IMG/VR virus record: IMGVR_UViG_2778261706_000022
DNA: 39,712 nt
DNA from: a virus
Taxonomy: Duplodnaviria; Heunggongvirae; Uroviricota; Caudoviricetes
Reading direction: 5' to 3' (one strand)
Notes under the pieces: generated by a model
What the model was told of the DNA's origin: nothing
Databases searched by the model: none
What the model saw: only the letters and a program-made list of their open reading frames with translations
In this document: positions 1 through 39,712 of the stretch, piece by piece
Layout of the letters: each line of letters begins with the position of its first letter
Position numbering within the stretch: the stretch's first letter is position 1
Program-made: the position numbers and the translations under genes

Positions 1-72
1 ATGATGGGGCGTTGCCTTTTCGGCTTCTCAGGCGAGAAGCCGTTCTTATTACCGGACAATGAAGGGGTAAAG

Positions 73-702
73 ATGAACACTTCACCGGTGCGAATGGATG
101 ATTTACCGCTTAACCGTTTTCACTGTCGAATTGCTGCGCTCACTTTCGGCGCACACCTGACCGACGGTTATGTTCTCGGCGTCATTGGTTACGCCATTAT
201 TCAACTTACGCCCGCCATGCAACTGACGCCGTTTATGGCGGGAATGATCGGCGGCTCGGCGCACCTTGGTTTGTTTCTTGGCAGCCTGGTTCTTGGGTGG
301 ATCTCCGACCATATTGGTCGGCAAAAAATCTTCACCTTCAGCTTTTTGCTGATTACGCTCGCTTCGTTCTTGCAATTTTTTGCCACCACGCCAGAGCATC
401 TTATTGGACTGCGCATTTTGATCGGCATTGGTCTGGGAGGCGATTACTCAGTAGGTCACACCTTGCTGGCTGAATTTTCCCCGCGCCGCCATCGCGGTGT
501 TTTGCTGGGCGCATTCAGCGTGGTGTGGACCGTAGGCTATGTGTTGGCAAGTATTGCCGGACATCACTTTATTTCCGAAAACCCGGAGGCCTGGCGCTGG
601 CTGCTGGCATCGGCAGCTCTGCCCGCGTTGTTGATTACGTTATTACGCTGGGGAACGCCAGAATCGCCACGCTGGCTACTTATAGCGCGGCGATTTTTTT
701 GA
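73..702 (+). pseudogene. MFS-family transporter gene, 5' portion only, interrupted by prophage insertion
   Basis: Translation has MFS/sugar-porter signatures (GxxxDxxGRQ-like loop, PESPRW motif). ATG at 73 follows a GAAGGGG Shine-Dalgarno. The frame ends in a TGA at 700-702 that coincides with the first prophage terminal repeat, and the protein is far shorter than a 12-TM transporter. Confidence 0.6.
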
Positions 703-764
703 TACCGATTTGCATTTCATTTGATACCGCTGAAAAACGCCGATACGCAACTTATTTGATACTA
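698..764. repeat. Prophage right-end terminal repeats (candidate transposase binding sites)
   Basis: TTTGATACCG at 698-707 and 720-729, TTTGATACTA at 755-764, a further GATAC at 742-746, and a GAAAAACGC motif at 732-740. Element probably begins with TG at 700-701. Confidence 0.45.
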
Positions 765-808
765 AATCGGCGCTTTTCTTTTGAGTTTTAGAATGAGTTT
801 TTAAGCGC

Positions 809-1546
809 TCATTCACTCTCTTTCAAACCAGTTTTAACTGTTTGTGGTTTTGGGTAAGGCTGGACTTTGAATAGCTTTGTGTTGAGGCGTTTTCTGGCCC
901 TCTTGTTCAGAAACCGGATGTAACGAAACTGTCGGAACTTATGAACACTGGCTCTGTCAATATTAGCCCTCAGATGTTCACCTCGTTGTCCGCCTCGTTT
1001 AATGGCATTCCTGCAAATCTCGTGATACCACTCGCCATCAAGTTCATAGAATATTGATTCATGGCTGCCTACATAATCAAAATTGCTTGCCTGATACACG
1101 ACACCAAGACAGCCACAACGCTCATCTGCAAACGACTGAACCCACTGTACCTGCGGATAAAGCTGCCTGATTAGCTTGAGCGCGTAACTGATTGCCCTTG
1201 ATTCGGAGTTTCTCGGCATACAGTCATGCAGCCATAGCCGGTTAAGCTCCATATATTCTCGGTTCTGCGTACCCGTTACGACGCGTGCACCACTGTTTGG
1301 GTTAAGGGCGTAACCCCATTGCATTACGCCAACAAGTTCCCGTTCTGAAAATATGCCCAGATGAAGGTAGGAGTTATTTACGAAACGGTGGCTGTAATGT
1401 TTATTGACGATGACCAGTCTGGCCAGCCAGCAACTTATTGTCTCAACCCGCAACTCACGGGAGCCATAACCAACGATATTGTCGTTATAGCGAATAAGTT
1501 CAGGCGTGCTGATGATTCGGGATGTGACTTGCTTTCTGTTCCCCAC
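809..1546 (-). CDS. mom: Mom-like DNA modification protein
   Basis: Terminal gene of the prophage, overlapped at its 5' end by a Com-like zinc-finger ORF as in Mu com-mom. Start is a GTG at 1546. Identity is by position and the com overlap, not by recalled Mom sequence. Confidence 0.6.
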
Positions 1547-1700
1547 GACAGGATTTCCTTGTGTATGTGGGGTGCTCTGTGGCGCTCGGAGATGTGATTT
1601 GATTGAGGGTTTTACAGCGCGGACATTTTACTTCCAGATAACTGAAACTGGCCCGTGCCAGTAGCTTATTGCAGTGTCGGCACCGTATGTTTCGATACAT
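1500..1700 (-). CDS. com: Com-like zinc-finger translational activator
   Basis: Translation [14 protein letters not shown]...CPRCK carries the CxxC...CxxC zinc finger of Mu Com. ATG at 1700 is preceded by AGGAGG. ORF overlaps the mom start. Confidence 0.7.
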
Positions 1701-1739
1701 GACCGCATAACCTCCTGCTTTGTTGTTGATGCCTTTCTC

Positions 1740-1775
1740 ATGCAATCGATCGACAAAAACGATCGATTCGATTTG
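1740..1775 (-). promoter_or_regulatory. Candidate mom-operon control region with clustered Dam (GATC) sites
   Basis: GATC at 1748-1751 and 1761-1764 inside repeated TCGATCGA motifs, about 50-75 bp upstream of com. Confidence 0.4.
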
Positions 1776-1814
1776 TTTAATTGATACAACAAATAGATTG
1801 AAAAGTCATCAACA

Positions 1815-2279
1815 ATGATTCAGGGAGGTGATTATTTACTTAAAGAAAACGAAGAGTTAGGTGGTGAAAACGATCATAAAATGATCATTTTATTGACTTT
1901 TTATACAGTGAAGGTAGGATCACGCGTATATGTAGTATGTTTCAAATCAACAGGATACTACATAAAAGTGAAACCCAGCATAGCTGGAACTATGCTGGGT
2001 CAATCTGTAAAAACTTGCATCAATGCTTTACTTCGAGCTCGTGGCGTATCCTATGATATTCCCCGGTCTCCTGTAAAGCAGAGATGCATAAAAAGGAGAT
2101 CTTTATCATGGATGAAAGAGCCTGTTTGCCCTGCCTGTAAGACTCCCTTACAGCTCATCTATCGCCGTTCTCGATCTCAAAATGGCAAGACATACAAACC
2201 CAAAAATGCTTCCTGTTTCAGGATGCTGATATGTCCTGCCTGTTCTCCCAGGAGGGAAAATACACAAAACGTGCATTAA
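1815..2279 (+). CDS. Hypothetical protein with C-terminal CPAC...CPAC zinc-ribbon motif
   Basis: Only ORF in an AT-rich 570-bp gap and divergent from com. Two CPAC motifs in the translation. Start uncertain (internal ATG at 1881 possible). Confidence 0.3.
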   Translation: MIQGGDYLLKENEELGGENDHKMIILLTFYTVKVGSRVYVVCFKSTGYYIKVKPSIAGTMLGQSVKTCINALLRARGVSYDIPRSPVKQRCIKRRSLSWMKEPVCPACKTPLQLIYRRSRSQNGKTYKPKNASCFRMLICPACSPRRENTQNVH

Positions 2280-2317
2280 CAAACTCACCCGGCAGGGAAA
2301 CCTGCCGGTCGGTATTG

Positions 2318-2563
2318 TTACATCATAGTACCGTCAGTTCCGGGCTGAACCGGCTCTGGTTGCTCTACGGGTTGAGGATCATTTTCCGTGCTGTTTTCAG
2401 CCGGAGAACGGCCAACCATTCGGGCCAGCACTTCATCAACATATGCGTCGATTTGTGCCTCAAAATCCTTGCGAACCTGCGCCTTCAGCACGCGGTTCAC
2501 TTCTTCAGAATAAAGTGCCTGTTTGACAAGCTCTTCAGTAACCGTGCCTTTAATCTCTGGCAT
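2318..2563 (-). CDS. Hypothetical small acidic protein (81 aa)
   Basis: AAGGAG Shine-Dalgarno 8 nt upstream of the ATG. Helical N-terminus with a Pro/Glu-rich tail. Confidence 0.5.
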   Translation of the reverse strand: MPEIKGTVTEELVKQALYSEEVNRVLKAQVRKDFEAQIDAYVDEVLARMVGRSPAENSTENDPQPVEQPEPVQPGTDGTMM

Positions 2564-2598
2564 GAATATTCTCCTTTTGCAGGTATATTGCCCCGTTA

Positions 2599-2781
2599 TC
2601 AGAGCGGGGTCGGGTCGTTTGGGGATGACGGTGCCTGTGCTGTTTTACTGAGTTTTTCAGCTGCCGCATCATCAATTTTACGGCGAATATAATTTCTGAT
2701 GACCTTATAACCACCGCTCACCAGATATAACGCACTGACCACAGCGCAGAAATAAAGCAGCATTGTATGAACGAATGTCAT
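2599..2781 (-). CDS. Hypothetical small membrane protein (60 aa, one predicted TM helix)
   Basis: Hydrophobic stretch LLYFCAVVSALYLV. Upstream AAAGGTAAGG. Confidence 0.4.
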   Translation of the reverse strand: MTFVHTMLLYFCAVVSALYLVSGGYKVIRNYIRRKIDDAAAEKLSKTAQAPSSPNDPTPL

Positions 2782-2849
2782 ATAACCTTACCTTTGATAT
2801 TGACTACATAATTCGTTATCGGGTAAAAACATCGAAGCGACTGATAACC

Positions 2850-2874
2850 ACTCCTTCGGGAGTATTTTTATTTT
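2850..2874 (+). terminator. Intrinsic terminator-like hairpin (ACTCC-TTCG-GGAGT + T-run)
   Basis: 5-bp stem with TTCG tetraloop at 2850-2863 followed by ATTTTTATTTT. Confidence 0.45.
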
Positions 2875-2893
2875 CCTTTATGGGTTAGGTAGC

Positions 2894-2932
2894 TCCCGCC
2901 AGCCATATCATGACCGGCGGGATTTTTTTATT
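2894..2932 (+). terminator. Intrinsic terminator-like hairpin (TCCCGCC...GGCGGGA + T7)
   Basis: 7-bp GC-rich stem at 2894-2900 / 2916-2922 followed by TTTTTTT. Overlaps the esterase stop codon on the opposite strand. Confidence 0.45.
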
Positions 2933-4967
2933 CTGTTACCGCTTTTTTCACTTCCACCACAATGCTGTCAATCAGCACCGGGTAAGTTGCATTTTTTGTG
3001 ATATCCGTTACGCGGAGTTTGTCCACCGGGAAAGTTCCTACTGGTGACTGCGTCAGGGTAAACGCGGCACCATCCTGACCATCAATAACCGGAATAACCT
3101 GAAGGCTGTTATTTCCTGCAAAACGGAAGGCCAGCGTATGCCATTCATTATCAAATGCACCAAAGGTTCCCAGTTTCTGGTTATTTGTTGCCACTTTTGC
3201 ATTGTGGTACATCACATTCAGGTCTTTTGCGTCTGTCTGGATGTAGAACGATGCCAGCAGATTATTCCCTGCATCCCCTGTCAGGGTGACACCCTGCGGC
3301 AGAGAGGAAACCGGCCAGTAAAGCCCCATGACATACTGGTTTGCCACCAGGTCGCCAGGTACTTTAAAACGACAACTGATTAAACCACCATTTTTCAGCA
3401 GTTCAGCACCAGTACCGGCATCATGATCCAGATACCAAGATGATTTACCTGTTTCCTTGGTCAGTTTCATTGCCTTACCACCTGTGCCTCCTGCATCACT
3501 GATAATTTCAGCTTTACCGCCAGCCGGCTCCCAGCCCTGGGCTTTCAGATTTCCTTCTGACTCACTGACACGATAAGACAGCAGTGTTGTGGTTACTGCT
3601 TCAGTTTCTGAAGGTGACGGCACTGGTGCTTCAGTTTCAGAAGATGGAACATCGGCTTTTACTGTGGTTCGCCCCGCATGAGTCAGAACTGCCGTGGCCA
3701 GACGGTCGGAAATAATCCCACGACGTGCCCATGAACTGAAATGGCTGGCCCGGTCCGCAGATGTCCAGGTGGCGGCACTGTTACGCCACGTTGAGCCGTA
3801 ATAACCAATGGATTCAATATCCGGGTCTTCTGCCGGATTGTTGGTGGGTACATTCGCGTCATTTTCATCTGTCATTAATGGAACGAAATGAATGTTTTTA
3901 TCTGTTTTGTTTTTGTAGCCGCCATAGATTGCCTGGTATGCCGGTTCATTTTTCTGTTTCCAGAAATACGTGGTATCGCCACAAATCCACGGAACGCCAG
4001 CAGCACTGCCACCGGTACACTGTTCCGCCTGTTCAGCCAGGTCTGCGCGGAATTTTTCCACCATCGCCAGAAACAGCGCGGAATGCTCCGTCGGCTTCGC
4101 ATCAATATCAAACTCGCCCTGCATCCACACCACAGCAAGCAGGCGGTTTTTCGGGTTCTTCGCCAGTGCCGCTTTTGTCCGGCTGATTAAGTCCTTATAC
4201 AGCGGCTTATCCACACCCCAGCGGGCTGAGTCCTCTGAAGCACCCGTGCTGTCACTGTACGTGCCGTCAGCACCCGCCGTGAATGCAGAACCACCACGGC
4301 AGCAGGGAACCAGCAGAATCCCCGCATCTGCCGGAATAAACGGCAGCAGTTTTTTGGCAATGTGAAGCCCCTGACCCACGGTGCCATATTGCCCTTTAGC
4401 CACATCCGCTTTCGGGTGATTTTTTCCACTCATATCCTGCACATCATGCAGACAGTGGTCGGCCAGAATGATGTCGTTATACTGACAGGCTTTACCTCCC
4501 GGCGTGACTGTACTGCGACGGGCTAACTGCATAATACGCGGTTCGGGGCGGTCATATGTCTCCGGCAGTGGCAGACCTTCACCGTAAGCCATACCGTTTG
4601 ACTGACCAGCAAGAACCACCACGTAATACCAGGAAGGGGAGCTGGAAGCAGTTTCATTTCCTGACGGACGGGTATGTGTTTCAGCATTATCCCAGTCTGA
4701 CGGTTCAGCAGTACCGGCAACATCAGCACTTAACGGAATGACCGCACCAATACCCGCTCCGGTAATTTCCACACTCGGATCACCGGATACTGGCCTTACC
4801 CACAGGCAATCCCGTGTATTAAAACTGATGAGACAGTCAGCAAATGTCATTCCTCCTTTTGTTTCGGCCGGAGGAAAGGGAGCCTCAAGAAATGCCGCTG
4901 TACCACCGGAAACTTTAACAGTAAAGTTTCCGGGCATTGATGATAGTTGAACCCATTTGGACGTCAT
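2928..4967 (-). CDS. SASA/SGNH-type carbohydrate esterase with C-terminal lectin-like domain (NanS-p-like sialate O-acetylesterase candidate)
   Basis: 679-aa ORF with VLAGQSNGMAYGEG and WMQGEFD motifs typical of the sialate O-acetylesterase (SASA) family, a Pro/Ser/Thr/Glu linker (SETEAPVPSPSETEA), and a C-terminal beta-rich domain. No signal peptide. Confidence 0.6.
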   Translation of the reverse strand: MTSKWVQLSSMPGNFTVKVSGGTAAFLEAPFPPAETKGGMTFADCLISFNTRDCLWVRPVSGDPSVEITGAGIGAVIPLSADVAGTAEPSDWDNAETHTRPSGNETASSSPSWYYVVVLAGQSNGMAYGEGLPLPETYDRPEPRIMQLARRSTVTPGGKACQYNDIILADHCLHDVQDMSGKNHPKADVAKGQYGTVGQGLHIAKKLLPFIPADAGILLVPCCRGGSAFTAGADGTYSDSTGASEDSARWGVDKPLYKDLISRTKAALAKNPKNRLLAVVWMQGEFDIDAKPTEHSALFLAMVEKFRADLAEQAEQCTGGSAAGVPWICGDTTYFWKQKNEPAYQAIYGGYKNKTDKNIHFVPLMTDENDANVPTNNPAEDPDIESIGYYGSTWRNSAATWTSADRASHFSSWARRGIISDRLATAVLTHAGRTTVKADVPSSETEAPVPSPSETEAVTTTLLSYRVSESEGNLKAQGWEPAGGKAEIISDAGGTGGKAMKLTKETGKSSWYLDHDAGTGAELLKNGGLISCRFKVPGDLVANQYVMGLYWPVSSLPQGVTLTGDAGNNLLASFYIQTDAKDLNVMYHNAKVATNNQKLGTFGAFDNEWHTLAFRFAGNNSLQVIPVIDGQDGAAFTLTQSPVGTFPVDKLRVTDITKNATYPVLIDSIVVEVKKAVTE

Positions 4968-5066
4968 AATAATCAGCCTGTTCCTGAATAAACTGAATTA
5001 TCATATCCACAGACCGATAAACGCCATTTTGCGTTAATTCAGTAAAGGCCCAACAAAGGGAGCGTC

Positions 5067-5627
5067 TTATTTTTCCGAAACGCTCGCAGGATAATAACGA
5101 TAAAGGGTTGAAAGGCCGATATCAAAAATAAGTGCCACCTGTCTTCGACTGACACCCCCGGCCAGTAAACGCCCGACCTGCTCGTATTGTTCCTGCGTGA
5201 GACGACGGGGTCTGCCGCCGGTTCGTCCCCTTTCACGGGCAGCTGCAAGACCAGCCCGTGTCCGTTCGACAATTAATTCACGCTCCATTTCTGCCAGCGC
5301 ACCCATTATGTGAAAAAAGAAGCGCCCCATGGGGGTTGACGTATCAATGTTGTCAGTAAGACTACGAAAATTTATCCCCTGTTGCTGTAATTCATCTGTC
5401 AGCGCAACAAGGTGGCGCATACTGCGCCCCAGCCTGTCCAGTTTCCAGACCATCAGTGTGTCACCGGGTTTTAGTTTCTTCAGTGCCCGCTTCAGTCCCG
5501 GCCGCTGTGTCGTTTTACCACTCATTTTATCTTCAAAAATCTGCTCACATCCTGCACATTCCAGCGCATTTCTTTGTAAACCTGTGTTCTGGTCATTTGT
5601 TGATACGCGTATATAGCCAATCAGCAT
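5067..5627 (-). CDS. gin: Serine DNA invertase (Gin/Pin/Hin/Cin family)
   Basis: Translation MLIGYIRVSTNDQNTGLQRNALECAGCEQIFEDK...FRSLTDNIDTSTPMGRFFFHIMGALAEMERELIVERT closely matches my recollection of Mu Gin. Adjacent to an invertible segment. Confidence 0.9.
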   Translation of the reverse strand: MLIGYIRVSTNDQNTGLQRNALECAGCEQIFEDKMSGKTTQRPGLKRALKKLKPGDTLMVWKLDRLGRSMRHLVALTDELQQQGINFRSLTDNIDTSTPMGRFFFHIMGALAEMERELIVERTRAGLAAARERGRTGGRPRRLTQEQYEQVGRLLAGGVSRRQVALIFDIGLSTLYRYYPASVSEK

Positions 5628-5681
5628 GTATTTACCTTCCTTAAAAAGAGGTGGAAAGGCCTTTTAAAGCAGATATACGGC

Positions 5682-5707
5682 ATCCCTGAAACCTCGGTTT
5701 ACGGGAT
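5682..5707. repeat. gix-like recombination site (gin-proximal)
   Basis: ATCCCTGAAACC-TC-GGTTTACGGGAT: imperfect 12-bp inverted half-sites around a central dinucleotide, resembling gix/hix/cix sites. Confidence 0.6.
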
Positions 5708-6052
5708 ACTGTAAACAGGGCCGCGAATGCCCTGCCATCGAACGGAGCGGCTGTTGCAGCGAATAAACTCGCCACTCCAAGAAATATTAATGGTGTCCCA
5801 TTTGACGGAACGCAGGATATAAATATTACATCGGGGATGACGCAGTCTGTGGCTGACTCACGTTATGTTCAAAGCATTCGAAGAGGTTCAAGGTCAACGA
5901 TTGGAATGCAATATAATATTTTTGAGGTTCCTGACGGATGCGTACTTACAGGGCTTGATGTCGCTGGTGATGGTAATGCAACGGTAACCGCATATTATCG
6001 ACCTGTTCAGTTTCTGATAGATGGTTCGTGGAAAACAGCTTCCAGCGCATAA
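5708..6052 (+). other. Silent alternative tail-fibre C-terminal cassette (S'v-like)
   Basis: Frame is open from the gix site. Translation GLRDTVNRAANALPSNGAAVAANKLATPRNINGVPFDGTQDINITSGMTQSVADSRYVQ parallels the expressed fibre segment GLRETVNKAADALPSGGTAVAANRLATPRNINGVPFDGTLDINITSGMTQSTADGRYVQ, then diverges to a different C-terminus. No start codon of its own. Confidence 0.65.
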
Positions 6053-6131
6053 AAGTGCAGTAGTTCAAAAAACAGATTATCTGAATAAATATATGATGAT
6101 TTTGTCTTTTCAACAAAAACAAGGTGAAATA

Positions 6132-6653
6132 ATGGAGCTTATTAACGTAAAACGATATTACCCGGAACACAAACCCTATGGTGAGGATGTTCAGTATTTC
6201 CAGAGTGAGGACGGAAGGGATTTTTATGAATCTATCCCGCTTTTCACAAAGAAATACAAACTCTGTATTTCGCCTGTAACGGGTATTATCTGCTCTGTTG
6301 CTGAAGATGTCTCTGCTTTATATCCGGCAGGTTTTACTGTTGTTGAAGTGGACGAACTGCCGGAAGGTGTGAATATTGACGGTAACTGGCAGTTTTCTGA
6401 TGGCCTGATATCAAAGGTGCCGGTAAACTGGAAGACGGTTGCTGAAAAGCGCCGCTCATCGCTGCTCCAGGAAGCCAACGAAACTGTGGATGACTGGAAA
6501 ACGGAATTAAAACTGGACATGATTAGCGATGAAAATAAATTACAGCTGACGCGCTGGATGGCGTATATCCGACAGCTTAAAGAAATGCACTTTAATGATA
6601 TTGCCAGTGAGGGGCATTACCAGGCGATTCCCTGGCCGGAAAAACCGGAATAA
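6132..6653 (+). CDS. Tail fibre assembly protein (Tfa/U-like)
   Basis: ATG at 6132 is preceded by AAGGTGA. Translation MELINVKRYYPEHKPYGEDVQYF... has the typical N-terminus of phage tail-fibre assembly chaperones. Lies immediately downstream of the S'v cassette on the same strand. Confidence 0.7.
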   Translation: MELINVKRYYPEHKPYGEDVQYFQSEDGRDFYESIPLFTKKYKLCISPVTGIICSVAEDVSALYPAGFTVVEVDELPEGVNIDGNWQFSDGLISKVPVNWKTVAEKRRSSLLQEANETVDDWKTELKLDMISDENKLQLTRWMAYIRQLKEMHFNDIASEGHYQAIPWPEKPE

Positions 6654-6658
6654 TTCAG

Positions 6659-6682
6659 AGGGTGCATTCAGCACCCTTTTCT
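6659..6682 (+). terminator. Intrinsic terminator between convergent tfa and tail-fibre genes
   Basis: AGGGTGC-ATTCA-GCACCCT hairpin followed by TTTTCT. Confidence 0.5.
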
Positions 6683-6687
6683 GTGGT

Positions 6688-7599
6688 TTACACTGAACTT
6701 ACCGTTCTCCAGGCATTATTAATATAAATCTGAACCGGGCGATAATAGACCCCACCGATATTGTCCGCAGACCGGGAGCCGGTTTCCTGCACGTTAATTC
6801 CGGAAAGCATACAACCGGAAGGTGCGCTGTAATTCCATGACATTTCATTGCCTCCGGGTGAATGATAGCTCTGTGCTCCAAGCTGAACATTCTGTACATA
6901 CCGGCCATCTGCGGTTGACTGCGTCATTCCTGACGTGATGTTGATATCCAGCGTTCCGTCAAAAGGAACACCATTAATATTTCTTGGGGTGGCGAGTCTG
7001 TTTGCTGCCACGGCGGTTCCACCCGATGGCAGGGCATCAGCAGCCTTATTTACCGTTTCCCGTAAACCGACGTTATCGATAAAAGCGCCTTTATCCGGAA
7101 TGTCTGCGCCGTTCTGCTCCCTGCGCAGGTAACGGTTATCACCTTCGCTTTTGCTGTAAACATCCAGATTATTACGGGCGGTTCCCGCATTCTCCAGGTC
7201 GGCAAGGTTCTGATCCTTCGCCAGAGCATTAACGTCACCGGGACCAAGACTGTTTTTTGTGGCAAGCGCCCCAAGACCAAGATAACCACGGGCAAGACGC
7301 TGGGCTTCCGCACCGGCATCAGCAATTTCTTTCAGGTTGTTTTTCCGGGAAAAGGCATTCGCAGCGATAATGGCTTTAATGGACAGCGTAAGCTGGTTTA
7401 ACTGCGCCTTATCCGGCTGAATACTGGCTTCAGCCAGAATATTCAGCAGTTCGGCCTGGAGAATATTCAGCCAGTCCTGACCAATCCAGCTGATACCTTT
7501 TTGTCCGTCACCTTCGGTAAACCAGGTGGTGGTATTACTCTGCGCCGGTGCCAGCGCAGGCATATTCGCCACGCCGGAATTATTATCAACATGGAACAT
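6688..7599 (-). CDS. Tail fibre protein (constant part + currently expressed variable part)
   Basis: ATG at 7599 overlaps the upstream stop as TAATG. A gix-like site lies inside the ORF at 7057-7082. C-terminal segment is homologous to the silent cassette at 5708-6052. Confidence 0.7.
   Translation of the reverse strand: MFHVDNNSGVANMPALAPAQSNTTTWFTEGDGQKGISWIGQDWLNILQAELLNILAEASIQPDKAQLNQLTLSIKAIIAANAFSRKNNLKEIADAGAEAQRLARGYLGLGALATKNSLGPGDVNALAKDQNLADLENAGTARNNLDVYSKSEGDNRYLRREQNGADIPDKGAFIDNVGLRETVNKAADALPSGGTAVAANRLATPRNINGVPFDGTLDINITSGMTQSTADGRYVQNVQLGAQSYHSPGGNEMSWNYSAPSGCMLSGINVQETGSRSADNIGGVYYRPVQIYINNAWRTVSSV
7057..7082. repeat. gix-like recombination site inside the tail-fibre gene
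   Basis: TTCCCGTAAACC-GA-CGTTATCGATAA. Its reverse complement shares TCGGTTTACGGGA with the gin-proximal site, and homology continues ~170 bp into the segment. Confidence 0.6.
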
Positions 7600-8159
7600 T
7601 AAATATTCTCCTCTTCGTGACTGTTTGCATATACGTAAATAAACGTCTGCCATGCAGGCTTATAACGGTTCAGAATACATTCCAGCGCACCGCCTTCATA
7701 AATACGCAGCGGCGTGAGAATATCATCCAGCACATTCATATTCCGGTAGCCGGTTTCACTGTTAATCGTGACAATACTGACCCACTGTGAATCCGGTGAT
7801 GGCTGAATATCTATTTCATAACCAAACTCTGCCGCAAACCGGATATAAAATTCACGGTTAAGAGAGGGTTTCATCCGGTATTTATTCCCGGCATAACGCT
7901 GACGCTCCTGAATGGTTGCGCCGGTCATATCACATTCCGGTAACCCCAGATAACGCTCCCAGTCTTCCAGCAGCAGACGGGATGAATCAGGAAAACGTTC
8001 TGCCAGCATCTGGTTACCGGTCCAGGAAACACGCTCCGTGGAATGACTGAGGCCCAGGCACAAAGCCGCAAGAACGGATGACGGCCGCTTATCCCATGCC
8101 AGCCCGTCAGGCAGCAACTGCAACAGGGCGCGCTGATGCGGGGTCAGGGTTACAGCCAT
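7599..8159 (-). CDS. Baseplate/tail protein (Mu gp48 position)
   Basis: 186-aa ORF translationally coupled between the baseplate J-like gene and the tail-fibre gene. Confidence 0.55.
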   Translation of the reverse strand: MAVTLTPHQRALLQLLPDGLAWDKRPSSVLAALCLGLSHSTERVSWTGNQMLAERFPDSSRLLLEDWERYLGLPECDMTGATIQERQRYAGNKYRMKPSLNREFYIRFAAEFGYEIDIQPSPDSQWVSIVTINSETGYRNMNVLDDILTPLRIYEGGALECILNRYKPAWQTFIYVYANSHEEENI

Positions 8160-9235
8160 GTGATTTCCCCCACGGTCAGCAACTCTGTATCTCCGGCCAT
8201 CACGGACTTCAGCGGGCTGCGAACTTCAAAATCCTCCAGTCCTTTCACCCCTGCAACAGCCCGCCAGAATGATGAAGGCAATACAAGTCCACCCGGCCGC
8301 GATTCGTTATAAAGCAGGTCTGTTAATGCCTGTTTTACGGCAGCCTGATTTTCCGGCGTTTTGGGTACAATCCTGATCTCAAACGCCACCGGCTTATTGG
8401 TCAGCTTAAACACGCTGATTGTCGGCCCAAGTGGCTGACCAACGGGCTGGCCCGTCGCCGGATCATCATGACTGCGGATATAATCCGCCACCCGCTTCAC
8501 ATCACCTTCTCCGGGGAAAATGTCAGGGTTATTATCCTGAACAAAAGTCACACCAACACTACCCGCCTCAGGCCATTCAGGCTTACACCATGCCCGCGTC
8601 ACGCCCGGTACTTCCCGTGCCCAGCGTTCAAAATCATACTGTGTTCCCCCTGATGGCGGGTTCTGTACCCGGAATACCAGCCTGGACAGCAACTCCGGCA
8701 CCGTTTCCACATCCGCACCACCGGTGAGTCCCGTGCCGGTGACCGTGGCTGTCTGGTTGATGCCCGCCTGTGGCGTGATAAAGGACAGGCGGGTTCCGGT
8801 CGGGGTATTTCCAGCGCGCCCCGCACTTTCCGCCTCCACATTAACATTCAGTGTTCCGGCTTTTCCGGTCGCAGAGCCGGTGATGCGGTACACAACCCCA
8901 TCGCTTCGCTGAAGGAGTACGCCTTCCGTGATCCCTGCATCCGTGGTCAGCATCAGTTGTACCGGTCCGTCAGCGCGGGAAGCCGGTTTACGGATGACAC
9001 CCCAGAATGCGCAGTGTTTCAGGAGTTCGGCTTCATCAGCTTCTGTCGGAATTATCTGCCGGGAGATCCAGGCCAGATGTTCATGCTCCTGTGCTGACAG
9101 ACCCGCCAGTGCATACGCAATGGCATTCAGGGTGGTTTCATTCACGCCCGGCTGCGAACCGGGCAGGCGCTGGCTGATATCCTGTTGTGTCTGTGTGATC
9201 AGTTGCGCCAGTGGTAAGGGCTGATAAGGCATCAT
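8150..9235 (-). CDS. Baseplate J-like protein (Mu gp47 position)
   Basis: 361-aa ORF in the baseplate block, overlapping neighbours by 4-10 nt. Confidence 0.65.
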   Translation of the reverse strand: MMPYQPLPLAQLITQTQQDISQRLPGSQPGVNETTLNAIAYALAGLSAQEHEHLAWISRQIIPTEADEAELLKHCAFWGVIRKPASRADGPVQLMLTTDAGITEGVLLQRSDGVVYRITGSATGKAGTLNVNVEAESAGRAGNTPTGTRLSFITPQAGINQTATVTGTGLTGGADVETVPELLSRLVFRVQNPPSGGTQYDFERWAREVPGVTRAWCKPEWPEAGSVGVTFVQDNNPDIFPGEGDVKRVADYIRSHDDPATGQPVGQPLGPTISVFKLTNKPVAFEIRIVPKTPENQAAVKQALTDLLYNESRPGGLVLPSSFWRAVAGVKGLEDFEVRSPLKSVMAGDTELLTVGEITWL

Positions 9236-9669
9236 TCCCCCTTCATATCAGCATAAAAAATCATCGGATGTCTGCTTCCGTCCGGCAGGGTGATTTTCAC
9301 GGAAAGCGAAAGGCGAGCATGCCCCACACGCATGGCATGACATACCACGGATGTGGCAGCACCGCTTTTATGCAGCCACGCCAGCGCTTCATCAGCATAG
9401 GCCTGTGCACGGCTGACCACGGAGGACAGCGTCTTTTCACGGCTTAACAGCCAGAGACGGGAGCCAACGGGGCGCTCCCGGAAACTGTCTCCCCACCATC
9501 CCCGACGGTCACGGGTGCCGTCAGGGATTTCATCGGAATCCAGCGCCCGCCTGTCCGTAAACAGTGAAATAATGACCGCAGTCAGCAGGCTGTTATCCGT
9601 CAGAAGATCTGCGCCGTTCAGTTGCAGGGAACCGCAACCCTGATCCCAGACGACAGCAATATCAGCCAT
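9232..9669 (-). CDS. Baseplate protein (Mu gp46 position)
   Basis: Internal ATG at 9669 (MADIAVVW...) gives an ATGA overlap with the upstream spike gene; the longer ORF to 9882 would overlap it by 220 nt. Confidence 0.55.
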   Translation of the reverse strand: MADIAVVWDQGCGSLQLNGADLLTDNSLLTAVIISLFTDRRALDSDEIPDGTRDRRGWWGDSFRERPVGSRLWLLSREKTLSSVVSRAQAYADEALAWLHKSGAATSVVCHAMRVGHARLSLSVKITLPDGSRHPMIFYADMKGE

Positions 9670-10276
9670 TCTCTGGTCCTCCCGTTTTGCTGCCTTCACC
9701 GTTATCGTGATGCACATGACCTGAATAGGTGATCCCGGCAATAACCGCTTCGGACATCGTGAACGTCCCCTGTGATCTTCCGGTGCCGTCAATGGACACA
9801 TTGCCTTTGACATGCAGGTTCTTATCCACTGTGACATTACCGGTAAAGTGAGCCTCCGGTGTATCCACCTGAACACCTTCATCGGCGTAAATCTCCAGCG
9901 TCTTACAGGTCACAATGATCCGGCCGTTCTTTGTCAGACGTATACGGTGCCCCTCATGGTGATACACGCCGGTATCTCCGGCGGTAAGTCCGGTCGGGCG
10001 ACTGCGGCGGTCTTCCACCACAAGCACCACGGCCTGATCCCGTTGTCCGCCAGCACAGGCCAGAAAAACTTCCGCACCAGGCAGGGGGACGCTGATTTGC
10101 CCGTACTGCTGGGGGCGTTCAACGTCATCAAAGGTTTCACCATCCATACCGGTGATTTGCACATTCTGGATTTTCAGCGTGTCCGTTGTGCCGGTCAGTA
10201 CACCACGCCCGAACAGCAGACGAACACCCCGCATCACGGGGGCCAGAAGGCGGCTGATGACTTCGTCATTCATCAT
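9662..10276 (-). CDS. Baseplate assembly/spike protein V-like (Mu gp45 position)
   Basis: 204-aa ORF at the expected position and size. Confidence 0.6.
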   Translation of the reverse strand: MMNDEVISRLLAPVMRGVRLLFGRGVLTGTTDTLKIQNVQITGMDGETFDDVERPQQYGQISVPLPGAEVFLACAGGQRDQAVVLVVEDRRSRPTGLTAGDTGVYHHEGHRIRLTKNGRIIVTCKTLEIYADEGVQVDTPEAHFTGNVTVDKNLHVKGNVSIDGTGRSQGTFTMSEAVIAGITYSGHVHHDNGEGSKTGGPENG

Positions 10277-11390
10277 TGAATTTAATCCCCTGTTTTTTCA
10301 TCTGTGCCCGCACGAAGGCGTCCACGTCACCCGCATTTCCGCTTCCGCTGTTTCCCGGCTCTGCCGGAACAATAAAGCCGTCACGGGGTGCCAGAATCAG
10401 ACGGGTGGTTTCGCCGTGATTTGCATCCAGCGAAAACTCCACCTGACAGACAAGAAGATCACGCTCTTCCACTCCGGTGCGGGGAGCCGTGACAGCCGTC
10501 AGCAGGTTGATATCCCACAACTGGCCGTTCTCCCGAAACCAGTGCCGCACGGTGGCTGTCAGGCGCACAGAGCGGGCAACCGCCCGGCGCATTTCCCGGA
10601 CAGCCCTCTGGCGTGCACCGTCTGCATCAACAGCATGATCCGCCAGCACAATTTTCGGTCTGTAACGGTGGATGGCACTGTCTGTCACCGTACCAACGGG
10701 TGCGGCCAGCGTTCCGGCTGTCAGTGCATCCCCGGCATGACCACCACCACGCCCGTGCCCCCGTACACGGTATTCACTGTGGCGCAGACGGTGATCCACG
10801 TTGTGATCCAAATCCAGCAGATTTTCGCCCAGCGTCAGCGTGTCGCCACGCTGACTGCCGGCCTGAGTGAAAACCAGTTCACCGGCGGCATTACTGGTTA
10901 CCAGGACGCCTCTGTGTCTCGCGGCCCGTGTCAGCGCATCTGCCACGGTTTCTGAGTTTTCCAGTGTGAAGGTGGAAAAGGGCCGGGCTGCCGTTGCATC
11001 ATTTACCTGCCAGCGCACCGTGACCCCGAACGGAGCACACAAATCTGAAGCAATGTGCTCCAGCGTGCGGTTCCTCCACTGGCTGCCCGGATGAATGGCT
11101 GAACAGTCCACCAGGTCACCGGTTTTATCCCGTCCGCTGAGCGTGATCTGAAAACGCGTGGCGCTGATGCGCTGCCGGACCTGATCCAGCCAGCCAGTGA
11201 TCACAGGCTGACCGTCAATGCGCAATTCCAGAGACTGACCGGCACGGACGGATGACGGAAGGCGTACACCGGGCATCATTACCCCCAGTTCAAAGGAGCC
11301 CGCCAGATGTTCAAGAGAGCGACGAACACTCACCGTCAGCCAGCCGGAAAAAATCTCACCGCCCAGATACAGTTCAACCCTGCTGCTCAC
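10266..11390 (-). CDS. Baseplate hub / tail protein (Mu gp44 position)
   Basis: 374-aa ORF between the DNA-circulation-like and spike genes. Confidence 0.6.
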   Translation of the reverse strand: MSSRVELYLGGEIFSGWLTVSVRRSLEHLAGSFELGVMMPGVRLPSSVRAGQSLELRIDGQPVITGWLDQVRQRISATRFQITLSGRDKTGDLVDCSAIHPGSQWRNRTLEHIASDLCAPFGVTVRWQVNDATAARPFSTFTLENSETVADALTRAARHRGVLVTSNAAGELVFTQAGSQRGDTLTLGENLLDLDHNVDHRLRHSEYRVRGHGRGGGHAGDALTAGTLAAPVGTVTDSAIHRYRPKIVLADHAVDADGARQRAVREMRRAVARSVRLTATVRHWFRENGQLWDINLLTAVTAPRTGVEERDLLVCQVEFSLDANHGETTRLILAPRDGFIVPAEPGNSGSGNAGDVDAFVRAQMKKQGIKFNDE

Positions 11391-12723
11391 TAATCACCTC
11401 CACTGAATGGCCTCCGGGAATGAACAGCGGATCAACAATACCGTTACGGCGCACAAAACGTTGCCAGCCGGTACTGTTCCCGGTGGCACGGTACAGGGTC
11501 ACCAGTGCAGGCTCGGTGGTACGTACAGTCACTACTGTTGCACCGGGTAGCTGAACTCCCCGTGTATTCAGATCCTCTGTCAGTGCCAGTCTGGCATCAC
11601 GAAGCGTCAGCGCCGTGGCGGTATACCCCTGCCCGGACAGTGTCATCACCTGCCGTTCGAGCGCTTCGCTTAAGTCACGGTTAATGCGCTGAAGATCAAC
11701 TGAACTTTCCAGCCAGACAGGCCAGGTACGGTGGGCTGCGTCACTGTCCGGCAGGGTTTCCTGACTGAGAACCTGATCCAGCAGTTTTCCCACGGTCTGT
11801 GCCTGGGCCACCACGGCAGCACTCTGCATTACCGCCCGTATCAGACGAATATTCTTTTGTGCTGCCGGTGTCAGACCGATGAGAGTCTGCGGATTATCCT
11901 GCTCATCCAGCACGTAACGCAGGGAAGATAATGTCCTGTACAGTTGCGGCATTCCCTGAGAGAAGGCGGATGTCGTCCGGCCGATACTGCCACCGGGCCG
12001 GGTATTCAGGCCTCCTGAAGACAGTGACGGCAGCGATGGCAGGGTGATCAGGGCACTGAAAAGCCCCGCAAAAGATGAGGCCATGCGGGAAGGTGCTGTC
12101 AGTAATGCCGTGGCATTCCCTTTCAGCGCCGTGAACGTGGCAGTAAAGGCACTGATATCCTGTACAATCCCCATGCCGGAAACGGCATTTTCCAGGGCGG
12201 ACACCTTATCGCTGATGGTTTCGGTCATTGCCTGGACATCGTGCATTCCGTCAGAAATCACCGTCCAGCCCGCTTCCAGGGTTTCAAAAACCTTCCCGAG
12301 CGCGGTGGTACTCTTCTGCTCCAGAATGGCGGCCGTGTCCTGTGTGACAGCAGGTGCGGTATCATCACTTACCGGCGTGACATTAATGGTGAACTCAACC
12401 ACGCCCTGTTCAGCAGCGTTATAACGACTTTCAAAGCTGTTTATCAGCACATTTAACGTGCCGTAATCCGGGTGAAGCAGCTCCCCGGCACCGGGAGCAC
12501 GAAGGGCATCACGCAGACGATTTCGCTGTGTCTGAACATCATCCCCCATCACAAGTACACTGAACGTAAATTCAGCCAGTTTAGGTCCCAGATCGTCTGC
12601 ACCACCGGTTTCCCGTAACGGATATTCCCGACGGACAATGTTTCGCCCGCCACGTTCGCGCTGCTCACGCCAGACGAGGAACGGCACACCACGGAACGCA
12701 CCACGACCGTCACCAGAGGCCAT
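11374..12723 (-). CDS. DNA circulation protein-like tail protein (Mu gp43 position)
   Basis: N-terminal AFRGVPFLV motif. ATG at 12723 has a GGAGGG Shine-Dalgarno; the ATG at 12744 is weaker. Confidence 0.6.
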   Translation of the reverse strand: MASGDGRGAFRGVPFLVWREQRERGGRNIVRREYPLRETGGADDLGPKLAEFTFSVLVMGDDVQTQRNRLRDALRAPGAGELLHPDYGTLNVLINSFESRYNAAEQGVVEFTINVTPVSDDTAPAVTQDTAAILEQKSTTALGKVFETLEAGWTVISDGMHDVQAMTETISDKVSALENAVSGMGIVQDISAFTATFTALKGNATALLTAPSRMASSFAGLFSALITLPSLPSLSSGGLNTRPGGSIGRTTSAFSQGMPQLYRTLSSLRYVLDEQDNPQTLIGLTPAAQKNIRLIRAVMQSAAVVAQAQTVGKLLDQVLSQETLPDSDAAHRTWPVWLESSVDLQRINRDLSEALERQVMTLSGQGYTATALTLRDARLALTEDLNTRGVQLPGATVVTVRTTEPALVTLYRATGNSTGWQRFVRRNGIVDPLFIPGGHSVEVISEQQG

Positions 12724-14785
12724 AATTCCCTCCGTTCCAGACATTCACATCCAGTCCGTGACCGGACGTGTCATCAATATCAATACTGCGAGCCTGCCAC
12801 CCTTCCGGGGCAACCAGCTCCACACGGGCAGAGGCTTTTTGTACCGCCTGTCCACTGCTTTCATCATCACTGCCCCGTAATTTCTGCCAGGCTTCAGTCA
12901 GCCATCCCCCCAGATAGTTACCGAGATAGCTGCCCACCGTAGAACCAATGGCAATCCCCACAGGTCCGGCTGCCGCCCCCAGCGCACCACCGGCAATACT
13001 GCCTGCAAGAGAGCCGACCGCTTCTCCCTTGTCTGTGGCACTGGCGCTGCCATCCAGCAGAACCGGGGCTGCCATCGCGCCAGCCCACAGGGCACCTCCA
13101 CCCAGCCGGCCGGCCAGTCCACCGGCACTGCGGAAAAAGCCGGAGAAACGCCCCAGCCCCATGCGGCTACCGACAGACGAAAGTAACCCACCGGCGCGCC
13201 CCATCATGCGCCCCCAGAACCCTGCCCCACCAGAAGAGGGAGACGGTGGCACTGGGGACGGTGGCAGGGGAGGCGTGACCGGTCTTCCGCGCCCCGGTCC
13301 GCGTTTCCTGCGGCCCCGCCCCTGACGTCCGCCTGAGGATGTATCGGTCGCGCCGGTGCCGGACAGTCCTCCTGTGGGCCAGTTTGTTACAAGTACTGGC
13401 TGAACGGCTGCCGGATTTACCCCGGTAAGAAAGTTTATAAAACGTTGCCCTCGTCCCTGAGATGTGCCTGGTGGTGTTCCGGCCGGAGGAGAGCGCCGGA
13501 AAGGTGAGGTCAGGAAGGCCGCCGCTGATAATCCGTATCCCAGCAATGCAGCACCCGGACGTATAATCCCCGTTCCGACAGCCCGCGCCATTTTCAGGGC
13601 ACGGGTGGCGAGATACATGTACAGCAGGTATTTCGCGGCGGTCTGTGCCCCCTGACCAATGCGATCCAGCGCATCACCATAGCCCGCATCCCGCAGAGCC
13701 TGAAGCGTGTCGCGTACCTTTCTGATCGCCTGATAAAACCCAGTCACTGCATCACGGGCATACTCAAAGCCCTGGTTCATGGCTGATGCCGTGCTTTCCG
13801 CCAGGGAATGGTAACTGCCATCAGATTTGGCACTGTCAACCCATGAAAGAAATCCCCTGAGATTACCCTTCAGTTTTTCAAATGGCCCACTGTCCATCAC
13901 ATCCCGGGCAAACTGGTCCCAGACGTCACCCATCATGGCCGTCAGGCCACTCCAGGAATTCATTGCGTCCTTTTGTGCTCCCCTGGCCTGTTCCGCCAGC
14001 GTCTGAAATAACAGGCGAATACTGTCCGGCCCAAGCAGCCCTTTTTCACCAAGTTTTCTGACCACTTTCTGGTCCACACCCAGACGATCAGCCAGCACGC
14101 GGTAGGCATTAATGCCGTAGGTGGCAAGAATATTTGCATCCGCCGCCTGAATACTGCCTCTTGCATACATCTGTTTCAGTTGCAGGGATGCCCCCTGTGC
14201 ATCGGACAGTGACCAGCCGCCCACGGCACCCTGATCCTGAAGCATGGTGACAAAATTTCGGGCCTCCCTGTCACTCATACCAAAGCCCAGACTGGACGTA
14301 TATTCCTGCATGACGCCAGCCAGCCCCCAGGTGGTTTCCTTCGCATTCTGTATTGCCCACCTGCGGACATCATCAGTTTTCGCCCGATCCCCTTTGTAAA
14401 GGGAGTTCAGGCGAATCATATAGGTTTCCATCTCCGCTGCCGGGCGAATAAATCCCCGGTTAAAGCCATATACAGCAGCACCACCGGCCAGCATTCCGTA
14501 AAGATTGCTGATCCGCCCGATGGTGCCGGTAATACTGCCCTGAAGACGGTCAAAATCAGAAGTGACATGGCGGATACTGCCCCGCACCCCGGCCAGCGTG
14601 CGCTGCATCCTGCTTCCGAGTACATCTGTTTCCTGCCCGGCACGGCGGGCAGCATTTCCCAGGCCACCCAGCCCCGCCTGGCCGGAGCGTGAGAATGCCC
14701 CCAGCTCCTGTGACCACTGGCGGGATTTGGCTGAGATATTGCCGAGCAAATCAACTATCAGAGATGCTCTGAGATTTCGGGCCAT
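12710..14785 (-). CDS. Tail tape measure protein
   Basis: 691-aa ORF with Gly/Ala-rich hydrophobic segments and a Pro-rich tract, immediately downstream of the tube/chaperone genes. Confidence 0.75.
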   Translation of the reverse strand: MARNLRASLIVDLLGNISAKSRQWSQELGAFSRSGQAGLGGLGNAARRAGQETDVLGSRMQRTLAGVRGSIRHVTSDFDRLQGSITGTIGRISNLYGMLAGGAAVYGFNRGFIRPAAEMETYMIRLNSLYKGDRAKTDDVRRWAIQNAKETTWGLAGVMQEYTSSLGFGMSDREARNFVTMLQDQGAVGGWSLSDAQGASLQLKQMYARGSIQAADANILATYGINAYRVLADRLGVDQKVVRKLGEKGLLGPDSIRLLFQTLAEQARGAQKDAMNSWSGLTAMMGDVWDQFARDVMDSGPFEKLKGNLRGFLSWVDSAKSDGSYHSLAESTASAMNQGFEYARDAVTGFYQAIRKVRDTLQALRDAGYGDALDRIGQGAQTAAKYLLYMYLATRALKMARAVGTGIIRPGAALLGYGLSAAAFLTSPFRRSPPAGTPPGTSQGRGQRFINFLTGVNPAAVQPVLVTNWPTGGLSGTGATDTSSGGRQGRGRRKRGPGRGRPVTPPLPPSPVPPSPSSGGAGFWGRMMGRAGGLLSSVGSRMGLGRFSGFFRSAGGLAGRLGGGALWAGAMAAPVLLDGSASATDKGEAVGSLAGSIAGGALGAAAGPVGIAIGSTVGSYLGNYLGGWLTEAWQKLRGSDDESSGQAVQKASARVELVAPEGWQARSIDIDDTSGHGLDVNVWNGGNYGLW

Positions 14786-14911
14786 ACTTACTGCTTCGTT
14801 CTGATGATTTTTTCTGTCTGTCGGCAGTGCCGGTAAAGTTGCGACAGGGGGAGGTTAAGCGCCCATTCCGGACCGCTTTTTGTCACCATCCCCAGGATAA
14901 TTGCCGCTTCT

Positions 14912-15406
14912 TCAATCTGATCCCGACACTGCGCCTGATCGCCCCCGGTCAGCTGCCAGCTTTCCGGCAAGCGCGGTATCCAGCAGGCTGACCGCTGCCA
15001 TCAGGCGGGAGAGATCGCGCTCGCTTAACTGTCCAATCTGACGGGGTGACAACGGACCTTCAATGTCTCCCACTGCGGCAATCTGACGGCGCAGCAGTGC
15101 AACACCGCGTAACGACGGAGACGCTATCAGCATCGGGCCATTGTTTGTCTCCACCACGCGCTCGGCTTCTGCTTCTGCGTCAATACTGTCTTTCGCTGTC
15201 AGTTCCCGGAACGTGACACGATATTCACGGGTCTCACCAAACGGCAGACCATCAAGCAGATCCACATATCCCTTTGCCAGTTGCTCTGTCAGCCCGGCAG
15301 TGCGTGGATCAGCCCCCTCAAGTGCTTCCCGGATTGCCTCCATCACGGCTGCCTCGGAAACTGCCGTTTTTTTCTTACGTGTGGTCATTTTATTTTTCCT
15401 GATCAC
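14912..15406 (-). CDS. Tail assembly chaperone-like protein (Mu gp41 position)
   Basis: 164-aa ORF between the tube and tape-measure genes. The next frame is open from 14970 to 14788, so a frameshift extension is possible. Confidence 0.5.
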   Translation of the reverse strand: MIRKNKMTTRKKKTAVSEAAVMEAIREALEGADPRTAGLTEQLAKGYVDLLDGLPFGETREYRVTFRELTAKDSIDAEAEAERVVETNNGPMLIASPSLRGVALLRRQIAAVGDIEGPLSPRQIGQLSERDLSRLMAAVSLLDTALAGKLAADRGRSGAVSGSD

Positions 15407-15768
15407 TGAACACGGGTACTGGAGGCGCTGGCGAACTTCACGGAGATCTCCCCGCCACCGTCAAGCGAGGCCGGTTCACTGCTCCAGGCCTTCGTCATCA
15501 TGTGGACTTCGCCGGTATCCGCCACAAACTCGATAGTGACCGCAGTCCAGTTGTTGATTTCATCGGCGGCTGGTGAACCTTCTCCGCCTGCCGGAAATTT
15601 GCAGTCCAGCGTCGCTTCACGTGGTTTCTGGCGGTAACCATAGACTTTCGCGCCTTTCACCACTTCACGTTCAAAACCAGACGGAGAAAATGTAGCCCCC
15701 TCAAGCGTCTCGTATTCCTGACCGTTCACACGGATAGTGGCCGTACCCTGATACTGTTTTCCGCTCAT
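15403..15768 (-). CDS. Tail tube protein
   Basis: 121-aa ORF directly downstream of the sheath gene. Confidence 0.7.
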   Translation of the reverse strand: MSGKQYQGTATIRVNGQEYETLEGATFSPSGFEREVVKGAKVYGYRQKPREATLDCKFPAGGEGSPAADEINNWTAVTIEFVADTGEVHMMTKAWSSEPASLDGGGEISVKFASASSTRVQ

Positions 15769-15776
15769 GCCTTACC

Positions 15777-17279
15777 TCACAAAATGAAACGGATCTGTGC
15801 TGCCAGGAAGCGGAACTGGTTAACCAGATCCGGCGTGCATAACACGTCAAGACGGTTTCGATCTGACGCATTACGCTCCACAAGCAGATTCTTTTTAAAG
15901 GTGTCCAGATTTTCGACCAGCCCGAGTTCCACCCACTCTTCACCCAGCGAAATTAACTGAAGCTTCATGATCTCCGGCGTCACGATATTCTGACCGGCAC
16001 GAACGGGCGTCCCGTCATCAGCCAGTTTATGGCGCGGAAAACGTTGTGTGATAAAAGTACGCAGGGAATAACGCAGCCAGGAGAGGGTGTAGATGGTTTC
16101 CACATCCAGATAGCTGGGATCACTTTCGCCGTACACGTTCTGGCGATACATGGTCACCTGACGTTCGATCTGAACCACATCACCGGCAGCCACACTGACC
16201 GTGGCAATCCCTCCCCACAGCAGACTGTTACGCTCTTCACGCGTCAGACGATCGGCCGGAGCCGGGGCCATGCGTGACGGAAGCGCCAGCGTCTGAAGCG
16301 GACGCGCAGGATCTGCTCCCAGAGAGGGTGCACAGGTGGCACAGACCGCCGCTGCCCAGAGGTAATCCGGTTCAGGGGCTTTGGGAATGGATGTGCAGGT
16401 CGCCAGAAAATCATTGCGTTTTGCCCCGAATGCCTGCACCTCACCAAACGTGCCGGTATGTGCCAGCCACAGCACGCCGTCAGACATTTTGGCCGGTCCC
16501 CAGCGTTTCAGAAGCTCATCACTGATGATTTTCAGGTTTGCATCATCCTTATAGGGCATGACGACATAGTTGTACTGGCGATCGCCCATACCCGCCACGC
16601 TTCGGGTGATATCCGGGTTAGCCGCTTTTTGTTTCGGATAGGCTATAGCGACCTGTATTCCTTCCGGGGTTGCTTCCCCGTCGTGATAGTTCAGGCGCAC
16701 ATCATGAACGGAGCATTCACCGGTAAAGCGGGCGGTGATCCCCAGAGACCCTTTCAGACCTGCGCCATTATCACCACTTCCTGCACCAGAGGAGGCCGTG
16801 AAGGGCGCGTCAGGATCGGCATTGATCAGCGCGGCCAGCTCGTCGGTCAGTTCTTTGCCTTTCTTACCTTTTGGTGCCGGGAGTGTATAACGCCGCCCCC
16901 CCACGCAGGCATAAACAATCCCGTCACGGGTGACCGTTCCGGTCAGATTCATGGCCGCAGCCGTTGCCTGTCCGGTGCCGTTCCCCTGAGCAATGGCATA
17001 CAGTTCAGCATCAGGATTGATGGCGATAAATTCCGCCACCATCAGGGCAATCATGGAGCCGCGCCCCCAGAGTTCTGTTGCCTGAGACGCACGGGTGATC
17101 CTGACCGGAACATCCAGAACACCGGCACCGTCCACGGCATTCTCTTTCATTCTCGCCTGACCAAACAGCAGCACACACTGACGCTGTGCCGGAGTGCCGG
17201 TGACAGCCATGGAGTTATTAAACTCAACCTCAATCAGCGGTATACGGCGGTCATTACCGATCCCGTCAAAATTAATCAT
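15777..17279 (-). CDS. Contractile tail sheath protein
   Basis: 500-aa ORF upstream of the tube gene; size and position match Mu L. Confidence 0.75.
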   Translation of the reverse strand: MINFDGIGNDRRIPLIEVEFNNSMAVTGTPAQRQCVLLFGQARMKENAVDGAGVLDVPVRITRASQATELWGRGSMIALMVAEFIAINPDAELYAIAQGNGTGQATAAAMNLTGTVTRDGIVYACVGGRRYTLPAPKGKKGKELTDELAALINADPDAPFTASSGAGSGDNGAGLKGSLGITARFTGECSVHDVRLNYHDGEATPEGIQVAIAYPKQKAANPDITRSVAGMGDRQYNYVVMPYKDDANLKIISDELLKRWGPAKMSDGVLWLAHTGTFGEVQAFGAKRNDFLATCTSIPKAPEPDYLWAAAVCATCAPSLGADPARPLQTLALPSRMAPAPADRLTREERNSLLWGGIATVSVAAGDVVQIERQVTMYRQNVYGESDPSYLDVETIYTLSWLRYSLRTFITQRFPRHKLADDGTPVRAGQNIVTPEIMKLQLISLGEEWVELGLVENLDTFKKNLLVERNASDRNRLDVLCTPDLVNQFRFLAAQIRFIL

Positions 17280-17521
17280 TGCGGTTTCTCCTTATCGGAT
17301 GCCGGTTGGGCGACCGGTTTTTCTGTCGCAGTCGTTGCATCCGCAGATACAGCCGGAGCCTCTTCAGCGGCTTTTTCAGCCTGAATGACATCGCCGTCAT
17401 CAAGACGCCGACACCAGAACGGCGTAAAGGGCTTTTCCTCCCCCTCCTGTGCCAGCGGGCGCATTGTGTCGGGATCACGAATCAGGCGTCCCGGCGCGGG
17501 TTTGATAAAGATGGTTTTCAT
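17276..17521 (-). CDS. Hypothetical head-tail module protein (Mu gp38 position)
   Basis: 81-aa ORF coupled to the sheath gene. Confidence 0.45.
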   Translation of the reverse strand: MKTIFIKPAPGRLIRDPDTMRPLAQEGEEKPFTPFWCRRLDDGDVIQAEKAAEEAPAVSADATTATEKPVAQPASDKEKPQ

Positions 17522-18082
17522 TTACAGTTCCTCCGGCGGTTCGACCGCCGTTGTCGTGTTCCCCGGCAAATCAATATGTGCCTCAAACGGCGGCGTACCG
17601 GGCGGCTCCACAAAGGTTTCGTAATGACGCAGGAAGTCGTCCAGCGAGCTGGTATCGGTCAGCGGTGCGATCATTTCCTCGCAGGAGAAATAAAGCGCAT
17701 ACATCACCGCACCACTGTCCGCCTGGGTTTCGGTGTAACCGTTGACCGCCTTTTCAAAGTAAAGCGGTGAGGTTTTTTCTGTTCTGAAGCCGTTAAGCAC
17801 GGCAATCAGCCGGGCCACAATCTGATACAGTCCGGGACGGCTGGCCTCACGCCCGTTGAGCATGTCGCCGATGACGTAGAACACCCAGTGACTGACCAGG
17901 CGACCACGGGTACGGCCTTCACCGGCACCCAGCCAGGCAACGTAGATCGCCGGGGCGTTAATCAGCATGGTGCGCAGTACGCTGTCGCTCCAGTCGCCGG
18001 GATGCGTGTCAACAGACACCAGTTCATTCCCGAAATACTCACGGATACGGGCGATGTATGCCTGTTCGGTTTCCGTAATCAT
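17522..18082 (-). CDS. Head-tail joining protein (Mu gp37 position)
   Basis: 186-aa ORF in the head-tail connector block. Confidence 0.5.
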   Translation of the reverse strand: MITETEQAYIARIREYFGNELVSVDTHPGDWSDSVLRTMLINAPAIYVAWLGAGEGRTRGRLVSHWVFYVIGDMLNGREASRPGLYQIVARLIAVLNGFRTEKTSPLYFEKAVNGYTETQADSGAVMYALYFSCEEMIAPLTDTSSLDDFLRHYETFVEPPGTPPFEAHIDLPGNTTTAVEPPEEL

Positions 18083-18498
18083 ATGAAGCCCTTCTGGTTG
18101 CGCCCGAATACCGCTGCATCAGACTGAACCTGTGGTAAATCCCCGGATTCAGGGGCCGCACCGTTCGTATCCACACCGACCGGCACATTGCCGTTCATGA
18201 CATCTTTCAGCCAGGCCAGCGCTTCACGGTAACGGTCACGCGCCTGATCGGAGGCTCGCTGATCGCACAGGTAATAAAAGGCAATCGCGCAACAGTGCTG
18301 AACAAGAACGGCCGGAATAACCTCCAGCGGCAACGTGTAACGGGCGGACAGATAGCTGTCGATAAGGGCTGACGCATCTGTCAGCGCCCGGTTCAGCTTG
18401 CGCGTGTCCGGCTCATCCGAACGGGGCACAGCCAGTAACGGCCTGAGCAAATCCTCGCGGTAACGCGCCCGCATATCGGTTTCAGTGGCGTAATTCAT
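18079..18498 (-). CDS. Head-tail connector protein (Mu gp36 position)
   Basis: 139-aa ORF coupled to the upstream gene (ATG overlaps its stop). Confidence 0.5.
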   Translation of the reverse strand: MNYATETDMRARYREDLLRPLLAVPRSDEPDTRKLNRALTDASALIDSYLSARYTLPLEVIPAVLVQHCCAIAFYYLCDQRASDQARDRYREALAWLKDVMNGNVPVGVDTNGAAPESGDLPQVQSDAAVFGRNQKGFI

Positions 18499-18899
18499 GC
18501 ACGGGCCTGTTCCGCTTTGTTACCGGTCTTTTTCCGGGGAGCATCCTGTCCGGCTTCGGCTTCGGCTTCGGCTTCGGCTTCGGCTTCGGCTTCGGCTTCG
18601 GCTTCGGCTTCGGCTTCGGCTAAATCTGTACCGGCCACTGCATGAACCACACCCGCCACGCTCCCCGCATCATCAGCAGACGTCTGTAGTATTCGCACAG
18701 TGAGGCATGGCTCCTCCTCCAGTCGGGCAAGCTGCTCCGGGGTGACCTCAACCTGCTGACGTCCACGCGTGAACAGGAACCCCGCACGACGAAACGCCGA
18801 ACGACTGCAACGCACTTCTGCCAGCACCGTGACAGAATTGTCACCACTGACCTGAAGACCTGAATCATCTGTTGCTGCCACAGTGTGATGTTCATTCAT
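18495..18899 (-). CDS. Hypothetical head-module protein containing an (Glu-Ala)12 repeat
   Basis: GGAGGG Shine-Dalgarno 6 nt before the ATG; stop overlaps the next gene's start. A perfect GCTTCG hexamer array encodes AEAEAE... Confidence 0.55.
   Translation of the reverse strand: MNEHHTVAATDDSGLQVSGDNSVTVLAEVRCSRSAFRRAGFLFTRGRQQVEVTPEQLARLEEEPCLTVRILQTSADDAGSVAGVVHAVAGTDLAEAEAEAEAEAEAEAEAEAEAEAGQDAPRKKTGNKAEQARA
18552..18620. repeat. Perfect tandem hexanucleotide repeat (GGCTTC/GCTTCG) x ~11.5
   Basis: Uninterrupted 69-bp array read directly from the sequence. In-frame in the minus-strand ORF, giving (EA)n. Confidence 0.95.
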
Positions 18900-18942
18900 A
18901 TTTGCCCTCCGCAGGGGCCGGGCCGTAAGCCCGGCTCACCGT

Positions 18943-19890
18943 TTACAGATAATCCGCGACAACCAGCTCCAGCTTACCCTTCATCTCGTTAGAGACGGTT
19001 GCGTTTCCGTCTGCGAACAGTTCACGCTCCAGCAGCTGCACCGCCTGTTTTTCCAGCGAGGTGGGGACAACAATATGGGTGGGTTTAATGCCGAGTTTGC
19101 GGCCACCGTCAGCGGTAAATTCGCGCATGGCTGACCAGCCGTGCCACAGTGCATCCAGCGTCAGCGGTGACTGCATCATGTAGGCCATCTGCCAGAAGCC
19201 GTAGCCCACATTGCGACGGGCGGATGCACCAAACACAAATTCGTTATCGGTGAATGCGCGACCTTCATCGACTTTGGTCTGGGCAACCAGTTCAGCCTTA
19301 CGGCGATCCTGATAAATCAGCGGTTTTACCGCGCGGGAGCAGTCAAGCAGATACCAGGCCGGACCGCTGTAATCAGCCTGTGCGCCGACAGAGCCGGTTT
19401 TTGCCACAAACATATTGCTGACCATCTGCGCATCCCCGGAGCCATCCACTTTGGGGTAAACCGGATGTTCGGTATCAAAGAAGTTCTGACCGTCATAGCA
19501 GGCCGCACTGATCCCGTCACGCAGGGCAGCAAAGACCAGCTCATCCGGTTGTACCGCCGCAGCGCGCCCCATCTCCTGGAACAACGGGGAATAAATACCG
19601 AGGTTGTCGTCTTCGAAGTCATCGCGGCTAATGGCGACAGTGCCTTCAAAAGTTTTGTTCACGATGGCATAGCCATAGGCTTTCATCTTCTCGATGACGC
19701 GGGAGCCGATCCACTCACGGAACTGCGGGAACTGCCCCAGCCAGCCGTAGGTGTTGGATTTCGATGTGGAGGGCACGGTCATCGCAATTTTTTTATACTG
19801 CGACGGGGCCATGGACATCCCGGCCTGAAAATCAGAACGGTAGCCCGTCATCAGGGCTGTGATCATCGCCGGTGTAATCGGGGTAGGCAT
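18943..19890 (-). CDS. Major capsid protein (Mu T-like)
   Basis: 315-aa ORF directly downstream of the protease/scaffold gene. Confidence 0.7.
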   Translation of the reverse strand: MPTPITPAMITALMTGYRSDFQAGMSMAPSQYKKIAMTVPSTSKSNTYGWLGQFPQFREWIGSRVIEKMKAYGYAIVNKTFEGTVAISRDDFEDDNLGIYSPLFQEMGRAAAVQPDELVFAALRDGISAACYDGQNFFDTEHPVYPKVDGSGDAQMVSNMFVAKTGSVGAQADYSGPAWYLLDCSRAVKPLIYQDRRKAELVAQTKVDEGRAFTDNEFVFGASARRNVGYGFWQMAYMMQSPLTLDALWHGWSAMREFTADGGRKLGIKPTHIVVPTSLEKQAVQLLERELFADGNATVSNEMKGKLELVVADYL

Positions 19891-21014
19891 TATTGCATTT
19901 CCTCTTTCATTTTCAGGAACTCGGCTTCGGTTTTACCCAGCAGTTTGGCGGCCGCGATATCTTCAGCCGACAGCGCAGCGGTGGCAGTCTTTTTATCCGG
20001 CACGGTCACGGTGTCGGTCTGAAGAGAGGTCAGGGCCGCAACCGGCTGGCGGGCGTCAAGCTGTGCAGAAAGTGCCGCAACGCCAATCTGCCCGCCCAGT
20101 TGTTCCAGATAGCCGCGTTCGCTTTTGAAGATGCGCCCTTCGGATTCAGCCTTGTCCAGCACCTGCTCCAGCGTGGTGCTGCCGTGCTGCGCCGACAGCG
20201 CAACGTATTCGGTACGCAGGGCGTTATACGTTTCAACGGGCACGTATTTCGTCAGATCAATAATGCCGCCAGCCGGTGTGCCTTTTGCGGTTTCCAGCTC
20301 TGCCGACAGACTGGCGACCTGTGTTTTCAGGTTGTCGTGTGCATCCGCACGGGTTTTGATCCCGGTGAGGGCAGACAGCGCCGCCGTGCCCAGCTCCGGC
20401 GTAAATTCGTCACCGTCAGCCACGGTCAGACCGAGCGCCGTCAGCAACTGGCGTAATTGCTCATTCATGGAGGTATCCTTTAAAGGAGGGTTTAAGGCGT
20501 TATAAAGGTCATCCGCCGACAGCGCGGCGACAGGATTCATGCCGGTCAGACCGGGGTCACCGGTAATAGCCAGCATCCGAAGTTCGACAGGTTCGCCGGT
20601 GTTCTCGTCATAGCCAATCACCGGTGAAAACCAGGGGAATTCGTTATTACGCAGATGTTCAAGGGCCGGAGGGTTCCACTTCGGGCGCACCTCGAAGCCA
20701 CGCTCTTCACTGAAGCGAAAATTCTCCGGTGAGGCCATCACAAAACCGGCAGCCGGTGCCTGATGCCCCTTAATCAGGGTCTGGTGGTTGTAGTCAATTT
20801 TCACCGGCTGATTGAGCGCCACAACCCGGGATACCATGCGCTCAACGGTCGCACGGTTAATCAGCCAGCCCTCGGCCGGTTTTTCCGGGCGACCGTCACG
20901 GGCCTTTACCCGACCGGCTGGCATGATCTGACACCAGTCACCGTCCCCGTCTGCGGACAGGCTGATGGCATTCAGAATGGCATAAGCAAGTTTGGGCGTG
21001 TTTTTCGTCTTCAT
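19890..21014 (-). CDS. Head maturation protease / scaffold protein (Mu I/Z-like)
   Basis: 374-aa ORF with an Ala/Glu-rich coiled-coil C-terminal region, upstream of the capsid gene. Confidence 0.65.
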   Translation of the reverse strand: MKTKNTPKLAYAILNAISLSADGDGDWCQIMPAGRVKARDGRPEKPAEGWLINRATVERMVSRVVALNQPVKIDYNHQTLIKGHQAPAAGFVMASPENFRFSEERGFEVRPKWNPPALEHLRNNEFPWFSPVIGYDENTGEPVELRMLAITGDPGLTGMNPVAALSADDLYNALNPPLKDTSMNEQLRQLLTALGLTVADGDEFTPELGTAALSALTGIKTRADAHDNLKTQVASLSAELETAKGTPAGGIIDLTKYVPVETYNALRTEYVALSAQHGSTTLEQVLDKAESEGRIFKSERGYLEQLGGQIGVAALSAQLDARQPVAALTSLQTDTVTVPDKKTATAALSAEDIAAAKLLGKTEAEFLKMKEEMQ

Positions 21015-21160
21015 TCCGGCAGCATAAGCCGGGAATTTTCAGGGCGGGTTTTGCGGGATTTCAGGAAGTGCTTCCAGGGGAAAAATACAAAGGCGCTTCA
21101 CGCAGATTTTAAAGCCCGTTAAATACAGGTTAGAAAATCACGACACGCGCCTGAAGGGGG

Positions 21161-21185
21161 TAAGGTAATGCATTTGCATACCTTA
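21161..21185. promoter_or_regulatory. Palindrome in the central G-I intergenic region
   Basis: TAAGGTAATGCATTTGCATACCTTA: near-perfect dyad in the 176-bp gap between the virion-morphogenesis and protease genes. Confidence 0.4.
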
Positions 21186-21190
21186 AACAA

Positions 21191-21664
21191 TTAAGGCGTT
21201 TCTGTGGCCTTTTTAAAGCGTTTTCTGATTTCGTCCATGATCTCCTGCTCTGCCACCTGATCAAAGCCCATATACGGGCGTGCGCCAATGGCCGCCGGTC
21301 CCGGTGGCATACCAGGCAGGCCACCCCACTGATGAATGGCCGCATAAGGCTCATTTGATCCAATCAGCGCCCAGGTATCGCCATAATCCGTGGTCAGGCG
21401 TCGGGCCAGATCGCCGTTCAGCGTCAGGATTTTGCCGGGCATGTATCCCTTACGGGTACGCCACTTGCGGTAAGGAGCTGACCAGTCATGCCAGCGTTCG
21501 CCGTCCGGCTCTTTTTCCTGTTCAAACGCCATTTCTGACGATGACAGAAGACTCGCCGCCACACTGCGGGCCAGGTCTTTCCCTCCACCCACAAACTGAA
21601 GCCGGGCAAAGACCCGCTGGAGACGCGTAACGTCAACAACGACAGCGGCATCAATGGATGACAT
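21191..21664 (-). CDS. Virion morphogenesis protein (Mu G-like)
   Basis: 157-aa ORF at the position and size of Mu G. Confidence 0.6.
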   Translation of the reverse strand: MSSIDAAVVVDVTRLQRVFARLQFVGGGKDLARSVAASLLSSSEMAFEQEKEPDGERWHDWSAPYRKWRTRKGYMPGKILTLNGDLARRLTTDYGDTWALIGSNEPYAAIHQWGGLPGMPPGPAAIGARPYMGFDQVAEQEIMDEIRKRFKKATETP

Positions 21665-21785
21665 ATTGCCTCCGCATAAAGGATGAATATAAAATAAACA
21701 GGCGGTCAGTGTACGCTTAACTGGTAAAGTCGGTGCCTGCCTCCGGGTGGATCATGTATGCGGGTTCAACCCCCGCCACTGACCG

Positions 21786-23117
21786 TTAATCAATATCTCC
21801 TTCCAGTACCTCAAGCATTCCACCCCGGATATCCGATTTCAGCTTATCCATATTGATAACCCGGTAAGCATTCACAATCACATCCAGTTTATCCGGCTGA
21901 CGCTTCAGGCTGTACGGCGCATTAACGGCAATCTGCACACTGCTATCCTTACTTTCCACGATATACATCAGATTGTTGTGGCGTTTGTCCCACAGCACCG
22001 CTTTTGGCTTTGCCAGCATTGCCGGTAATCGACCGAAATCCTCCGGCGTCAGGGCGATACCGTCATTCTGATGTTTCATGCTGTCCGCATGGAGCACATT
22101 TTTACCGCTCATCGCCAGCAGGCGGGCCGGTGGCGTTCCCGTCCGGCTTTCCACCGCCTGCGCAATGCTTTCGGTCATAAAGCCCAGCGTGCGGATATCG
22201 TTACCGCCTCGCCGGGTTTTCATGATGTTTTTTGCCCAGATGCGGAACGCCAGCTGCCGCTCCGGGCTGTTGTTCATCTCCTGCACTACCATTTCCCGCA
22301 GCGCCGGGCTTTTCACCTCGATCAGTTTACGGATCAACGCCTGGTCTGTGCCGAACGCCGCCGAGCCGGGGTTATATGACCAGCCCACATCCGGTGTCAT
22401 GGTTCTGGTGCCATCTGAATATGTGGTCACCGGCATTTCTCTGACTTCTCCGGTCTGCTTATCCACGCCAGCCTCAACATTGCGGGTGGAAAGATGATCC
22501 TGACCGGATGAAACGGATAACCCCATTGCATCCAGACGGGTCTGAGACAATGGCCGGACACGGCAGCGGCAGTTCCAGCCATTGGGTGGGTAGTGTGTAT
22601 TCCAGAACGGATCGTCATAGCGGAATACCTGCCCGTTAAGGGCGGAATGCGCCGGGCGGGTGCGGCTGTCCATCACCGCCACATACTGCCAGAACGGATG
22701 CGTGTCCGTGTTGTTCATCATCTGCGTGTAACGCCCGGCATTGTAAGCCACGCGGGTGTTCACGTTGTAAATCAGCGCCAGACGGCGGGGACTGCCCAGT
22801 TGCACTTCTTCTGCGTTACCGGCGCTGTCCACCACAATCTGCTTTCCCCACCATCCCAGCTTTTGCAGGCGGGGTGTCAGTGTGCGGATAAATGCTTTCT
22901 GTGAAATCCCCTCATCAACAGCACGCTGCACTTCCGCCTGTAGTGTGGTCAGTACGTCCAGGCGTGCCACTTTTGCCGCCGTGAATGAACGGGCATGAAC
23001 ATCCGCGTCTGTTTCGAACCAGTTCCAGCTGATATGCGCCCCTTTGGCGCGGAAGTATGCCACCGCCTCTTTTGAGGGAAGCGTGGCGGCATAACCTAAA
23101 TCAATCCCCTGTGCCAT
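21786..23117 (-). CDS. Head morphogenesis protein (Mu F-like)
   Basis: 443-aa ORF directly downstream of the portal gene. Confidence 0.65.
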   Translation of the reverse strand: MAQGIDLGYAATLPSKEAVAYFRAKGAHISWNWFETDADVHARSFTAAKVARLDVLTTLQAEVQRAVDEGISQKAFIRTLTPRLQKLGWWGKQIVVDSAGNAEEVQLGSPRRLALIYNVNTRVAYNAGRYTQMMNNTDTHPFWQYVAVMDSRTRPAHSALNGQVFRYDDPFWNTHYPPNGWNCRCRVRPLSQTRLDAMGLSVSSGQDHLSTRNVEAGVDKQTGEVREMPVTTYSDGTRTMTPDVGWSYNPGSAAFGTDQALIRKLIEVKSPALREMVVQEMNNSPERQLAFRIWAKNIMKTRRGGNDIRTLGFMTESIAQAVESRTGTPPARLLAMSGKNVLHADSMKHQNDGIALTPEDFGRLPAMLAKPKAVLWDKRHNNLMYIVESKDSSVQIAVNAPYSLKRQPDKLDVIVNAYRVINMDKLKSDIRGGMLEVLEGDID

Positions 23118-24699
23118 CCAGCATCCCCTTCATTTCCGCAGCAAACATGGCATCACTGAGCAGCGTCATCAGGCGGGAATCATCCATTTCACGGTAAAGG
23201 GCAGGCAGGTCTGCCAGTGCCTCCGCCAGCCCCCGCGTTCTGATGGCTTCAATGACCGGCTCCAGTACCGGGTCGATGGCCTCCTGTAACCGGCGGGCAG
23301 GCACCGCATCCCCCATGTCGTCCAGTTCATCTCGGGGGCTGCTCTTCGCTTCCGGCAGTCTGGCAGCCAGCGCTGTCTGCTCTGTCTTCTCCTGTTTTTC
23401 CGGTGGCATCTCTTTGTCTGTCTGAGCAGGTTCATTGCCACTCTGACGGACACGGAAGATGGCTTCACCGGGGGCAGGCTGTGGAATACCGGTCTGCTCC
23501 CGCACCCAGGGATCAGGAATATCCATCCCCGTACTGAGCTGCATCACCGCACTGGTGATTTTGGTGATATCCCCCGGCTCTTTTGTCTGGAAACAGATAC
23601 GCGGCAGGCGACGGATATCAATGGCGTGGGCGGTGTTCAGGGCATACAGCGGATACACCAGATCGCGGTTCAGCGTGGCGGCCAGCTGACGTAAATCAGA
23701 ATCCCTGATTTCCCGGCGCACCTCGTTATGCACTTCACCCAGCGAACGTGCGCCCTTGTCTCCGGCTTCCGTGGTCAGCGTGCCGCCGAGGATAGCTTTG
23801 GAGATGGAACGCTCCCCCCACGAAATCATGGTTTCAAACGGATCGGCCTGACCGTTCGCTGCCGCCTGAAACTCCAGCGACATCCCGGCCGGGATGATCC
23901 CGCCTGTACGTCGCCCGATATCCATCACCGCCCGCATCAGGGCGCTTTTCTGCTCCGGTGTTGCCCCGGACGGGTATTTACCGACCTTCATCGGCAGGCC
24001 GTACACCTCCAGAAATTCAGCCAGATCGCGCACGGAATAGTTTTTGAAAATGAACGGCCAGATAAGCGTTCTGACAAGCCCCGTCGCACCACCGTAGCCA
24101 GTGCGTGAACGCGACTGATGCACTATCCAGCCAAAGGGCTGAAACGCCACCCCGGCATGGCTGCCGTCACGCAGCCGCAGTTCGCTCAAATCATCCGGGT
24201 TAAGGCAGAAATGCCCGCTGTCACGCCAGCGGATGGCGCGGATGATGTGCATTTTACCGAGCATCCCGTGCTCAATCTCCATACAGGAATAGCCCTTCAG
24301 GATGGCATCGGTGGCATCAAACAGCATGGCATCAAACCAGTCGGCGGAATGCAGATATTCGTCGAGCATTTCCGCGTCCTTTTTCTCATTCGCGCTGGCG
24401 TTCGGGGGCGGCTCAATACTCCAGGACACCCCCTGAATGGCAAGGCGTCGCTTGCCCAGCTCTGCAAAAAGGTGGGTATCCTTTTCTTCAATGTCAGCGG
24501 CCAGATCGGACTGGGCAATCAGATCGCCACGTTCAGCTCCGCGAAGGCACTGTGCCGCCCGGTTCGGGGTGATACCCGAGGCCGGATGTTCAATATAACG
24601 GCTGGCAATCTGCGGAATATCCAGCACGGCACTCTGCATCTCCGGGTCAAAGGAGAAAGGTTTTCCGTCAAGATCAATTATGCGTCCCACTACCAGCAC
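23101..24699 (-). CDS. Portal protein (Mu H-like)
   Basis: 532-aa ORF downstream of and overlapping the large terminase gene. Confidence 0.7.
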   Translation of the reverse strand: MLVVGRIIDLDGKPFSFDPEMQSAVLDIPQIASRYIEHPASGITPNRAAQCLRGAERGDLIAQSDLAADIEEKDTHLFAELGKRRLAIQGVSWSIEPPPNASANEKKDAEMLDEYLHSADWFDAMLFDATDAILKGYSCMEIEHGMLGKMHIIRAIRWRDSGHFCLNPDDLSELRLRDGSHAGVAFQPFGWIVHQSRSRTGYGGATGLVRTLIWPFIFKNYSVRDLAEFLEVYGLPMKVGKYPSGATPEQKSALMRAVMDIGRRTGGIIPAGMSLEFQAAANGQADPFETMISWGERSISKAILGGTLTTEAGDKGARSLGEVHNEVRREIRDSDLRQLAATLNRDLVYPLYALNTAHAIDIRRLPRICFQTKEPGDITKITSAVMQLSTGMDIPDPWVREQTGIPQPAPGEAIFRVRQSGNEPAQTDKEMPPEKQEKTEQTALAARLPEAKSSPRDELDDMGDAVPARRLQEAIDPVLEPVIEAIRTRGLAEALADLPALYREMDDSRLMTLLSDAMFAAEMKGMLDGTGD

Positions 24700-26354
24700 C
24701 CCCGATCAAATTCATGATATGCCTCATCGTCATCACGATAACCGCCCTCCATTGCCCGCGACCGCTCCGGCAGCGCCTGACAGGCTGATTCATCCAGGAT
24801 GAAGCCCTCCATGTATGACGCCCGGTTTGCCATACAGAGCGCCACGGCAAAATCACCATGGCGGCGGGCGTTCACAGCCGTTGCGTTCTGGTCCTTCGTA
24901 CGCCCCTTGTCGATTTGCGGGATACCGTTCACCACCTTCACATGGCGCAAATCATCAAGCGTGGTCTGATGGCGGGCGACGAGGATATTCTGATCCTCAA
25001 ACTCGGCCTTCAGTTTTGGCATCCACTCGCCATACCACTTCGGCGATAACATCACGCAGTCGATGATGTCCGGGCCAAAGGCCAGCAGCGCGGCTTCGGC
25101 CAGATAGCCGCCGTTACCGGTGGCGTCGAACGCCGCACCGACCAGCGCCGGAACGCGGGTCAGGATGTACATCATCACCTGCTCCTGCTGGGCATACGGC
25201 AGGTTGCGCAGCTCCACGCGAAACACCTCGCGTTTTGCCAGGGATTCAGTGATTTCCAGCAGCACAAAGCAGGACAGGTCTCCGGTGCGGGCAAAGTCTT
25301 CCCCGAAGCTGAAGCGGGAACGGGGATTTAACGCCTCTAAAAGCGGTTTTAAATGTTCTTCACACCAGGTTAAAACCTCCGATTCACGCAGCCATGCGGC
25401 ACGGCTGATGAAGTCGTCCGGGGCTTCAAACGTCAGAATCGGGATGTCGCGGATCATCGCCATTTCAATAAGCGCGTGAGGAATATAGGCACCGCCGGAT
25501 TTTTTCGGGATACAGCCGTATTCCTCGTCGGCATCCTCACGGGTCGGGGCGTTTTTGTAGAGATCATCACGCCACTTCTGCTCGCTTTCCGGTGACCATT
25601 CGCGGCCGGTGACATAACAGATACGACGGTACAGCCCGTCCGCAATGGCATCATCCAGGGTAATGCGGTGGACGCTGTAATCCTTGCGCCCCTCGCGGGC
25701 TTCCTGAATGTACTGATTAAACAGATTATCGACGCCGTTATGCGTGGAGATAATACGCACGCGCGCGCCCCACATGGTAAGCGCCATTGCCGCCTTGAGA
25801 AGCTCATCCAGTGACTCGTGGAACGCGGCTTCATCAATCACCACATCCCCCTGAAGGCCGCGCAGGTTTGACGGACGGGAAGACAGTGCCTGAATTTTGA
25901 ATCCACTGTTCGGAAAGCGGATCATGTAGGTCAGAATTTCTTCTTTTTTATCCCGATCCCAGAAGGTCTGCTCATACACATCAGCATCTGCCAGCTGGTT
26001 AAAGGCACGGGAGAACAGTGCGCAGGCAGAAATATATTCCAGCGCCATCTCCTGCTTTGACCCCACATAAAACACATTGCGGCCACCACGCCGCTTCGGT
26101 TTTGCAGCGGTAATGACGTTACGCCCGGCTTCCGCCCAGGTAAGCCCGGTGCGGCGGGATTTTTCCGCGATGCAGACCTCGCTTTCATCCTCAAACCAGC
26201 GGGCCTGATAATCCAGAAACACCGGCATATCACCGGGCAAATCAAGGCTGTCCGGCACATCCACGCCCAGCAGGGCTTTTTCACCGGCCAGATCAATTTT
26301 GCGGGTGGAGACGGTATTCGTCAGTAAGGGTGAGAGTTCTTCGGCGTTATTCAT
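24690..26354 (-). CDS. Terminase large subunit
   Basis: 554-aa ORF between the small-subunit-like and portal genes. Confidence 0.75.
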   Translation of the reverse strand: MNNAEELSPLLTNTVSTRKIDLAGEKALLGVDVPDSLDLPGDMPVFLDYQARWFEDESEVCIAEKSRRTGLTWAEAGRNVITAAKPKRRGGRNVFYVGSKQEMALEYISACALFSRAFNQLADADVYEQTFWDRDKKEEILTYMIRFPNSGFKIQALSSRPSNLRGLQGDVVIDEAAFHESLDELLKAAMALTMWGARVRIISTHNGVDNLFNQYIQEAREGRKDYSVHRITLDDAIADGLYRRICYVTGREWSPESEQKWRDDLYKNAPTREDADEEYGCIPKKSGGAYIPHALIEMAMIRDIPILTFEAPDDFISRAAWLRESEVLTWCEEHLKPLLEALNPRSRFSFGEDFARTGDLSCFVLLEITESLAKREVFRVELRNLPYAQQEQVMMYILTRVPALVGAAFDATGNGGYLAEAALLAFGPDIIDCVMLSPKWYGEWMPKLKAEFEDQNILVARHQTTLDDLRHVKVVNGIPQIDKGRTKDQNATAVNARRHGDFAVALCMANRASYMEGFILDESACQALPERSRAMEGGYRDDDEAYHEFDRGCW

Positions 26355-26935
26355 CAGGCTTTACCCAACAGAATCCCCTTAATACGGGACTCAAGCTGTT
26401 CACTCATCCCGTCCACGCCGCGCAGCTCGTCGGTGACCGCGTTTGCCATCTCTTCAGCAAATGCGGCCCGGATTTCTTTTTCACGCTTAATGCTGCGCTC
26501 GGCGGCACTTTCCGCACGCTGTGCTGACAGGAGGATGTCTTTGATGAGGCGCATATCCACGTCGCTGTCGCTGTTCAGAGATTCGGTCGCGGCACGCAGG
26601 CGGCGGTACATCAGGGCGCGGGACATTTCCAGAATCAGCGCTGTGGTTTCACCGGTTGGCTTGTCCCCCAGTTCGGCCATCATGGCTTTTGTCTGCTCGC
26701 GTAAATCACGCAGGTTACGGGCAATCAGCTCATTACGGGAGGCTTCCCGGCTGATGGCCGCCGGTGAAAGCTGCTGCTCTTCCGGCAGGCCCGCCTCTCG
26801 GATCAGACGGTTGATTTCCTCGCGGATCTGGACCTGCGTCAGACGTTTTTCACGCAGCATTTCCAGCAGCGGCTTACGGATGCTGTCGGGGAGCAAATCC
26901 ACCTTGCGTACACGACCACGCGTCGGCTTGTCCAT
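26354..26935 (-). CDS. Terminase small subunit-like protein (Mu gp27 position)
   Basis: 193-aa helical, charged protein immediately upstream of the large terminase. Confidence 0.55.
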   Translation of the reverse strand: MDKPTRGRVRKVDLLPDSIRKPLLEMLREKRLTQVQIREEINRLIREAGLPEEQQLSPAAISREASRNELIARNLRDLREQTKAMMAELGDKPTGETTALILEMSRALMYRRLRAATESLNSDSDVDMRLIKDILLSAQRAESAAERSIKREKEIRAAFAEEMANAVTDELRGVDGMSEQLESRIKGILLGKA

Positions 26936-26937
26936 CG

Positions 26938-27228
26938 TTACCCCCTTGCGCGTGGTTTCTTCACACCCGGAACGCAGGCCCGGCCTTCCGCCACATCCTG
27001 CCCACGACCGGTCAGTTCCGCGATGAAATAACCGTTAATCAGAACGCGTTTGCGCACCAGTCCCTGCTCGGCAAGCCAGGCAATGTGGGTGTGAACGGTG
27101 TCGCGGGACACGCGGTGGCCGTAATCATCCAGACAGTCCTGGAGCACGGATTCACCCAGTTCACCGTTGTAATCTGCCAGCGACCGCAGAATGACCAGAC
27201 GCTGATCTTCAGTAATGAAATCACTCAT
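26938..27228 (-). CDS. Hypothetical protein (Mu gp26 position)
   Basis: 96-aa ORF coupled to neighbouring genes. Confidence 0.45.
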   Translation of the reverse strand: MSDFITEDQRLVILRSLADYNGELGESVLQDCLDDYGHRVSRDTVHTHIAWLAEQGLVRKRVLINGYFIAELTGRGQDVAEGRACVPGVKKPRARG

Positions 27229-27533
27229 TGCGTTTTTTTCCTTACAGCCTGCTCCAGCAGCAGTTCGTTCTGATAGGAGACAGAGCGGAGCGTGGCGTTC
27301 GTGGTTTTCAGTTCACCCCGCAGGGTCACGATTTCCACATTCAGACGGTTGACCTCGGCTTCTGTCGGCAGTGACGACAGGCGGGTTTCCACCTTCTCAA
27401 CGCGGTCGGAGAGTTTTTCAAAGGCCTCGCGGGGGACAAACGTTTTGCGCATCAGCGCCATGAATATCCCGCCAGCGGTTGCCGTCGCCGAAAGGATCGG
27501 CACAACATAATCTTTAACGATGCTGACCCACAT
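27225..27533 (-). CDS. Membrane protein, releasin-like (Mu gp25 position)
   Basis: N-terminal TM helix then a coiled-coil region, located in the lysis cassette. Confidence 0.45.
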   Translation of the reverse strand: MWVSIVKDYVVPILSATATAGGIFMALMRKTFVPREAFEKLSDRVEKVETRLSSLPTEAEVNRLNVEIVTLRGELKTTNATLRSVSYQNELLLEQAVRKKTQ

Positions 27534-27741
27534 TACGGGCCTCCATGATGTTCTGGCAGTTCACACAACGGATGGCATCAGGCACAGCAACAAGACGTGC
27601 GGCGGGGATCTCTCCACCACAGTCCGCGCAGACACGTCTGCCCGGCGTATCCACTGCCTGGCGCTTACGTGTCAGCCGGTTACAAAGGGCGCGTTCTGAT
27701 CCCCGCTCCATCACAGCCTGAGCACGATCTGAATCATCCAT
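27514..27741 (-). CDS. TraR/DksA-type C4 zinc-finger protein
   Basis: CADCGGEI...RCVNCQ motif (CxxC-x17-CxxC) in a 75-aa protein. Confidence 0.65.
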   Translation of the reverse strand: MDDSDRAQAVMERGSERALCNRLTRKRQAVDTPGRRVCADCGGEIPAARLVAVPDAIRCVNCQNIMEARNVGQHR

Positions 27742-27750
27742 ACCTTTTCC

Positions 27751-28122
27751 TTACTTCGTTTTTCCTGCCGGAACAGCAGGCGTTCCGGCCATATCAGTAA
27801 ATTCATGTTGTCGCCGCGTCTCCAGACGACGAATACTGGCCTTGTCCACGTTGCAGTTCTTGATCACCGCCAGCAGTTGCAGGTTGTAAGTGACCGATGC
27901 CCCAAACGTGAACGGCTCCGGCGCAGGAGGGACTAGGCAGTCAGCCAGCCATTCAGCGGGGATCGGCACCGGCTTCACAGGCACGTATTTCACAGACGGC
28001 CCGGCGCACCCGATCAGCCACATCATCAGGAACAGGGGCAGAGGCCGCAGGCACTGCTGCCAGCGACCGGCGGACAACGCTCTGCTGCCCCTCGCTGTGC
28101 TGAATGTTCTGTTGTTTTTCAT
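27751..28122 (-). CDS. Outer-membrane spanin candidate (lipoprotein)
   Basis: Lipobox-like LIGC followed by a Pro-rich segment. Frame overlaps the i-spanin candidate. Start chosen at the internal ATG at 28122 and is uncertain. Confidence 0.4.
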   Translation of the reverse strand: MKNNRTFSTARGSRALSAGRWQQCLRPLPLFLMMWLIGCAGPSVKYVPVKPVPIPAEWLADCLVPPAPEPFTFGASVTYNLQLLAVIKNCNVDKASIRRLETRRQHEFTDMAGTPAVPAGKTK

Positions 28123-28453
28123 TCGTGGCCGCCTCACTGATTTGTGAAATGAGTTGCAGGGTGTGCTGCTGATTTGCCAGCACCTGACGCGCCTCATCCC
28201 GCTCACGCACAAGCACCTGATTATTGTCTTCAAGGCGCTGCGTCTTCTGGTGCATTCCCCATATCGCGGCAACCAGTACAGCGATAATCCCCAGCGCCGC
28301 CATGCACGCCCCGGCAATCAGGGCCGGTAAGGCATTATTCACCGCAGCCACAGGACACCCCGTAACAGCAGTACCGCACACAGCAGCGCTATCATGATCG
28401 GTCGCCAGAAGCGGTTCAGACTTTCGGCAAATCGTAGCGACATAACCATTCAT
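27953..28453 (-). CDS. Inner-membrane spanin candidate
   Basis: TM helix (ALPALIAGACMAALGIIAVLVAAIW) then a Gln/Glu/Arg-rich coiled-coil segment. Start uncertain; the annotated 28474 is a TTG. Confidence 0.45.
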   Translation of the reverse strand: MNGYVATICRKSEPLLATDHDSAAVCGTAVTGCPVAAVNNALPALIAGACMAALGIIAVLVAAIWGMHQKTQRLEDNNQVLVRERDEARQVLANQQHTLQLISQISEAATNEKQQNIQHSEGQQSVVRRSLAAVPAASAPVPDDVADRVRRAVCEIRACEAGADPR

Positions 28454-28916
28454 CCGCCGAACGGCGGGCCTCAAGGCCGGGGAGCTTCACCCCCTTTGAA
28501 TAAATCCAGCGGATATACTGCTTACAGGACGCGGGCATCTGCCCGGCATTGATCAGGCGCAGAAGCGTGGAGTTGCGAAAGTTCGTTTCACCGGCCCAGA
28601 AGATCCACGAAGCCAGCGCCACCGTCTGACCACGGGTAAGCGGCACCTGAACACGCCGATCAATGGCCGCAAAGGCCCATTTCATGTCCTTTTCCAGTAG
28701 TTCCAGGCATTCTTCATCCGTCAGGGTCATACCCGGTTTCACATCCGGGCCGGTATGGCCGTAACAGATGGTGGGTGTACCGGTGGGATCGATATACGTG
28801 GAGTTTTCTTTCCCTTCCCAGTAACCGGTGTAATGCGTGGCAATCGTGAACGTCCCGGCACCGGCCAGAACAAGGGCAATCAGCTTTTTACGCAGTGGTG
28901 CGGGGAGTTTTGGCAT
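28416..28916 (-). CDS. Endolysin, T4-lysozyme-like with N-terminal signal-anchor (SAR) region
   Basis: Catalytic E-x8-D-x5-T pattern (YWEGKENSTYIDPTGTPTICYGHT) after a hydrophobic N-terminal segment LIALVLAGAGTFTIA. Confidence 0.8.
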   Translation of the reverse strand: MPKLPAPLRKKLIALVLAGAGTFTIATHYTGYWEGKENSTYIDPTGTPTICYGHTGPDVKPGMTLTDEECLELLEKDMKWAFAAIDRRVQVPLTRGQTVALASWIFWAGETNFRNSTLLRLINAGQMPASCKQYIRWIYSKGVKLPGLEARRSADEWLCRYDLPKV

Positions 28917-28918
28917 TG

Positions 28919-28954
28919 TTACGCTGTCTCATGATGTTCTCTGAGTCAGCGTAA
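28919..28954 (-). promoter_or_regulatory. Stem-loop abutting the endolysin start codon
   Basis: Inverted repeat GTTACGCTG ... CAGCGTAAC with a 20-nt loop; the 3' arm ends 1-3 nt before the lys ATG on the mRNA. Confidence 0.35.
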
Positions 28955-28987
28955 CGGTGAAGGAAAGGCGGCAGGCTTTGCGGAATA

Positions 28988-29413
28988 TCAGAAAAGTGGC
29001 GGTTGTGTTCTTGCCAGATGCAGACGGCGCTGTTCACGTATGACGGTATAAATCTGGGTTTCTGACATCCGGTAATGGCGGCGAAGGGATTCAATTTTCT
29101 CGCCCCGGTCCCAGCGCGAAAATATCTCATTGTTTCGCAGCTCGGCAAAGAGAGATTCCCCGACCGGCAGGTAATAACCCCGTCCGCCCATATAGGCTGC
29201 CTGAGCCGCAGCCACCTTGCGTGCCAGTTTGCCGGCCAGTACCGGCTCAATCCCCTGACGCTGAAGTTCTGCGCCGGTGACTTCAACCAGTTCTGACAGG
29301 GTCCGCGGCCAGTTCTTTTTGAGAACATCATCAGGGATGTCATCAAGGCGGTCGATAAGGGCGTGCAGTTGCTCACTGTCACCACCAAACATGCTCATCT
29401 GAGTTTCTGCCAT
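28988..29413 (-). CDS. mor: Mor/C-family transcriptional activator
   Basis: 141-aa protein with C-terminal helix-turn-helix (MSETQIYTVIREQRRL), directly downstream of GemA. Only one Mor/C homologue is present. Confidence 0.65.
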   Translation of the reverse strand: MAETQMSMFGGDSEQLHALIDRLDDIPDDVLKKNWPRTLSELVEVTGAELQRQGIEPVLAGKLARKVAAAQAAYMGGRGYYLPVGESLFAELRNNEIFSRWDRGEKIESLRRHYRMSETQIYTVIREQRRLHLARTQPPLF

Positions 29414-29482
29414 ATCAGCCTCCGGTTCTCGCGTTCCCGGTAAGTTTAAAATAAAAATCCCGCGTTGTGGCGGGATTTGGGG

Positions 29483-29992
29483 TTAACGGGGAAGTGATTT
29501 TTCATACTGCCTGCAAACGGCGTCATACCCCATCAGCGTGCGTTCGGGCATTCCCATCGCGGCCAGCATTTTGCGGCGGTGCCATCGCTTGAGACGCTCC
29601 AGCACATCTGAGGCCAGGGCGGGGTGTTGCTCCAGCCACTGCCAGTTTGCCACACCTTCGCCGCCGTTTTGCGCGGCCGTCTGCGATTTCACCCAGCGGT
29701 TAAGGGCGGTTTCCGCACCATCAGAGATAAAGCCCTGCCGGTGCATCACCTTCCAGATGGCGCGAATTTTAGCGGTCACCGTACCCGGTTTTAAGGCCCG
29801 GTTAACCGGGTTCTGACGCACTTTAAAACCGCGTTTTTTGAAAACATCCAGCACGCGGGATAACTCATCCGGTGACATATCCCGGCAGCTGGTTTTGCCG
29901 GTGACCGCCAGTAGTACGGATGTGTAGGTTTCATCATCCAGGGCAAGCTCGCGTTTTGCCACATGAATGGCAGATATCAGTTTCCCTCTCAT
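29483..29992 (-). CDS. gemA: GemA-like regulatory protein
   Basis: LLAVTGKTSCRDMSPDELSRVLDVFKKRGF and LERLKRWHRR motifs match my recollection of Mu GemA. Confidence 0.7.
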   Translation of the reverse strand: MRGKLISAIHVAKRELALDDETYTSVLLAVTGKTSCRDMSPDELSRVLDVFKKRGFKVRQNPVNRALKPGTVTAKIRAIWKVMHRQGFISDGAETALNRWVKSQTAAQNGGEGVANWQWLEQHPALASDVLERLKRWHRRKMLAAMGMPERTLMGYDAVCRQYEKSLPR

Positions 29993-30285
29993 GCTGTATC
30001 AACACTCCTGCGGATATGATAGGTATTATTTTCCCGATCGAGCTGAACCCGATACTCCGGAGGAATCACAAAAATATTAAAACCATCATCAGTTTTTATT
30101 CTTGAGTAGCATTCCCCCTTATGATATCTGGCCAGTGCATTAATCAGAGAAGTCGCAGCCTGCCCAATCAGGTATTTTTTATGAAAAATACTGATAACTT
30201 TCCGGCACAGCCATCGTGTAATGACGAATGCACCGAAAAAGGATGTGATATATAAATACCAGAACAACTGCGAACTACTGTCCAT
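29989..30285 (-). CDS. Hypothetical membrane protein (98 aa)
   Basis: N-terminal TM helix (LFWYLYITSFFGAFVIT). AT-rich early-region gene. Confidence 0.4.
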   Translation of the reverse strand: MDSSSQLFWYLYITSFFGAFVITRWLCRKVISIFHKKYLIGQAATSLINALARYHKGECYSRIKTDDGFNIFVIPPEYRVQLDRENNTYHIRRSVDTA

Positions 30286-30472
30286 TATCTTTCTCCTTAT
30301 TCAGTCTTCTGCGGCATTCGGCACAGTCATCAGGGCTTTCAAATGTATCCGGCTCGCGATTATGAGCCAGATATAACCACCGTCCACATATACTGATATT
30401 TTCGCCTGTTTTAAAAAAATGATGCTTCCTGGCCATTAGTGGCCGCGCCCATCCAGCGGGTAGACTATTCAT
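30275..30472 (-). CDS. Hypothetical small Cys-containing protein (65 aa)
   Basis: ICGRW...DDCAEC pattern suggests a zinc-binding fold. Coupled to neighbours. Confidence 0.35.
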   Translation of the reverse strand: MNSLPAGWARPLMARKHHFFKTGENISICGRWLYLAHNREPDTFESPDDCAECRRRLNKEKDNGQ

Positions 30473-30800
30473 TTGCTTTATCCTCCATGCTGGACAGAAT
30501 CATATGTATTAATGTCGGGCGTGGAGATATACGCATTTCATTAAGCGTCTGAAGGGCAGCAACAGCTGCCTGTTTATCGGTGCCTTTGGCAATTTCAGCA
30601 AGAGAATGCACAATCCATAATGGGCTTAACGCTACGGCTGAATGCAGAATCATGTCATCCATAATAATTTCTGGCATATCCCGTTTGTCACATTCTTTAT
30701 CCATAAAAGAAACGATTTTTTCTGCATCTTCCGGTTTCATGCCTCCGGCGATGAGAATTTTACGATATTCATAAGACGATCTTAATTCAATACTCATCAT
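30465..30800 (-). CDS. Hypothetical protein (111 aa)
   Basis: ORF in the early operon; no recognisable motif. Confidence 0.4.
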   Translation of the reverse strand: MMSIELRSSYEYRKILIAGGMKPEDAEKIVSFMDKECDKRDMPEIIMDDMILHSAVALSPLWIVHSLAEIAKGTDKQAAVAALQTLNEMRISPRPTLIHMILSSMEDKANE

Positions 30801-30812
30801 TCACCTGCCTGT

Positions 30813-31205
30813 TTAATCAGTTTCCAGTGCTTTGCTACGGGCAACAGCCTCACACTCAAAAAATACCGACTCCGGCACACGCTCCTTTAATTCACGAACA
30901 AGAAAATCATTAACGAGTTCATGACGTCTTATATTTCTTTCCTTTTCCTCCTGGCGCAATACAGCAAGGCGGTATTCAACAGTCCGGCGTTGTTTCTGAA
31001 AGACAGCCAGTGCTTTTCTGGCAGAGTTACGCAATGTATCATCGCCACAGGGTTCGTATTCAAGCTGAAATTTAATCTCTTCAATGGTTTCTTTTATTTT
31101 TGCCAGCAAGCTAAGACAGTCGCTGATTGTCTTCAGTTTTTCATTATCAATATAACTTCTCACGCATTCACCTCCCGTCATTCCGGTAAAGCTGAAATAT
31201 GGCAC
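30813..31205 (-). CDS. Hypothetical coiled-coil protein (130 aa)
   Basis: ORF in the early operon with heptad-like charged/hydrophobic periodicity. Confidence 0.4.
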   Translation of the reverse strand: MPYFSFTGMTGGECVRSYIDNEKLKTISDCLSLLAKIKETIEEIKFQLEYEPCGDDTLRNSARKALAVFQKQRRTVEYRLAVLRQEEKERNIRRHELVNDFLVRELKERVPESVFFECEAVARSKALETD

Positions 31206-31489
31206 CAGTGCGTCACCTGTCCGTCCTCATCTTCAAGGCAGGCTCCGGTTTCTTCATCAATAAAAAAGCCTTCATACCCCATATGGCCGATGCGCAGTTC
31301 CTGTTGGTCACCATACTGAACAATCAGCACGACAGCCTCCATATCAGGCGGGAAAGCATCATTCAGTGAATGCCAGGGATAACCGCGCAAATCCCCGAAA
31401 TAAACACCGGTCAGCGTTCCGCCACAGACCGGCATTCCGACGGCACACACAAGGGGTTCATCTGATTCAACAAATAATGTCGTTATCAT
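31178..31489 (-). CDS. Hypothetical protein (103 aa)
   Basis: ORF in the early operon; start may be an internal ATG. Confidence 0.4.
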   Translation of the reverse strand: MITTLFVESDEPLVCAVGMPVCGGTLTGVYFGDLRGYPWHSLNDAFPPDMEAVVLIVQYGDQQELRIGHMGYEGFFIDEETGACLEDEDGQVTHWCHISALPE

Positions 31490-32037
31490 GGCATTAATTC
31501 CCGTAATACAACATCTTCGGCAGTCCGACGACGGTGATAAATAAAACTCACCGTGCCCTCGGATAATTCAAATTTCTCGCCGATTTCCCTAAAGGTAAGA
31601 CGCCGTGGTGATTCAGCATCCCGTAATTCACGAATAAGACGAACATCATCGTCAGGTATGCGGGTGAAGGGCAGCAACTCTCCGTATTTTTTCATGCTTA
31701 CGCCAATATATCGCGCCCGATTGTGGACAGAATCCCGGTCTCGCCCCAGATATTCTCCTATTTGCTTACCGGTCATTGTTCTGGCATTTTTTCGGATAAA
31801 TTTATCTTCATCAGGTTTAAATCTGAGGCGTTTGCATTTGAGCAACTCCGGGTAAGTACCGCGTAATAAAACAATCCGGTTATGTACACCCCAGAAACTT
31901 CTTTTTATCCTGACAGCAATATCCTTAACCGGGGTGGATGGATAAAGCGCAATCAGCAGCGCATCTTCTTCAGGTGTCCATGCGCGAACATGAGCGGGTG
32001 CACGGCCTTTTCTCCCCATGGGTTGTAATATCATCAT
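31486..32037 (-). CDS. Hypothetical DNA-binding protein (183 aa)
   Basis: WTPEEDALLIALY (Myb/SANT-like) near the N-terminus and LTFREIGEKFELSEGTVSFI (HTH-like) near the C-terminus. Confidence 0.45.
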   Translation of the reverse strand: MMILQPMGRKGRAPAHVRAWTPEEDALLIALYPSTPVKDIAVRIKRSFWGVHNRIVLLRGTYPELLKCKRLRFKPDEDKFIRKNARTMTGKQIGEYLGRDRDSVHNRARYIGVSMKKYGELLPFTRIPDDDVRLIRELRDAESPRRLTFREIGEKFELSEGTVSFIYHRRRTAEDVVLRELMP

Positions 32038-32040
32038 GCA

Positions 32041-32556
32041 TCACCCCCTGACTCGCTTTTCAGCAGCATAAAACTCATCAGACAGAATTTCGGTCATTTT
32101 CTGATTTGCGGGTTTTACGCCGCACTCAAGGTAAATCACATCGTCAACGCAGAACCACTTCACAGGGCCAAACATGATTGCCGAGAAATCAATACCCAGC
32201 CAGAACAACAGTGCATCGGTTCTGGCATACGTGACGGGCGAATATTCACGCCACAGACTGTTAAGTTCGTCAGAGGCAACGCGCAGGGCTTTGGGAATAC
32301 GTGATGTGCGCGGTGTGCAGCTCCAGCCATTCGACGCAGTCGGTTTTCGCCATAAGTCGCGATGAAAAGGATATTTGTCATCCATAAAGCGCAGCCCTTT
32401 AAAACAAAAGCCACTGATACCGGATACAAATACCGACCGGCACGCAACATTCAGCACGGCCTCAAGGCGTTTTGCCTCATCCTTAACTTTCTGGCAGTCC
32501 TGCTGATATTTTTGCCACGCGGCCAGCGCGGAAGGGTTTGATGTTTTAAAGAACAT
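32041..32556 (-). CDS. Hypothetical protein (171 aa)
   Basis: ORF coupled to neighbours in the early operon. Confidence 0.45.
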   Translation of the reverse strand: MFFKTSNPSALAAWQKYQQDCQKVKDEAKRLEAVLNVACRSVFVSGISGFCFKGLRFMDDKYPFHRDLWRKPTASNGWSCTPRTSRIPKALRVASDELNSLWREYSPVTYARTDALLFWLGIDFSAIMFGPVKWFCVDDVIYLECGVKPANQKMTEILSDEFYAAEKRVRG

Positions 32557-33089
32557 TACGCCACCTCCGCAGATATCCCGGCAGGCGCGGCCGTCCGGTC
32601 AACAATCAGGTAACGCAGAACGCGCGAGGTGATATTCCAGCCGCTTAAACCGCAGATAATGACACCCAGGCGTATGTCGATATACGCCATCACAAACTGG
32701 GGCACGCCTTCTTTCATGGCCTGCTCATCAACTTCAGCCACCACATAAACGGTTTCACAGGTCAGAACGCCCTGAGCAAATTCCCACGCCATTGACGGAA
32801 TATCATGCCCCTCAATCCACGGCAGGGATTTTCTGAAGCTGCACCACTGAACATCATCAGCCGCACCTTCCTGGCTGCATTTGCGACGAACCGGCTGCAC
32901 CGGGCGGGGACGCGGAATATCATAAAAACCGTTACATTCCGTCAGCACCCCGGCATCGACCGCATCACGCAGAAAATAAACCATCGAGGATGGCGGCATA
33001 TTCATTTTTTCAGCCAGAATGCCGCAGGTCAGACGCCCGTAAATACTCAGCCAGTTTTTAACCCCTTCAAGCACTTTTGCACCAATCAT
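32556..33089 (-). CDS. Hypothetical protein (177 aa)
   Basis: ORF coupled to neighbours (ATG overlaps the upstream stop). Confidence 0.45.
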   Translation of the reverse strand: MIGAKVLEGVKNWLSIYGRLTCGILAEKMNMPPSSMVYFLRDAVDAGVLTECNGFYDIPRPRPVQPVRRKCSQEGAADDVQWCSFRKSLPWIEGHDIPSMAWEFAQGVLTCETVYVVAEVDEQAMKEGVPQFVMAYIDIRLGVIICGLSGWNITSRVLRYLIVDRTAAPAGISAEVA

Positions 33090-33092
33090 GAA

Positions 33093-33635
33093 TTATTCCT
33101 CCGTCAGCGCCACATATTCAGAATGTTTAATCTCCTGGCATTCTTCAGGAATACCCCCTTTTATTTCCCTGCCATAAGCGCCTACTTTAAACACCACGCA
33201 CAGGGCATCACGGGAGAGCGACGGGGTCCACCAGGAGTCCATGTTAAACATGGAGGGGATTCTCATTACCCCCAGCTTTTCACAGATCCAGACAAGGAAA
33301 TCAGGACGCTTTCTTAACTCGCGTTCAGCGGCTTCAATCATTGCGGCAATCGCCGGTCCTTCAGGGCATGACTCATCAGGTCTGGCAATAAAGCACGGTC
33401 CGTCCCCGATAAAAGCCACATCATCGCGCTTACGCCAGCCCGCAGGCAGAGCACCAGAAAAATAAAACTCACTGATTACGTCCATGGCAAACGGCTTTAA
33501 GCGCAATCCGGCAGCGCCTGTATTTTTCAGTAATGCCCGAAGAATACTGTTGCGTAGCGGTAAAACAGTCTGTTGATATTTGGTGAAATATTTATTTGTC
33601 TGCACACGGTCTAATTTGAAATAAAAATATGCCAT
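33093..33635 (-). CDS. Hypothetical protein (180 aa)
   Basis: First ORF downstream of gam in the early operon. Confidence 0.45.
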   Translation of the reverse strand: MAYFYFKLDRVQTNKYFTKYQQTVLPLRNSILRALLKNTGAAGLRLKPFAMDVISEFYFSGALPAGWRKRDDVAFIGDGPCFIARPDESCPEGPAIAAMIEAAERELRKRPDFLVWICEKLGVMRIPSMFNMDSWWTPSLSRDALCVVFKVGAYGREIKGGIPEECQEIKHSEYVALTEE

Positions 33636-33732
33636 ATATCCTGTTCCTTATTTTCAGTTTACAGGCGCAGGCAGTCCCCTGACGCGAGCGCCATACTTAA
33701 AACGATGTGATATTTAAAGATTTAATGCGGTG

Positions 33733-34263
33733 TTATTTATTCAGTCCGGCGTCCTGTTCAAAAGGCTCGACATAAAAACTTTCAGCGCCTTTATTCACCT
33801 TAATACCGGCAATGCCTTTCACTGCATCCGGCTCCGCTAGGACCGCTTCCTTGTTCACTTCCTCTTTCGTGCGGATGAATCGCTCAAGCCCCATACGGCG
33901 CAGCATTTCAATCACACCTTCCACATCACGGCTGACGCTGCATGATGGATTTCCCAGCCGCCATGACACTGTTCCGGTGGTCAGATTGGCTGTTTTGGTT
34001 TTGCCGCCGTTCGTCAGCTCATCGCGGTTGGTTTTGCACCAGTCCTGAATCCCCTTAAAAAGCACTTTGATTTCTTTTTTAAGGTTTTCAATCTGCGGCG
34101 TATAACGGGCGGTGATTTCTGCCACTTCATCATTCATCGCCGTTTCCAGCCGTAGCGCCTCTCGCTGAATATCGCCCAGGGTACGGATATCGCGGCTGAC
34201 TTCTTCGCGGGTCTGCGGTGCAGCCTCGGCTGCGGCCTTTAATTTTGTAACACGTTTAGCCAT
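33733..34263 (-). CDS. gam: Gam, host-nuclease inhibitor (Ku-like DNA-end binding protein)
   Basis: RLETAMNDEVAEITARY, NRDELTNGGKTKTANLTTGTVSWR and RFIRTKEEVNKEAVLAEP match my recollection of Mu Gam. Confidence 0.85.
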   Translation of the reverse strand: MAKRVTKLKAAAEAAPQTREEVSRDIRTLGDIQREALRLETAMNDEVAEITARYTPQIENLKKEIKVLFKGIQDWCKTNRDELTNGGKTKTANLTTGTVSWRLGNPSCSVSRDVEGVIEMLRRMGLERFIRTKEEVNKEAVLAEPDAVKGIAGIKVNKGAESFYVEPFEQDAGLNK

Positions 34264-34274
34264 TTTGTTTTTCC

Positions 34275-34568
34275 TTATTGCAGTGTGCCTGATGCTTTAT
34301 GCACGCGGTGGCGTTTAATGATGGCATCCGCCCCAAAAGCCTGTACAGATGCCTGAAATTCCGCTGAGAGAAACTGAATAATTTCAGGACTGTGATACTG
34401 GAGAATACTTGCATAAACGCCACAGAGTGACGTCGGCCTGTTATTCGTATCACGTTCTGTTTTTACATCCACACCAATCTTTTCATGCACTTCAACACAG
34501 TCATTGCCTGCCGGTTTTTCGTCATGCGAAACATGCTTAAATTCAAAAATAACGCGTACTTTGCTCAT
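34275..34568 (-). CDS. Hypothetical protein, paralogue B of a tandem pair
   Basis: N-terminus MSKVRVIFEFKH resembles MSKVVRIIFEYKE of the upstream gene. Internal ATG at 34568 chosen as start. Confidence 0.45.
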   Translation of the reverse strand: MSKVRVIFEFKHVSHDEKPAGNDCVEVHEKIGVDVKTERDTNNRPTSLCGVYASILQYHSPEIIQFLSAEFQASVQAFGADAIIKRHRVHKASGTLQ

Positions 34569-34572
34569 GGAA

Positions 34573-34845
34573 TTACCCCTGCTGATTAAATTCATTACCT
34601 TTAATAACCCCGGAACGCATGCTCATATCTTTCATGAGCGCACTGGCTTTCATTGCCACAAGTTCAGCAAAGTCTCTGCTTTCCGCGAGCATAACCACCC
34701 CAAAAATCATGGCGGGTCCATCACCTTTCTGCTTTATCCCGGTTGAACGTATGTCCAGACTTACCCCCATGCGCACTGTTCCATCAGCGTTTTTATGGAT
34801 AACGTGCTCCTTGTATTCGAAAATAATGCGTACGACTTTACTCAT
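34573..34845 (-). CDS. Hypothetical protein, paralogue A of a tandem pair
   Basis: 90-aa ORF sharing its N-terminal motif with the next gene. Confidence 0.45.
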   Translation of the reverse strand: MSKVVRIIFEYKEHVIHKNADGTVRMGVSLDIRSTGIKQKGDGPAMIFGVVMLAESRDFAELVAMKASALMKDMSMRSGVIKGNEFNQQG

Positions 34846-35123
34846 CCTCTGGTCCTCGTTCTGTTTGGATAACTGACCCGGCGTCTGACCTCACGGCAGA
34901 ACCGAATCATGGCATTAAAGGCTTCTTCCTCCGTCACCGCTTCCGGTATCCCCGGAACCAGTAACTGCTCCTGTTCATCACGTCCATGACGCGCCATAAC
35001 CTCAATCACATGCCGTACCGTGGCAGGCTTTCCGGCAACTATCGGCAATGCACCTTCCGGCAGGACGTAACCAAACTCAATAAGACCACTCGACCACGCC
35101 CATGCAATGAGATTTTTTTTCAC
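34842..35123 (-). CDS. Hypothetical early protein (93 aa)
   Basis: ORF in the B-proximal early region. Confidence 0.4.
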   Translation of the reverse strand: MKKNLIAWAWSSGLIEFGYVLPEGALPIVAGKPATVRHVIEVMARHGRDEQEQLLVPGIPEAVTEEEAFNAMIRFCREVRRRVSYPNRTRTRG

Positions 35124-35124
35124 C

Positions 35125-35391
35125 TCACACCTCCCAGTAAACCGTGCAGCCGCTGATGCGGGTGGCCTTCACACGGCGGCGCAGGCCGTTGGTCTGTATG
35201 GTGATTTCAATTTCACCGGTTCCCTGCACGTTGCCTACCGGCGGCGTGGTTTTCAGTGCAAAACGTTGCGGATAGCGCTTACTGCGTTCCAGTACCGCAC
35301 CGGCAAGTTCGGTCAGACGGCGCGCGCTGTTCAGGGAGTCGAATAAATTCATTTTGTTACCGCAGGATTGCATATTCATATAACACCTCAT
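35125..35391 (-). CDS. Hypothetical early protein (88 aa)
   Basis: ORF in the B-proximal early region; start uncertain. Confidence 0.35.
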   Translation of the reverse strand: MRCYMNMQSCGNKMNLFDSLNSARRLTELAGAVLERSKRYPQRFALKTTPPVGNVQGTGEIEITIQTNGLRRRVKATRISGCTVYWEV

Positions 35392-35619
35392 TTAGCTGAC
35401 TTGTTTCGCACCAACAGAACGGCATATTCCGCTGTAAACGTCTGTCGCACCTTCGCGATCAAGTCCGGCAGATATCACCATTCGTGTGCGGTCATTAAAT
35501 TCAAAAAGTAAATCGCCACATTCTTTATTTTCGGCCAGTGAAATCACCTTCACGTTATCGAAATTAACCAGGTAAAAGCGTCCGTAAATATCAGGAATAT
35601 TAAATACCGCCATAATCAC
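35392..35619 (-). CDS. Hypothetical early protein (75 aa)
   Basis: ORF immediately downstream of B (the Mu kil position). Confidence 0.4.
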   Translation of the reverse strand: MIMAVFNIPDIYGRFYLVNFDNVKVISLAENKECGDLLFEFNDRTRMVISAGLDREGATDVYSGICRSVGAKQVS

Positions 35620-36548
35620 ACCTGTGAGAGTAATTCAGGGTTGGTATAAACCTCTTTAAAGGCCGCATTAATATGTTTTTCTGTCAGCGCCGCGCCTTCA
35701 CCGCTGGCGGTGAGCCACGCCTGGTTAAGCGTATGTGTCAGAACGCGTAACGCTCCCGGCTTTTCAGCGATAGCCTGCATGACGGCCAGCTCGGCCTCAC
35801 CACTGATCCCCCACGCCCTGGCAATGGCCAGCACATCCGCCTTTTTGGCCTTGCGAAGTTGTTTTGTACGGGCAAGACGGCTGAACAGGCGCGATAAATC
35901 ATCAAAGGCGCGGCGTCCACCTTTAAACAATCCGCGCGGGTTACCAATAAGCACCATCCCGATCCCCGTGGCGTCCTGAATTGCCCGGAGTTGCTCCAGA
36001 CCGTCAATACCCAGATGATCCGCCTCATCCACAATCACCAGTCCACGCGTTCCCATCAGGCGACGGCGGATGGCGCGGGATAATGCCCCTTTGTTCGCGC
36101 GGGTGTAATCAATCCCCAGCGCATCGGCCAGCTCCAGCAGACACTCCGTGACGCTGGAGTGCGCGGGTGACAGGGTGATCATCCAGGTGTTTGGTTGCTC
36201 CTGGCAGTAATTACGGGCAGTGGCCGTTTTACCCACACCCGGTACGCCCACAATAACGTTAATACAGCCCATCAGACGAACCGCCTGAAACAGTGCGCGC
36301 AGCTCCTGGACTGTCTGCGTTTCCACAAACTGCGGCGGTTCCGGCAGTGCGCTTTGTTTATTCCAGTTTTCATACCAGGAACGCAGGGAAGCAGCCACAG
36401 CGGCGTTATCGCCTTTATATTTCCCCTTGCGGAAAGCCGATAATGTGCCGTCGGAAATTCCCGCCTCTCTGGCGATGGCATACTGCGTCAGTACGCCGCC
36501 ATCAATAAGTTCATCAATGGTCTTGATTACATCGTTAATATCAGTCAT
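35616..36548 (-). CDS. B: Transposition ATPase / target DNA activator B (AAA+)
   Basis: Walker A GVPGVGKT and Walker B LVIVDEADH motifs, with an N-terminal HTH-like region. Directly downstream of the transposase. Confidence 0.85.
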   Translation of the reverse strand: MTDINDVIKTIDELIDGGVLTQYAIAREAGISDGTLSAFRKGKYKGDNAAVAASLRSWYENWNKQSALPEPPQFVETQTVQELRALFQAVRLMGCINVIVGVPGVGKTATARNYCQEQPNTWMITLSPAHSSVTECLLELADALGIDYTRANKGALSRAIRRRLMGTRGLVIVDEADHLGIDGLEQLRAIQDATGIGMVLIGNPRGLFKGGRRAFDDLSRLFSRLARTKQLRKAKKADVLAIARAWGISGEAELAVMQAIAEKPGALRVLTHTLNQAWLTASGEGAALTEKHINAAFKEVYTNPELLSQV

Positions 36549-36586
36549 ATTATTAACCTCTCATTTGATACCTTGTTTAATCAAAT

Positions 36587-36620
36587 AACCTGAGTCGCCG
36601 CTCGGGTTATTTTTTTATTT
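36587..36620. other. Hairpin with flanking A/T runs between transposase and B genes
   Basis: AACCTGAG-tcgccg-CTCGGGTT stem followed on the plus strand by ATTTTTTTATTT; on the minus-strand RNA the hairpin is followed by AUUUGAUU. Confidence 0.4.
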
Positions 36621-38710
36621 CAGGCCAGCGGGTCATTTTCTTTTAATTTCGCTTCCAGCAACTGCAATCCCCGCTGGAAATTACGCTCGTATTCTTCATC
36701 AGGTTCATCGTCAGCGACCGGTTGCTGAACGGTCACCGTATTACCCACAGGGCGGTATATGTTTTCCAGCCAGGGCTCCTGCGGCTTGTGCTCCAGCACG
36801 TTGACAACCTCATCCTCGGCATCACGGATTTTTTCCTCTGCGCGTTTACGCATGCCTTTAAGGCGTTGCTGCTGTTTGTAGTATTCCGCGCTGACCGGGA
36901 AGGCTTCGCGTTTATTGCCGTCCCATACCGCCTCGCAAATCACGCTGCCATCCAGGCGACGTACGGTAATTCGTTCGGCATCATGAATGTCATAGCTGAT
37001 AAGCACCTTACGGCCATGCTCGTCACGCAGCTCGGGCGCGTAGTAAATATTATTCAGCCAGCGTATTTCACAGCGTCTTACAGGGCGTTCCACCATCGGC
37101 CGGAACATATCCCGCAGCTCAACATCGGACAGCCATTCAATTTCCGTGTCCTCTTCCGCCAGGCGTTTTTTTCTGAACTCCGCCGGGCTGTAATGCTTGC
37201 CGTTCGGCTTCACCGGTAATTCATCGTGCGGCCGGTTGTTGTACCACTCAACACCGTCACGAATGGCATCAATCAGTTCAGACCAGGACGGTAAATCACG
37301 CATCGCTGACTGCTGCCGGGCGTTCAGCCGTTTGCCCTGTTGCAGGGCAGTAAATGCCGAGCGTAAATCGCGGTTGGTTTTGCGTAACGTCTCGCGATCT
37401 GCACCTTTCCCGAAATAGGTGCGGTATTTACGGGCTATGCGCATCGGTAATGTGCGGTTAAGCCGTTCGATAATGCCTCGTCCCTGCGGATTACCGGCAA
37501 TCCCGGTCGGGTGATTAATCCCCAGTCGCGGCAGTATCCCCACAACCTCCTTATCCAGGATGTCGGCGGTTTCCCCGGAGCCGTTATCCGAGTAATACAG
37601 AAACGGTTTGCCGTGATGGCGAATGCCGTGCTGTATGGCACCGGCTACGGCGAAAACATTTTCAGCCAGGTCAAGGCTCCAGCCCACCACAAAGCGCGTG
37701 CCACCGTCGATAACAAAGGTCACTTCCGGTGCAAATGGCCGACCGTGAACCGGGTGTGCGCATTTCAGCTTCATGCCGTGACCGTCACCAATCCAGACAT
37801 AATTCACCGGCATTCTGGACCAGTCGCGGCGCGTGAATCCCTCAAGCTGGCGGTATTCACTGCCGGTCACCCGGCCTTTTTGTTTCACCACTTCCGGCAG
37901 TTTCTTCATTGCGCGGCGAATGGTGTCATAAGACGGCATGATATCGAGCATATAAGGCTCATTAGCGTGCCGGTGCTGCCATTCAGCGACAAAATCCTCG
38001 TAAGCCTCGGTCATTGGTCGGCCGTTTGACTGGCGATACTGCGCCAGAAATTCGGGCAGCCAGTTAATATCTTCGGCTTTTATTTCCTGGCGCTTACCCG
38101 GTGCCAGTAAAAGCAGGCGTTCAGCGGCGTTCTGCGCCTTGTTAAAGGCCGCAATCCAGCGTTTCAGCGTGATTTCACTTAACGCGCGGCTGTTTCCCTT
38201 TTTGGCGTTCGCCGTCTCAACCATTGCCACAATGCGCTCGTCCAGCTGCGAACGTGCCAGGTTGTCAACGATAAACCGGATAGCCTTCGCACAGCTGAAA
38301 CCAGGTTGTTGCGCGACTTTCAGAACTTCGCTGACGATCGCGATTCGTGCATCAGCCACCTGGCGCTGGTTTTCAGTCAGGGCATTAAGGCGTTCGACCA
38401 TCAGTTGTGGTGATCCGCGATATGCCTCCACCGCATCAACCACGGCAGGCGAGCGTCTGGCCTTTGTCACCACTGGAGCCGGTGATTCATCGACTTTTTG
38501 AGTCATCAGTTGCAGGGCGTAGCGTTCACGTAATGCCTGCTGCGTCACTTCAGGTAAACAGTCGATGCTGTATTCAGTTGCTTTAGAGCCTGAGCGACGA
38601 CGGGAACAACAGCTTTTCCCTTGTACGTAACGTTGTAATGCCTGGCGAATACCTTTTGTTGTAGCAGGCATTCCGGGCGCGCCAATCAGTTCTTTTGCAA
38701 TGACATACAT
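36620..38710 (-). CDS. A: DDE transposase (MuA-like)
   Basis: 696-aa ORF between ner and B. Central region (WIGDGHGMKLK..., GIPE-like context) resembles the MuA catalytic core. Confidence 0.85.
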   Translation of the reverse strand: MYVIAKELIGAPGMPATTKGIRQALQRYVQGKSCCSRRRSGSKATEYSIDCLPEVTQQALRERYALQLMTQKVDESPAPVVTKARRSPAVVDAVEAYRGSPQLMVERLNALTENQRQVADARIAIVSEVLKVAQQPGFSCAKAIRFIVDNLARSQLDERIVAMVETANAKKGNSRALSEITLKRWIAAFNKAQNAAERLLLLAPGKRQEIKAEDINWLPEFLAQYRQSNGRPMTEAYEDFVAEWQHRHANEPYMLDIMPSYDTIRRAMKKLPEVVKQKGRVTGSEYRQLEGFTRRDWSRMPVNYVWIGDGHGMKLKCAHPVHGRPFAPEVTFVIDGGTRFVVGWSLDLAENVFAVAGAIQHGIRHHGKPFLYYSDNGSGETADILDKEVVGILPRLGINHPTGIAGNPQGRGIIERLNRTLPMRIARKYRTYFGKGADRETLRKTNRDLRSAFTALQQGKRLNARQQSAMRDLPSWSELIDAIRDGVEWYNNRPHDELPVKPNGKHYSPAEFRKKRLAEEDTEIEWLSDVELRDMFRPMVERPVRRCEIRWLNNIYYAPELRDEHGRKVLISYDIHDAERITVRRLDGSVICEAVWDGNKREAFPVSAEYYKQQQRLKGMRKRAEEKIRDAEDEVVNVLEHKPQEPWLENIYRPVGNTVTVQQPVADDEPDEEYERNFQRGLQLLEAKLKENDPLA

Positions 38711-38711
38711 A

Positions 38712-38960
38712 TCATGACGCCTTTCTCATATAGCTCTTAACCTGGTATCGACTGGGCCAGATTTCTTCAGGCGATACCCCAAGAGCATCAGCAATTATTT
38801 GCTGATACGGTCGGCAAGGAGTACGTAATACGCTTTTCAGCGAATCCCTGCTGTAACCAGCCTTTAAAGATAAAGAGCGCAGTGATAAGCCAGCCATGTG
38901 TAAGCGCGCCTTGATGATTTCAGGCGGCCAATCGTGATCTGAAACTTCTCTTCTACTCAT
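38712..38960 (-). CDS. ner: Ner-like DNA-binding regulator
   Basis: 82-aa protein with HMAGLSLRSLSLKAGYS...QQIIADALGVSPEEIWPSRY, matching the Ner/Nlp family. Confidence 0.8.
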   Translation of the reverse strand: MSRREVSDHDWPPEIIKARLHMAGLSLRSLSLKAGYSRDSLKSVLRTPCRPYQQIIADALGVSPEEIWPSRYQVKSYMRKAS

Positions 38961-39127
38961 ACTTCCTCTATTCTAAAAAGTTACCCGCGCGGATATTCGT
39001 GCGGATATCTGTACGGGTAAATAATAGAACAAACAAAAGAACCAAATCAAGGTATTTTGTTCTTTTTATTCTTTGCGGTGTTTTTGTTATTAATATCAAT
39101 AAGATAAATACAAAGGAACCTGAGAGC
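38961..39127. promoter_or_regulatory. Divergent c / ner control region (candidate operators and transposition enhancer)
   Basis: 167-bp AT-rich gap between divergent repressor and ner genes. Contains the 40-bp palindrome TTACCCG-CGCGGATATTCGTGCGGATAT-CTGTA-CGGGTAA at 38981-39020 with an internal GCGGATAT direct repeat. Confidence 0.5.
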
Positions 39128-39712
39128 ATGAACATGAAAAACAGTTCTTTTCTCGACGAAGGAAAAGAACCAGTGATCGAACGGATTTTTCGTCTTGCAG
39201 AGCGTTACAAATCGAGAAGTGAGGCGGCTAGAGCATGGGGAATAAACGTTCAGACATTGCAGAACTACTACAAAAGGAGAAACAATCAGCCGCCACCACA
39301 ACCAAGAAAGCACCATCTCCAGAACATTGCAGAAAGAGAACATGTATCTATGGAGTGGCTAGTCAATGGTTATGGTGATGAGCCAAGCATGAAAAAAGAA
39401 CCAATTGAACAAACAAAAAGAACAAAAAAACAAAGAATTGATGATAGTGATTCCATCATCATGAGGGCGTGGGACTCGCTAACTTCATCTGAACAAGAGA
39501 TTTTGTCCAACTTATTGATCAGAAAAGGGGCCGAACTACTAACCGTTTTGCTTGATACAGATATTCAAAAACTGCACTCATTGAGCGGAGTCAAAAGAGC
39601 ACTAGCATTGAGTCTACAAGAGTTACCCGATGATACTGTAAGAGAGATTTATGAAGAATGTGAAGCTAAGGTTAATCATTTAAATGTAACCCAGAAAAAG
39701 GCTGGTGCGTAA
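39128..39712 (+). CDS. Repressor c-like protein
   Basis: Divergent from ner. ATG at 39128 is preceded by AAAGGAA. 194-aa protein with an N-terminal HTH-like segment (SRSEAARAWGINVQTLQNY). Low GC. Confidence 0.6.
   Translation: MNMKNSSFLDEGKEPVIERIFRLAERYKSRSEAARAWGINVQTLQNYYKRRNNQPPPQPRKHHLQNIAEREHVSMEWLVNGYGDEPSMKKEPIEQTKRTKKQRIDDSDSIIMRAWDSLTSSEQEILSNLLIRKGAELLTVLLDTDIQKLHSLSGVKRALALSLQELPDDTVREIYEECEAKVNHLNVTQKKAGA

Follow-up and report, generated by a model that had tools for sequence, protein, structure and literature searches.

Junctions, target-site duplication and terminal repeats of an Sp18-type Mu-like prophage inserted in the Escherichia coli gene ygcS

The window analyzed here, a stretch of 39,712 nucleotides (IMG/VR record IMGVR_UViG_2778261706_000022), begins in ygcS, a gene encoding an MFS/sugar-porter transporter. 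The 5' part of ygcS occupies 73..680 on the plus strand (codons 1-202 and the first 2 nt of codon 203), and positions 1-680 of the window are 100% identical to ygcS of O157:H7 genomes. From position 681 to the end of the window at 39712 lies an Sp18-type Mu-like transposable prophage in minus orientation, with its right (mom) end first. The window ends 272 bp short of the left terminus, and the total length of the prophage is ~39,304 bp. It is 98-99% identical to Sp18 of strain Sakai and 99.94-99.99% identical to the copies in FDAARGOS_293, 2014C-3011 and FRIK944.

The last gene before the right end is the DNA modification gene mom (809..1546, minus strand; Pfam Mom, 4e-77), which was assigned also from the annotation of identical copies. 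Beyond mom, the prophage carries com, a gene for a gin-type invertase and then tail, head and early genes of the Mu type. A 679-aa cargo gene (2928-4967, minus strand), whose product contains SASA (sialate O-acetylesterase-like) and DUF6645 domains, lies in the interval from mom to gin; nothing comparable is present there in Mu, and strain 2014C-3011 has a DUF6645-domain gene annotated directly beyond its prophage. A perfect tandem array of the hexanucleotide CGGCTT (11.8 copies, 18551-18621) is present in a gene for an 'HI1506-related protein', and its copy number varies among near-identical copies of the prophage (annotated CDS of 369-429 nt), being the sole alignment gap between them. As well, RefSeq records a 'tRNA-OTHER' inside the Sp18-type copy of strain E2855 (L004, 21301-21380), and an ARAGORN scan of the whole window found no tRNA.

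The early region possesses both transposition genes. The 696-aa transposase A, a Mu-type DDE enzyme by its domains, is encoded at 36620..38710 on the minus strand, and its Pfam matches to Mu-transpos_C (1.5e-17) and HTH_Tnp_Mu_1 (6.9e-6) are both above the cut-offs. A gene for a MuB-like AAA ATPase (transposition protein B) is found at 35616..36548 on the same strand, according to the annotation of identical copies and a match of its product to PF09077 (Phage-MuB_C). The repressor position is occupied by a gene for a 194-aa product (39128..39712, plus strand), within which the window ends. Identical copies of this gene exist in 90 other complete genomes, and its product gives only weak HTH matches in Pfam.

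Sakai Sp18, which resides in sorM of an O157:H7 strain, is 98-99% identical to the window over ~37 kb (681-29999 and 31480-39058) and has a matching order of genes (among them mom/com, the gin invertase, head and tail genes and the A/B transposition genes). Both phages have identical termini (TGTAACCAGGTG... and ...CGCCGCGCTATA), and the Sakai copy is flanked by a 4-bp duplication, TTTA. They differ in the insertion site (sorM versus ygcS) and in the gene at the repressor position, which encodes 176 aa in Sakai and 194 aa here. The match to Sakai stops at ~39058-39121 in BLAST, and the 194-aa gene has no homology to the Sakai 176-aa repressor; its immunity type is thus unlike that of Sakai Sp18, and the Sp18 group comprises two immunity types (39059-39712 of the window and beyond). 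The segment at ~30000-31480 is likewise replaced or diverged in the window copy, being alignable with Sakai Sp18 at 95.6% over 636 bp and unaligned in the rest, a pattern which indicates a probable module replacement in the semi-essential region. According to previous studies, Sp18 is intact and packaged and does not circularize (PMC2669165), and strain-specific integration sites were reported for its relatives (PMC7430833).

The right junction was located by comparison of the window with the uninterrupted allele, as the initial annotation had advised. Empty ygcS is present in ~5,100 complete E. coli genomes, and the identity between the empty allele (L001) and the window ends at base 680. Native ygcS reads ...CGCTGGCTACT|GCGCCAGGGG, and the sequence of the window is ...CGCTGGCTACT|TATAGCGCGG; that is, after ...GGCTACT the empty allele goes on with GCGCCAGGGG, and the right junction is ...GGCTACT|TATAGC in place of the native target site GGCTACTGCGCC. 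The phage right end begins at window base 681 (TATAGCGCGGCG...), and 681-2300 is 100% identical from its first base in more than 100 genomes at unrelated loci. Since host identity stops at 680 and the shared phage sequence starts at 681, the junction lies at 680|681. The right end is carried by 233 of 5,426 genomes at various loci. Among its neighbors there are sorM (in Sakai, where the element is annotated as "prophage Sp18, Mu-like phage"), ureC, hyfE, dcuC and several genes of prophages. Junctions were read for 13 insertions, namely this one and 12 further ones, in all of which the flanks differ and the element end is constant. Read inward, the right end is TATAGCGCGGCGATTTTTTTGATACC, with TA as its terminal dinucleotide. 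These observations correct the position of the ends of the present phage.

The transporter frame runs without interruption into the prophage, as had been noticed from the sequence, and gives a fusion ORF from ATG 73 to TGA 700-702, with a longer version from ATG 1. The ORF at 73-702 comprises 209 aa, consisting of 203 host residues and six residues from the phage (IARRFF). Its phage-encoded tail (681..702, plus strand) supplies the T of codon 203, which remains Leu across the junction, and then I-A-R-R-F-F and the stop. The stop codon belongs to the phage and occupies nt 20-22 inward from the terminus. Of the three frames that enter the right end, two are closed in the first 22 nt; the first stops lie at nt 3 (TAG, frame 3), at nt 20 (TGA, frame 2, the one used here) and at nt 109 (frame 1).

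The product of the fusion ORF matches Pfam Sugar_tr (7e-33) and MFS_1 and covers only positions 9-202 of the 452-position Sugar_tr profile, the N-terminal half. A full 12-helix MFS fold is not contained in this single reading frame, the 3' part lying beyond the prophage and being frameshifted. The 233-aa version starting at ATG 1 is recorded on NCBI contig NHWJ01000001.1 and in several sequencing-run assemblies, while an exact look-up of the 209-aa product starting at 73 returned no record, ATG 1 being the start chosen by the gene caller. The junction-spanning sequence was absent from the 5,426 complete genomes, and the ygcS'-phage junction was seen in several assemblies of one clone.

A truncated transporter of ~210 aa had been proposed for the lysogen. 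The predicted 209-aa ORF does exist and may give such a product. In this lineage, ygcS was probably a pseudogene already before the phage arrived. O157-type ygcS is annotated as "frameshifted" in strain PV15-279, and its reading frame is lost near codon 335, which lies outside the window, ~130 codons past the site of insertion (L001 1573-2909; L020 3001-3492). A truncated 370-aa product of ygcS has been deposited from several E. coli draft genomes, and the 3' ygcS fragment on the source contig ends at the same premature stop in an exact match. With ygcS frameshifted beforehand, little function would have been lost through the insertion, and the 209-aa predicted ORF would represent only the N-terminal half of a transporter which needs both halves.

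The left junction lies beyond the window on the source contig NHWJ01000001.1 (GCA_002194875.1; 396,894 bp; L020). It was reached through the predicted products of the 3' ygcS remnant, one of which, a 163-aa fragment with a GTG start, is present in the protein collection and led to this contig. Neither of the predicted junction-spanning ORFs, for a 5-bp (MIHLVTLLRQ...) or a 4-bp (MVSNDSPGYILRQ...) duplication, was in the protein collection, and a left junction scan of genome contigs with any duplication length from 0 to 8 gave no match, the source genome not being a species representative. On the source contig, the left junction reads ...GGTTACA|TACTGCGCC, and the left end runs into the host as ...CACCTGGTTACA|TACTGCGCCAGGGGCG. 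The rest of the transporter gene, whose presence beyond the left end had been predicted, is therefore found on this contig as 3' ygcS, and with both junctions read and the empty allele known, the interruption of an MFS transporter gene by a Mu-type prophage is established.

Comparison of the two junctions with the native site reveals a short target-site duplication. Native ygcS reads GGC-TACT-GCG, whereas the lysogen reads GGC-TACT-[39,304-bp prophage]-TACT-GCG; the right-hand copy of TACT lies at 677..680 of the window. The duplication had been expected to be 5 bp and is 4 bp. A look-up of the repressor gave 10 other insertion sites but did not return the source, and these sites were used solely as extra left junctions, and the insertion in 2013C-3250, being the same as that in E2855, was left out of the independent count. 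A length of exactly 4 bp was observed in 11 of the 13 independent insertions (TACT, TTTA, CGAA, TGAT, TGCG, TAAT, CCTG, AACC, TGAC, GATG and AGAG). The two exceptions, both checked against the empty site, are RM10386 (L024/L025), which has a clean 5-bp duplication, AGACG, and FRIK944 (L007, in ureC), which has TTCA and, at the right junction, one additional A. It is possible that the stagger is flexible and not strictly fixed, or that these two junctions were altered by later mutation or assembly error since insertion. In GenBank records LC727881.1 and LC727895.1, 4-bp repeat regions are annotated as 'duplication due to insertion of Mu_JNE...'. Our literature search found no paper discussing the 4-bp duplication, none joining ygcS with a Mu-like phage and none for the JNE082796 records, and the papers on SfMu and Sp18 do not describe the ends or the duplication.

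Transposition of Mu gives a 5-bp duplication. For the D3112-like phage Ab30, a 'five base-pairs shift' was reported (PMC5977238). Following these precedents, the duplication of the present phage might truly be the canonical 5 bp, with one terminal base wrongly given to the phage; the perfect 5-bp repeat of RM10386 against its empty site would agree with such an assignment, as would the C that in eight of the 13 insertions directly adjoins the 4-bp repeat, outside it, on the side of the right flank. However, every 5-bp model in ygcS needs a mismatch (C versus A, or G versus T), and the same holds for 10 other insertions. Moreover, such a model must transfer to the host either the T at 681 or the final A of GGTTACA, both of which are invariant beside variable flanks and therefore belong to the element, and the GenBank depositors independently annotated 4 bp. 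A true length of 5 bp is thus very improbable. Models in which either terminus is shifted by one base were tried and rejected for their systematic mismatch to the known empty sites.

In 8/13 insertions, the host base directly 5' to the point of left-end joining is C, and no such bias is observed on the other side. This may reflect an asymmetric target preference on the side where the left end is joined.

The termini of the prophage are bordered by short repeats, which had been pointed out from the sequence and are indeed present. At the right end, the core TTTGATACC occurs at 698..706 (R1, nt 18-26 from the terminus) and, 22 bp after R1, at 720..728 (R2), and the variant TTTGATACT occurs at 755..763 (R3), 35 bp after R2 in the same orientation; all three lie on the plus strand and are putative transposase-binding sites. 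Their consensus TTTGATACY has five matches in the window against 0.46 expected, and none of 100 shuffles reached five. Read inward, the cores lie at nt 18-26, 40-48 and 75-83 of the right end and at nt 18-26, 113-121 and 165-173 of the left end, so that there are three per end, all six in one orientation.

The stop codon of the fusion ORF had been read as a product of the terminal TG of the element, which was accordingly placed at ~700. If so, the end would be the TG of TGA 700-702, with 681-699 as host sequence or junk, and the coincidence of this TGA with the start of the first TTTGATACC repeat, together with the TG with which both Mu ends (L and R) start, could be taken to favor that placement. 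The empty ygcS allele, however, departs from the window at 681 and not at 700; bases 681-699 (TATAGCGCGGCGATTTTTT) are identical in 12 other insertions, where they adjoin unrelated flanks; and the core recurs in the left end at an identical offset (18-26) from the terminus there. The start proposed before was thus misplaced by 20 bases, as all 13 insertions agree: the element ends in TA, the TGA falls inside the phage (within R1), and an end at 700 has a negligible probability. Equally negligible is site-specific (integrase/att) recombination at a preferred site in ygcS instead of transposition, for which a second Sp18-type prophage of the other immunity type ~100 bp upstream in the same gene might speak, since the 13 insertions lie in 13 unrelated sequences with no common core, each with its own short duplication, the phage has no integrase and only Mu-type A and B genes, and Sp18 forms no circles (PMC2669165).

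The end repeats differ from those of Mu, as had been remarked, the core being TTTGATACY here and RCGAAAR (within a 22-bp consensus) in Mu. We infer that the TTTGATACY cores are binding sites for the phage's own transposase. This transposase is 22% identical to MuA, 79% to that of Yersinia phage vB_YpM_5, 48% to that of VW-6B (Pseudomonas), 44% to that of SuMu (Haemophilus) and ~30% to those of D3112-type phages. A transposase-end specificity distinct from that of Mu, which the initial annotation had suggested, is plausible and well supported by the sequence comparison, because the transposase is just 22% identical to MuA; the cores also stand in the same register at both ends, and their spacing is kept in a relative whose transposase is 56% identical.

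By transposase identity, the nearest sequenced free phages are Yersinia vB_YpM_5/6, vB_YpM_Tongde and Klebsiella Kp4866-3 (79%, 56% and 57%, respectively). The right end of Tongde carries the same TTTGATACC, TTTGATACC and TTTGATACT cores, again spaced by 22 bp and 35 bp, and in the same register it starts with TAAAGCGCGC, which is TA again. The Yersinia and Klebsiella relatives differ from the present phage in their hosts, and the spacers of Tongde have diverged.

In its overall plan, the prophage is similar to Mu. Both are transposable myoviruses in which the early region (c-ner-A-B) occupies the left end and mom/com and gin the right end, both carry Mu-transpos_C and a Mu DNA-binding domain in A, and both insert at essentially random sites with a short duplication. 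The cores of Mu lie at 21-27, 126-132 and 166-172 of the L end and at 21-27 and 43-49 of the R end, with an inverted copy at 56-62; both phages thus have three cores per end at similar offsets, with a terminal site at each end and 22 bp between R1 and R2. In contrast, R3 is inverted at 56-62 in Mu and direct at 75-83 here, the right terminus is TG (CA-3') in Mu and TA here, and the duplication is 5 bp in Mu and mostly 4 bp here. Similarity to Mu at the DNA level is confined to mom (~71%).

CA-3' termini are usually required by Mu-family and retroviral-type transposases. The left end of the prophage, TGTAACC, conforms to the pattern 5'-TG...CA-3', while the right end, which reads TATAGCG inward (that is, ...CTATA-3') and is invariant in 13 copies, does not. 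Given the usual CA-3', this TA-3' right end counts against a reading of the event as strand transfer by a Mu-type transposase.

Taken together, we consider it nearly certain that a Mu-like phage of the Sp18 group integrated in ygcS by transposition, with its right end at 681 and a 4-bp duplication. During integration, strand transfer by the DDE transposase would join the two phage 3' ends to the ygcS strands 4 nt apart, and subsequent gap repair would leave TACT on either side of the ~39.3-kb prophage; we infer that this 4-nt stagger is the chemical cause of the duplication. By chance, the ygcS frame reads 19 nt into the phage end before it encounters the TGA inside R1.

A broader proposal, to which we give somewhat less than an even chance, is that the Sp18 group and its relatives, such as Tongde, represent a Mu-family system with altered active-site geometry, which would be reflected in the TA-3' right end in place of the near-universal CA-3', a mostly 4-nt and occasionally 5-nt stagger, the TTTGATACY core and the C bias (8/13). 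No paper describing the TA-3' end, the 4-nt stagger, the TTTGATACY core or the C bias was found, and the 4-bp duplication is noted in the two GenBank annotations.

The event itself is genuine, yet it is an ordinary insertion of a phage already known; mildly unusual for a Mu-family system are only its right terminus (TA), its duplication of 4 bp (occasionally 5 bp) and its distinct end motif. The prophage is a well-documented and active Mu-like element of Shiga-toxin-producing E. coli, and a further insertion of it has little meaning for biology at large. The ygcS junction can be used as a strain or lineage marker, and for transposition specialists the Sp18 transposase is a possible system for comparison with MuA with respect to these three features.

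A second, independent Sp18-type insertion in ygcS was found ~100 bp upstream, at about window position 580 (L021, SRR11168110_3; left flank AAACCCGGAGGCC...). This copy carries a Sakai-type repressor, and ygcS, a small gene, has thus been struck twice in different isolates.

Finally, many copies of the phage have landed in other prophages, where they interrupt a DUF1367 gene, a portal gene or a head-tail connector gene of the resident element or are contained in the Stx1a/Stx2c phage records LC727895.1 and LC727881.1; this applies to five of the 13 insertions with resolved junctions. Further copies occupy prophage genes for tail protein L, host specificity protein J and HK97 gp10. Inactivation of resident prophages by this phage may thus be frequent, or insertions at these places may just be tolerated.

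Follow-up and report, generated by a model that had tools for sequence, protein, structure and literature searches.

A com-mom anti-restriction operon in a Mu-like Escherichia coli prophage, with a proposed Com-opened mom hairpin and Dam/OxyR-controlled GATC pair

The anti-restriction operon described here, com-mom, lies at the right end of a transposable E. coli prophage that is Mu-like and of the Sp18 type. It is located in the window, i.e., the whole stretch of 39,712 nucleotides that was analyzed. Coordinates are given on the plus strand, while com and mom are read on the minus strand. The reading that we favor joins two layers of control: Com opens a hairpin that blocks mom, and a pair of GATC sites upstream of com is controlled by Dam and OxyR. 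Taken as a whole, including the identity of the operon, this reading is assigned a probability of roughly 0.8. The module is not novel; it is an ordinary com-mom, annotated already, with a mechanism inherited from Mu.

The com and mom genes and their prophage setting

The features that define the operon and its borders are as follows.

681..808, no strand: right end of the prophage (attR side), which sits in a host MFS transporter gene
809..1546, minus strand: mom, 245 aa, GTG start at 1546; predicted Mom-family DNA adenine-modifying enzyme
1500..1700, minus strand: com, 66 aa, ATG at 1700; predicted CCCC zinc-ribbon translational activator
1711..1716, minus strand: com Shine-Dalgarno (SD) sequence AGGAGG, 10 nt before the ATG, read directly
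1972..2001, minus strand: intrinsic terminator, a 13-pair stem followed by a T-rich tail, which ends the upstream late/moron transcript

The initial annotation described the 245-aa protein as Mom-like, and similarity to the Mom family was indeed found: it matches Pfam PF25680 [E 4e-77, profile positions 1-202 of 202 covered], Mu Mom in a BLASTP comparison [79% identity over 233 aa, E 1e-140], and PDB 8BV8, "Methylcarbamoylase mom" [E 4.5e-124]. RefSeq names the product "protein mom" or "Mom family adenine methylcarbamoylation protein". All nine published active-site or essential residues [W48, H58, Y59, R111, S124, D149, R151, Y159, and W181 in the Mu 241-aa numbering; PMC13219725] are identical and correspond to W40, H50, Y51, R103, S116, D141, R143, Y151, and W173 in the window. 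The part of the GNAT fold that holds an HTH-like insertion required for activity (Mu residues ~175-209) aligns without gaps and is well conserved, and the protein has 12 C-terminal residues more than Mu Mom. The GTG at 1546, the homologue of the GUG start in Mu, is the first possible start in the mom ORF. No in-frame Met follows before residue 75, and a start at this position would delete the catalytic His50 and Tyr51; hence, the GTG is the only workable mom start. Mu Mom moves glycine from Gly-tRNA(Gly) onto adenine N6, where it rearranges to give 6-NcmdA, and the acetamido-adenine chemistry previously attached to this locus is therefore outdated (PMC13219725). Mom would modify the adenine N6 of phage DNA late in lytic growth, resulting in protection from host restriction.

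Com matches PF10122 [Zn_ribbon_Com; E 3.2e-12] and the PHROG "gpCom control of modification" [7.8e-13]. Its zinc-binding cysteines are Cys7, Cys10, Cys26, and Cys29, corresponding to C6, C9, C26, and C29 in Mu Com, while its C-terminal tail differs from that of Mu Com. Aligning the locus with Mu com-mom had been proposed as a check, and both proteins align, Mom with 79% and Com with 47% identity. The zinc-finger ORF was also said to overlap the start of mom, and the overlap amounts to 47 nt (1500-1546), compared to 50 nt in Mu, counted to its GTG. A TTG start at 1745 (ORF 1745..1500) was ruled out in favor of the ATG at 1700 on the basis of the Mu alignment, the position of the SD sequence, and RefSeq, where WP_001310452.1 has the coordinates of com, 1700..1500. 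The AGGAGG is kept in all relatives with the compact promoter layout discussed below. In NCBIfam, Com and Mom were matched only below curated cut-offs, by unrelated zinc-finger and rRNA-transferase models, and the divergent ORF had no match; an Rfam search of 700-2700 matched no family. Both the family models and the identity to Mu agree with the earlier reading of a Mu-type com-mom module with upstream GATCs and a GTG-initiated mom.

RefSeq annotates the module in 233 genomes of E. coli. Many O157:H7 and STEC chromosomes, in which Com and Mom are annotated, carry the 851-bp region with 100% identity, and at the sequence level there is no difference from the Sp18-type prophages found in E. coli O157:H7 and in other STEC. 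SP18 is said to encode homologues of Mom plus its regulators (PMC3299994). The prophage boundary was mapped via an annotated Mu-like insert in LC727895, and the host ORF at 1..702 is an MFS/Sugar_tr protein according to a family-model match. In other genomes, the prophage is present at different sites, and the collection contains no match to the chromosomal site at which this copy is inserted. The same Sp18-type phage as in the window also occurs inserted into Stx phages. At the other border, the terminator at 1972..2001 stops the upstream late/moron transcript; com-mom therefore needs its own promoter.

Proposed translational control of mom by Com

The control of mom translation by Com is the well-supported part of the proposed regulation. 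Three elements on the mRNA are involved.

1572..1585, minus strand: candidate hairpin for Com binding, GCGC-CACAGA-GCAC, within the com ORF; its hexaloop carries CC-ACA-GAG (1582..1575)
1541..1572, minus strand: translation-inhibition hairpin (TIS), in which CCCCAC (1572..1567) and GUGGGG (1546..1541) form a stem that hides the mom GUG
1559..1556, minus strand: mom SD sequence AGGA, in the inner stem/loop of the TIS hairpin

Using SELEX and SHAPE, the Com target was defined as CC(N)2-3GAG in a hexaloop beside the TIS (PMC6483171). The CC(N)3GAG hexaloop in the window, directly 5′ of the GUG-containing hairpin, fits this definition, and the Com hairpin has the same position as AUGC-CUGCGA-GCAU in Mu. 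Among seven distinct sequences, compensatory changes were detected in three of the four stem pairs, and 96.8% of the cells in the stem are paired vs 24-54% in slid controls. The second stem pair is a C.A mismatch in the lineage of the window, which counts against the model. With respect to the TIS, RNA folding gives a probability of 0.99-1.0 that the mom start codon is paired. Either the start codon or the SD sequence is sequestered in each of the 11 loci that were folded, with the start codon paired at a probability of ~1.0 in seven of these, including the window and Mu, and the CCCAC/GUGGG stem is invariant in seven sequences.

These features suggest how the switch would operate. The mom GUG and SD sequence would be locked in the CCCCAC...GUGGGG hairpin, while Com would be translated first from the mRNA common to com and mom. 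Com would then bind the neighboring CC-ACA-GAG hexaloop hairpin and open the TIS structure, such that Mom would be made only once Com has accumulated. The GTG start of mom had been taken as consistent with tight translational control, and the predicted Com RNA target together with the start-codon hairpin is in keeping with this suggestion.

The GATC pair and the com-mom promoter

Upstream of com, the following features are considered, together with a gene for a late activator elsewhere in the window.

1744..1768, no strand: perfect 9-bp inverted repeat AATCGATCG-N7-CGATCGATT, which carries both Dam sites
1776..1787, minus strand: degenerate counterpart of Mu GATC I, GTATC (1787..1783), then ATCAATTAAA (1785..1776)
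1734..1739, minus strand: candidate weak -10 element GAGAAA, placed only by its position, 12 nt downstream of the G in the proximal GATC
28988..29413, minus strand: Mor/C-family late activator [Pfam Mor, 2.8e-32; 39% identity to Mu C]

The two GATCs are positioned at 1748-1751 and 1761-1764, i.e., exactly 13 bp apart, and constitute the sole 13-bp pair among the 130 GATCs of the window, in which GATC is slightly under-represented (154 expected). While the spacing given in the initial annotation is correct, its two TCGATCGA repeats are not: the exact TCGATCGA occurs only once, at 1746-1753, and the second copy is ACGATCGA on the plus strand, a 7/8 match. The inverted repeat is the only one of the 9/7/9 type in the window. 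There are five GATC pairs no more than 13 bp apart in the 39.7 kb, and a close pair alone is thus not rare; the significance of this pair comes from its conservation amid diverged flanks, not from closeness. The AATCGATCG..GATCGATT block is invariant in seven aligned phages representing two lineages [the window, E. coli M1, S792, Mu, D108, SfMu, and YpM3], the surroundings of which have diverged, and the pair with its immediate flanks is homologous to Mu GATC II/III. The earlier statement that the Mu logic is kept here "with different sequence" is consequently mistaken for this element. The degenerate GATC I counterpart lies within an invariant block of the E. coli compact-class sequences and within the best OxyR-consensus matches; its ATCAATTAAA constitutes the final codons and stop of gin in Mu.

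For scoring of full OxyR tetramer sites, we used a consensus that was reportedly derived by Toledano in 1994. The top four of the 39,676 positions scored in the window are all at 1749-1816, and the best scores of 13-14/20 are comparable to 13/20 for Mu, where the best match spans GATC I-III, although this consensus inherently rewards ATCGAT-type repeats. For 10 of the 13 enterobacterial-type loci, the highest or second-highest OxyR score of the whole locus falls upstream of com. Moreover, ATCG-N7-CGAT agrees at six of eight positions with the OxyR-dimer half site ATAG-N7-CTAT, a form that PMC2909390 gives with what looks like a typo. In the P22 gtr system, GATC pairs with 13-bp spacing are situated within single OxyR half sites, one such pair being at -46/-33 (PMC2909390), and the Mu region that holds the same pair and flanks as the window is under experimentally established OxyR control (PMC3378877, PMC2909390). 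These similarities point to a Dam/OxyR dependence of com-mom. The two GATCs would together make up a single half site of the OxyR-dimer type, and a weaker one would lie 22 bp upstream. When unmethylated, the site would bind reduced OxyR, resulting in repression, which Dam methylation would relieve.

Dam methylation of the pair might instead work through SeqA or have a direct effect on the strength of the promoter. In this scenario, the shift between full methylation in the prophage and hemimethylation during replicative transposition would alter the binding of RNA polymerase or an activator, as in the case of the IS10 transposase promoter. The position of the pair 43 nt from the com ATG, probably inside the -35/spacer, and the modest OxyR match (13-14/20) are compatible with such a mechanism, and two GATCs 13 bp apart suit SeqA binding. 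We nevertheless consider it unlikely, since an OxyR half site has exactly this spacing, most enterobacterial loci have their peak of OxyR-like scores at this place, and the same pair and flanks belong to the region of Mu that OxyR is established to control (PMC3378877, PMC2909390).

Other elements near the pair were evaluated and rejected. Three further GATCs, at 1872, 1883, and 1918, make this region the densest 180-bp GATC cluster of the window; as part of the conserved control region they were discarded because the sequence around them is replaced in M1/CI5-type relatives. The M1 and CI5 variants of E. coli also do not conserve a 14-nt inverted repeat around the pair (1815..1802, 1736..1723). 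The palindrome was also flagged by a program as an intrinsic terminator on the plus strand; however, no plus-strand gene ends there, and the palindrome is conserved as DNA in Mu beside a different flank.

Returning to regulation by Dam and OxyR, the model of transcriptional control is less certain than that of translation. The pair is 43 nt from the com ATG compared to 70 nt in Mu; shifted by 27 bp toward com, it is likely to overlap the promoter. The C box TTAT-N6-ATAA over a poor -35, the 19-bp spacer with a T6 run, and the TAAGAT -10 of Mu have no counterpart in the window; the positions of these elements we take to be those indicated by the Mu sequence and the work of Hattman and Kahmann. 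Given that only two of the three Mu GATCs are present, that the C site and Pmom elements are missing, and that the distance is 43 nt, the transcriptional logic of Mu appears to be kept in part, with a different geometry. Hence, the idea that the same logic is kept applies to the translational switch and the GATC pair but not to the C box, the Pmom elements, and GATC I.

The compact layout recurs in ~31 other loci, about half of the surveyed Mom loci. In its divergent representatives, a near-consensus -10 hexamer (TATACT, TATAGT, or TAGATT) is found 11-13 nt after the proximal GATC, while GAGAAA in the window is a very poor -10 candidate, which counts against the model. Other placements that fit the conservation are ATGACT-N17-TATCAA upstream of the pair and TTGTCG-N19-CATCAA. 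A sigma-70 consensus scan of 1400-2700 gave no promoter on the com strand within 1700-1970, and sigma-70 scans of the relatives L061 and L063 gave none; for this reason, we infer the promoter position indirectly. With its GATCs at roughly -38 and -25, the pair would lie over the -35/spacer of a promoter that is weak and lacks a -35, and repression would be due to direct occlusion, as at the P22 gtr OxyR(BC) site.

It is the phage C homologue that presumably fires this promoter, and the Mor/C-family protein is the candidate trans-activator. The late-promoter box TCCCGCAAARCCYGCC-N16-TAnGCT, which resembles Mu Plys, precedes lys and I. Upstream of com, no match to this box was detected even with three mismatches allowed, which leaves the C dependence unsupported. 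A 14-mer search allowing up to two mismatches uncovered no motif that the com upstream region shares with other parts of the window, and a 9-mer comparison of the com upstream region with those of lys and I showed nothing in common. One could then ask whether the palindrome is itself the binding site for the C homologue, replacing the Mu-type C box in the compact lineage. It is located where an activator site overlapping the -35 would be, the Mu C box, T6 run, and TAAGAT are missing, and the homologue is just 39% identical to Mu C. This is very improbable considering that Mu-class phages keep the palindrome beside a separate, mapped C site, that the lys and I promoters have another box without a counterpart at com, and that the palindrome has no second copy in the window.

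The pair could, finally, be a relic or a chance occurrence, leaving mom under late transcription and Com only, a view to which the five close GATC pairs of the window, the decay of one of Mu's three sites, and the several Mom loci without any GATC cluster would lend some weight. We also consider this very improbable, because neither the pair nor its 9-bp arms vary, whereas the 15 nt directly downstream do and contain an indel, because the 13-bp spacing persists in sequences as divergent as L010 and L061-L063, and because the loci without a cluster are mostly from non-enterobacterial hosts or lack com. Overall, the 13-bp spacing is present in ~60 of the ~72 com-containing Mom loci and is missing from the non-enterobacterial loci of Neptunomonas, Parathalassolituus, Ca. 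Endobugula, and a deltaproteobacterial MAG.

Two promoter layouts and comparison with known systems

The promoters of Mom loci have either the Mu-type or the compact layout. What the two layouts share is a 13-bp GATC pair with the geometry of an OxyR half site, along with the Com and start-codon hairpins, and these mark a minimal conserved control unit. This unit can drive another effector: in E. coli DETEC-S792, the exact regulatory cassette of the window is present before a C-5 cytosine methylase. Comparing the two layouts offers clear predictions for studies of Mom toxicity or anti-restriction in STEC prophages. The single pair over the core promoter, without a C box and approximately three helical turns nearer the -10 than in Mu, raises a further, rather improbable idea, namely that the compact layout could, like P22 gtr or agn43, be switched on and off heritably by Dam and OxyR, which would make host DNA modification phase-variable. 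If true, a subpopulation of lysogens might express the effector (Mom, or the C-5 methylase that takes its place at the same junction in DETEC-S792) from the prophage.

As in the window, com overlaps mom and mom has a GUG start in Mu, as well as in D108, SfMu, and the Yersinia vB_YpM Mu-like phages. Mu and the window have in common the Com hexaloop hairpin CC-N3-GAG and the CCCAC/GUGGG start-codon hairpin, and the 13-bp spacing and flanks of Mu GATC II/III are identical in the window. Mu, however, has three GATCs, spaced by 18 and 13 bp, which immediately precede its C site, whereas the window has two, with GTATC in place of GATC I. Moreover, gin adjoins the module in Mu, while a 3.3-kb moron block and the divergent ORF intervene in the window.

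In the gtr and agn43 switches, GATC pairs with 13-bp spacing are placed in a single OxyR-dimer half site, and methylation blocks OxyR (PMC2909390). The likeness of P22/Salmonella gtr and E. coli agn43 to the window is one of geometry only; as suggested for the pair here, gtr GATC3/4 (-46/-33) overlap the promoter. The gtr system, with its three half sites and four GATCs, is phase-variable, whereas the window has one strong and one weak half site. Nothing in the window points to phase variation. A com gene before a DNA-modification gene at the Mu right end is also known from FluMu HI1523, Pnm1 NMA1821, Hia5, and phage B3 ORF48 (PMC3299994). In these cassettes, the effector is a methyltransferase, while the window carries a genuine Mom enzyme.

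Com and Mom and the prophage that carries them

The window holds a Mu-like prophage in reverse reading direction, with all late genes on the minus strand. The initial annotation had placed a com-mom module near one end, and profile and identity searches bear this out. Mom matches Pfam Mom over the entire profile (4e-77) and the Mu Mom crystal structure 8BV8 (4.5e-124), and is 79% identical to Mu Mom. For Com, the matches are to Pfam Zn_ribbon_Com (3.2e-12) and PHROG "gpCom control of modification"; it shares 47% identity with Mu Com and has all four zinc cysteines. The two genes overlap by 47 nt.

Features of the window (coordinates, strand, description)
1-702, plus: 5′ part of a host MFS transporter gene
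~681: phage right end, mapped by reference to an annotated copy of this phage inside an Stx phage
1546..809, minus: mom, 245 aa, last phage gene, GTG start
1572..1567 (CCCCAC) pairing with 1546..1541 (GUGGGG), minus: start-codon hairpin, directly after the Com hairpin
1585..1572, minus: putative Com-binding hairpin GCGC-CACAGA-GCAC, carrying CC-ACA-GAG
1700..1500, minus: com, 66 aa, ATG start, AGGAGG 10 nt upstream
1815-2279, especially 2112-2279, plus: ORF divergent from com; in RefSeq a single 154-aa hypothetical protein
2001..1972, minus: intrinsic terminator closing the upstream transcript
2318-4967, minus: 679-aa protein (SASA sialate-O-acetylesterase-type domain and DUF6645), then DUF1378 and DUF826
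21043-21058, minus: TCCCGCAAARCCYGCC box before the protease/scaffold (I-like) gene
28970-28985, minus: TCCCGCAAARCCYGCC box before the lysozyme gene

The longer Com ORF implied by the original coordinates is open from a TTG at 1745, but the ATG at 1700 agrees with both Mu Com and RefSeq. All nine Mom residues found essential or strongly activity-affecting in a 2026 mechanistic study (W48, H58, Y59, R111, S124, D149, R151, Y159 and W181; PMC13219725) are conserved. The same study shows that Mom has a GNAT fold and moves glycine from Gly-tRNA(Gly) onto adenine N6, after which the product rearranges to 6-NcmdA (PMC13219725). Hence, the earlier wording of an acyltransferase-like protein producing acetamido-adenine was right in kind but is outdated by this chemistry.

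The module itself is of low novelty, because annotations and the literature already cover it: SP18 is among the Mu-like phages in which homologues of Mom and of its regulators occupy the equivalent position (PMC3299994), and RefSeq names such copies "Com family ...", "protein mom" or "Mom family adenine methylcarbamoylation protein". Among 5,426 complete E. coli genomes, 233 contain region 1480-2330 (851 bp); in 134 records, many from O157:H7 or other STEC, the identity is 99% or higher.

The prophage interrupts the MFS transporter gene. Its chromosomal site differs in each genome sampled and the window's junction is matched in no genome of the E. coli collection, as expected of a transposable phage. 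In other genomes of that collection (matches H49-H56) the phage end abuts comR, another prophage's tail gene, an epimerase gene, a fimbrial gene, dprA or psiE, and the same phage also lies within Stx1a and Stx2c phages. This variety of insertion sites suggests a transposable phage that is currently mobile in STEC. While gin abuts com in Mu, here gin (5067..5627) and com are separated by the block at 2318-4967, which is of a kind typical for lambdoid and Stx prophages and looks like what we take to be a NanS-p-like moron cluster gained by the Mu-like phage.

The product of the ORF divergent from com is covered by phrog_26524 over aa 1-104. Several close relatives (L004, L032, L033 and L035) carry frameshifted or truncated versions of this ORF, and in L061, a distant relative, it corresponds to two ORFs. 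The second of these encodes a small CxxC-x30-CxxC zinc-ribbon protein (~55-61 aa; 43% identity between window and L061) that matched no Pfam or NCBIfam family.

Translational control of mom

In Mu, Com targets a short hexaloop hairpin with CC(N)2-3GAG, which adjoins a translation-inhibition structure with the mom GUG within its stem (PMC6483171). The window has the same arrangement of a Com hairpin and a GUG-containing start-codon hairpin. The CCCCAC/GUGGGG pairing encloses an inner stem and loop that contain the mom SD AGGA, and RNA folding gives the start codon a pairing probability of 0.99-1.0. The earlier reading of the GTG start as consistent with tight control is therefore correct and stronger than stated: the GTG is homologous to the Mu GUG and part of the regulatory stem. 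No earlier start is possible in the ORF, and beginning at the next in-frame Met would delete essential residues.

Folding of com-mom loci from different hosts sequesters the start codon or SD in 11 of 11, seven of which start with GUG. In an alignment of seven distinct sequences the CCCAC/GUGGG stem is invariant, and three of the four Com hairpin pairs are changed on both sides (AUGC/GCAU in the Mu type, GCAC/GUGC in Edwardsiella; the window lineage has GCGC/GCAC, including one C.A mismatch). Paired cells amount to 96.8%, versus 24-54% with partners slid. These data argue that translational control is conserved in detail with Mu, with presumed dependence on Com.

The counterpart of window 1500-1830 in E. 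coli DETEC-S792 (L004; NZ_CP116067.1, 1463-2790) has the same GATC pair, com, both hairpins and first codons GTG GGG AAC. Downstream of com it carries a 350-aa C-5 cytosine DNA methylase (PF00145, 1.6e-42) in place of mom; the replacement begins precisely where the regulatory cassette ends on its 3′ side. Adenine methylases under Com control are known (PMC3299994). Several surveyed Mom genes are without any com. Mom homologues with 62-71% identity (L019-L022 and L026; Yersinia, Serratia and one record under the title Sphingomonas sp.) have neither a com-like zinc-ribbon ORF nor a GATC cluster upstream. Thus, Mom can occur without the Com switch.

The GATC pair as a candidate OxyR site

The two upstream GATC sites proposed initially lie at 1748 and 1761, with a spacing of exactly 13 bp. 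They had been placed in TCGATCGA repeats; this exact 8-mer is present once, and the second copy matches at only 7/8. The pair is better described by a perfect inverted repeat, AATCGATCG-N7-CGATCGATT (1744-1768), the sole one of such form in the window. The block AATCGATCG-N-GATCGATT is invariant across the window, two E. coli variants, Mu, D108, SfMu and one Yersinia Mu-like phage, and the window GATCs are therefore homologous to Mu GATC II and III, likewise spaced by 13 bp. The pair is flanked by a 14-nt inverted repeat, TTGTTGATGaCTTT / AAAGgCATCAACAA (1802-1815 and 1723-1736; one mismatch), which extends to where the divergent ORF starts; the window and S792 lineages carry this repeat, and the M1 and CI5 variants of E. 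coli do not.

In its geometry, ATCG-N7-CGAT corresponds to a single OxyR-dimer half site (ATAG-N7-CTAT). When a 37-bp OxyR consensus was run across 39,676 positions of the window, the top four scores all fell at 1749-1816, although the scores are moderate (13-14/20) and the consensus favours ATCGAT-like repeats. The single best match in the Mu locus spans GATC I-III. Among enterobacterial-type loci, the best or second-best match over the entire locus is upstream of com in 10 of 13; this was not seen in the non-enteric loci. Collectively, these observations support the GATC pair as a putative OxyR site, short of proof.

Probable promoter layout compared with Mu and P22

The terminator at 2001..1972 implies that com-mom must have its own promoter, and no consensus sigma-70 promoter was found on the com strand between 1700 and 1970. 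The one Mor/C-family gene in the phage, just before the lysozyme gene, encodes a protein with 39% identity to Mu C. A box common to the regions upstream of lys and I, TCCCGCAAARCCYGCC-N16-TAnGCT with TAnGCT as a -10-like hexamer, is similar to Mu Plys, and the TCCCGCAAARCCYGCC motif is enriched (10 matches observed against 3.1 expected, with at most three mismatches). These sites are probably the C-dependent late promoters of the phage. Nothing similar lies upstream of com, and C dependence of the com promoter is therefore an assumption carried from Mu. More generally, we infer dependence on Dam, OxyR, C and Com only from homology and comparative conservation.

A survey covering 21 loci of species genomes plus 80 IMG/VR loci revealed two common layouts: a Mu type with GATCs near -109, -91 and -78 from the com ATG (~29 loci) and a compact type, including the window, with GATCs at -64 and -51 (~31 loci). 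The 13-bp pair is absent from the surveyed Neptunomonas, Parathalassolituus, Ca. Endobugula and deltaproteobacterial MAG loci. Divergent compact-type members have a near-consensus -10 (TATACT, TATAGT or TAGATT) 11-13 nt beyond the proximal GATC and lack a recognisable -35; at the matching position the window has only GAGAAA. By this placement, the GATC pair probably lies inside the core promoter, at roughly -38 and -25.

In Mu, GATC I is within the last gin codons. The window has GTATC at the same place, followed by ATCAATTAAA, the sequence that ends gin in Mu. From GATC III to the com ATG, Mu has 70 nt containing the C-binding dyad TTAT-N6-ATAA, a poor -35, a T6 run and TAAGAT; the corresponding distance in the window is 43 nt, with none of these elements. 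At the predicted promoter position, the pair would probably be about three helical turns nearer the -10 than in Mu. The suggestion that the logic of Mu is kept with different sequence consequently needs revision: the translational logic and the core Dam/OxyR-type element rest on the same sequence elements as in Mu, and it is the surrounding promoter architecture that is different and more compact. A 13-bp GATC pair with half-site geometry is an arrangement that the window shares with P22 gtr, where experiments placed two GATCs 13 bp apart inside a single OxyR half site, with the proximal pair at -46/-33 and OxyR binding abolished by methylation (PMC2909390).

Follow-up and report, generated by a model that had tools for sequence, protein, structure and literature searches.

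In phage Mu, the invertase gene gin ends at position 35673 and com starts at position 35768, which leaves a spacer of only 94 bp with no gene in it. In the virus studied here, for which the whole stretch of 39,712 nucleotides that was analysed (IMG/VR record IMGVR_UViG_2778261706_000022) is called the window, about 3.37 kb separate the gin stop (5067) from the com start (1700). Since the spacer of Mu is so short, this is a real insert relative to Mu, and the question is what the inserted genes are, where they come from and whom they serve. The phage itself belongs to the Mu-like transposable phages, as transposases A and B, Gam, a Mor/C-type activator and Mu-type head and baseplate genes are annotated by PGAP in the identical prophage of strain PA20, while an invertible fibre segment with gin, com-mom at the right end and varied chromosomal insertion sites are further Mu-like traits. 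The right end of the prophage was placed at window position 681 from the annotated insertion boundary of one surveyed locus (L001) and from the alignment with Sakai Sp18. The answer that we favour, with moderate confidence as a whole, is that a lambdoid gene cassette has settled between gin and com of a Mu-like prophage of pathogenic E. coli (Sp18 type) and that its sialate esterase has had the N-terminal domain swapped; the activity of the enzyme, the direction of transfer and the attachment to the particle are each held at the strength given below.

The slot is bordered upstream by the gin-type DNA invertase gene (5067..5627, minus strand; Pfam Resolvase, E 1.4e-51, plus HTH_7; 75% identity to Mu Gin) and downstream by com (1500..1700, minus strand; Pfam Zn_ribbon_Com, E 3.2e-12; a 66-aa CDS in PGAP), followed by mom (809..1546, minus strand; Pfam Mom, E 4e-77; 79% identity to Mu Mom). 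The order gin-com-mom, the invertible tail-fibre segment upstream and a GATC-rich region upstream of com are shared with Mu, D108 and SfMu, and com, like its two neighbours, is homologous to that of Mu, whose 94 bp nevertheless contrast with four genes here. Three of these had been listed in a preliminary description of the DNA, and all lie on the minus strand: a 679-aa esterase (2928-4967), a 60-aa ORF (2599-2781) and an 81-aa ORF (2318-2563). A fourth, orf154 (154 aa, 1815..2279, plus strand), found in the ORF list and in PGAP, had been missed and constitutes further cargo in the variable slot. The three-gene cassette is closed by a terminator-like hairpin (ccggcagg-tttc-cctgccgg, then a GU/U-rich tail; 2278..2308, minus strand; RNA fold -22.1 kcal/mol). 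The view that this block is cargo is sustained by other Mu-like prophages, among which gene content at this position differs: every surveyed locus with a Mom at least 97% identical and reaching far enough upstream carries the cassette, and it is absent both from Mu and from every surveyed locus with a Mom 62-86% identical, where the gin-mom distance, if gin is present, is 119-455 bp and most often 279 bp.

As sequence, the block is already known. Positions 681-5700 are 99.94% identical to ECs_4992-4998 of Sp18 in E. coli O157:H7 Sakai, the cargo being ECs_4993-4996, all four genes of which are annotated merely as hypothetical proteins. The block is present in 167 of 5,426 complete E. coli genomes, the exact esterase protein occurs on at least 999 public contigs under the NCBI name 'sialate O-acetylesterase', and the cassette is 100% identical in strain FRIK804. 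Sp18 and Phi804-3, the FRIK804 prophage, are thus essentially the same element at another insertion site: an MFS-transporter gene here, sorM in Sakai, bcsA in PA20 and prpD/prpE in FRIK804 (PMC7430833). No paper dealing with DUF6645, with ECs4993-4996 or with the occurrence of nanS-p or sialate esterases in Mu-like phages was found in a literature search. The new point is the exchange of the N-terminal domain.

What kind of enzyme does the large gene encode? The catalytic domain, of the SGNH/SASA family and NanS type, comprises aa 113-430 (3678..4631, minus strand). Pfam SASA (PF03629) matches aa 116-312 with 46.0 bits (gathering score 24.8; E 6.5e-12), and the structure of chromosomal NanS (YjhS, PDB 3pt5) is matched over aa 104-428 with E 1.9e-118. 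The motifs GQSN (121-124, with the nucleophile serine), CCRGGS (222), WMQGE (281) and RASH (406-409) are kept and align with the matching residues of 3pt5; the last is the SGNH block IV as defined for NanS-p, RSSH or RASH in NanS and NanS-p (PMC10462455). The C-terminal domain, a lectin-like jelly-roll (DUF6645; aa 459-679 and stop, 2928..3593, minus strand), matches the corresponding domain of NanS-p (6yp6) over aa 459-674 with E 1e-111 and Pfam PF20350 over aa 524-642 with E 2.4e-69. Moreover, the proposed sugar-binding site retains its four aromatic residues as Y545, Y550, Y575 and F646, equivalent to Y510, Y515, Y540 and F611 of vb_24B_21 (PMC10462455). Between the two domains lies a linker rich in Pro, Ser, Thr and Glu (aa 431-458, 3594..3677, minus strand; VKADVPSSETEAPVPSPSETEAV), which is variable and gapped in the alignment with relatives. 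As the full-length AlphaFold model, built on a 7-sequence alignment, was poor (pLDDT 58), solved structures of close homologues were used instead.

Over aa ~100-679, the esterase is 74-81% identical in protein and 78-81% in nucleotides to the NanS-p enzymes of lambdoid phages with and without Stx (933W L0105/z1466; phi24B vb_24B_21/gp84), with which it shares the SGNH blocks and the aromatic sugar-site residues. By sequence, the body is thus a NanS-p-type sialate 9-O-acetylesterase whose catalytic and lectin-like domains are intact and conserved. Chromosomal NanS has a homologous catalytic domain, with the GQSN serine and the SSHF histidine conserved in the alignment, but is a single-domain protein of ~330 aa in the nan regulon, without the N-terminal phage-type and C-terminal lectin-like domains. 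Given the homology to NanS and NanS-p, Ser123 (GQSN) and His409 (RASH) very probably remove the 9-O-acetyl group from Neu5,9Ac2 on mucin-type sialoglycans, the C-terminal domain acting as a carbohydrate-binding module; in fact, NanS-p enzymes have been found experimentally to be active on Neu5,9Ac2 and mucin (PMC8065619). The preliminary description, which had read the protein as a SASA-family esterase with a lectin-like C-terminus resembling the sialate O-acetylesterases of lambdoid prophages of enterohaemorrhagic E. coli, was right at its core: a significant SASA/SGNH match and the motifs with the catalytic serine and histidine are both there. NCBIfam models gave zero matches. A defence role for the cargo was considered and rejected, as PADLOC matched 0 families at E <= 0.01 with the four cargo proteins.

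The genes that accompany the esterase point to its origin. The 60-aa product is a DUF1378 protein (2599..2781, minus strand; PF07125, 131.5 bits with E 1.2e-38 over all 59 profile positions; phrog_494) that spans the membrane with one helix (strongly hydrophobic at aa 3-21; Kyte-Doolittle 2.0); its pI is 9.3. The 81-aa product is a DUF826 protein (2318..2563, minus strand; PF05696, 56.7 bits with a gathering score of 25, E 2.8e-15; phrog_311) with a pI of 4.3. A membrane protein and an acidic protein had indeed been anticipated, and it was their supposed status as a separate module that failed, since lambdoid phages carry members of both families, in this order, downstream of nanS-p (PMC10462455). 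In PhiR12_2, the esterase is followed by a 60-aa DUF1378 ORF, DUF826 and then holin S, and in Stx2 phage 1717 a DUF1378 ORF comes next after nanS-p. The DUF1378 protein is 53-54% identical to the post-nanS-p ORF in both phages, and the DUF826 protein is 45% identical to the PhiR12_2 ORF between DUF1378 and holin S. This relationship is visible solely at the protein level; when the small-ORF region was compared with phages at the nucleotide level, only two records matched, both with an inserted Mu-like phage. In addition, 346 of the 348 phage records with an esterase match are of lambdoid type, matching only from ~aa 65-110 on. On these sequence comparisons, esterase, DUF1378 and DUF826 form a three-gene cassette whose natural home is the lambdoid late operon, between Q/stx and holin S, and which was probably transferred from lambdoid phages to the Mu-like lineage. 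The fourth cargo gene, orf154, encodes a basic protein with two CPxC motifs and has a GC content of 0.39; it corresponds to WP_115801860 in PGAP and to ECs_4996 in Sakai (phrog_26524, E 2.5e-52), has homologues only in E. coli and is frameshifted in L001.

The esterase thus agrees with NanS-p in its catalytic and C-terminal domains and departs from it in two respects. One is the location, between gin and com of a transposable phage of the Mu type and not in the lambdoid Q-S late region; the other is the N-terminus. The DUF1737 domain (PF08410), for which the preliminary description had proposed a search, gave no Pfam match in the esterase at E <= 0.1. In its place in the alignment with relatives stands an unrelated sequence, so that the N-terminal ~112 aa are of a different kind, specific to the Mu-like lineage: an all-beta domain of ~80 aa (aa 1-80, 4728..4967, minus strand), modelled confidently by AlphaFold as a beta-barrel, and a disordered Ser/Thr/Pro-rich linker, longer than that of NanS-p (aa 81-112, 4632..4727, minus strand; pLDDT <50 for aa 80-110), which ends in SSSPSWYY. 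Among 1.84e9 representatives and 5.8e9 clusters, the domain was found solely on esterases that are encoded by Mu-like prophages, the hosts being Escherichia, Shigella and Salmonella. On the post-gin esterases of such prophages in other E. coli, in Shigella sonnei and in Salmonella, it recurs at 61% and 29% identity. The small ORFs preceding the Salmonella esterase (L011) were checked as possible relatives and proved unrelated.

The mosaic structure of the locus supports an exchange at this domain. Lambdoid nucleotide homology begins at window 4622-4629, i.e. at the domain boundary, and identity to one related locus (L038) falls at 4621 from at least 95% to ~70%. In five loci (L036-38, L041, L045), the N-terminal domain is 97-98% and DUF826 95-99% identical, while the body is 53-56% and DUF1378 57-59% identical, with breakpoints at window 4621 and 2571. 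By sequence comparison, the N-terminal domain stays with the Mu backbone whereas the enzyme body and DUF1378 swap between alleles. The DUF1737 domain of lambdoid NanS-p has here given way to the unrelated beta-barrel and flexible linker. A breakpoint at the domain boundary would also be expected from homology-dependent recombination alone, since the homology to lambdoid donors begins only with the catalytic domain.

Such junctions might be the scars of a decaying passenger, i.e. a non-functional remnant of an illegitimate recombination between a lambdoid and a Mu-like prophage, whose N-terminal 112 aa are a fortuitous in-frame fusion. In favour of this, hybrid lambdoid/Mu-like junctions lie inside the esterase gene in draft genomes (L013, L055), and the neighbouring orf154 is frameshifted in some copies. 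Nevertheless, the full-length ORF is intact on the contigs and in the complete genomes counted above, with all catalytic motifs kept; dN/dS is 0.03-0.23 in every domain and, at 0.03-0.10 in the N-terminal domain, points to purifying selection there too; and a Mu-like prophage of Salmonella still has this domain, at 29% identity. A decaying remnant is therefore extremely improbable and already close to refuted.

If the N-terminal domain is maintained, what does it do? In phi24B, the capsid-binding part of gp84 is DUF1737, a hexamer reported in 2026 to decorate the capsid at the hexon centres (bioRxiv 10.64898/2026.04.10.717836). Decoration of exactly this type is not what is found here, as DUF1737 is missing; by analogy, the replacement domain would fit the same enzyme payload to a Mu-type particle. 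We accordingly put forward, as a tentative suggestion to which we give somewhat less than an even chance, that the domain might be a particle anchor for Mu-type virions, on capsid hexon, tail or fibre. In cryo-EM, the capsid of Mu proper is without cement proteins and no decoration protein has been assigned to it (PMC11915804), which means that Mu-type capsids need none.

An attachment to tail or fibre would also suit an enzyme that benefits the phage on the bacterial surface, stripping O-acetyl groups from O-antigen, capsule (e.g. O-acetylated polysialic acid) or surface glycans, and thereby exposing a receptor during adsorption or blocking re-adsorption of progeny. The gene comes directly after the tail-fibre invertible segment and gin, and its presumed layout of N-terminal anchor, flexible linker, enzyme and sugar-binding domain is the usual one of tail-associated depolymerases. 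Such a role has been proposed for NanS-p without evidence (PMC8065619). The homologous phi24B enzyme is, however, attached to the capsid and not to the tail (bioRxiv 10.64898/2026.04.10.717836), the catalytic domain matches the sialate-specific NanS, the NanS-p enzymes tested act on host mucin sialic acids, and the PM2 match was no better than those to unrelated cupins. A bacterial-surface role is thus improbable.

The 99-bp spacer between gin and the esterase (4968..5066, minus strand) contains no convincing terminator, either in sequence or in RNA fold, and the esterase may be co-transcribed with gin or have its own promoter. With a home in the gin-com spacer instead of the lambdoid Q-S late region, promoter control cannot be pR'/Q. 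A Mu C-dependent late promoter was sought as a candidate, and the C-box of Mu (TTAT-N6-ATAA) has zero matches anywhere in the window. Promoter-like sites in a sigma-70 scan did not exceed the expectation from shuffled sequence, and no motif shared upstream of the lysis, head, tail, com and esterase genes was seen by eye. Directly 3' of the esterase stop, a 13-bp GC-rich hairpin (2894..2922, strand unassigned; RNA fold -23.2 kcal/mol) is preceded by A7 on the minus strand; in the plus-strand reading the hairpin is followed by T7, and by its sequence it would be a terminator for antisense transcription. A GATC-rich palindrome upstream of com (1744..1768, strand unassigned; hairpin reported) is, by comparison with the Mu sequence, the counterpart of the Dam-site region upstream of Pmom, so that the mom control region stays beside com.

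The cassette could also be a pure lysogenic-conversion moron, with esterase made from the prophage by read-through from constitutively expressed gin or by the lysing fraction of cells, the lysogen feeding on 9-O-acetylated sialic acids and the N-terminal domain serving not as a virion anchor but as an extra carbohydrate-binding, oligomerisation or stability domain. NanS-p gives lysogens growth on Neu5,9Ac2 and de-O-acetylates mucin glycans (PMC8065619), the cassette stands apart from the structural genes and is closed by a terminator-like hairpin of its own, and the weak fold neighbours of the N-terminal domain (cupin, jelly-roll and PA14-like barrels) are partly sugar-binding. Furthermore, the number of matching places per STEC genome has a median of 3 and reaches 12, in keeping with a role in dosage or metabolism. 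On the other hand, a domain that served sugar binding or stability in general should not be restricted to esterases of Mu-like prophages, as this one is, and the lambdoid versions are reported to have a capsid anchor at exactly this position. In addition, no signal peptide was found in the esterase, so that the substrate would be reached only upon cell lysis or on the virion, and a live lysogen cannot export the enzyme. We regard this purely lysogenic explanation as possible but rather doubtful.

The literature treats NanS-p as accessory genes of lambdoid Stx phages, which may serve either the lysogen, through mucin foraging, or the phage. In the reading that we prefer, the same cassette has been captured by a completely different type of phage, which kept the enzyme and sugar-binding domains and exchanged the one reported to bind the lambdoid capsid, as would be expected if it matters that the enzyme is attached to the particle. 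Should the N-terminal domain be merely a stabilising appendage, the finding would amount to an ordinary moron transfer. One further esterase copy, with a different control circuit, is added to the nanS-p dosage of many STEC strains, and the shared cassette gives Mu-like and lambdoid prophages a stretch of homology at which they may recombine. If the domain is indeed an anchor, one mucin-sialic-acid esterase payload would be carried on two unrelated virion architectures, the T=9 podovirus phi24B, by means of DUF1737, and a Mu-type myovirus; the display on virions of an enzyme that modifies host glycans would then be a selected and portable trait, with anchor domains as plug-in adaptors.

The Mu-like prophage lies on the minus strand of the window, and its right end, at 681, falls within a host ORF resembling an MFS transporter (1-702). 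Outward from the invertible tail-fibre segment come gin (5067-5627), the 679-aa esterase ORF (2928-4967), a 60-aa ORF (2599-2781) and an 81-aa ORF (2318-2563), all on the minus strand, followed by the 154-aa orf154 on the plus strand (1815-2279) and by com (1500-1700) and mom (809-1546), again on the minus strand. Since the end of gin and the start of com lie at 35673 and 35768 in phage Mu, the gin-com interval of the window holds about 3.37 kb of extra DNA. The ORFs, motifs and coordinates of the preliminary description were all correct and the three inserted ORFs that it listed stand, while orf154 had been overlooked. Subject to the corrections made here, the evidence supports its main reading. 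As regards its proposal that the block is cargo, 101 loci were retrieved by Mom homology. Where Mom was at least 97% identical, the cassette was present in every locus reaching far enough upstream, with 3.4-3.8 kb from gin end to mom start, while no cassette was found in the surveyed loci with Mom 62-86% identical, in which gin, where present, lay 119-455 bp from mom (279 bp being the commonest distance). One sublineage thus has an occupied slot and classical Mu-type phages an empty one, which supports the cargo proposal, and the cassette is confined to one Mu-like lineage. Near-identical prophages were found in sorM (Sakai), in bcsA (PA20), between prpD and prpE (FRIK804) and inside the Stx phages LC727881 and LC727895, a variety of insertion sites consistent with active transposition.

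Several comparisons established what the enzyme domains are and that they are intact. The 679-aa protein matched the Pfam families SASA (E 6.5e-12, aa 116-312) and DUF6645 (E 2.4e-69, aa 524-642) and, among solved structures, E. coli NanS/YjhS over aa 104-428 (3pt5, E 1.9e-118) and the crystallised NanS-p C-terminal domain over aa 459-674 (6yp6, E 1e-111). The SGNH blocks are GQSN-121, CCRGGS-222, WMQGE-281 and RASH-406, the RASH form of the last being shared with NanS-p, and the four aromatics proposed for sugar binding in vb_24B_21, the NanS-p of phage phi24B, are kept as Y545, Y550, Y575 and F646. Lambdoid Stx and non-Stx phages showed 78-81% nucleotide and 74-81% protein identity to the esterase. 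Judged from its sequence, the body of the protein is to be classed as a NanS-p. Ser123 and His409 would thus very probably remove the acetyl groups of 9-O-acetyl sialic acids in mucin-type glycans, and the C-terminal domain would serve as a carbohydrate-binding module. The enzyme itself is ordinary.

The N-terminal domain, by contrast with the body, has been swapped. DUF1737 stands at the start of lambdoid NanS-p. No Pfam match to this domain was obtained in the 679-aa protein, the lambdoid phage matches begin only at about aa 65-110, and in the protein alignment with lambdoid NanS-p residues 1 to about 112 were unrelated in sequence. The predicted model of this N-terminal domain is an all-beta barrel (pLDDT 76-90 over aa 1-70), followed by a disordered linker (aa 80-110). 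When 1.84 billion representative sequences and 5.8 billion clusters were searched, the domain was found only on esterase fragments of Escherichia, Shigella and Salmonella. Only 2 of the 348 phage records matching the esterase cover the N-terminus, both being Stx phages which carry an inserted Mu-like phage. Versions at 61-66% identity occur in other E. coli Mu-like prophages and in Shigella sonnei, on esterases whose genes come after the tail-fibre/gin region and precede DUF1378 and DUF826, and some of these E. coli prophages have com and a C5 methylase, and no mom. In the loci L003-L006 (e.g. L006 4367-5573), the same esterase cassette is followed by com and then by a C5 cytosine DNA methylase (PF00145), as against com-mom in the window; a different DNA-modification enzyme is therefore placed under seemingly the same Com-type control. 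In a Salmonella Mu-like prophage the domain is just 29% identical and is also found downstream of gin. Two small ORFs lie there between gin and the esterase (L011 9426-9910), of which the 58-aa one has a hydrophobic stretch at its C-terminus and the 87-aa one looks helix-turn-helix-like; considered as relatives of the domain, they proved unrelated to it or to anything in the window.

The dN/dS of the N-terminal domain was 0.029 (L003 against the Shigella Mu-like locus L008) and 0.10 (window against L038), values which indicate that purifying selection acts on it. With at least 999 contigs and 167 complete genomes carrying an intact esterase ORF, and with a low dN/dS, decay of the gene is essentially excluded. 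In phi24B, the DUF1737 of the esterase gp84 is reported to form hexamers on the central capsid hexons, and the enzyme to be processed (2026 preprint, bioRxiv 10.64898/2026.04.10.717836). By analogy, the new domain may re-target the esterase to the Mu-type particle, a reading put forward tentatively. In Mu proper, cryo-EM showed no cement proteins on the capsid (PMC11915804), and Mu is also without the esterase gene. The main rival is a plain lysogenic-conversion enzyme whose N-terminal domain has some other role, which is rather unlikely. That the enzyme acts on glycans of the bacterial surface in adsorption is improbable. For NanS-p enzymes, experiments have shown de-O-acetylation of Neu5,9Ac2 and of mucin glycans, and growth of lysogens on these by means of the enzymes (PMC8065619). 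No hydrophobic N-terminal segment was found in the esterase sequence, and exit from the cell would proceed solely by lysis or on the particle, as for NanS-p.

The two small ORFs belong with the esterase. The 60-aa protein is a DUF1378 member (E 1.2e-38) with a single transmembrane helix and a pI of 9.3, and the 81-aa protein a DUF826 member (E 2.8e-15) with a pI of 4.3. The lambdoid phage PhiR12_2 carries, in this order, Q, a DUF1737-esterase, a 60-aa ORF (54% identical), a DUF826 ORF (45% identical) and holin S, a DUF1378 homologue (53% identical) likewise follows nanS-p in Stx2 phage 1717, and DUF826 and DUF1378 ORFs have been noted between nanS-p and S (PMC10462455). The block thus amounts to three genes out of a lambdoid late region, and the suggestion that the small ORFs might form a separate module is not upheld, both accompanying the esterase in lambdoid phages too. 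Their fixed place right before the holin in those phages is a hint, and the sole clue, to their role. A terminator-like hairpin (2278-2308) ends the cassette. A 13-bp GC-rich hairpin (2894-2922) lies directly past the esterase stop, with A7 ahead of it on the minus strand; on the plus strand it is followed by T7, as in a canonical intrinsic terminator for antisense transcription, e.g. from orf154, and a second plus-strand terminator-like site is found at 2850-2873.

The cassette is itself a mosaic. In the related prophages L036-38, L041 and L045, identity to the window is split, with 97-98% for the N-terminal domain, 53-56% for the esterase body, 57-59% for DUF1378 and 95-99% for DUF826. In a sliding comparison with L038, nucleotide identity was at least 93% (mostly 95-100%) from gin to window position 4621, fell sharply past this point to about 70% and below, and returned to 100% at 2571, just ahead of the DUF826 start. 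The left breakpoint coincides with the onset of lambdoid homology (window about 4622-4629), at the linker/catalytic-domain junction between SSPSWYY and VV. The two breakpoints thus define the esterase body plus DUF1378 as an exchangeable unit, the N-terminal domain and DUF826 staying with the Mu backbone. Nevertheless, crossover with lambdoid donors is possible only in shared sequence, and therefore the breakpoint position alone is no proof of functional constraint. In L013 (P0065) and L055 (4540-8738), a lambdoid DUF1737 5' end is fused within the esterase gene to a body of the Mu-like type, with DUF1378, DUF826, (orf154), com and mom downstream. In L055, lambdoid DNA lies upstream (91% identity with Stx2 phage 1717), and the identity of this locus to the Shigella Mu-like locus L008 climbs to about 100% from position 5536. 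These junctions represent either lambdoid/Mu-like recombination via the shared cassette or draft-assembly chimeras.

The opposing orf154 (ECs_4996 in Sakai; GC 0.39, pI 9.9, two CPxC motifs near the C-terminus) has the DUF826 terminator on one side and the com control region on the other. It is matched by phrog_26524, its homologues occur only in E. coli, 135-aa variants among them, and the Mu-like phages inserted in LC727881 and LC727895 carry a frameshifted copy. Segment 2082-2289 is unconserved in related Mu-like prophages, which have other small opposite-strand ORFs in its place, and so the orf154 site looks like a second, variable moron slot.

As for expression, no terminator was seen between gin and the esterase, so that read-through from gin is possible, and a promoter scan gave nothing above chance. 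The Mu C-box (TTAT-N6-ATAA) has no occurrence anywhere in the window. A GATC-rich palindrome upstream of com (1744-1768) resembles the Dam-site region before Pmom in Mu (L009 5160-5215), and the C-activator box of Mu (ATTATgccccaATAA) is replaced. The late activator of this phage would probably recognise another site than that of Mu.

As sequence, the locus was already known. Over window 681-5700 the DNA is 99.94% identical to the right end of the Sp18 prophage in O157:H7 Sakai (ECs_4992-4998, annotated there as hypothetical proteins), and many STEC genomes share the cassette at 100% identity, among them FRIK804, in which it sits within the published Mu-like prophage Phi804-3 (PMC7430833). At NCBI the protein already goes by the name 'sialate O-acetylesterase' or 'DUF6645 domain-containing protein'. 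In a literature search of incomplete journal coverage, no report was found on a NanS-p-type esterase in a Mu-like phage, on the missing DUF1737 or on these locus tags. What is new is that a NanS-p cassette stands in another genomic and regulatory context and bears another N-terminal module, and this swap of the anchor domain offers a testable lead on the purpose of phage-borne sialate esterases.

Follow-up and report, generated by a model that had tools for sequence, protein, structure and literature searches.

Hairpins facing a prophage esterase gene end correspond to the Hfq-bound small RNA EcOnc37 of Escherichia coli O157:H7

The two-hairpin feature in the spacer between a prophage carbohydrate esterase gene and the DUF1378 gene is real but essentially known, having been catalogued before as EcOnc37 of E. 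coli O157:H7 (PMC4104026; CLASH tables of Waters et al. 2017), with the same locus, strand, and sequence. Those papers and tables describe EcOnc37 by a peak and a name only. We conclude, with a probability of about 0.8, that positions 2850-2932 of the window (the whole 39,712-nucleotide stretch of viral DNA analyzed here) constitute the body and 3' end of the plus-strand EcOnc37 gene, whose product is likely an Hfq-dependent base-pairing small RNA (sRNA).

RESULTS

Genomic setting of the hairpins

Sequence comparison found window 1700-3100 to be identical to Sakai prophage Sp18, a Mu-like prophage of E. coli O157:H7, in which the block of esterase, sRNA, DUF1378, and DUF826 is flanked by gin and com. 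The block was present in 168 of 5426 complete E. coli genomes (O157:H7, O111, O103, and others), and the gene order esterase-DUF1378-DUF826-holin is found in lambdoid prophages. The esterase-DUF1378 spacer is 146 bp long; the 159-nt spacer sequence used for folding folds better than shuffled sequences on both strands (z about −2.9). The esterase stop codon (TAA, minus strand, 2930-2928) is overlapped by the end of the hairpin 2 T-run unit. Coordinates of all features are collected in Table 1.

The first-pass annotation had described the feature as tandem plus-strand terminators in a region whose confident genes all lie on the minus strand. The two hairpins, each with a T-run on the plus strand, were located as described, and on the minus strand neither hairpin is directly followed by a T-run. 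The minus-strand orientation of the genes held in general; the exception is a plausible plus-strand gene at 2112-2279, a zinc-ribbon ORF of about 56 amino acids with a good Shine-Dalgarno sequence.

Table 1. Features at the EcOnc37 locus, in window coordinates
Feature	Positions	Strand	Remarks
GC-rich hairpin between convergent stops of DUF826 and plus-strand ORF	2291-2310		−17.8 kcal/mol on plus strand, −17.1 on minus strand
DUF826 gene	2318-2563	−	Pfam PF05696; final gene of the esterase module, which was acquired from lambdoid phages
DUF1378 small membrane protein gene	2599-2781	−	Pfam PF07125, 1.2e-38; candidate sRNA promoter in upstream spacer
Candidate −35 box, TTGACT	2800-2805	+	From pattern searches; putative promoter function
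Candidate −10 box, TAAAAA (18-nt spacer)	2824-2829	+	From the same pattern searches; putative
EcOnc37, predicted ~95-98 nt	2835-2932	+	Putative 5' end; 3' end supported by one read
Hairpin 1, 5-bp stem, cUUCGg loop	2850-2863	+	Probably internal stem-loop of the sRNA, at most a leaky first terminator
U-rich single-stranded linker (AUUUUUAUUUUCCUUUAUGGGUUAGGUAGC)	2864-2893	+	Within Hfq peak; likely Hfq contact and base-pairing region
Hairpin 2 (2894-2922) and U7 (2923-2929)	2894-2929	+	Intrinsic terminator of the sRNA; −14.7 kcal/mol; conservation and covariation
Hairpin 2 in esterase mRNA 3' region	2894-2922	−	13-bp stem, two G.U pairs, no U-tract; −23.2 kcal/mol
SASA/DUF6645 carbohydrate esterase gene (NanS-p type)	2928-4967	−	Pfam PF03629 and PF20350; RefSeq annotation; convergent with sRNA

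Published RNA data identify an abundant, Hfq-bound plus-strand transcript

EcOnc37 is transcribed from the plus strand, is abundant, is bound by Hfq, and probably ends at hairpin 2. In Table S2 of Tree et al. 2014 (PMC4104026), it is listed in Sp18 on the minus genome strand with a predicted Rho-independent terminator, and its CRAC peak, seen in 5 of 5 datasets, documents Hfq binding in vivo. The peak, 5077340-5077410(−) of NC_002695.1, corresponds to window 2868-2938(+); the offset between NC_002695.1 and NC_002695.2 at this locus, 127, was set by read sequences and ECs4994 coordinates, and the +142 offset of the stx2 region was rejected as not valid here. Table S1B of the same paper gives paired read counts for the ECs4993-ECs4994 spacer of 15921/0, 5032/0, 11303/1, 91585/187, and 2303/0. 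The read-bearing column is the minus genome strand, as judged by ssrA, spf, cyaR, ryhB, and sroC, and Hfq crosslinking reads in this spacer are almost all antisense to the genes. The spacer ranks 57th among intergenic regions for Hfq binding.

About 20 rows of the CLASH tables of Waters et al. 2017 (PMC5286369) name EcOnc37. The six rows examined carry plus-strand sequence, jointly covering 2811-2932, and RNase E CLASH fragments map to 2871-2909, 2877-2907, 2907-2932, and 2811-2863 (+). The examined rows include hybrids with four mRNAs (ECs4627 5'UTR, ECs2098, ECs3353, and ECs2390), all as single reads. One chimera has its junction with another RNA at 2932, after ...GGCGGGAUUUUUUUAUU (...GGCGGGATTTTTTTATT). 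Together with the antisense Hfq reads in the spacer, these reads through to 2932 bear out the proposal that the T-runs serve a plus-strand transcript.

Huecker et al. 2017 (PMC5597208) reported a novel translated small gene, XECs426, at window 2831-2998(+); its coordinates overlap EcOnc37, and its RNA-seq signal comes from the same transcript. The strand-specific RNA-seq signal is roughly 2000 RPKM, versus 30 for the neighboring gene (2027/1474/145 RPKM for XECs426 and 31/45/23 for ECs4994). Rfam searches returned no match at the gathering threshold in the whole window and only noise at E ≤ 10 in 1700-3100.

Hairpin 2 is a likely intrinsic terminator and hairpin 1 is probably not one

Hairpin 2 with its U7 tract has the make-up of a real intrinsic terminator, in which a GC-rich stem-loop (TCCCGCC..GGCGGGA) runs directly into a U-tract on the transcribed strand, followed by ATT. 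A consensus terminator scan missed it; on the plus strand, a 7-bp GC core lies within a 13-position stem that has two A.C mismatches. An equivalent stem with T6-8, antisense and 1-10 nt from the esterase stop, was found in 32 of 33 distinct alleles. Compensatory changes occur in three of nine stem pairs, with 89% of cells paired, and the covariation score of 0.154, compared with 0.078 in shuffles, was reached by 0 of 500 shuffles, with slid controls lower. Because of this recurrence beside the esterase stop and the covariation, hairpin 2 is, as judged from the alleles, clearly non-random. The Hfq peak ends at 2938, past the hairpin 2 U-tract.

The claim of tandem terminators appears to hold for hairpin 2 but probably not for hairpin 1. 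With its 5-bp stem (ACTCC-TTCG-GGAGT, −6.6 kcal/mol, then ATTTTTATTTT (AUUUUUAUUUU)), hairpin 1 is at the weak end of the terminator range. It was caught by the consensus scan, but as one of 19 sites over 8 kb versus 8.8 ± 3.4 in shuffles; such sites are thus also common in shuffles, and hairpin 1 alone is not beyond chance. It is restricted to Sp18-type alleles, of which L012 keeps the hairpin and L015 keeps it in a shifted pairing register. Hfq and CLASH reads run on past it, and no read ends were found in its U-tract among the Hfq peak and the examined CLASH fragments, most of which lie downstream, within 2868-2938. Partial termination at hairpin 1 would make it at most a leaky first terminator; more likely, it forms a stem-loop inside the sRNA, accompanied by a U-rich site for Hfq.

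The order of elements along the RNA, hairpin 1, then AUUUUUAUUUUCCUUUAU, hairpin 2, and U7, fits an Hfq-binding module. Such a module, reportedly defined by Ishikawa et al. 2012, consists of a U-rich single strand and, downstream of it, a 3' hairpin ending in poly-U. EcOnc37 fragments in the hybrids with ECs4627, ECs2098, and ECs3353, one read each, cover 2871-2909, and by our own reading of these single reads, pairing falls on GGUUAGGUAG/GUAGCUCCCGCCA.

A candidate promoter lies within the spacer

The motif TTGACW-N17/18-TARAAA occurs once in the 39.7-kb window, where 0.04 occurrences are expected, and is likewise a single occurrence in 89 of 95 fetched loci. In esterase-matched loci, its coordinates place it on the antisense strand, immediately beyond the end of the esterase gene. 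PasA, PasC, and EcOnc52, at loci where DUF1378 does not come next, likewise have TTGACA upstream, and for EcOnc33 both the Northern size of ~71 nt and the start of the Hfq peak agree with a start site right after the −10 motif. On this pattern evidence, the motif at 2800-2829 (+) probably drives an RNA of ~95 nt, with a putative start site near 2835.

The candidate −10 box lacks the final T, and TTGACW and A-run motifs lie within the DUF1378 5' leader, so selection on the mRNA strand could account for part of the motif conservation. One CLASH read begins at 2811, which lies 24 nt before the putative start, and runs across the proposed −10 box; some longer plus-strand transcripts therefore exist. 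PasA is reportedly cut from a longer transcript, so EcOnc37 might also be processed rather than primary. A weak alternative promoter, CTGATA-N16-TATTTT, with a start near 2875, was considered for the CLASH fragments beginning at 2871 and 2877 and rejected, as RNase trimming explains these equally.

EcOnc37 occupies the position of validated prophage sRNAs

EcOnc33 of Sakai Sp6 resembles EcOnc37 in lying antisense in an esterase (ECs1527)-DUF1378 (ECs1528) spacer with a strong Hfq peak. Its elements include TTGACA-N18-TAAAAA and, approximately 10 nt from the esterase stop, a terminator made up of the stem GCCGCCGG/CCGGCGGC and T7. In contrast to EcOnc37, its body is unrelated (35-46% identity in aligned segments), it is without the cUUCGg hairpin, and it gives the ~71-nt Northern band.

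PasA (85 nt) and PasC (79 nt) of enteropathogenic strain EPEC E2348/69 are Northern-validated, Hfq-dependent, and annotated '> < >' beside the esterase; they and their EHEC homologues EcOnc51 and EcOnc52 were taken from Pearl Mizrahi 2021 (PMC8550237) and a 2026 preprint by Zhu, Shabalina, and Storz. Both occupy the same slot as EcOnc37, convergent with the SASA esterase and between it and the lysis and late genes, a synteny that the EcOnc37 locus shares. The terminator of PasC and EcOnc52, GCCAGCG..CGCTGGC with T7, adjoins the esterase stop exactly as hairpin 2 does; for EcOnc52 this is the stop codon of esterase ECs1088. The upstream TTGACA box of PasA, PasC, and EcOnc52 is a further likeness to EcOnc37. 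The reported seed of PasA overlaps the 5' arm of its terminator, as does the pairing region of EcOnc37 by our reading of the CLASH hybrids. The loci differ in that the esterase C-terminal domain is ~35% identical, hairpin 1 has no equivalent, and DUF1378 and DUF826 are absent from the PasA, PasC, and EcOnc51/52 loci. The PasA/PasC family was originally defined by blastn; against the spacer and the whole window, blastn and blastn-short gave no meaningful similarity to PasA or PasC, only matches of 7-10 nt (E ≥ 0.027).

The anti-sRNAs AgvB and AsxR are also short, Hfq-binding RNAs of EHEC prophage late regions, convergent with their neighbors and with variable 5' and conserved 3' ends, but they are 51-60 nt long and are found at the opposite end of the esterase gene, which they separate from stx2B or Q. 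Neither of their models (RF02702 and RF02703) matched the window at the gathering threshold or 1700-3100 at E ≤ 10. HnrS was rejected as a candidate identity, as it corresponds to EcOnc10-12 at a different locus.

Alternative explanations

An effect mainly in cis, with the convergent sRNA or the mRNA hairpin acting on the sense transcript where esterase and DUF1378 meet, appears unlikely. It could work through duplexes cut by RNase III, through transcriptional interference, or through hairpin 2 serving the esterase mRNA as a 3' stabilizer or weak bidirectional stop. Such a role is suggested by the full complementarity of EcOnc37 to the sense-operon spacer, by the placement of the terminator next to the esterase stop in nearly all alleles, and by an RNase E CLASH hybrid, filed under the ECs4993 3'UTR, in which the stem on the sense strand is paired within one molecule. 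In this allele, the two G.U pairs also make hairpin 2 much more stable on the mRNA strand (−23.2 versus −14.7 kcal/mol); however, we discarded this asymmetry as a sign of mRNA-strand function, since it is unsystematic across 16 alleles of the family, and the mRNA strand has no U-tract. Between the DUF1378 start codon and the start of the modeled RNA, which heads away from that codon, lie ~54 nt; the RNA does not reach the DUF1378 ribosome-binding site, and neither does the CLASH read from 2811. Hfq binding and chimeras to unlinked mRNAs point instead to action in trans. Action in cis could coexist with a trans-acting sRNA rather than replace it.

The first-pass annotation had sought the source of the transcript further left, for example in the ORF at 1815-2279, from which a long RNA would run antisense over DUF826 and DUF1378 to the tandem terminators, as antisense control or as insulation of the cargo block. 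We regard this as improbable. The abundant RNA is short and local, with its Hfq peak limited to 2868-2938 and a promoter-like motif within the spacer, and the modeled RNA overlaps neither small ORF. Right after its stop codon, the ORF has a GC-rich hairpin of its own (2291-2310), which we infer would halt most left-origin transcripts before 2850, although the imperfect U-tract that follows (UCGGUAUUGUU) makes read-through possible. The CLASH fragment at 2811-2863(+) means that some plus-strand RNA begins to the left of the end of the proposed promoter, and PasA, too, is said to come from a longer transcript. Against this, ECs4994, ECs4995, and ECs4996 are absent, on either strand, from the supplementary tables of PMC4104026, including the list of the top 100 Hfq-bound coding sequences, and the long ORF is not conserved as a single reading frame. 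It was rejected as a real gene, having homologues confined to the same Mu-like context and a frameshift difference. The same hairpin/T-run unit, with the promoter-like motif, stands beside esterase genes of lambdoid prophages that have neither this ORF nor a Mu context, so it is no adaptation for insulating this cargo block.

We consider it highly improbable that the RNA serves as mRNA for a small protein encoded by the 56-codon ORF at 2831-2998, even though XECs426 is among the 465 translated intergenic ORFs listed by Huecker and coauthors, with ribosome profiling of 1074 RPKM and a ribosome coverage value of 0.55 in LB (PMC5597208). The ORF starts with ATC, neither a Shine-Dalgarno sequence nor a homologue was found, the supplementary tables tag it 'pseudo' (in one, both 'real' and 'pseudo'), and footprints cover only 0.50-0.69 of it, consistent with a transcript end near 2930. 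The frame runs straight through the hairpin 2/U7 terminator, contains stops in related alleles L002 and L089, and loses its start through an indel in L012. Footprint libraries are, moreover, often contaminated by abundant small RNAs that are bound to proteins. The use of the ATC codon to mark where the RNA-seq signal begins on the left was also considered and dropped, as an in-frame stop at 2801-2803 bounds the ORF anyway. Overall, the evidence favors a non-coding RNA ending at 2930-2932 over a small gene in the XECs426 region. A type I toxin-antitoxin pair, with a Sok-like antisense RNA and DUF1378 as the toxin, was rejected for want of overlap with the ribosome-binding site, and Sok had no Rfam match.

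DISCUSSION

We propose that EcOnc37 is an sRNA gene within the esterase-DUF1378 spacer that would be transcribed head-on into the esterase stop codon. Transcription from the candidate −35 and −10 boxes would begin near 2835 and yield a short single-stranded 5' segment, followed by hairpin 1 with its cUUCGg loop and by a U-rich linker that may provide both the Hfq-binding site and the pairing region (GGUUAGGUAGCUCC). Hairpin 2 and U7 would then stop transcription, leaving a 3' end near 2930-2932. Most likely, EcOnc37 base-pairs with other transcripts, helped by Hfq and RNase E, in the manner of other Hfq-dependent prophage sRNAs. The gene travels with the esterase, and in lambdoid prophages sRNAs of different sequence (EcOnc33, EcOnc52, PasA, and PasC) fill the same esterase-adjacent slot.

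A broader joint reading is tentative and, taken as a whole, rather unlikely. It treats the esterase stop as a socket with swapped sRNA bodies, in which the −35/−10 pair and, joined to the stop codon, a terminator of the CCGCCAG type may both have stayed fixed; EcOnc33, EcOnc37, EcOnc51/52, PasA, and PasC may then be alleles of one locus that moves with the esterase between lambdoid and Mu-like phages. The same reading adds a possible action in cis, in which the convergent RNA and a double-duty hairpin might uncouple or silence DUF1378-DUF826(-lysis) from esterase transcription in lysogens.

Returning to EcOnc37 as a plus-strand sRNA, the wrong-strand terminators at this locus flag a small convergent RNA gene and not an insulation device. 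A single RNA, predicted at ~95 nt and with a defined architecture, unites three labels from the literature, namely EcOnc37 as an Hfq peak, EcOnc37 in the CLASH tables, and the novel gene XECs426. The analysis also suggests that XECs426 is a non-coding RNA. EcOnc37 is assigned to the slot of the validated sRNAs EcOnc33, PasA, and PasC, a link that would escape BLAST-based surveys. If EcOnc37 does regulate host or virulence transcripts, as do AgvB, AsxR, HnrS, and Esr41, it would represent one more prophage regulator, carried by 168 of 5426 genomes.

Two hairpins in the spacer of a Mu-like prophage

A Mu-like prophage appears here in reverse orientation, its right end falling at the left end of the window. 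Window positions 1700-3100 showed no difference from Sp18, a prophage of E. coli O157:H7 Sakai, and positions 681-8000 were 99.945% identical to it. Of 5426 complete E. coli genomes, 168 carried the 1700-3100 block at a coverage of at least 80%. The esterase-DUF1378-DUF826 block does not belong to Mu; in lambdoid and Stx prophages these three genes form part of the late operon, where they are flanked by stx or the tRNA genes on one side and by the holin on the other. The prophage end near 681 (window 1-702) adjoins an MFS-transporter gene fragment. Other copies adjoin sorM (Sakai), melA (2012C-4502), or a lambdoid-prophage Q region (strain E2855 and two Stx phage records), and these varied neighbours are consistent with a Mu-like element that transposes to many sites. 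Upstream of com, at 1744-1768, a palindrome contains two GATC sites and is similar to the regulatory region of mom in phage Mu, which is controlled by Dam and OxyR.

Features of the left part of the window
Feature	Position	Strand	Details
Host gene fragment	1-680
mom	809-1546	-
com	1500-1700	-
com/mom control region	about 1700-1810		GATC-rich
Hypothetical ORF	1815-2279	+	annotated, 154 aa
Zinc-ribbon ORF	2112-2279	+	CPAC...CPAC, roughly 56 aa; ATG at 2112; Shine-Dalgarno AAGGAG at 2093-2098
Hairpin	2291-2310		GC-rich, GAAA loop; -17.8 kcal/mol (+), -17.1 kcal/mol (-)
DUF826 gene	2318-2563	-
DUF1378 gene	2599-2781	-
DUF1378-esterase spacer	2782-2927		146 bp
Hairpin 1	2850-2863	+	ACTCC-TTCG-GGAGT, then ATTTTTATTTT
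Hairpin 2	2894-2922	+	TCCCGCC...GGCGGGA, then T7, then ATT reaching into the esterase stop codon
SASA/DUF6645 esterase	2928-4967	-
gin-type invertase	5067-5627	-
Tail-fibre segment	beyond 5627		invertible

Inspection of the sequence confirmed that the two hairpins lie opposite the esterase gene end with T-runs on the plus strand only, and no T-run directly follows either hairpin on the minus strand. The hairpins are unequal in quality. Hairpin 1 has five pairs (-6.6 kcal/mol), and sites of its quality are frequent by chance (19 found versus 8.8 +/- 3.4 in shuffles; 8 kb). Folding of hairpin 2 gave -14.7 kcal/mol for the plus strand, where two positions are A.C mismatches; on the minus strand (the esterase mRNA) these positions form G.U pairs and the value was -23.2 kcal/mol. 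An intramolecular hybrid of the sense-strand hairpin 2 stem is on record in RNase E CLASH data (Waters et al. 2017, PMC5286369).

The spacer encodes the small RNA candidate EcOnc37

Three published Sakai data sets demonstrate that a plus-strand RNA exists at the spacer, which in Sakai is bordered by ECs4993 (esterase) and ECs4994 (DUF1378 side). Coordinates were converted as NC_002695.1 position = 5080278 - window position, anchored on CLASH read sequences and the published ECs4994 coordinates. Hfq UV-crosslinking identified the Sp18 candidate EcOnc37 at 5077340-5077410 on the minus genome strand (Table S2), detected in 5/5 Hfq data sets and with a predicted Rho-independent terminator (Tree et al. 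2014, PMC4104026); this peak converts to window 2868-2938 (+). The spacer ranks 57 among intergenic regions in Table S1B of that study, with reads nearly all in one strand column (15921:0, 5032:0, 11303:1, 91585:187, and 2303:0), judged to be the minus genome strand by the positions of ssrA, spf, cyaR, ryhB, and sroC.

RNase E CLASH names EcOnc37 in about 20 rows (Waters et al. 2017, PMC5286369). In all six rows inspected its part was plus-strand, with coverage of 2871-2909, 2877-2905, 2877-2907, 2907-2932, and 2811-2863; the 2907-2932 part reads ATCATGACCGGCGGGATTTTTTTATT, followed by a junction to another RNA. By our reading of these hybrids, EcOnc37 pairs through GGUUAGGUAG and GUAGCUCCCGCCA, located in the linker and in the hairpin 2 5' arm. 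A study of Sakai by strand-specific RNA-seq combined with ribosome profiling reported a "novel gene," XECs426, at 2027, 1474, and 145 RPKM in three conditions, with 31, 45, and 23 for adjacent ECs4994 (Huecker et al. 2017, PMC5597208); XECs426 converts to window 2831-2998 (+). Together, these data establish the strand and abundance of EcOnc37, its Hfq binding and RNase E association, and reads reaching the hairpin 2 U-tract. No Northern blot or end mapping for EcOnc37 itself was found in the papers and tables covered.

The most likely product would be an RNA of roughly 95 nt that starts near 2835 and ends near 2930-2932, in which a short unpaired 5' segment is followed by hairpin 1, then by a U-rich linker, and finally by hairpin 2 with U7. 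This is the usual layout of an Hfq-binding small RNA, in which a hairpin and a U-rich stretch precede a terminator hairpin that ends in poly-U, a module reportedly described by Ishikawa et al. in 2012. The promoter and start site of EcOnc37 are putative, hairpin 1 would serve as an internal module and not to terminate transcription, and we infer that the RNA regulates in trans. The main weakness of this model is the CLASH read starting at 2811, upstream of the proposed start and across the proposed -10 box. PasA, a small RNA of EPEC E2348/69, has been reported to be cut from a longer transcript; considered with the 2811 read, this suggests that part or all of EcOnc37 may be processed from a longer plus-strand precursor.

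Conservation of the putative promoter and the terminator

The spacer was compared with 80 viral contigs encoding relatives of the esterase C-terminus and with annotated E. coli loci. An antisense GC-rich stem (core CCGCCAG/CTGGCGG) that leads into T6-8 was present in 32 of 33 distinct downstream sequences, 1-10 nt from the esterase stop codon. When 13 distinct terminators were aligned, 89% of cells paired and five pairs were invariant, while three changed on both sides; the seventh, for example, changes from A-U to G-C, and the A.C of the window represents the intermediate step. Covariation scored 0.154 versus 0.078 in shuffles, none of 500 shuffles reached 0.154, and slid controls fell well below it.

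About 95-125 nt upstream of the terminator, on the same strand, sits the motif TTGACW-N17/18-TARAAA, which occurs once in the 39.7-kb window (2800-2829, plus strand; 0.04 expected) and as a single occurrence in 89 of 95 fetched loci. At esterase-matched loci, its coordinates fall just beyond the esterase end on the antisense strand. The interval between putative promoter and terminator is allele-specific in sequence: identity between alleles was 25-42% for the 2830-2869 segment versus 57-79% for flanking coding regions. Hairpin 1 was found only in Sp18-type alleles, being kept in L012 and present in L015 with a shifted pairing register. At 5078-5134 of a locus from a Mu-like prophage of E. coli 2012C-4502, a divergent esterase and DUF1378 pair lies 57 bp apart; this gap contains neither a T-run hairpin nor the TTGACW motif, which makes the allele a natural example of the block lacking the small RNA gene.

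A role in cis, through a duplex with the operon spacer or through hairpin 2 acting on the mRNA strand, is compatible with the data. A hint of such a role comes from hairpin 2 in this allele, whose stability differs strongly between strands. The bias toward the mRNA strand was repeated in L089 but not in other alleles, and across 16 alleles it was not systematic. The published reading of XECs426 as a novel translated gene is unlikely, as the ORF starts with ATC, lacks both a Shine-Dalgarno sequence and a homologue, has footprints over only 50-69% of its length, and has a frame that passes through the small RNA terminator and is disrupted in related alleles; in XECs426 a non-coding RNA was probably taken for a coding one.

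Origin of the plus-strand transcript

The first-pass annotation had proposed that the T-runs serve a plus-strand transcript, which the Sakai Hfq, CLASH, and RNA-seq data bear out. Its suggested source, a transcript entering from the left, for example from ORF 1815-2279, found no support: the unit also lies beside esterase genes of lambdoid prophages that lack this ORF, and a hairpin directly follows the ORF stop, before the convergent DUF826 stop (2291-2310), probably as a shared terminator of DUF826 and the plus-strand ORF. Nor did antisense regulation or insulation of a cargo block gain support as its purpose, since the unit occurs in lambdoid prophages without a Mu backbone. The restriction of the Hfq signal to the spacer counts against both proposals.

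The long ORF is itself doubtful as a gene. Its homologues are confined to the same Mu-like context, another copy is annotated as frameshifted, and its reading frame is not maintained as a whole: one variant differs by a 1-nt indel at 2114 that alters the frame of the last third. The zinc-ribbon ORF is open in both variants and may be the real plus-strand gene. At window 1968-2005, a hairpin of 11-13 bp (ACCCAGCATAG-N6-CTATGCTGGGT) carries a T-rich minus-strand tail; in L093, a Mu-like variant with flanks about 99% identical, it is swapped for a different hairpin whose arms are fully complementary, GGTCCAGATAG-N6-CTATCTGGACC.

Small RNAs in the same position in other prophages

EcOnc33 of Sakai prophage Sp6, seen on a Northern blot at about 71 nt, occupies the antisense strand of the spacer that separates esterase ECs1527 from DUF1378 gene ECs1528, behind TTGACA-N18-TAAAAA, and EcOnc52 (Sp4) adjoins the stop codon of esterase ECs1088. 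In EPEC E2348/69, the annotation places PasA (85 nt) and PasC (79 nt) beside the esterase as convergent RNAs. Northern blots have validated both, and both depend on Hfq; the terminator of PasC meets the esterase stop codon in exactly the way hairpin 2 does. [quoted passage not shown] By our reading, the CLASH pairing region of EcOnc37 likewise overlaps its terminator. Blastn of PasA and PasC against the window revealed no similarity, and an Rfam search returned no match; EcOnc37 and these RNAs are therefore related by position and architecture, without demonstrable sequence homology. At 2760-3060 of the locus from E2348/69 prophage PP2, tandem small-RNA units were observed, PasA followed by a PasC/EcOnc52-type unit whose terminator lies against the esterase stop codon and coincides with the published "minor" 236-nt PasA 3' end.

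Overall, we conclude that the feature is real and functional and is the published candidate small RNA EcOnc37, one of a well-known kind. The present analysis adds the anatomy of EcOnc37, its identity with XECs426, and the esterase-linked slot that it has in common with EcOnc33, EcOnc52, PasA, and PasC.

Follow-up and report, generated by a model that had tools for sequence, protein, structure and literature searches.

A tail-fibre host-range switch with a single chaperone gene for two alternative fibre tips was identified in the 39,712-nt window (i.e., the whole stretch of DNA that was analysed), which, judging by its sequence, is a 39.7-kb Sp18-type Mu-like prophage of Shiga-toxin E. coli (STEC). 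The switch is a compact device of the Mu G-segment type and thus of a known class, its odd point being the one chaperone gene for two tips; beyond this feature, the element is unremarkable for a class that is well understood. What is established is the anatomy of the switch, its in-frame fusions, its inversion in nature with the crossover in the gix core, and the fact that the layout is conserved. As our main reading, to which we assign a probability of roughly 55%, the switch would change the host range of an Sp18-type prophage with one tail-fibre assembly (Tfa) protein probably serving both tips and being expressed in either orientation. Invertible fibre segments are a textbook form of phage host-range bet-hedging, and the element was found in about 200 complete genomes of E. 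coli, with the region being 100% identical in many O157:H7 and other STEC genomes. Since the element is this widespread in STEC, it bears on phage spread among these pathogens.

The invertase gene (positions 5067–5627, minus strand) encodes a Gin-family serine DNA invertase of 186 aa (Pfam Resolvase, 1.4e-51; HTH_7, 1.7e-14), of which residues 1–182 match the Mu Gin structures 3UJ3 and 4M6F (E = 2e-91) and in which the conserved YIRVST serine motif is present. In Din-family invertible switches, the invertase gene contains a Fis-dependent recombinational enhancer near its 5′ end; the first 260 nt of the present gin aligned well to Mu gin at the sequence level. The best-scoring gix-like site in a whole-window scan was situated on the invertase side (5682–5707; 26 bp, ATCCCTGAAACC-TC-GGTTTACGGGAT, with its centre TC at 5694–5695). 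A second site was located inside the fibre ORF (7057–7082; 26 bp, TTATCGATAACG-TC-GGTTTACGGGAA when read on the fibre strand, with its centre GA at 7069–7070 on the plus strand) via its sequence, the same scan, and comparison with Mu gix, to which it is identical at 22 of 26 positions. This fibre-side site is placed at ...N(L/V)GL(Q/R)ETVN..., as Mu gix is. The two sites share the central TC and are inverted with respect to each other, and their crossover centres lie ~1,375 bp apart, yielding a segment of 1.38 kb. A repeat search and alignment further revealed an inverted repeat with a left arm at 5690–5871, encoding the repeat-bearing stretch common to both cassettes, and a right arm at 6893–7074 (182 nt each, 79% complementary). 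An earlier note on this DNA had proposed a Gin/gix-invertible fibre segment that is shorter than the G segment of Mu (here 1,375 bp between centres vs. 3,059 bp) and has inverted homology extending past the gix cores, and each of these points was borne out. Nested inversion of tfa alone was also considered; a scan for further gix sites returned only a weak 20/26 quasi-site at 6142–6167, and the idea was dropped since no relative in IMG/VR had tfa inverted on its own.

The fibre gene (6688–7599, minus strand) encodes 303 aa, with its true ATG at 7599 vs. a mechanical ORF start at 7653. Its constant N-terminal part (7071–7599; the Sc equivalent) is located outside the segment, with residues 1–198 matching residues 1–191 of Mu S (E = 3e-43). 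The variable part that is now expressed (tip A cassette; 6688–7070, minus strand) was recognised by tip-domain matches and selection: fibre residues 229–302 match the Mu S tip (5YVQ_A residues 435–503; 8e-5), and the domain also matches the "short tail fiber" chain 9CUY_c (E = 1.4e-15). With a dN/dS of 0.05–0.13 among relatives, at dS 0.6–1.7, tip A is a selected, expressed coding sequence under strong purifying selection. The silent alternative cassette (tip B; 5694–6052, plus strand), supported by its translation, an in-silico flip, and PHROG tail-fibre matches, is devoid of a start codon or promoter, and its reading frame stays open between the gix centre and a stop codon at 6052, so that it forms the fibre C-terminus on inversion. 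Flipping the segment in silico at the gix centres resulted in an in-frame fibre of 295 aa (vs. 303 aa in the present state). Both the 303-aa and the 295-aa fibre are annotated in natural genomes, the latter exactly so in naturally flipped ones (WP_032213164). The expressed variable part on the minus strand and the start-less, promoterless cassette on the plus strand were where the earlier note had placed them, and its proposed fusion, with the crossover in a Val codon (...DNV|GLR...), was confirmed by the flip. Its estimate that both fibre forms differ only in their last ~50 residues was too low, however, as the difference covers the last 67 (tip A) vs. the last 59 residues (tip B), with about 42% identity between them, and extends to 9 of the 58 residues in the stretch that the repeat arms encode.

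In the mechanism that we propose, Gin would cut the central TC of the two inverted gix sites, one in the fibre gene and one beside gin, and invert the 1.38-kb segment, whereby the constant N-terminus (residues 1 to about 177) would be fused in frame to either tip A (303 aa) or tip B (295 aa). The switch is active, since inversion at the gix core occurs in nature: the in-silico flip matched the complete genomes of FORC_044, O157:H7 2-6-2, and 07_3636 at 100.0% over 2,701 nt, and strain 07_3636 holds both orientations (i.e., a flipped and an unflipped copy). Both orientations were likewise found among IMG/VR relatives (about 18 loci in the present vs. 7 in the flipped orientation), and the present orientation was the commoner one in lysogens (182 vs. 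23 records). Because the arms are just 79% identical yet the flip matches at 100%, the crossover is confined to the common 13-nt TCGGTTTACGGGA. Arms of this length would permit occasional homologous exchange, and their sequences are mosaic between relatives, which suggests gene conversion, so that inversion might alternatively proceed by general (RecA) recombination between the 182-nt repeats instead of by the invertase. Nevertheless, the natural flips equal the gix-centre flip at 100%, with a crossover confined, within a 182-nt arm, to the 13-nt core bearing the Gin cleavage dinucleotide, and an intact Gin homologue of the 78% class is present together with Mu-like gix sites, making RecA-driven inversion scarcely credible.

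The only tfa gene of the 39.7-kb prophage (6132–6653, plus strand) encodes 173 aa with matches to Pfam Caudo_TAP (PF02413; 1.9e-18, 67.3 bits vs. a cut-off of 22.1), PHROG 136 (1e-57), and Mu U (residues 17–147 vs. 5YVQ_B; E = 2e-15). No second tfa-like sequence was found anywhere in the window by tblastn, in agreement with the earlier description of one tfa co-oriented with the silent cassette, and the 98-aa antisense ORF at 6224–6520 was without Pfam match. In the flipped state only, tfa is located directly downstream of the fibre gene, across a 79-nt gap, and the two would then share a transcript that includes tip B. In the present orientation, tfa is convergent to the fibre gene and would need to be transcribed separately, the probable start being in the AT-rich spacer of 79 nt that precedes it (6053–6131, plus strand), which emerged from spacer comparison as a candidate orientation-independent tfa promoter site. 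The single Tfa between the cassettes would most likely serve both tips.

All four single-tfa spacer types measure 54–124 nt, whereas the corresponding gap is 0–20 nt in modules that are non-invertible or have two tfa genes, a difference that speaks for a shared Tfa. Conservation is uninformative for type-1 spacers, as these do not differ among any of the close relatives. No sigma-70 consensus promoter was present at threshold in 6053–6131 or anywhere on the plus strand upstream of tfa, which speaks against a shared Tfa, and by eye the spacer displays a weak AAAACA-17-TATGAT match. Since no convincing promoter was found, we infer the expression of tfa in the present orientation, and likewise that Tfa is common to both tips and made independently of orientation. 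A palindromic TTATCTGAATAA in the spacer was considered as a Mu C-type site (i.e., TTAT-N6-ATAA) and rejected, since it has N4 spacing and neither of the two remaining matches in the window lies at a late-gene start; no late-promoter motif of the phage itself could be reliably defined from the C-lys and com upstream regions. The phage encodes a Mor/C-family activator at 28988–29413. Finally, a hairpin that is terminator-like on the tfa strand (6657–6679, plus strand) was identified between the convergent tfa and fibre stops, which are 31–34 nt apart in all relatives; facing tfa, it suits a "tip B-tfa operon" design and in that respect also weighs against a shared Tfa.

Relatives that have become frozen lack most of gin, the gin-side gix, and the alternative cassette, while their tfa is intact and convergent to a fibre gene whose tip is of the tip-A class. 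They have spread to new insertion sites, four E. coli strains carrying them in four different host genes (bcsA, flgK, lateral flgL, and a xanthine dehydrogenase gene beside xdhB), and their tfa (dN/dS of 0.10–0.23 at dS up to 0.43) is under purifying selection. A near-consensus ATGATA-17-TATAAT is located exactly at their deletion junction, so the frozen lineage may have acquired a promoter for tfa that is missing from the invertible form. This possible absence from the invertible form is a further observation against a shared Tfa.

The co-orientation of tfa with tip B (and its present position antisense to the late operon), the absence of a detectable promoter upstream of tfa, the terminator hairpin facing it, and the new consensus-like junction promoter of the frozen lineage, acquired as if needed, are all in keeping with a Tfa that is the partner of tip B alone and is produced solely once the segment has inverted. 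The present fibre would then be chaperone-less and either fold unaided or yield non-infective particles (i.e., an OFF state). This is somewhat unlikely, given that purifying selection acts strongly on tip A cassettes, that the present orientation is the commoner one (182 vs. 23 records and about 18 vs. 7 IMG/VR loci), and that the frozen lineage retained tip A, and not tip B, together with an intact tfa. Moreover, tip-A-class tips elsewhere always adjoin a tfa, and the co-oriented tip has been swapped for unrelated tips next to a tfa that stayed 98% identical.

Cross-species sampling of relatives was provided by IMG/VR, since a scan of genome contigs with the Tfa protein gave no confirmed locus. 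In other phages, relatives of tip A are always followed by an adjacent tfa, most often of the same Tfa class (about 37 of 50 non-invertible IMG/VR loci). Rac-SA53, SfMu, and a P2-like phage carry tip-A-like tips (60–64% identity), each with a tfa at most 3 nt downstream, and the Rac-SA53 Tfa is 52.6% identical to the Tfa studied here over its full length. The Tfa N-terminal domain is described as the fibre-binding part (PMC9608196, in the passages summarising North et al. 2019). As tip-A-like tips are also paired with U-class Tfas (SfMu gp51 and P2-like gp23), the pairing elsewhere is suggestive of a cognate tip A-Tfa couple rather than proof of it. The idea of strict co-variation of Tfa type with tip A was likewise weakened, since Tfa types are found alongside either tip-A subclass and U-class Tfas accompany tip-A-like tips elsewhere. 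Within the relatives, the tip beside the tfa 3′ end is always of the tip-A class, and the co-oriented tip is freely exchanged. Taken together, the adjacency of tip A relatives and tfa elsewhere, the purifying selection on tip A, the dN/dS of the frozen-lineage tfa, and the four insertion loci favour a shared Tfa over a chaperone-less tip A. The layout that the earlier note had described, with an expressed tip lacking a co-transcribed chaperone and tfa joined to the alternative tip, holds, but the chaperone-less tip A that it implied is disfavoured by the comparative data.

Two tfa genes are present in classical relatives (i.e., Mu, SfMu, Yersinia Mu-like phages, and L128), and the segment might accordingly be a decay product, in which one of two tfa genes was lost by accident and a degenerating remnant is left without selected function. 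This is highly unlikely, because the single-tfa layout is common to diverged sublineages (Tfa 61–100% identical, at least three different co-oriented tips) in which all ORFs are intact and both orientations occur, and because tip A, the Mu-S-like alternative tip, and tfa all have dN/dS values far below 1. The layout also recurs independently in L136, whose single-tfa segment has two sigma-70-like matches inside its 69-nt spacer, which likewise speaks for a shared Tfa. What appears to be new, on sequence comparison, is that the single-tfa layout has been kept across the whole lineage with interchangeable tips, and that it arose a second time in another Mu-like group (L136).

Tfa proteins are partly interchangeable, as lambda Tfa can replace T4 gp38. 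Since STEC strains moreover carry many lambdoid prophages, and the hosts are poly-lysogens (PMC2669165), other prophages resident in the cell could conceivably provide Tfa for tip A in trans from their own tfa genes. We regard this as improbable: a varied set of non-STEC E. coli, with isolates from mouse and marmot and human commensals among them, harbours both frozen and invertible forms, co-induction of the other prophages would be required, and the purifying selection on the resident frozen-lineage tfa would be left unexplained.

Returning to a Tfa that serves both tips, we tentatively extend it to "one chaperone, many tips", a possibility that we rate at slightly under even, in which a promiscuous Tfa with orientation-independent expression would fold whichever tip is fused. 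If true, this would explain both the free swapping of the co-oriented cassette between phages and the discarding of the invertase and second cassette without loss of infectivity, and the segment would constitute a host-range module that is minimal, portable, and regulated through the extra spacer. Confirmation would mean that one chaperone can service several receptor-binding tips and that chaperone expression is separable from the fibre operon; Tfa chaperones restrict tip exchange in phage and tailocin engineering.

Among known systems, Sp18 of E. coli O157:H7 Sakai is of the same element type, and its "invertible host-specificity region" was already noted in 2009 in the passages concerned of Asadulghani et al. 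(2009); those passages do not mention the single-tfa asymmetry, orientation frequencies, or frozen derivatives. Sp18 in Sakai is inserted in sorM (PMC7430833), vs. a truncated MFS transporter gene for the prophage studied here. A literature search on pinB and the B segment and on gene-level Sp18 expression returned nothing useful. By description, the segment also resembles the short programmed fibre-gene inversions of prophages (about 1.2–1.5 kb) that were confirmed by long reads in Milman et al. 2023 NAR, one of which is described as homologous to Mu S and whose chaperone content is not discussed there (PMC9881135).

Escherichia phage Rac-SA53 (tail1/tail2) encodes the nearest relative of tip A from outside (63.6%), with that of the present Tfa (52.6%) immediately downstream; in modules of this type, however, tip and tfa are co-directional and tightly coupled, without invertase or alternative cassette. 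The G segment of Shigella phage SfMu shares the Gin-type invertase and gene order, with 60% identity between its S′ tip (gp52) and tip A, whereas both of its tfa genes are kept (gp50 and gp51, each 1–3 nt past a fibre gene) and encode U-class Tfas only 27–30% identical to the Tfa studied here. L128 likewise has two tfa genes vs. one. Finally, the Mu G segment is alike in its homologous invertase (E = 2e-91), gix sequence (22/26), TC centre, and gix position in the fibre ORF, and Mu further shares a homologous constant fibre part, tip domain, and Tfa. In contrast, the Mu G segment measures 3,059 bp (NC_000929 annotation) vs. 1.38 kb, and the Mu fibre 504 aa vs. 303 aa, the fibre studied here being without about 240 aa of shaft. 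Mu has two pairs of tip and chaperone (S-U and S′-U′), each tip with its own co-oriented tfa, vs. the one tfa of the present segment, and 2 nt precede tfa in Mu vs. a 79-nt spacer here. The present prophage also differs from Mu in carrying an esterase-like cargo gene between gin and com/mom.

The window holds a complete Mu-like prophage on its minus strand, with transposase genes, a Mor/C-family activator, lysozyme, head and tail genes and the gp44-48 baseplate genes; next come the fibre gene, the invertible segment, the invertase gene gin, a cargo gene and com/mom. Many O157:H7 and other STEC genomes match region 5000-7700 at 100% identity, and a "Mu-like phage" inserted in two Stx-phage records matches it at 94%, which identifies the element, by sequence, as an Sp18-type Mu-like prophage; such an element and its invertibility are already in the literature (passages in Asadulghani et al.). 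A truncated MFS sugar-transporter ORF (233 aa; 1-702, plus strand) adjoins the prophage end, so that this copy interrupted a transporter gene, a site different from the sorM reported for Sakai Sp18. The interval between gin and com/mom, empty in Mu, here encodes a 679-aa protein (2928-4967, minus strand) with a sialate O-acetylesterase (SASA) domain and DUF6645; almost every relative in this Mu-like lineage has it too (46-100% identity). It resembles the prophage NanS-p esterases of EHEC. On the minus strand, 809-1800 comprises a com-like ORF and a Mom-family gene (809-1546); the GATC sites clustered ahead of them (~1748-1765) recall Dam/OxyR control of the Mu mom promoter.

Every element of the invertible segment was found where the earlier note had placed it. 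Repeat search and alignment delimited a 182-nt inverted repeat (5690-5871 and 6893-7074; 79% identity), and both 26-bp gix-like sites (5682-5707 and 7057-7082) have a central TC. The fibre-side site matches the Mu gix recombination site at 22 of 26 positions and occupies the corresponding fibre position (...GL(R/Q)ETVN...), while the invertase (5067-5627, minus strand) matches Mu Gin (E = 2e-91). The 303-aa fibre (6688-7599) shares homology with the Mu S constant part over its N-terminal ~190 residues and with the Mu S tip domain over its last ~70, but lacks the ~240-aa shaft of Mu S. Its presently expressed variable part (tip A; 6688-7070, minus strand) is opposed by a silent, start-less plus-strand cassette (tip B; 5694-6052) and, after a 79-nt spacer, by the Caudo_TAP gene tfa (6132-6653, plus strand), encoding a tail-fibre assembly chaperone. 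As claimed before, tfa is single (i.e., no further tfa-like sequence in the whole 39.7 kb window, and no family match for antisense ORFs within tfa) and the segment is far shorter than Mu G (~1,375 bp between crossover centres vs. 3,059 bp in the latter's own annotation). The fibre ends do differ between both forms, although not merely by the proposed ~50 residues: the last 67 (tip A) and 59 (tip B) residues are ~42% identical, and the stretch encoded by the repeat arms adds 9 differences among 58 residues.

Tip A (6688-6900, minus strand) also matches the C-terminus of the PDB "short tail fiber" chain 9CUY_c (residues 483-553, E = 1.4e-15), much more strongly than it does the Mu S tip. Among close relatives, the arms (5708-5871 and 6893-7056) are mosaic and 72-87% identical, whereas the segment centre is 99-100% identical; in two of them (L001 and L017) an arm shares 92% identity with the arm on the other side in the window, a pattern that points to gene conversion between the two cassettes or to an exchange of their arms.

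An inversion product built in silico at the gix centres was searched in 5,426 complete E. coli genomes, and both orientations anticipated by the earlier note were present. The flipped form, with tip B fused to the fibre, is present along its full 2,701 nt, at 100.0% identity, in FORC_044, O157:H7 2-6-2 and 07_3636, the last of which (NZ_CP074928.1) carries two prophage copies in opposite orientations (2102863-2105563 and 4689407-4692107), each 100% identical to its respective query. SMN197SH3 and OkiPb01679 likewise carry two copies in differing states. The present orientation outnumbered the flipped one by 182 records to 23 (many of the strains are clonal, so these counts lack independence) and by ~18 to 7 among IMG/VR relatives. 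Since the arms are only 79% identical yet the flip matches perfectly, the crossover is confined to the 13-nt identical core TCGGTTTACGGGA, which holds the Gin cleavage dinucleotide; this argues for site-specific recombination and leaves smaller weight to RecA-driven inversion across the arms. The device is real, active and essentially of a known kind, with a modestly unusual architecture.

Analysis of IMG/VR loci (80 found with the Tfa protein, 64 with the constant fibre part) revealed one tfa between two convergent cassettes in all Sp18-like relatives. The tip adjoining the tfa 3′ end (position A) is always of one class, i.e., tip A or a cousin with the common motif VQ(D/E)xGxxxADNxGGVYYRP, whereas at position B, in the same orientation as tfa, at least three unrelated types of tip replace one another, each with its own spacer (79, 54 or 124 nt). 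One relative even combines a quite different position-B tip with a 98% identical tfa and a tip A differing at only two residues. The single-tfa layout therefore reads as a lineage trait. The first ~14 Tfa residues co-vary with spacer and position-B type, so cassette exchange seems to break near 6142-6167, where a weak gix-like sequence (20/26, codons 4-12 of tfa) may be due to chance.

This device raises the question of how chaperone is supplied while the lone tfa faces the wrong way. We favor, at slightly better than even odds (roughly 55%), a shared Tfa expressed irrespective of orientation. The earlier note had instead implied that the present tip goes without chaperone until inversion brings tfa along, which now appears doubtful. 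Beyond the lineage, every tip with 56-69% identity to tip A has a tfa gene directly downstream (after 1-3 nt in three annotated phages, ~20 nt in IMG/VR loci), mostly of the same class (in Rac-SA53, with 52.6% identity to the window Tfa over its full length, and in ~37 of 50 IMG/VR loci). U-class Tfas also accompany such tips in SfMu and P2-like phages, so the partner class is not strict. The fibre-binding part of Tfa is its N-terminal domain, according to PMC9608196 (citing North et al. 2019). Moreover, tip A cassettes have dN/dS values of 0.05-0.13, with synonymous divergence saturating, indicating that they are expressed and selected.

A gin-less sublineage bears on the same point. One boundary of its deletion is a 41-nt remnant of the gin 3′ end, the other the stop codon of the former tip; the bulk of gin, its neighbouring gix site and the position-B cassette are gone, which leaves tfa permanently convergent to the position-A fibre. 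Every member retains an intact tfa, for which dN/dS is 0.10-0.23 (dS as high as 0.43). Four unrelated E. coli strains carry prophages with the identical junction, each interrupting a different host gene (bcsA, flgK, a lateral-flagellar flgL or a xanthine dehydrogenase gene), indicating that this lineage kept moving after the deletion. Together, tip-Tfa pairing, selection, the gin-less lineage and the spacers suggest that tip A uses this Tfa; supply in trans from other prophages, or simple decay of the segment, was given smaller weight.

Regarding tfa expression, no sigma-70 promoter passed the tool's threshold for tfa in the window, and by eye only the weak candidate AAAACA-17-TATGAT was seen. 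Between tfa and the stop codon of the fibre gene lies a hairpin that resembles a terminator on the tfa strand, as would suit a tip B-tfa operon. The gin-less junction bears a near-consensus sigma-70-like promoter (ATGATA-17-TATAAT, 10/12; L018 3849-3877, likewise in L019-L023, L027 and L090-L093) ~125 nt upstream of tfa and pointing into it, so that the invertible ancestor could have lacked a promoter that the deletion then supplied. On the side of a shared Tfa, however, the spacer before tfa is long (54-124 nt) and AT-rich in single-tfa segments vs. 0-20 nt in two-tfa or non-invertible modules. The 124-nt spacer type (L016, L018 and relatives) contains an in-frame ATG ~51 nt upstream of tfa, which would add the hydrophobic 17-residue extension MAIVLFLFLSLIYMVMF but is probably unused because a Shine-Dalgarno sequence is lacking.

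In L136, a Mu-like phage farther removed from the window (constant part 73% identical), a single-tfa segment has arisen independently (5001-8871), in which a 472-aa fibre is convergent with a 229-aa Tfa of a different class and the tip-A-like cassette is the co-oriented, silent one; the only two sigma-70-like matches of a 1.1-kb scan both lie inside its 69-nt spacer ahead of tfa. Its sister L128 has two tfa genes in the classical arrangement.

Long reads have confirmed short prophage inversions of the Mu-S-like kind (PMC9881135). In the accessible portions of the literature on this element and on such inversions, we found no description of a single common tfa, of a fixed position A opposite a variable position B, or of gin-less frozen derivatives. 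By mechanism and homology, as read from the sequence, the switch is a Mu G-type (Din-family) invertible fibre switch, sharing five defining features of that type. The paired S-U / S′-U′ organisation of Mu G is absent, with one tfa only, which makes "compact single-chaperone variant" of the Mu G-type switch the most fitting name.

Follow-up and report, generated by a model that had tools for sequence, protein, structure and literature searches.

The window, by which we mean the whole 39,712-nucleotide stretch of DNA analysed here, carries a gene for a gp35 homologue between the genes for a major head subunit and a head-tail adaptor, and this gene contains a long and perfect hexanucleotide array (Table 1). 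Its product matches Pfam FluMu_N (PF17891) over residues 36-72 at 35.1 bits (gathering cutoff 25.8; gp35 of phage Mu itself scores 40.8 bits), phrog_3622 with an E-value of 2e-78 and PDB entry 2OUT (FluMu gp35/HI1506) with a phmmer E-value of 1.6e-4, and identical loci in RefSeq are named ‘HI1506-related protein’. The preliminary description of this DNA had placed a well-supported gene between capsid and connector genes, and the matches to FluMu_N, phrog_3622 and 2OUT, together with gpT and gp36 as flanks, bear this out. The order gpT, gp35, gp36, gp37 is common to the window and to Mu; beyond gp36 lie gp37, a DUF2635 gene and the tail sheath gene, and beyond gpT lie the gpI protease, gpG and MuF. 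Elsewhere the window encodes the transposition proteins MuA and MuB, a Mu portal, a tape measure, a DNA circularisation protein and a baseplate J protein. The stop codon of gp35 and the start codon of gp36 overlap as ATGA at 18495..18498, and this overlap, the GGAGGG site and the presence in phage Mu of its own gp35, a true distant homologue, in the same position fit normal expression of the gene. In the cryo-EM structure of Mu, gp36 is the adaptor (PMC11915804). Mu_35 carries the annotation label ‘head-to-tail connector complex protein’, for which we found no underlying data.

Table 1. Features at and around the hexanucleotide array, with coordinates in the window.
Feature	Position	Strand	Description and basis
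Major head subunit gpT, upstream neighbour	18943..19890	-	Pfam Mu-like_gpT, E 6.6e-119
Shine-Dalgarno GGAGGG	18905..18910	-	5 nt upstream of the start codon (ATG) of gp35; read from the sequence
gp35 gene, Mu-like prophage of Sp18 type	18495..18899	-	134 aa, ‘HI1506-related protein’; ORF, Pfam, PHROG and PDB matches; homologue of Sakai ECs_4975
Predicted folded N-terminal FluMu_N domain, RRAG motif	18681..18833	-	about residues 23-73; AF2, Foldseek and family alignment
EHC-5 forward primer site, ATACTACAGACGTCTGCTGATGA	18670..18692	-	exact single match in the window
Perfect hexanucleotide array	18551..18621	-	11.83 copies of CGGCTT (+ strand); coding strand GAAGCC/GCCGAA
Basic C-terminal tail, GQDAPRKKTGNKAEQARA, plus stop codon	18495..18551	-	translation; conserved in relatives; pLDDT <50
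EHC-5 reverse primer site, CCGCTTTGTTACCGGTCTTTTTC	18512..18534	+	exact single match in the window
Head-tail adaptor gp36, downstream neighbour	18079..18498	-	Pfam Phage_Mu_Gp36, E 3.5e-35; phrog_195 head-tail adaptor

Tandem Repeats Finder reports the array with a period of 6, 11.8 copies, 100% matches and 0 indels; it scores 142, and no other array in the window scores above 56. A direct scan for perfect period-6 runs returns 71 bp at this site; the longest such run elsewhere in the window is 14 bp, and when the window was shuffled 200 times, the longest run averaged 13.4 bp and reached 18 bp at most. The array encodes residues 94-116 of gp35, AEAEAEAEAEAEAEAEAEAEAEA, which can be written A(EA)11 and comprises 12 Ala and 11 Glu. 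These codons occupy 18552..18620, a total of 69 bp, and the periodicity of the DNA takes in one more base at either end, which brings the run to 71 bp. The 69-bp uninterrupted hexanucleotide array of the preliminary description is thus confirmed as 23 codons within a slightly longer perfect run. Its reading of the tract as (Glu-Ala)12 holds for the Glu-Ala repeat and fails for the count, the actual tract being about half a dipeptide shorter, and the interval 18495-18899 given there is right for the gene and wrong for the repeat, which has the narrower limits listed in Table 1.

We examined where the repeat falls in the predicted protein. An AF2 model built with a 13-sequence alignment has block-mean pLDDT values of 87-94 over residues 21-70, with 45 residues at or above 90, and pLDDT below 50 over residues 79-134, which make up the linker, the AE tract and the basic tail. 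The AE tract, part of the C-terminal tail, is predicted to be disordered and to lie outside the confidently folded domain. A single-sequence AF2 model (pLDDT 54) draws the tract as a low-confidence helix, whereas pLDDT in the model built with the alignment falls below 50 at these residues; we therefore take from the models only that the tract lies outside the confidently folded part. When the gp35 model was searched against the PDB with Foldseek, the top match was 2OUT (probability 1.00, E 2.6e-3); nothing else was matched at E ≤0.1, and no virion protein was among the matches. In the family alignment, positions R38, A39 and G40 vary little or not at all. A head decoration or cement role for gp35 is unsupported, 2OUT being the sole Foldseek match and the Mu capsid having no cement proteins (PMC11915804).

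The same family alignment reveals a difference in architecture beyond the N-terminal domain. Mu gp35, an Edwardsiella homologue and others have a helical domain of about 50 residues at the C-terminus (LNTRIRA...PKV.AVS..LG), and at this position the EHEC lineage has (AE)n followed by a basic tail of 18-21 residues, the gene ending at the start of gp36. Judged from its sequence, the window's gp35 is a member of the FluMu_N family by its N-terminal domain and a truncated architectural variant without the second domain, and Sp18-type gp35 has thus lost what Mu gp35/HI1506 carry as their second domain. Because that domain is absent, the AE tract is a spacer rather than an inter-domain linker. An acidic EA linker of varying length had been proposed: the varying acidic tract stands, and the linker between domains does not, as the tract joins the folded domain to an 18-residue basic tail. 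Two scans of species-representative genomes, aimed at relatives in other species, yielded little, the first being swamped by the AEAEAEAE pattern and confirming no relative, and the second returning a single distant match, in a metagenome-assembled Elusimicrobiaceae genome.

The array turns out to be a locus that is already in use for strain typing. Both primers of the MLVA locus EHC-5, as printed in the S5 Table of a 2023 MLVA paper (PMC10062581), match the window exactly and uniquely, and they converge around the array with a predicted amplicon of 181 bp (18512..18692); the primers of the 17 other loci in the same scheme have no match in the window. The array is therefore the already-known variable-number tandem repeat (VNTR) of EHC-5, a marker for fingerprinting enterohaemorrhagic E. 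coli (EHEC). The scheme that includes it is used by Japanese public institutes for serogroups O157, O26 and O111 (PMC10062581), and that paper credits its origin to Izumiya et al. 2010. EHC-5 was scored 0, meaning no amplicon, in most O157 clades; the quartiles of its repeat number were 0, 2 and 10 in clade 3 and 0, 0 and 7 in clade 12, and PCR typing of O157 isolates found several alleles, with single strains listed at 7, 10 and 11 repeats (PMC10062581). Absence from most clades and variability in the rest is what one would expect if the VNTR travels with a mobile Mu-like prophage. Our literature searches on HI1506 and on a VNTR in Sp18 found nothing.

To place the window's allele among others, we searched 5,426 complete E. 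coli genomes with a 1.8-kb query comprising the gpT-gp35-gp36 segment, which is present in 234 of them. Among matches that are 100% identical to the query, the spans differ by multiples of 6 bp. Alleles were checked at the sequence level in 13-14 loci fetched from complete genomes, O157 Sakai included, and the copy numbers found were 1.83 units (L009 and L011, where the protein reads ‘LAEAG’), 2.83 (L008), 5.83 (L004), 6.83 (L003 and L012), 8.83 (Sakai, L044), 13.83 (L005), 14.83 (L006), 15.83 (L007), 18.83 (L002) and 20.83 (L001). One further array, in L010, is interrupted, its approximately 17.8 units including 14.33 perfect units and two variants that read Glu-Val. All uninterrupted alleles have the immediate flanks cctgtc|...|aaatct in common, and the open reading frame is intact in every allele whose sequence was checked. 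In 10 of 10 full-length expanded alleles (2.83-20.83 units) the N-terminus is the same and the basic tail is the same or nearly identical, so the expectation that six-base units keep the frame holds in all ten of these alleles from complete E. coli genomes.

A wider view of the allele spectrum comes from span lengths. We took 60 evenly spaced records from the 229 that matched, assigning each allele from length alone and allowing for a 9-bp KKA insertion; the 57 full-length matches in this sample fit at least 16 alleles, from about 2 to 19 units. The window's own allele of 11.83 copies is shared by at least ten complete genomes (H16-H25, span 1812). In two cattle strains from one series, 121 and 119, the prophage occupies an identical chromosomal coordinate, and the stretches of 813 and 819 bp fetched around the array from these strains differ by a single unit and match otherwise; the change is therefore recent. 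IMG/VR contigs contain alleles of 1.83-16.83 units in two sequence backgrounds, in which the N-terminal part of gp35 is 98-100% and about 86% identical, respectively, and the presence of expanded alleles in both means that expansion occurred more than once. The basic tail is conserved in all relatives, some of which have the KKA insertion variant. This comparison of copy number across related prophages, which the preliminary description had suggested, thus finds lengths that differ rather than one number throughout, and its forecast of a likely polymorphic site is confirmed by the identity with EHC-5 and by the range of 1.83-20.83 units on conserved flanks.

Taken together, these observations make it very probable that the array is a hypermutable and always in-frame VNTR in gp35 of Sp18-like prophages, the same as EHC-5, that is prone to slippage and close to neutral in its effects. 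Units come and go one or several at a time while the flanks stay unchanged, which yields alleles of 2 to 21 units. The mutational process would be replication slippage, as is suggested by stepwise alleles on identical flanks. We also assessed whether DNA structure could drive the process. Single-stranded folding of the array is weaker than that of shuffled sequences for both strands (z = +3.1 and +2.6), and we reject hairpin-driven slippage on this ground; as the array has no hairpin potential, simple misalignment is sufficient, and structure-driven slippage is unsupported. The presence of ‘LAEAG’ in the linker of Mu gp35, together with the existence of 1.83-unit alleles, points to expansion of the array from this pre-existing motif.

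At the protein level, a change in unit number alters the length of the acidic (Ala-Glu)n spacer between the FluMu_N domain and the basic end, and nothing more. Since each unit is two codons long, no frameshift should be possible, and gp35 would remain intact with its ATGA overlap with gp36 preserved. Because a two-codon unit cannot shift the frame, the repeat is probably tolerated and its length variation neutral or nearly so, a reading on which the arrays themselves are silent, as perfect repeats carry no synonymous or nonsynonymous signal of neutrality. The Sp18 prophage, which has a multi-unit allele, is predicted to be intact and its DNA is efficiently packaged, although mitomycin C does not induce it (PMC2669165), and such an allele is therefore compatible with a working phage.

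The main alternative to near-neutral slippage is that the tract is an adaptive, tunable spacer. Under this explanation the length of (Ala-Glu)n would determine how far the basic tail extends from the folded domain, or its charge relative to it, and selection would maintain the mutable tract as a graded, in-frame ‘contingency’ trait that diversifies some property of the virion or of assembly. In its favour, the array is long and perfect in many lineages, expansion has recurred in two backgrounds, and the basic end of gp35, to which the spacer leads, is conserved. In addition, the FluMu_N proteins P0086 and P0094 have independently swapped the C-terminal domain for charged low-complexity tails with basic ends, suggesting that a tail of this kind has some use. 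The allele spectrum, however, is broad and flat, running from 2 to 21 units without a preferred length, and alleles of 1.83 units are frequent and occur alongside long ones, both of which speak against this explanation. The tract itself is predicted to be disordered, and gp35 is the least conserved of gpT, gp35 and gp36; in the divergent loci its N-terminal part is about 86% identical, versus 96-98% for gpT and 94-97% for gp36, which is consistent with weak constraint on gp35.

What is known of gp35 in Mu points the same way. No essential gene defined by amber mutants is known between T and J on the classical Mu genetic map. The cryo-EM structure of the Mu virion, whose capsid is built without cement proteins, does not resolve gp35 (PMC11915804). 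Weighing both sides, we consider selection for an adjustable tract unlikely. The more specific proposal, in which the tract is a heritable and rapidly adjustable spacer that tunes the reach of the tail, for example to packaged DNA or to the portal or adaptor, and thereby gives a population of Sp18-like phages graded variation in assembly or stability, seems to us very unlikely. If it held, a gene for phage morphogenesis would contain the in-frame counterpart of a contingency locus.

A different possibility is that the array is real and that misassembly or sequencing error has produced its copy number, either here in the window or in some of the database entries. Assemblies certainly have difficulty here. 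Many E. coli proteins from draft genomes that are recorded as ‘partial’ break off within the AE tract (P0054, a cluster of 82 members, P0062, P0063 and P0069), and two IMG/VR contigs, L017 and L020, end within the array. The array had been singled out beforehand as a likely site of assembly error, and for short-read assemblies these truncated proteins and broken contigs show that it is one. Variation in copy number is nevertheless present in complete genomes and is borne out independently by the PCR fragment sizes obtained in routine MLVA, so that an artefact is ruled out for copy-number variation as such. For the exact count in the window, error is unlikely given that at least ten complete genomes have the same 11.83-copy allele. 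Overall we regard an artefactual origin as highly improbable. It is worth noting for genome analysis, all the same, that short-read assemblies break or miscount at the array and yield ‘partial’ gp35 proteins.

Least probable of all, and in our judgement very improbable, is a role at the level of nucleic acid, whether as a structured element or protein-binding site that influences transcription, translation or the coupling with gp36, or through an antisense (Arg-Leu)n reading frame: the repeat does lie 57 nt upstream of the gp36 start and a 68-aa ORF (18497..18703, + strand) does span it, but each strand of the array has a less stable fold than its shuffled versions, the ORF lies wholly inside a well-supported gene and follows the repeat in length, and the common 1.83-unit alleles mean that no repeat-dependent element is required. 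We set this antisense ORF aside as an unsupported by-product of the repeat.

We return, then, to what is probably a slippage-prone VNTR of little consequence for the phage. Its practical value exists already, as the repeat serves as a marker in Japanese surveillance fingerprinting of EHEC O157, O26 and O111. In biological terms the array is a clear case of a microsatellite that an operon for phage morphogenesis tolerates, and this tolerance is plausibly explained by the two-codon unit combined with a position in a tail that is predicted to be disordered. A new question would arise only if the length of the tract affects phage fitness, a prospect to which we attach very little weight; the array behaves as any coding microsatellite does, and the feature is already known rather than new.

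Among known systems, the closest relative of the window is prophage Sp18 of O157 Sakai, to which window positions 681..39121 align at 95.6-99.0% identity. The Sakai protein ECs_4975 is identical to the window's gp35 outside the tract, with 8.83 units and 128 aa versus 11.83 units and 134 aa in the window. The two prophages differ in location, Sp18 being inserted in sorM and the window's prophage adjoining an MFS sugar-transporter gene, and also at the immunity end of the window (39122..39712), which does not align to Sp18.

At a greater distance, Mu gp35 and HI1506 (2OUT) share with the window's gp35 the FluMu_N domain, the RRAG motif and the place between gpT and gp36. HI1506 is said, in the 2OUT study, to have the same C-terminal helical domain as Mu gp35. 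A tblastn comparison of the window's gp35 with Mu gives 55.6% identity over 36 aa (E 2e-4) at the same gene position, and the aligned part of Mu gene 35 shows no evident tandem repeat in its DNA. The ‘LAEAG’ in the linker of Mu gp35 is the sequence also found in the 1.83-unit E. coli alleles, whereas the helical domain of about 50 residues that follows in Mu is replaced in the window by (AE)n and the basic tail. The decoration protein of phage JBD30 is a Soc-like beta-tadpole.

The contingency loci of phase-variable genes in Haemophilus and Neisseria likewise consist of short coding tandem repeats whose copy number changes often. Those loci switch genes ON and OFF, whereas an array with a 6-bp unit never shifts the frame and changes length alone; with such a unit inside the open reading frame and all full-length checked alleles in frame, we reject a phase-variation switch for gp35. 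Against EHC-5 itself there is no essential difference to report: the array in the window is the same locus, represented here by an allele of 11.83 units.

Over window 18079..19890, the N-terminal part of gp35 is only ~85-88% identical between the window and the divergent group of compared loci (L025-L039), against 96-98% for gpT, which encodes the major head protein, and 94-97% for the adaptor gene gp36. Judged by these identities, gp35 is the fastest-diverging, or else a recombined, gene among the three. The repeat array that encodes its Ala-Glu (AE) tract is also a breakpoint of short-read assemblies, with the tract forming the end point of many 'partial' gp35 proteins from draft genomes (P0054, P0062, P0063 and P0069) and two IMG/VR contigs (L017 and L020) terminating inside the array.

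Variant repeat units are present in P0001, giving AEAEAEAEAEAGAGAGAG. Separately, in one E. coli gp35 allele (P0071) the same DNA repeat is read in another frame as (Lys-Pro)3, a stretch flanked by compensating indels ('...SVAVWWFMQPAGTKPKPKPDEGYSRKKT...'). At the locus of this allele (L014), MuF and gp35 lie only ~1.1 kb apart with no gene called in between. Apparently, then, gpG, gpI and gpT are absent, and this is probably a degraded prophage. Domain architecture is variable across the FluMu_N family: two N-domains stand in tandem in P0092 and P0096, low-complexity tails rich in Ala, Lys and Glu replace the C-terminal helical domain in P0086 and P0094, and residues 1-41 of gp35 are fused in P0085 to a Mu Gp48-like stretch (30.7 bits, which falls short of the Pfam cutoff of 37.4), a fusion that probably comes from a deletion derivative.

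Features of the window and of a compared locus, with their coordinates
Feature	Location	Strand	Context
GC-rich hairpin	window 18913..18941	minus	between gpT stop and gp35 start
679-aa ORF	window 2928..4967	minus	near right end of prophage
(Lys-Pro)3 gp35 allele, P0071	L014:1501-1860		GCA_026134135.1, contig JAOWMW010000006.1

The hairpin upstream of gp35 (GCCGGGC-UUAC-GGCCCGGC, -23.6 kcal/mol) lacks a U-tract and is not clearly better than shuffled sequences (z -1.7; 14/200 shuffles as good). Its position matches that of a terminator predicted between T and gene 35 in the Mu genome annotation.

Three stretches of the window (39122..39712, 30000..30176 and 30813..31482) have no alignment to Sp18, the Mu-like prophage of E. 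coli O157:H7 Sakai, and the remaining prophage is 95.6-99.0% identical to it. A repressor-side ORF begins within the first of these stretches, so the immunity region is probably unlike that of Sp18. The 679-aa ORF, which combines a SASA domain (sialate O-acetylesterase type) with DUF6645 in one protein, appears to be cargo and not part of the Mu core gene set; by position and length its Sakai counterpart is ECs_4993 ('hypothetical protein'). Alignment to Sp18 starts at window ~681, close to where a truncated MFS sugar-transporter ORF (1..702) ends. Whereas Sp18 interrupts sorM in Sakai, the window prophage adjoins this transporter ORF, and the insertion sites therefore differ, a difference that a Mu-like phage would be expected to show because it transposes.

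Follow-up and report, generated by a model that had tools for sequence, protein, structure and literature searches.

The locus examined here raises the question of what an intergenic gap at the centre of a Mu-like prophage is for, and whether the palindrome inside it marks a DNA gyrase site, a late promoter or something else. Translated searches with Mu proteins showed that the minus strand of the window (the whole stretch of 39,712 nucleotides under analysis) carries a Mu-like prophage in complete form. The prophage is collinear with Mu from ner (∼38.8 kb) to mom (∼0.85 kb), its right end lies near window position 680, and the identities of its proteins to those of Mu range from 26% to 79%. 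The gap separates homologues of Mu G and Mu I, of which I opens the second late operon, and a Mor/C-family activator gene is located immediately upstream of lys (Table 1). The boundaries that the original prediction had assigned to the G-I gap proved exact. An Rfam scan returned no RNA family match within the gap itself.

The region from 681 to 39121 of the window is 96-99% identical to prophage Sp18 on the chromosome of E. coli O157:H7 Sakai. Over the 176 bp of the gap, a single base differs between the two (gap position 164, which belongs to the promoter half), and the half that holds the gyrase site shows 0 differences. The Sp18 central gyrase site was tested by Oram and Pato (J Bacteriol, 2004); E. 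coli gyrase reportedly cleaved the Sakai fragment specifically, both in vitro and in vivo, and processive supercoiling is reported to have been enhanced. Because the gyrase-site half is identical to Sp18, the central claim of the present analysis is already published biology. The gap had also been described as lying near the centre of the element, and this was confirmed; in Sp18 the equivalent point is 18.3 kb and 20.5 kb from the two ends.

Sequences closely related to the gap are widespread. A 401-bp segment spanning it is present in 228 complete E. coli genomes, with many O157:H7 strains 100% identical, and among phage records the nearest, at 95.7%, are "Mu-like phage" inserts carried by Stx phages. 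Matches to Mu, D108 and SfMu are confined to the coding parts, at ∼71-73%. The insertion junction of the prophage in the window is not shared by any complete E. coli genome in the collection, as expected of a transposing phage.

Table 1. Features of the G-I gap, its flanking genes and the related region upstream of lys (window coordinates).
Feature	Position	Strand	Details
I homologue (head protease/scaffold)	19890..21014	-	Pfam Mu-like_Pro, E = 1.5e-76; 48% identity to Mu I
G-I gap	21015-21190		176 bp
Inverted repeat CCGGC-TTATGCT-GCCGG	21016..21032	-	Putative -10 TATGCT in loop; ends 1 nt before I start codon
Putative C-type activator box TGAAATCCCGCAAAACCCGCC at PI	21043..21063	-	21 bp, common to the lys promoter
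Terminator-like structure, lys-to-G late transcript	21081..21152	-	Hairpin 21091-21152 plus U-tract 21081-21090
Gyrase-site right arm (predicted)	21105..21139	.	Phased A/T elements GATTTTCTAACC, TGTATTTAACGG, GCTTTAAAATC, ∼11 bp apart
Imperfect palindrome TAAGGTAATGCATTTGCATACCTTA	21161-21185	.	Centre 21173; predicted gyrase-site core (G-segment)
Predicted 4-bp gyrase cleavage stagger	21171..21175	.	Coding strand GC^AAAT^GC, +/- 1 nt
G homologue (virion morphogenesis protein)	21191..21664	-	Pfam Phage_tail_S, E = 3.4e-33; 54% identity to Mu G
Second activator box (putative Plys)	28970..28990	-	Upstream of lys; overlaps stop codon of activator gene
Mor/C-family activator gene	28988-29413	-	Pfam Mor, E = 2.8e-32; 39% identity to Mu C

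The probable central gyrase site and its conservation

In the GenBank record of Mu (AF083977), the 196-bp G-I gap carries a gyrase cut site annotated at 17879/17880, a predicted terminator at 17908-17953 and, at 17977-18043, the late promoter PI. The Mu and window gaps have GATTTT(T/C)(A/T)AACC(G/T)GTATTTAACGG of the coding strand in common, at equal distances from the G stop codon. A family sample was assembled from one-genome-per-species contigs and IMG/VR, with hosts including Citrobacter, Kluyvera, Edwardsiella, Photorhabdus and Xenorhabdus; the G-I gaps of its 83 loci amount to 60 distinct sequences in approximately 12 clades. A common layout runs through these 60 gaps. Some 30 variable bases past the G stop codon are followed by 2-4 TTT(T)rAAm elements at spacings of ∼21 and ∼11 bp, then by a T-run hairpin and a pyrimidine-rich stretch; ahead of I come a short conserved box and a hexamer resembling a -10.

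A MAFFT alignment of 12 clades, Mu included (alignment A2), contains nine invariant columns: T56, T57, A60, A61, G65, T68, T69, A71 and A72 in window-gap numbering. All of them fall within the second and third phased elements of the right arm. A conserved heptamer, GGYATRC (GGTATGC in the window, GGCATAA in Mu), lies among the variable bases with which the gap begins; in most clades it stands 5' of the cleavage stagger, and in the window it forms the left half of the palindrome. The right-arm elements of the window, of TTTnAAC type, occupy the same gap positions as the second and third elements of Mu. [quoted passage not shown] Absent from the window clade is the T-rich element that comes first in Mu; the clade has the GC-rich CCCCCTTCAGGCGCG in its place and carries an extra, more distal fourth element. 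The left arm of the predicted site would be the 3' end of the G homologue.

Sutormin et al. 2019 described a 130-bp gyrase motif by which the Mu SGS ranked first in the Mu genome. Two simple measures of likeness to gyrase sites failed the Mu positive control and were dropped: agreement with the published consensus, by base identity or by strong/weak (G+C vs A+T) class, and Fourier A/T periodicity as a proxy. Periodicity did not single out the right arm in the window, where the best signal lay at the start of I, and it placed the arm merely among the top few signals in Mu. An approximate matrix was built by regressing 606 published pairs of site coordinate and score on the W3110 sequence (bases 1-275,000), with the coordinate convention set from ciprofloxacin sites, which have G at 0 and C at +3. 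The full asymmetric fit was overfitted (cross-validated r = 0.70) and asymmetric refinements gave no help; the symmetric fit was retained (cross-validated r = 0.88, rmse 1.4 bits), with a shrunken scale.

Applied to the Mu control, the rebuilt matrix placed the SGS correctly, as the third-best locus in the Mu genome. It reads the Mu stagger as AATC (17876-17879), so that the annotated 17879/80 cut is the second nick; in alignment A2 this stagger corresponds to window 21171-21174, and the cleavage point in the window is predicted from this homology. Among 12 representatives of the family, 10 have the best matrix position of their gap in one and the same alignment column; in the other two, which belong to the clade of the window, it is one column off. 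In many clades no position of the entire 3-5 kb locus scores better, the values being 9-13.7. For the window gap, the best position is a cut after 21171 with a stagger at 21172-21175, which is the centre of the palindrome.

The score of this site in the window is 6.2-6.9 (z ∼2.3), as judged by an approximate matrix whose Mu control ranked third; on the same approximate scale ∼300 window positions score higher. The clade of the window is the weakest-scoring of the family by the rebuilt matrix. This moderate score supports the position of the window site, not an exceptional strength.

According to a review (PMC10052514), the Sakai prophage site was the sole foreign site that promoted Mu replication; the review adds that the essential arm is the right one rather than the left, and that it bears repeated bending motifs. 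One later paper places the gyrase site between gpG and gpI in both Mu and FluMu, and another reports that preferential activity was lost upon removal of the right arm. The original suggestion of a gyrase site in the gap is thus upheld by homology to Mu, by identity to Sp18 and by the position of the palindrome centre at the point homologous to the Mu stagger.

The putative late promoter, the start of gene I and the probable end of the late transcript

The stretches upstream of lys and of I have TGAnATnCCGCAAAnCCnGCC in common. The pattern TGANATNCCGCAAANCCNGCC has exactly two matches in the window, at 21043-21063 and 28970-28990, for a chance expectation of 0.19. At both places its CGCAAA core begins 29 nt before a -10-like hexamer, which is TACGCT at lys and TATGCT (21021-21026) at I. 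The shared box and equal spacing to the -10 place PI at ∼21015-21063, far from the palindrome; the putative PI elements lie ∼100-150 bp downstream of it. A late promoter had been proposed as the other possible role of the locus, and one is indeed indicated within the gap, but not at the palindrome.

A simple promoter/terminator scan of 20800-21400 returned neither a full sigma-70 promoter nor a terminator. The four late promoters of Mu have CCATAAC in common, ∼25 nt upstream of the -10 hexamer. In the literature, Mu C is described as binding a 16-bp imperfect dyad centred at -43.5, at promoters with a -10 and without a -35. If TATGCT is the -10, the putative box would span about -49 to -29, as against this centre at -43.5. 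No dyad is evident within the 21-bp box, and relaxed searches for a box at the P and mom promoters gave chance-level matches. The arrangement is consistent with the late-promoter paradigm of Mu, and PI would depend on the activator.

The putative -10 sits in the loop of an inverted repeat that abuts gene I and has a predicted RNA fold of -10 kcal/mol (z = -3.0). TATGCT is invariant in all window-clade variants and ends 6 nt before the ATG. Gene I lacks a ribosome-binding site, and a distance of 6-7 nt between the -10 and the ATG is found also in the Citrobacter-type clade, the CACACT-type group, Photorhabdus and Xenorhabdus. The stem is kept with different sequences in at least 4 clades, its 3' arm abutting the ATG; the covarying arm pairs include CCGGC/GCCGG, GACCGCC/GGCGGTC, ACCGGCG/TGCCGGT, GCTGCC/GGCGGC and TTGCC/GGCAG.

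Beyond the two functions originally proposed, the gap appears to hold a terminator as a third. The long hairpin at 21091-21152 has a predicted energy of -23.7 kcal/mol (z = -4.14), a value reached by none of 200 shuffles. It is closed by AGGCGC/GCGCCU, encloses the right-arm elements and is followed by UUGUAUUUUU. Its GC-rich 5' arm replaces the T-run of the first element in the window clade, and in Mu a terminator is predicted at the corresponding position. The simple scan missed this structure because its loop limit is 8 nt. The long hairpin, which belongs to the minimum-energy fold of the whole gap, is with its U-tract the likely present terminator of the lys-to-G transcript; the transcription end points given here are those we infer from these features.

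The palindrome and its possible explanations

The palindrome had been called near-perfect, which is a generous label. Its outer arms pair perfectly over 7 bp (TAAGGTA/TACCTTA); the inner arms, of 3-4 bp (TGC/GCA), flank a centre of 4 nt and are shifted against each other by a bulged base. The 25-mer TAAGGTAATGCATTTGCATACCTTA occurs once in the window, and no other occurrence appears even with 3 mismatches allowed. Taken alone, the palindrome is not rarer than expected by chance. The window has 67 perfect inverted repeats with arms of at least 7 and a spacer of at most 12, compared with 36 +/- 8 in shuffles, and single-stranded DNA folds as good or better are found at 189 loci, or ∼0.8 expected per 176 bp. 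Since the palindrome is unremarkable alone, its interest rests entirely on its location.

On the coding strand, the palindrome is the first RNA hairpin past G, beginning 5 nt after the stop codon; as a 34-nt RNA it folds at -10 kcal/mol (z = -3.1). It is followed directly by CCCCCUUCAGG, with no T-run, and thus lacks the structure of an intrinsic terminator, in which a U-tract comes immediately after a G+C-rich hairpin. The statement that it is no simple terminator therefore stands for the palindrome itself, but not for its relatives, as the homologous terminator-like hairpins of loci L054 and L008 are followed by a T-run. Several clades, among them the Citrobacter type, the L008/L060 type and L058, have inverted repeats centred no more than 2 nt from the predicted dyad, with arms that are clade-specific in sequence. 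One example is TCGGGGTATG-CCAT-CGTACTCCGA, which has the GGTATGC left arm in common with the window. With G.T pairs allowed, arms of at least 6 are found at the homologous point in 8 of 21 representatives vs 11% at random positions, an enrichment that is weak evidence for gyrase symmetry because the control positions were not matched to post-stop-codon sites.

Pairing in these repeats is often retained through G.T pairs valid only on the coding strand. Together with the clade-specific arms, this points to selection for RNA pairing, not to a symmetric preference of a protein. The coincidence of palindrome and gyrase dyad can be traced to geometry, since a terminator hairpin must directly precede its T-run, which here serves also as phased element 1 of the gyrase site. 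The symmetry is most simply explained as the inheritance of a hairpin that doubles as a terminator in related phages.

These observations raise the possibility that the palindrome acts at the RNA level only, as a 3' untranslated hairpin, a terminator remnant or an exonuclease barrier, with gyrase cutting elsewhere or indifferent to the symmetry. The homologous Citrobacter-type hairpins keep their pairs by coding-strand G.U wobbles, have a T-run after them and were called terminator-like; variants within the window clade turn inner pairs into U.G or G.U; and the minimum-energy fold of the gap includes the palindrome hairpin. The arms also differ between clades, as selection on pairing predicts and a shared protein preference does not. 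However, the window palindrome has no U-tract and cannot terminate alone, and a far stronger hairpin with a U-tract stands 10 nt downstream. Moreover, clades without a repeat, including Mu, keep the core heptamer and the best gyrase-matrix position in the same column. A purely RNA-level role is therefore considered unlikely, and a hairpin function would in any case be compatible with a gyrase core on the same bases. It is less probable still that the palindrome is a functionless chance repeat in a gap that is functional for other reasons. The abundance of comparable repeats and folds in the window would allow for this, but repeats within 2 nt of the homologous point recur with different sequences in several clades, and the outer arms are kept across all window-clade variants apart from one wobble change.

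Two further explanations were rejected on position and uniqueness. With its two-fold symmetry, its 7-bp arms and its place in a regulatory gap, the palindrome could be an operator for a dimeric phage or host protein, such as the late activator, a repressor or Ner. [quoted passage not shown] The presence of PI in this gap in Mu suggests that the palindrome might itself be the late promoter or activator site. This can hardly be the case, as the putative promoter elements map to 21015-21063 and the PI of Mu is likewise in the I-proximal third of the gap; the palindrome lies upstream of the terminator-like hairpin, and the simple scan found no promoter-like hexamers at it.

Integrated reading and comparison with known systems

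Taken together, the gap is best read as the Sp18-type counterpart of the Mu G-I region, combining a central gyrase site, the end of a late transcript and PI, with the palindrome as the gyrase core; the probability of this reading is estimated at roughly 0.75. Under this reading, host DNA gyrase would bind with its cleavage dyad at the palindrome centre (∼21171-21175), with the phased A/T-rich right arm (21105-21139 plus adjoining sequence) wrapped to serve as the strand-passage segment. Processive supercoiling would then pull the prophage ends, ∼18-20 kb to either side, together for transpososome assembly at lytic onset. The first late transcript, from lys to G, would end in the gap, passing the palindrome hairpin before the long hairpin and U-tract that would act as terminator. 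PI would drive the head genes from the C-type activator box and the -10 hexamer, and the palindrome would be a retained first hairpin located on the gyrase core.

A further, tentative proposal concerns the start of the second late operon. Gene I may be carried on a leaderless mRNA here and in at least 3 other Mu-like clades, with the hairpin around the -10 silencing I on read-through RNA, although this combination is regarded as more doubtful than probable. If true, the hairpin could form only in RNA that reads through from the first late operon, and I on such RNA would be silenced, while translation would proceed on PI transcripts, which would begin at the AUG.

A strong gyrase site lets a transposable prophage of 37-39 kb find its own two ends within the nucleoid, and such a site is also the standard substrate in mechanistic gyrase work. 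The site in the window is no new kind of element, being of the Sp18 type tested two decades ago. What the comparison of ∼60 gaps adds is a conservation map, with the core heptamer beside the stagger, two to three phased TTTnAAC elements at fixed positions and the first late operon's terminator overlapping the site.

Among known systems, the gyrase sites of plasmids (pSC101, pBR322) and the chromosomal sites found by Topo-Seq have the same general organization, a core with phased flanks over 130 bp, but no sequence homology to the window site; the review cited above (PMC10052514) states that they do not support Mu replication. The late promoters of Mu (Plys, PI, PP and Pmom) resemble the putative PI in having a -10 without a -35, an upstream element common to late promoters (in the window, the putative box at lys and I) and a Mor/C-family activator gene just upstream of lys. 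The box type differs (CCGCAAA in the window, CCATAAC in Mu), as does the distance from the -10 to the start codon, which is 6 nt in the window, whereas Mu has a ∼25-nt leader with a ribosome-binding site. The Sp18 site is the same as that of the window in the sequence of its gyrase-site half, its flanking genes and its central position; the two prophages differ in their insertion and in their immunity region.

The Mu SGS lies in the same G-I gap, with a cleavage dyad 17.5-18.5 nt past the G stop codon, as predicted for the window. It has the core heptamer 5' of the stagger and identically placed second and third right-arm elements, and it too overlaps a terminator and lies upstream of PI. In contrast, Mu has no palindrome at its core and retains the first T-rich element where the window is GC-rich, and the window adds a fourth, more distal element. 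The matrix scores also differ, at 9.6 for the Mu SGS and 6.2 for the window on the rebuilt scale (13-14 for Mu as published). The Sp18 clade is thus a natural variant of the Mu site, without the first phased element and with a symmetric core, and such natural variants could guide the dissection of the signals that make a gyrase site strong.

Dyad position in Mu and expanded gaps in relatives

The Mu record (AF083977) carries the annotation "gyrase cut site 17879..17880". The stagger register was derived from the 133-bp fragments in Sutormin 2019 together with an approximate gyrase motif matrix rebuilt from the published site scores. On the basis of this register, the 4-bp stagger is AATC (17876-17879) and the annotated cut is its second nick; the dyad therefore lies 18.5 nt past the G stop codon rather than 20-22 nt. 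In two related phages, one of Edwardsiella anguillarum (L006) and L091, the G-I gap is enlarged to 676 and 863 bp, respectively. The extra sequence is inserted downstream of the phased elements that form the right arm of the site, and the gyrase-site portion is retained, adjoining G.

A predicted leaderless mRNA for gene I

At the other edge of the gap (window 21012-21032, - strand), the late promoter's putative -10 (TATGCT in the window) ends 6-7 nt 5' of the I ATG, and a ribosome-binding site is lacking. Because of this spacing and the missing ribosome-binding site, the I mRNA is predicted to be leaderless. An equivalent -10/ATG arrangement is present in related loci L005, L049, L056, L058, L063, L065 and L017-L019. 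A hairpin adjoining the I ATG and covarying between clades holds the putative -10 in its loop; in Mu-type clades, by contrast, a longer hairpin is placed between the -10 and the ATG.

A tRNA-like element between F and G

Unlike Mu, which has no F-G gap, the window has 121 bp between these genes, containing a tRNA-like element oriented antisense to the phage late genes (see table). It scores 30.9 bits against the Rfam tRNA model (gathering score 29), with good acceptor, D and T arms and an over-long anticodon region of 24 nt. PGAP annotates a "tRNA-OTHER" at the equivalent place in four E. coli relatives, and ARAGORN called no tRNA at the element.

Features of the window outside the G-I gap
Feature	Position	Strand	Remarks
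Flank, sugar/MFS transporter gene fragment	1-702	+	flanks the prophage; prophage right end at ~680
Two ORFs	1815-2692	+	no Pfam match
679-aa protein	2928-4967	-	sialate-O-acetylesterase-like SASA domain + DUF6645
tRNA-like element	21705-21784	+	inside F-G gap 21665-21785
ORF, 237 aa	38999-39712	+	repressor position; no Pfam match

Prophage ends and the gin to com/mom interval

None of the complete E. coli genomes in the collection searched carries the prophage at this insertion site. Its neighbours in other strains are many different genes, consistent with recent transposition. The immunity end (39121-39712) is unlike that of Sakai Sp18, and the alignment with Sp18 stops at 39121.

Five perfect palindromes in the window, at 4906-4933, 1973-2000, 29455-29478, 1744-1768 and 1876-1893, are much stronger than the imperfect 25-mer in the G-I gap; three of them have arms of 12, 11 and 9 bp. 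Those at 1744-1768 and 1876-1893, upstream of com/mom, have 9-bp arms and are GATC-rich, similar in this to the region of Mu mom that is under Dam/OxyR control. The interval from gin to com/mom contains extra genes not present in Mu, namely the gene for the 679-aa protein and the two plus-strand ORFs of the table. Sakai Sp18 also carries them, and the counterpart of the 679-aa protein there is ECs_4993.
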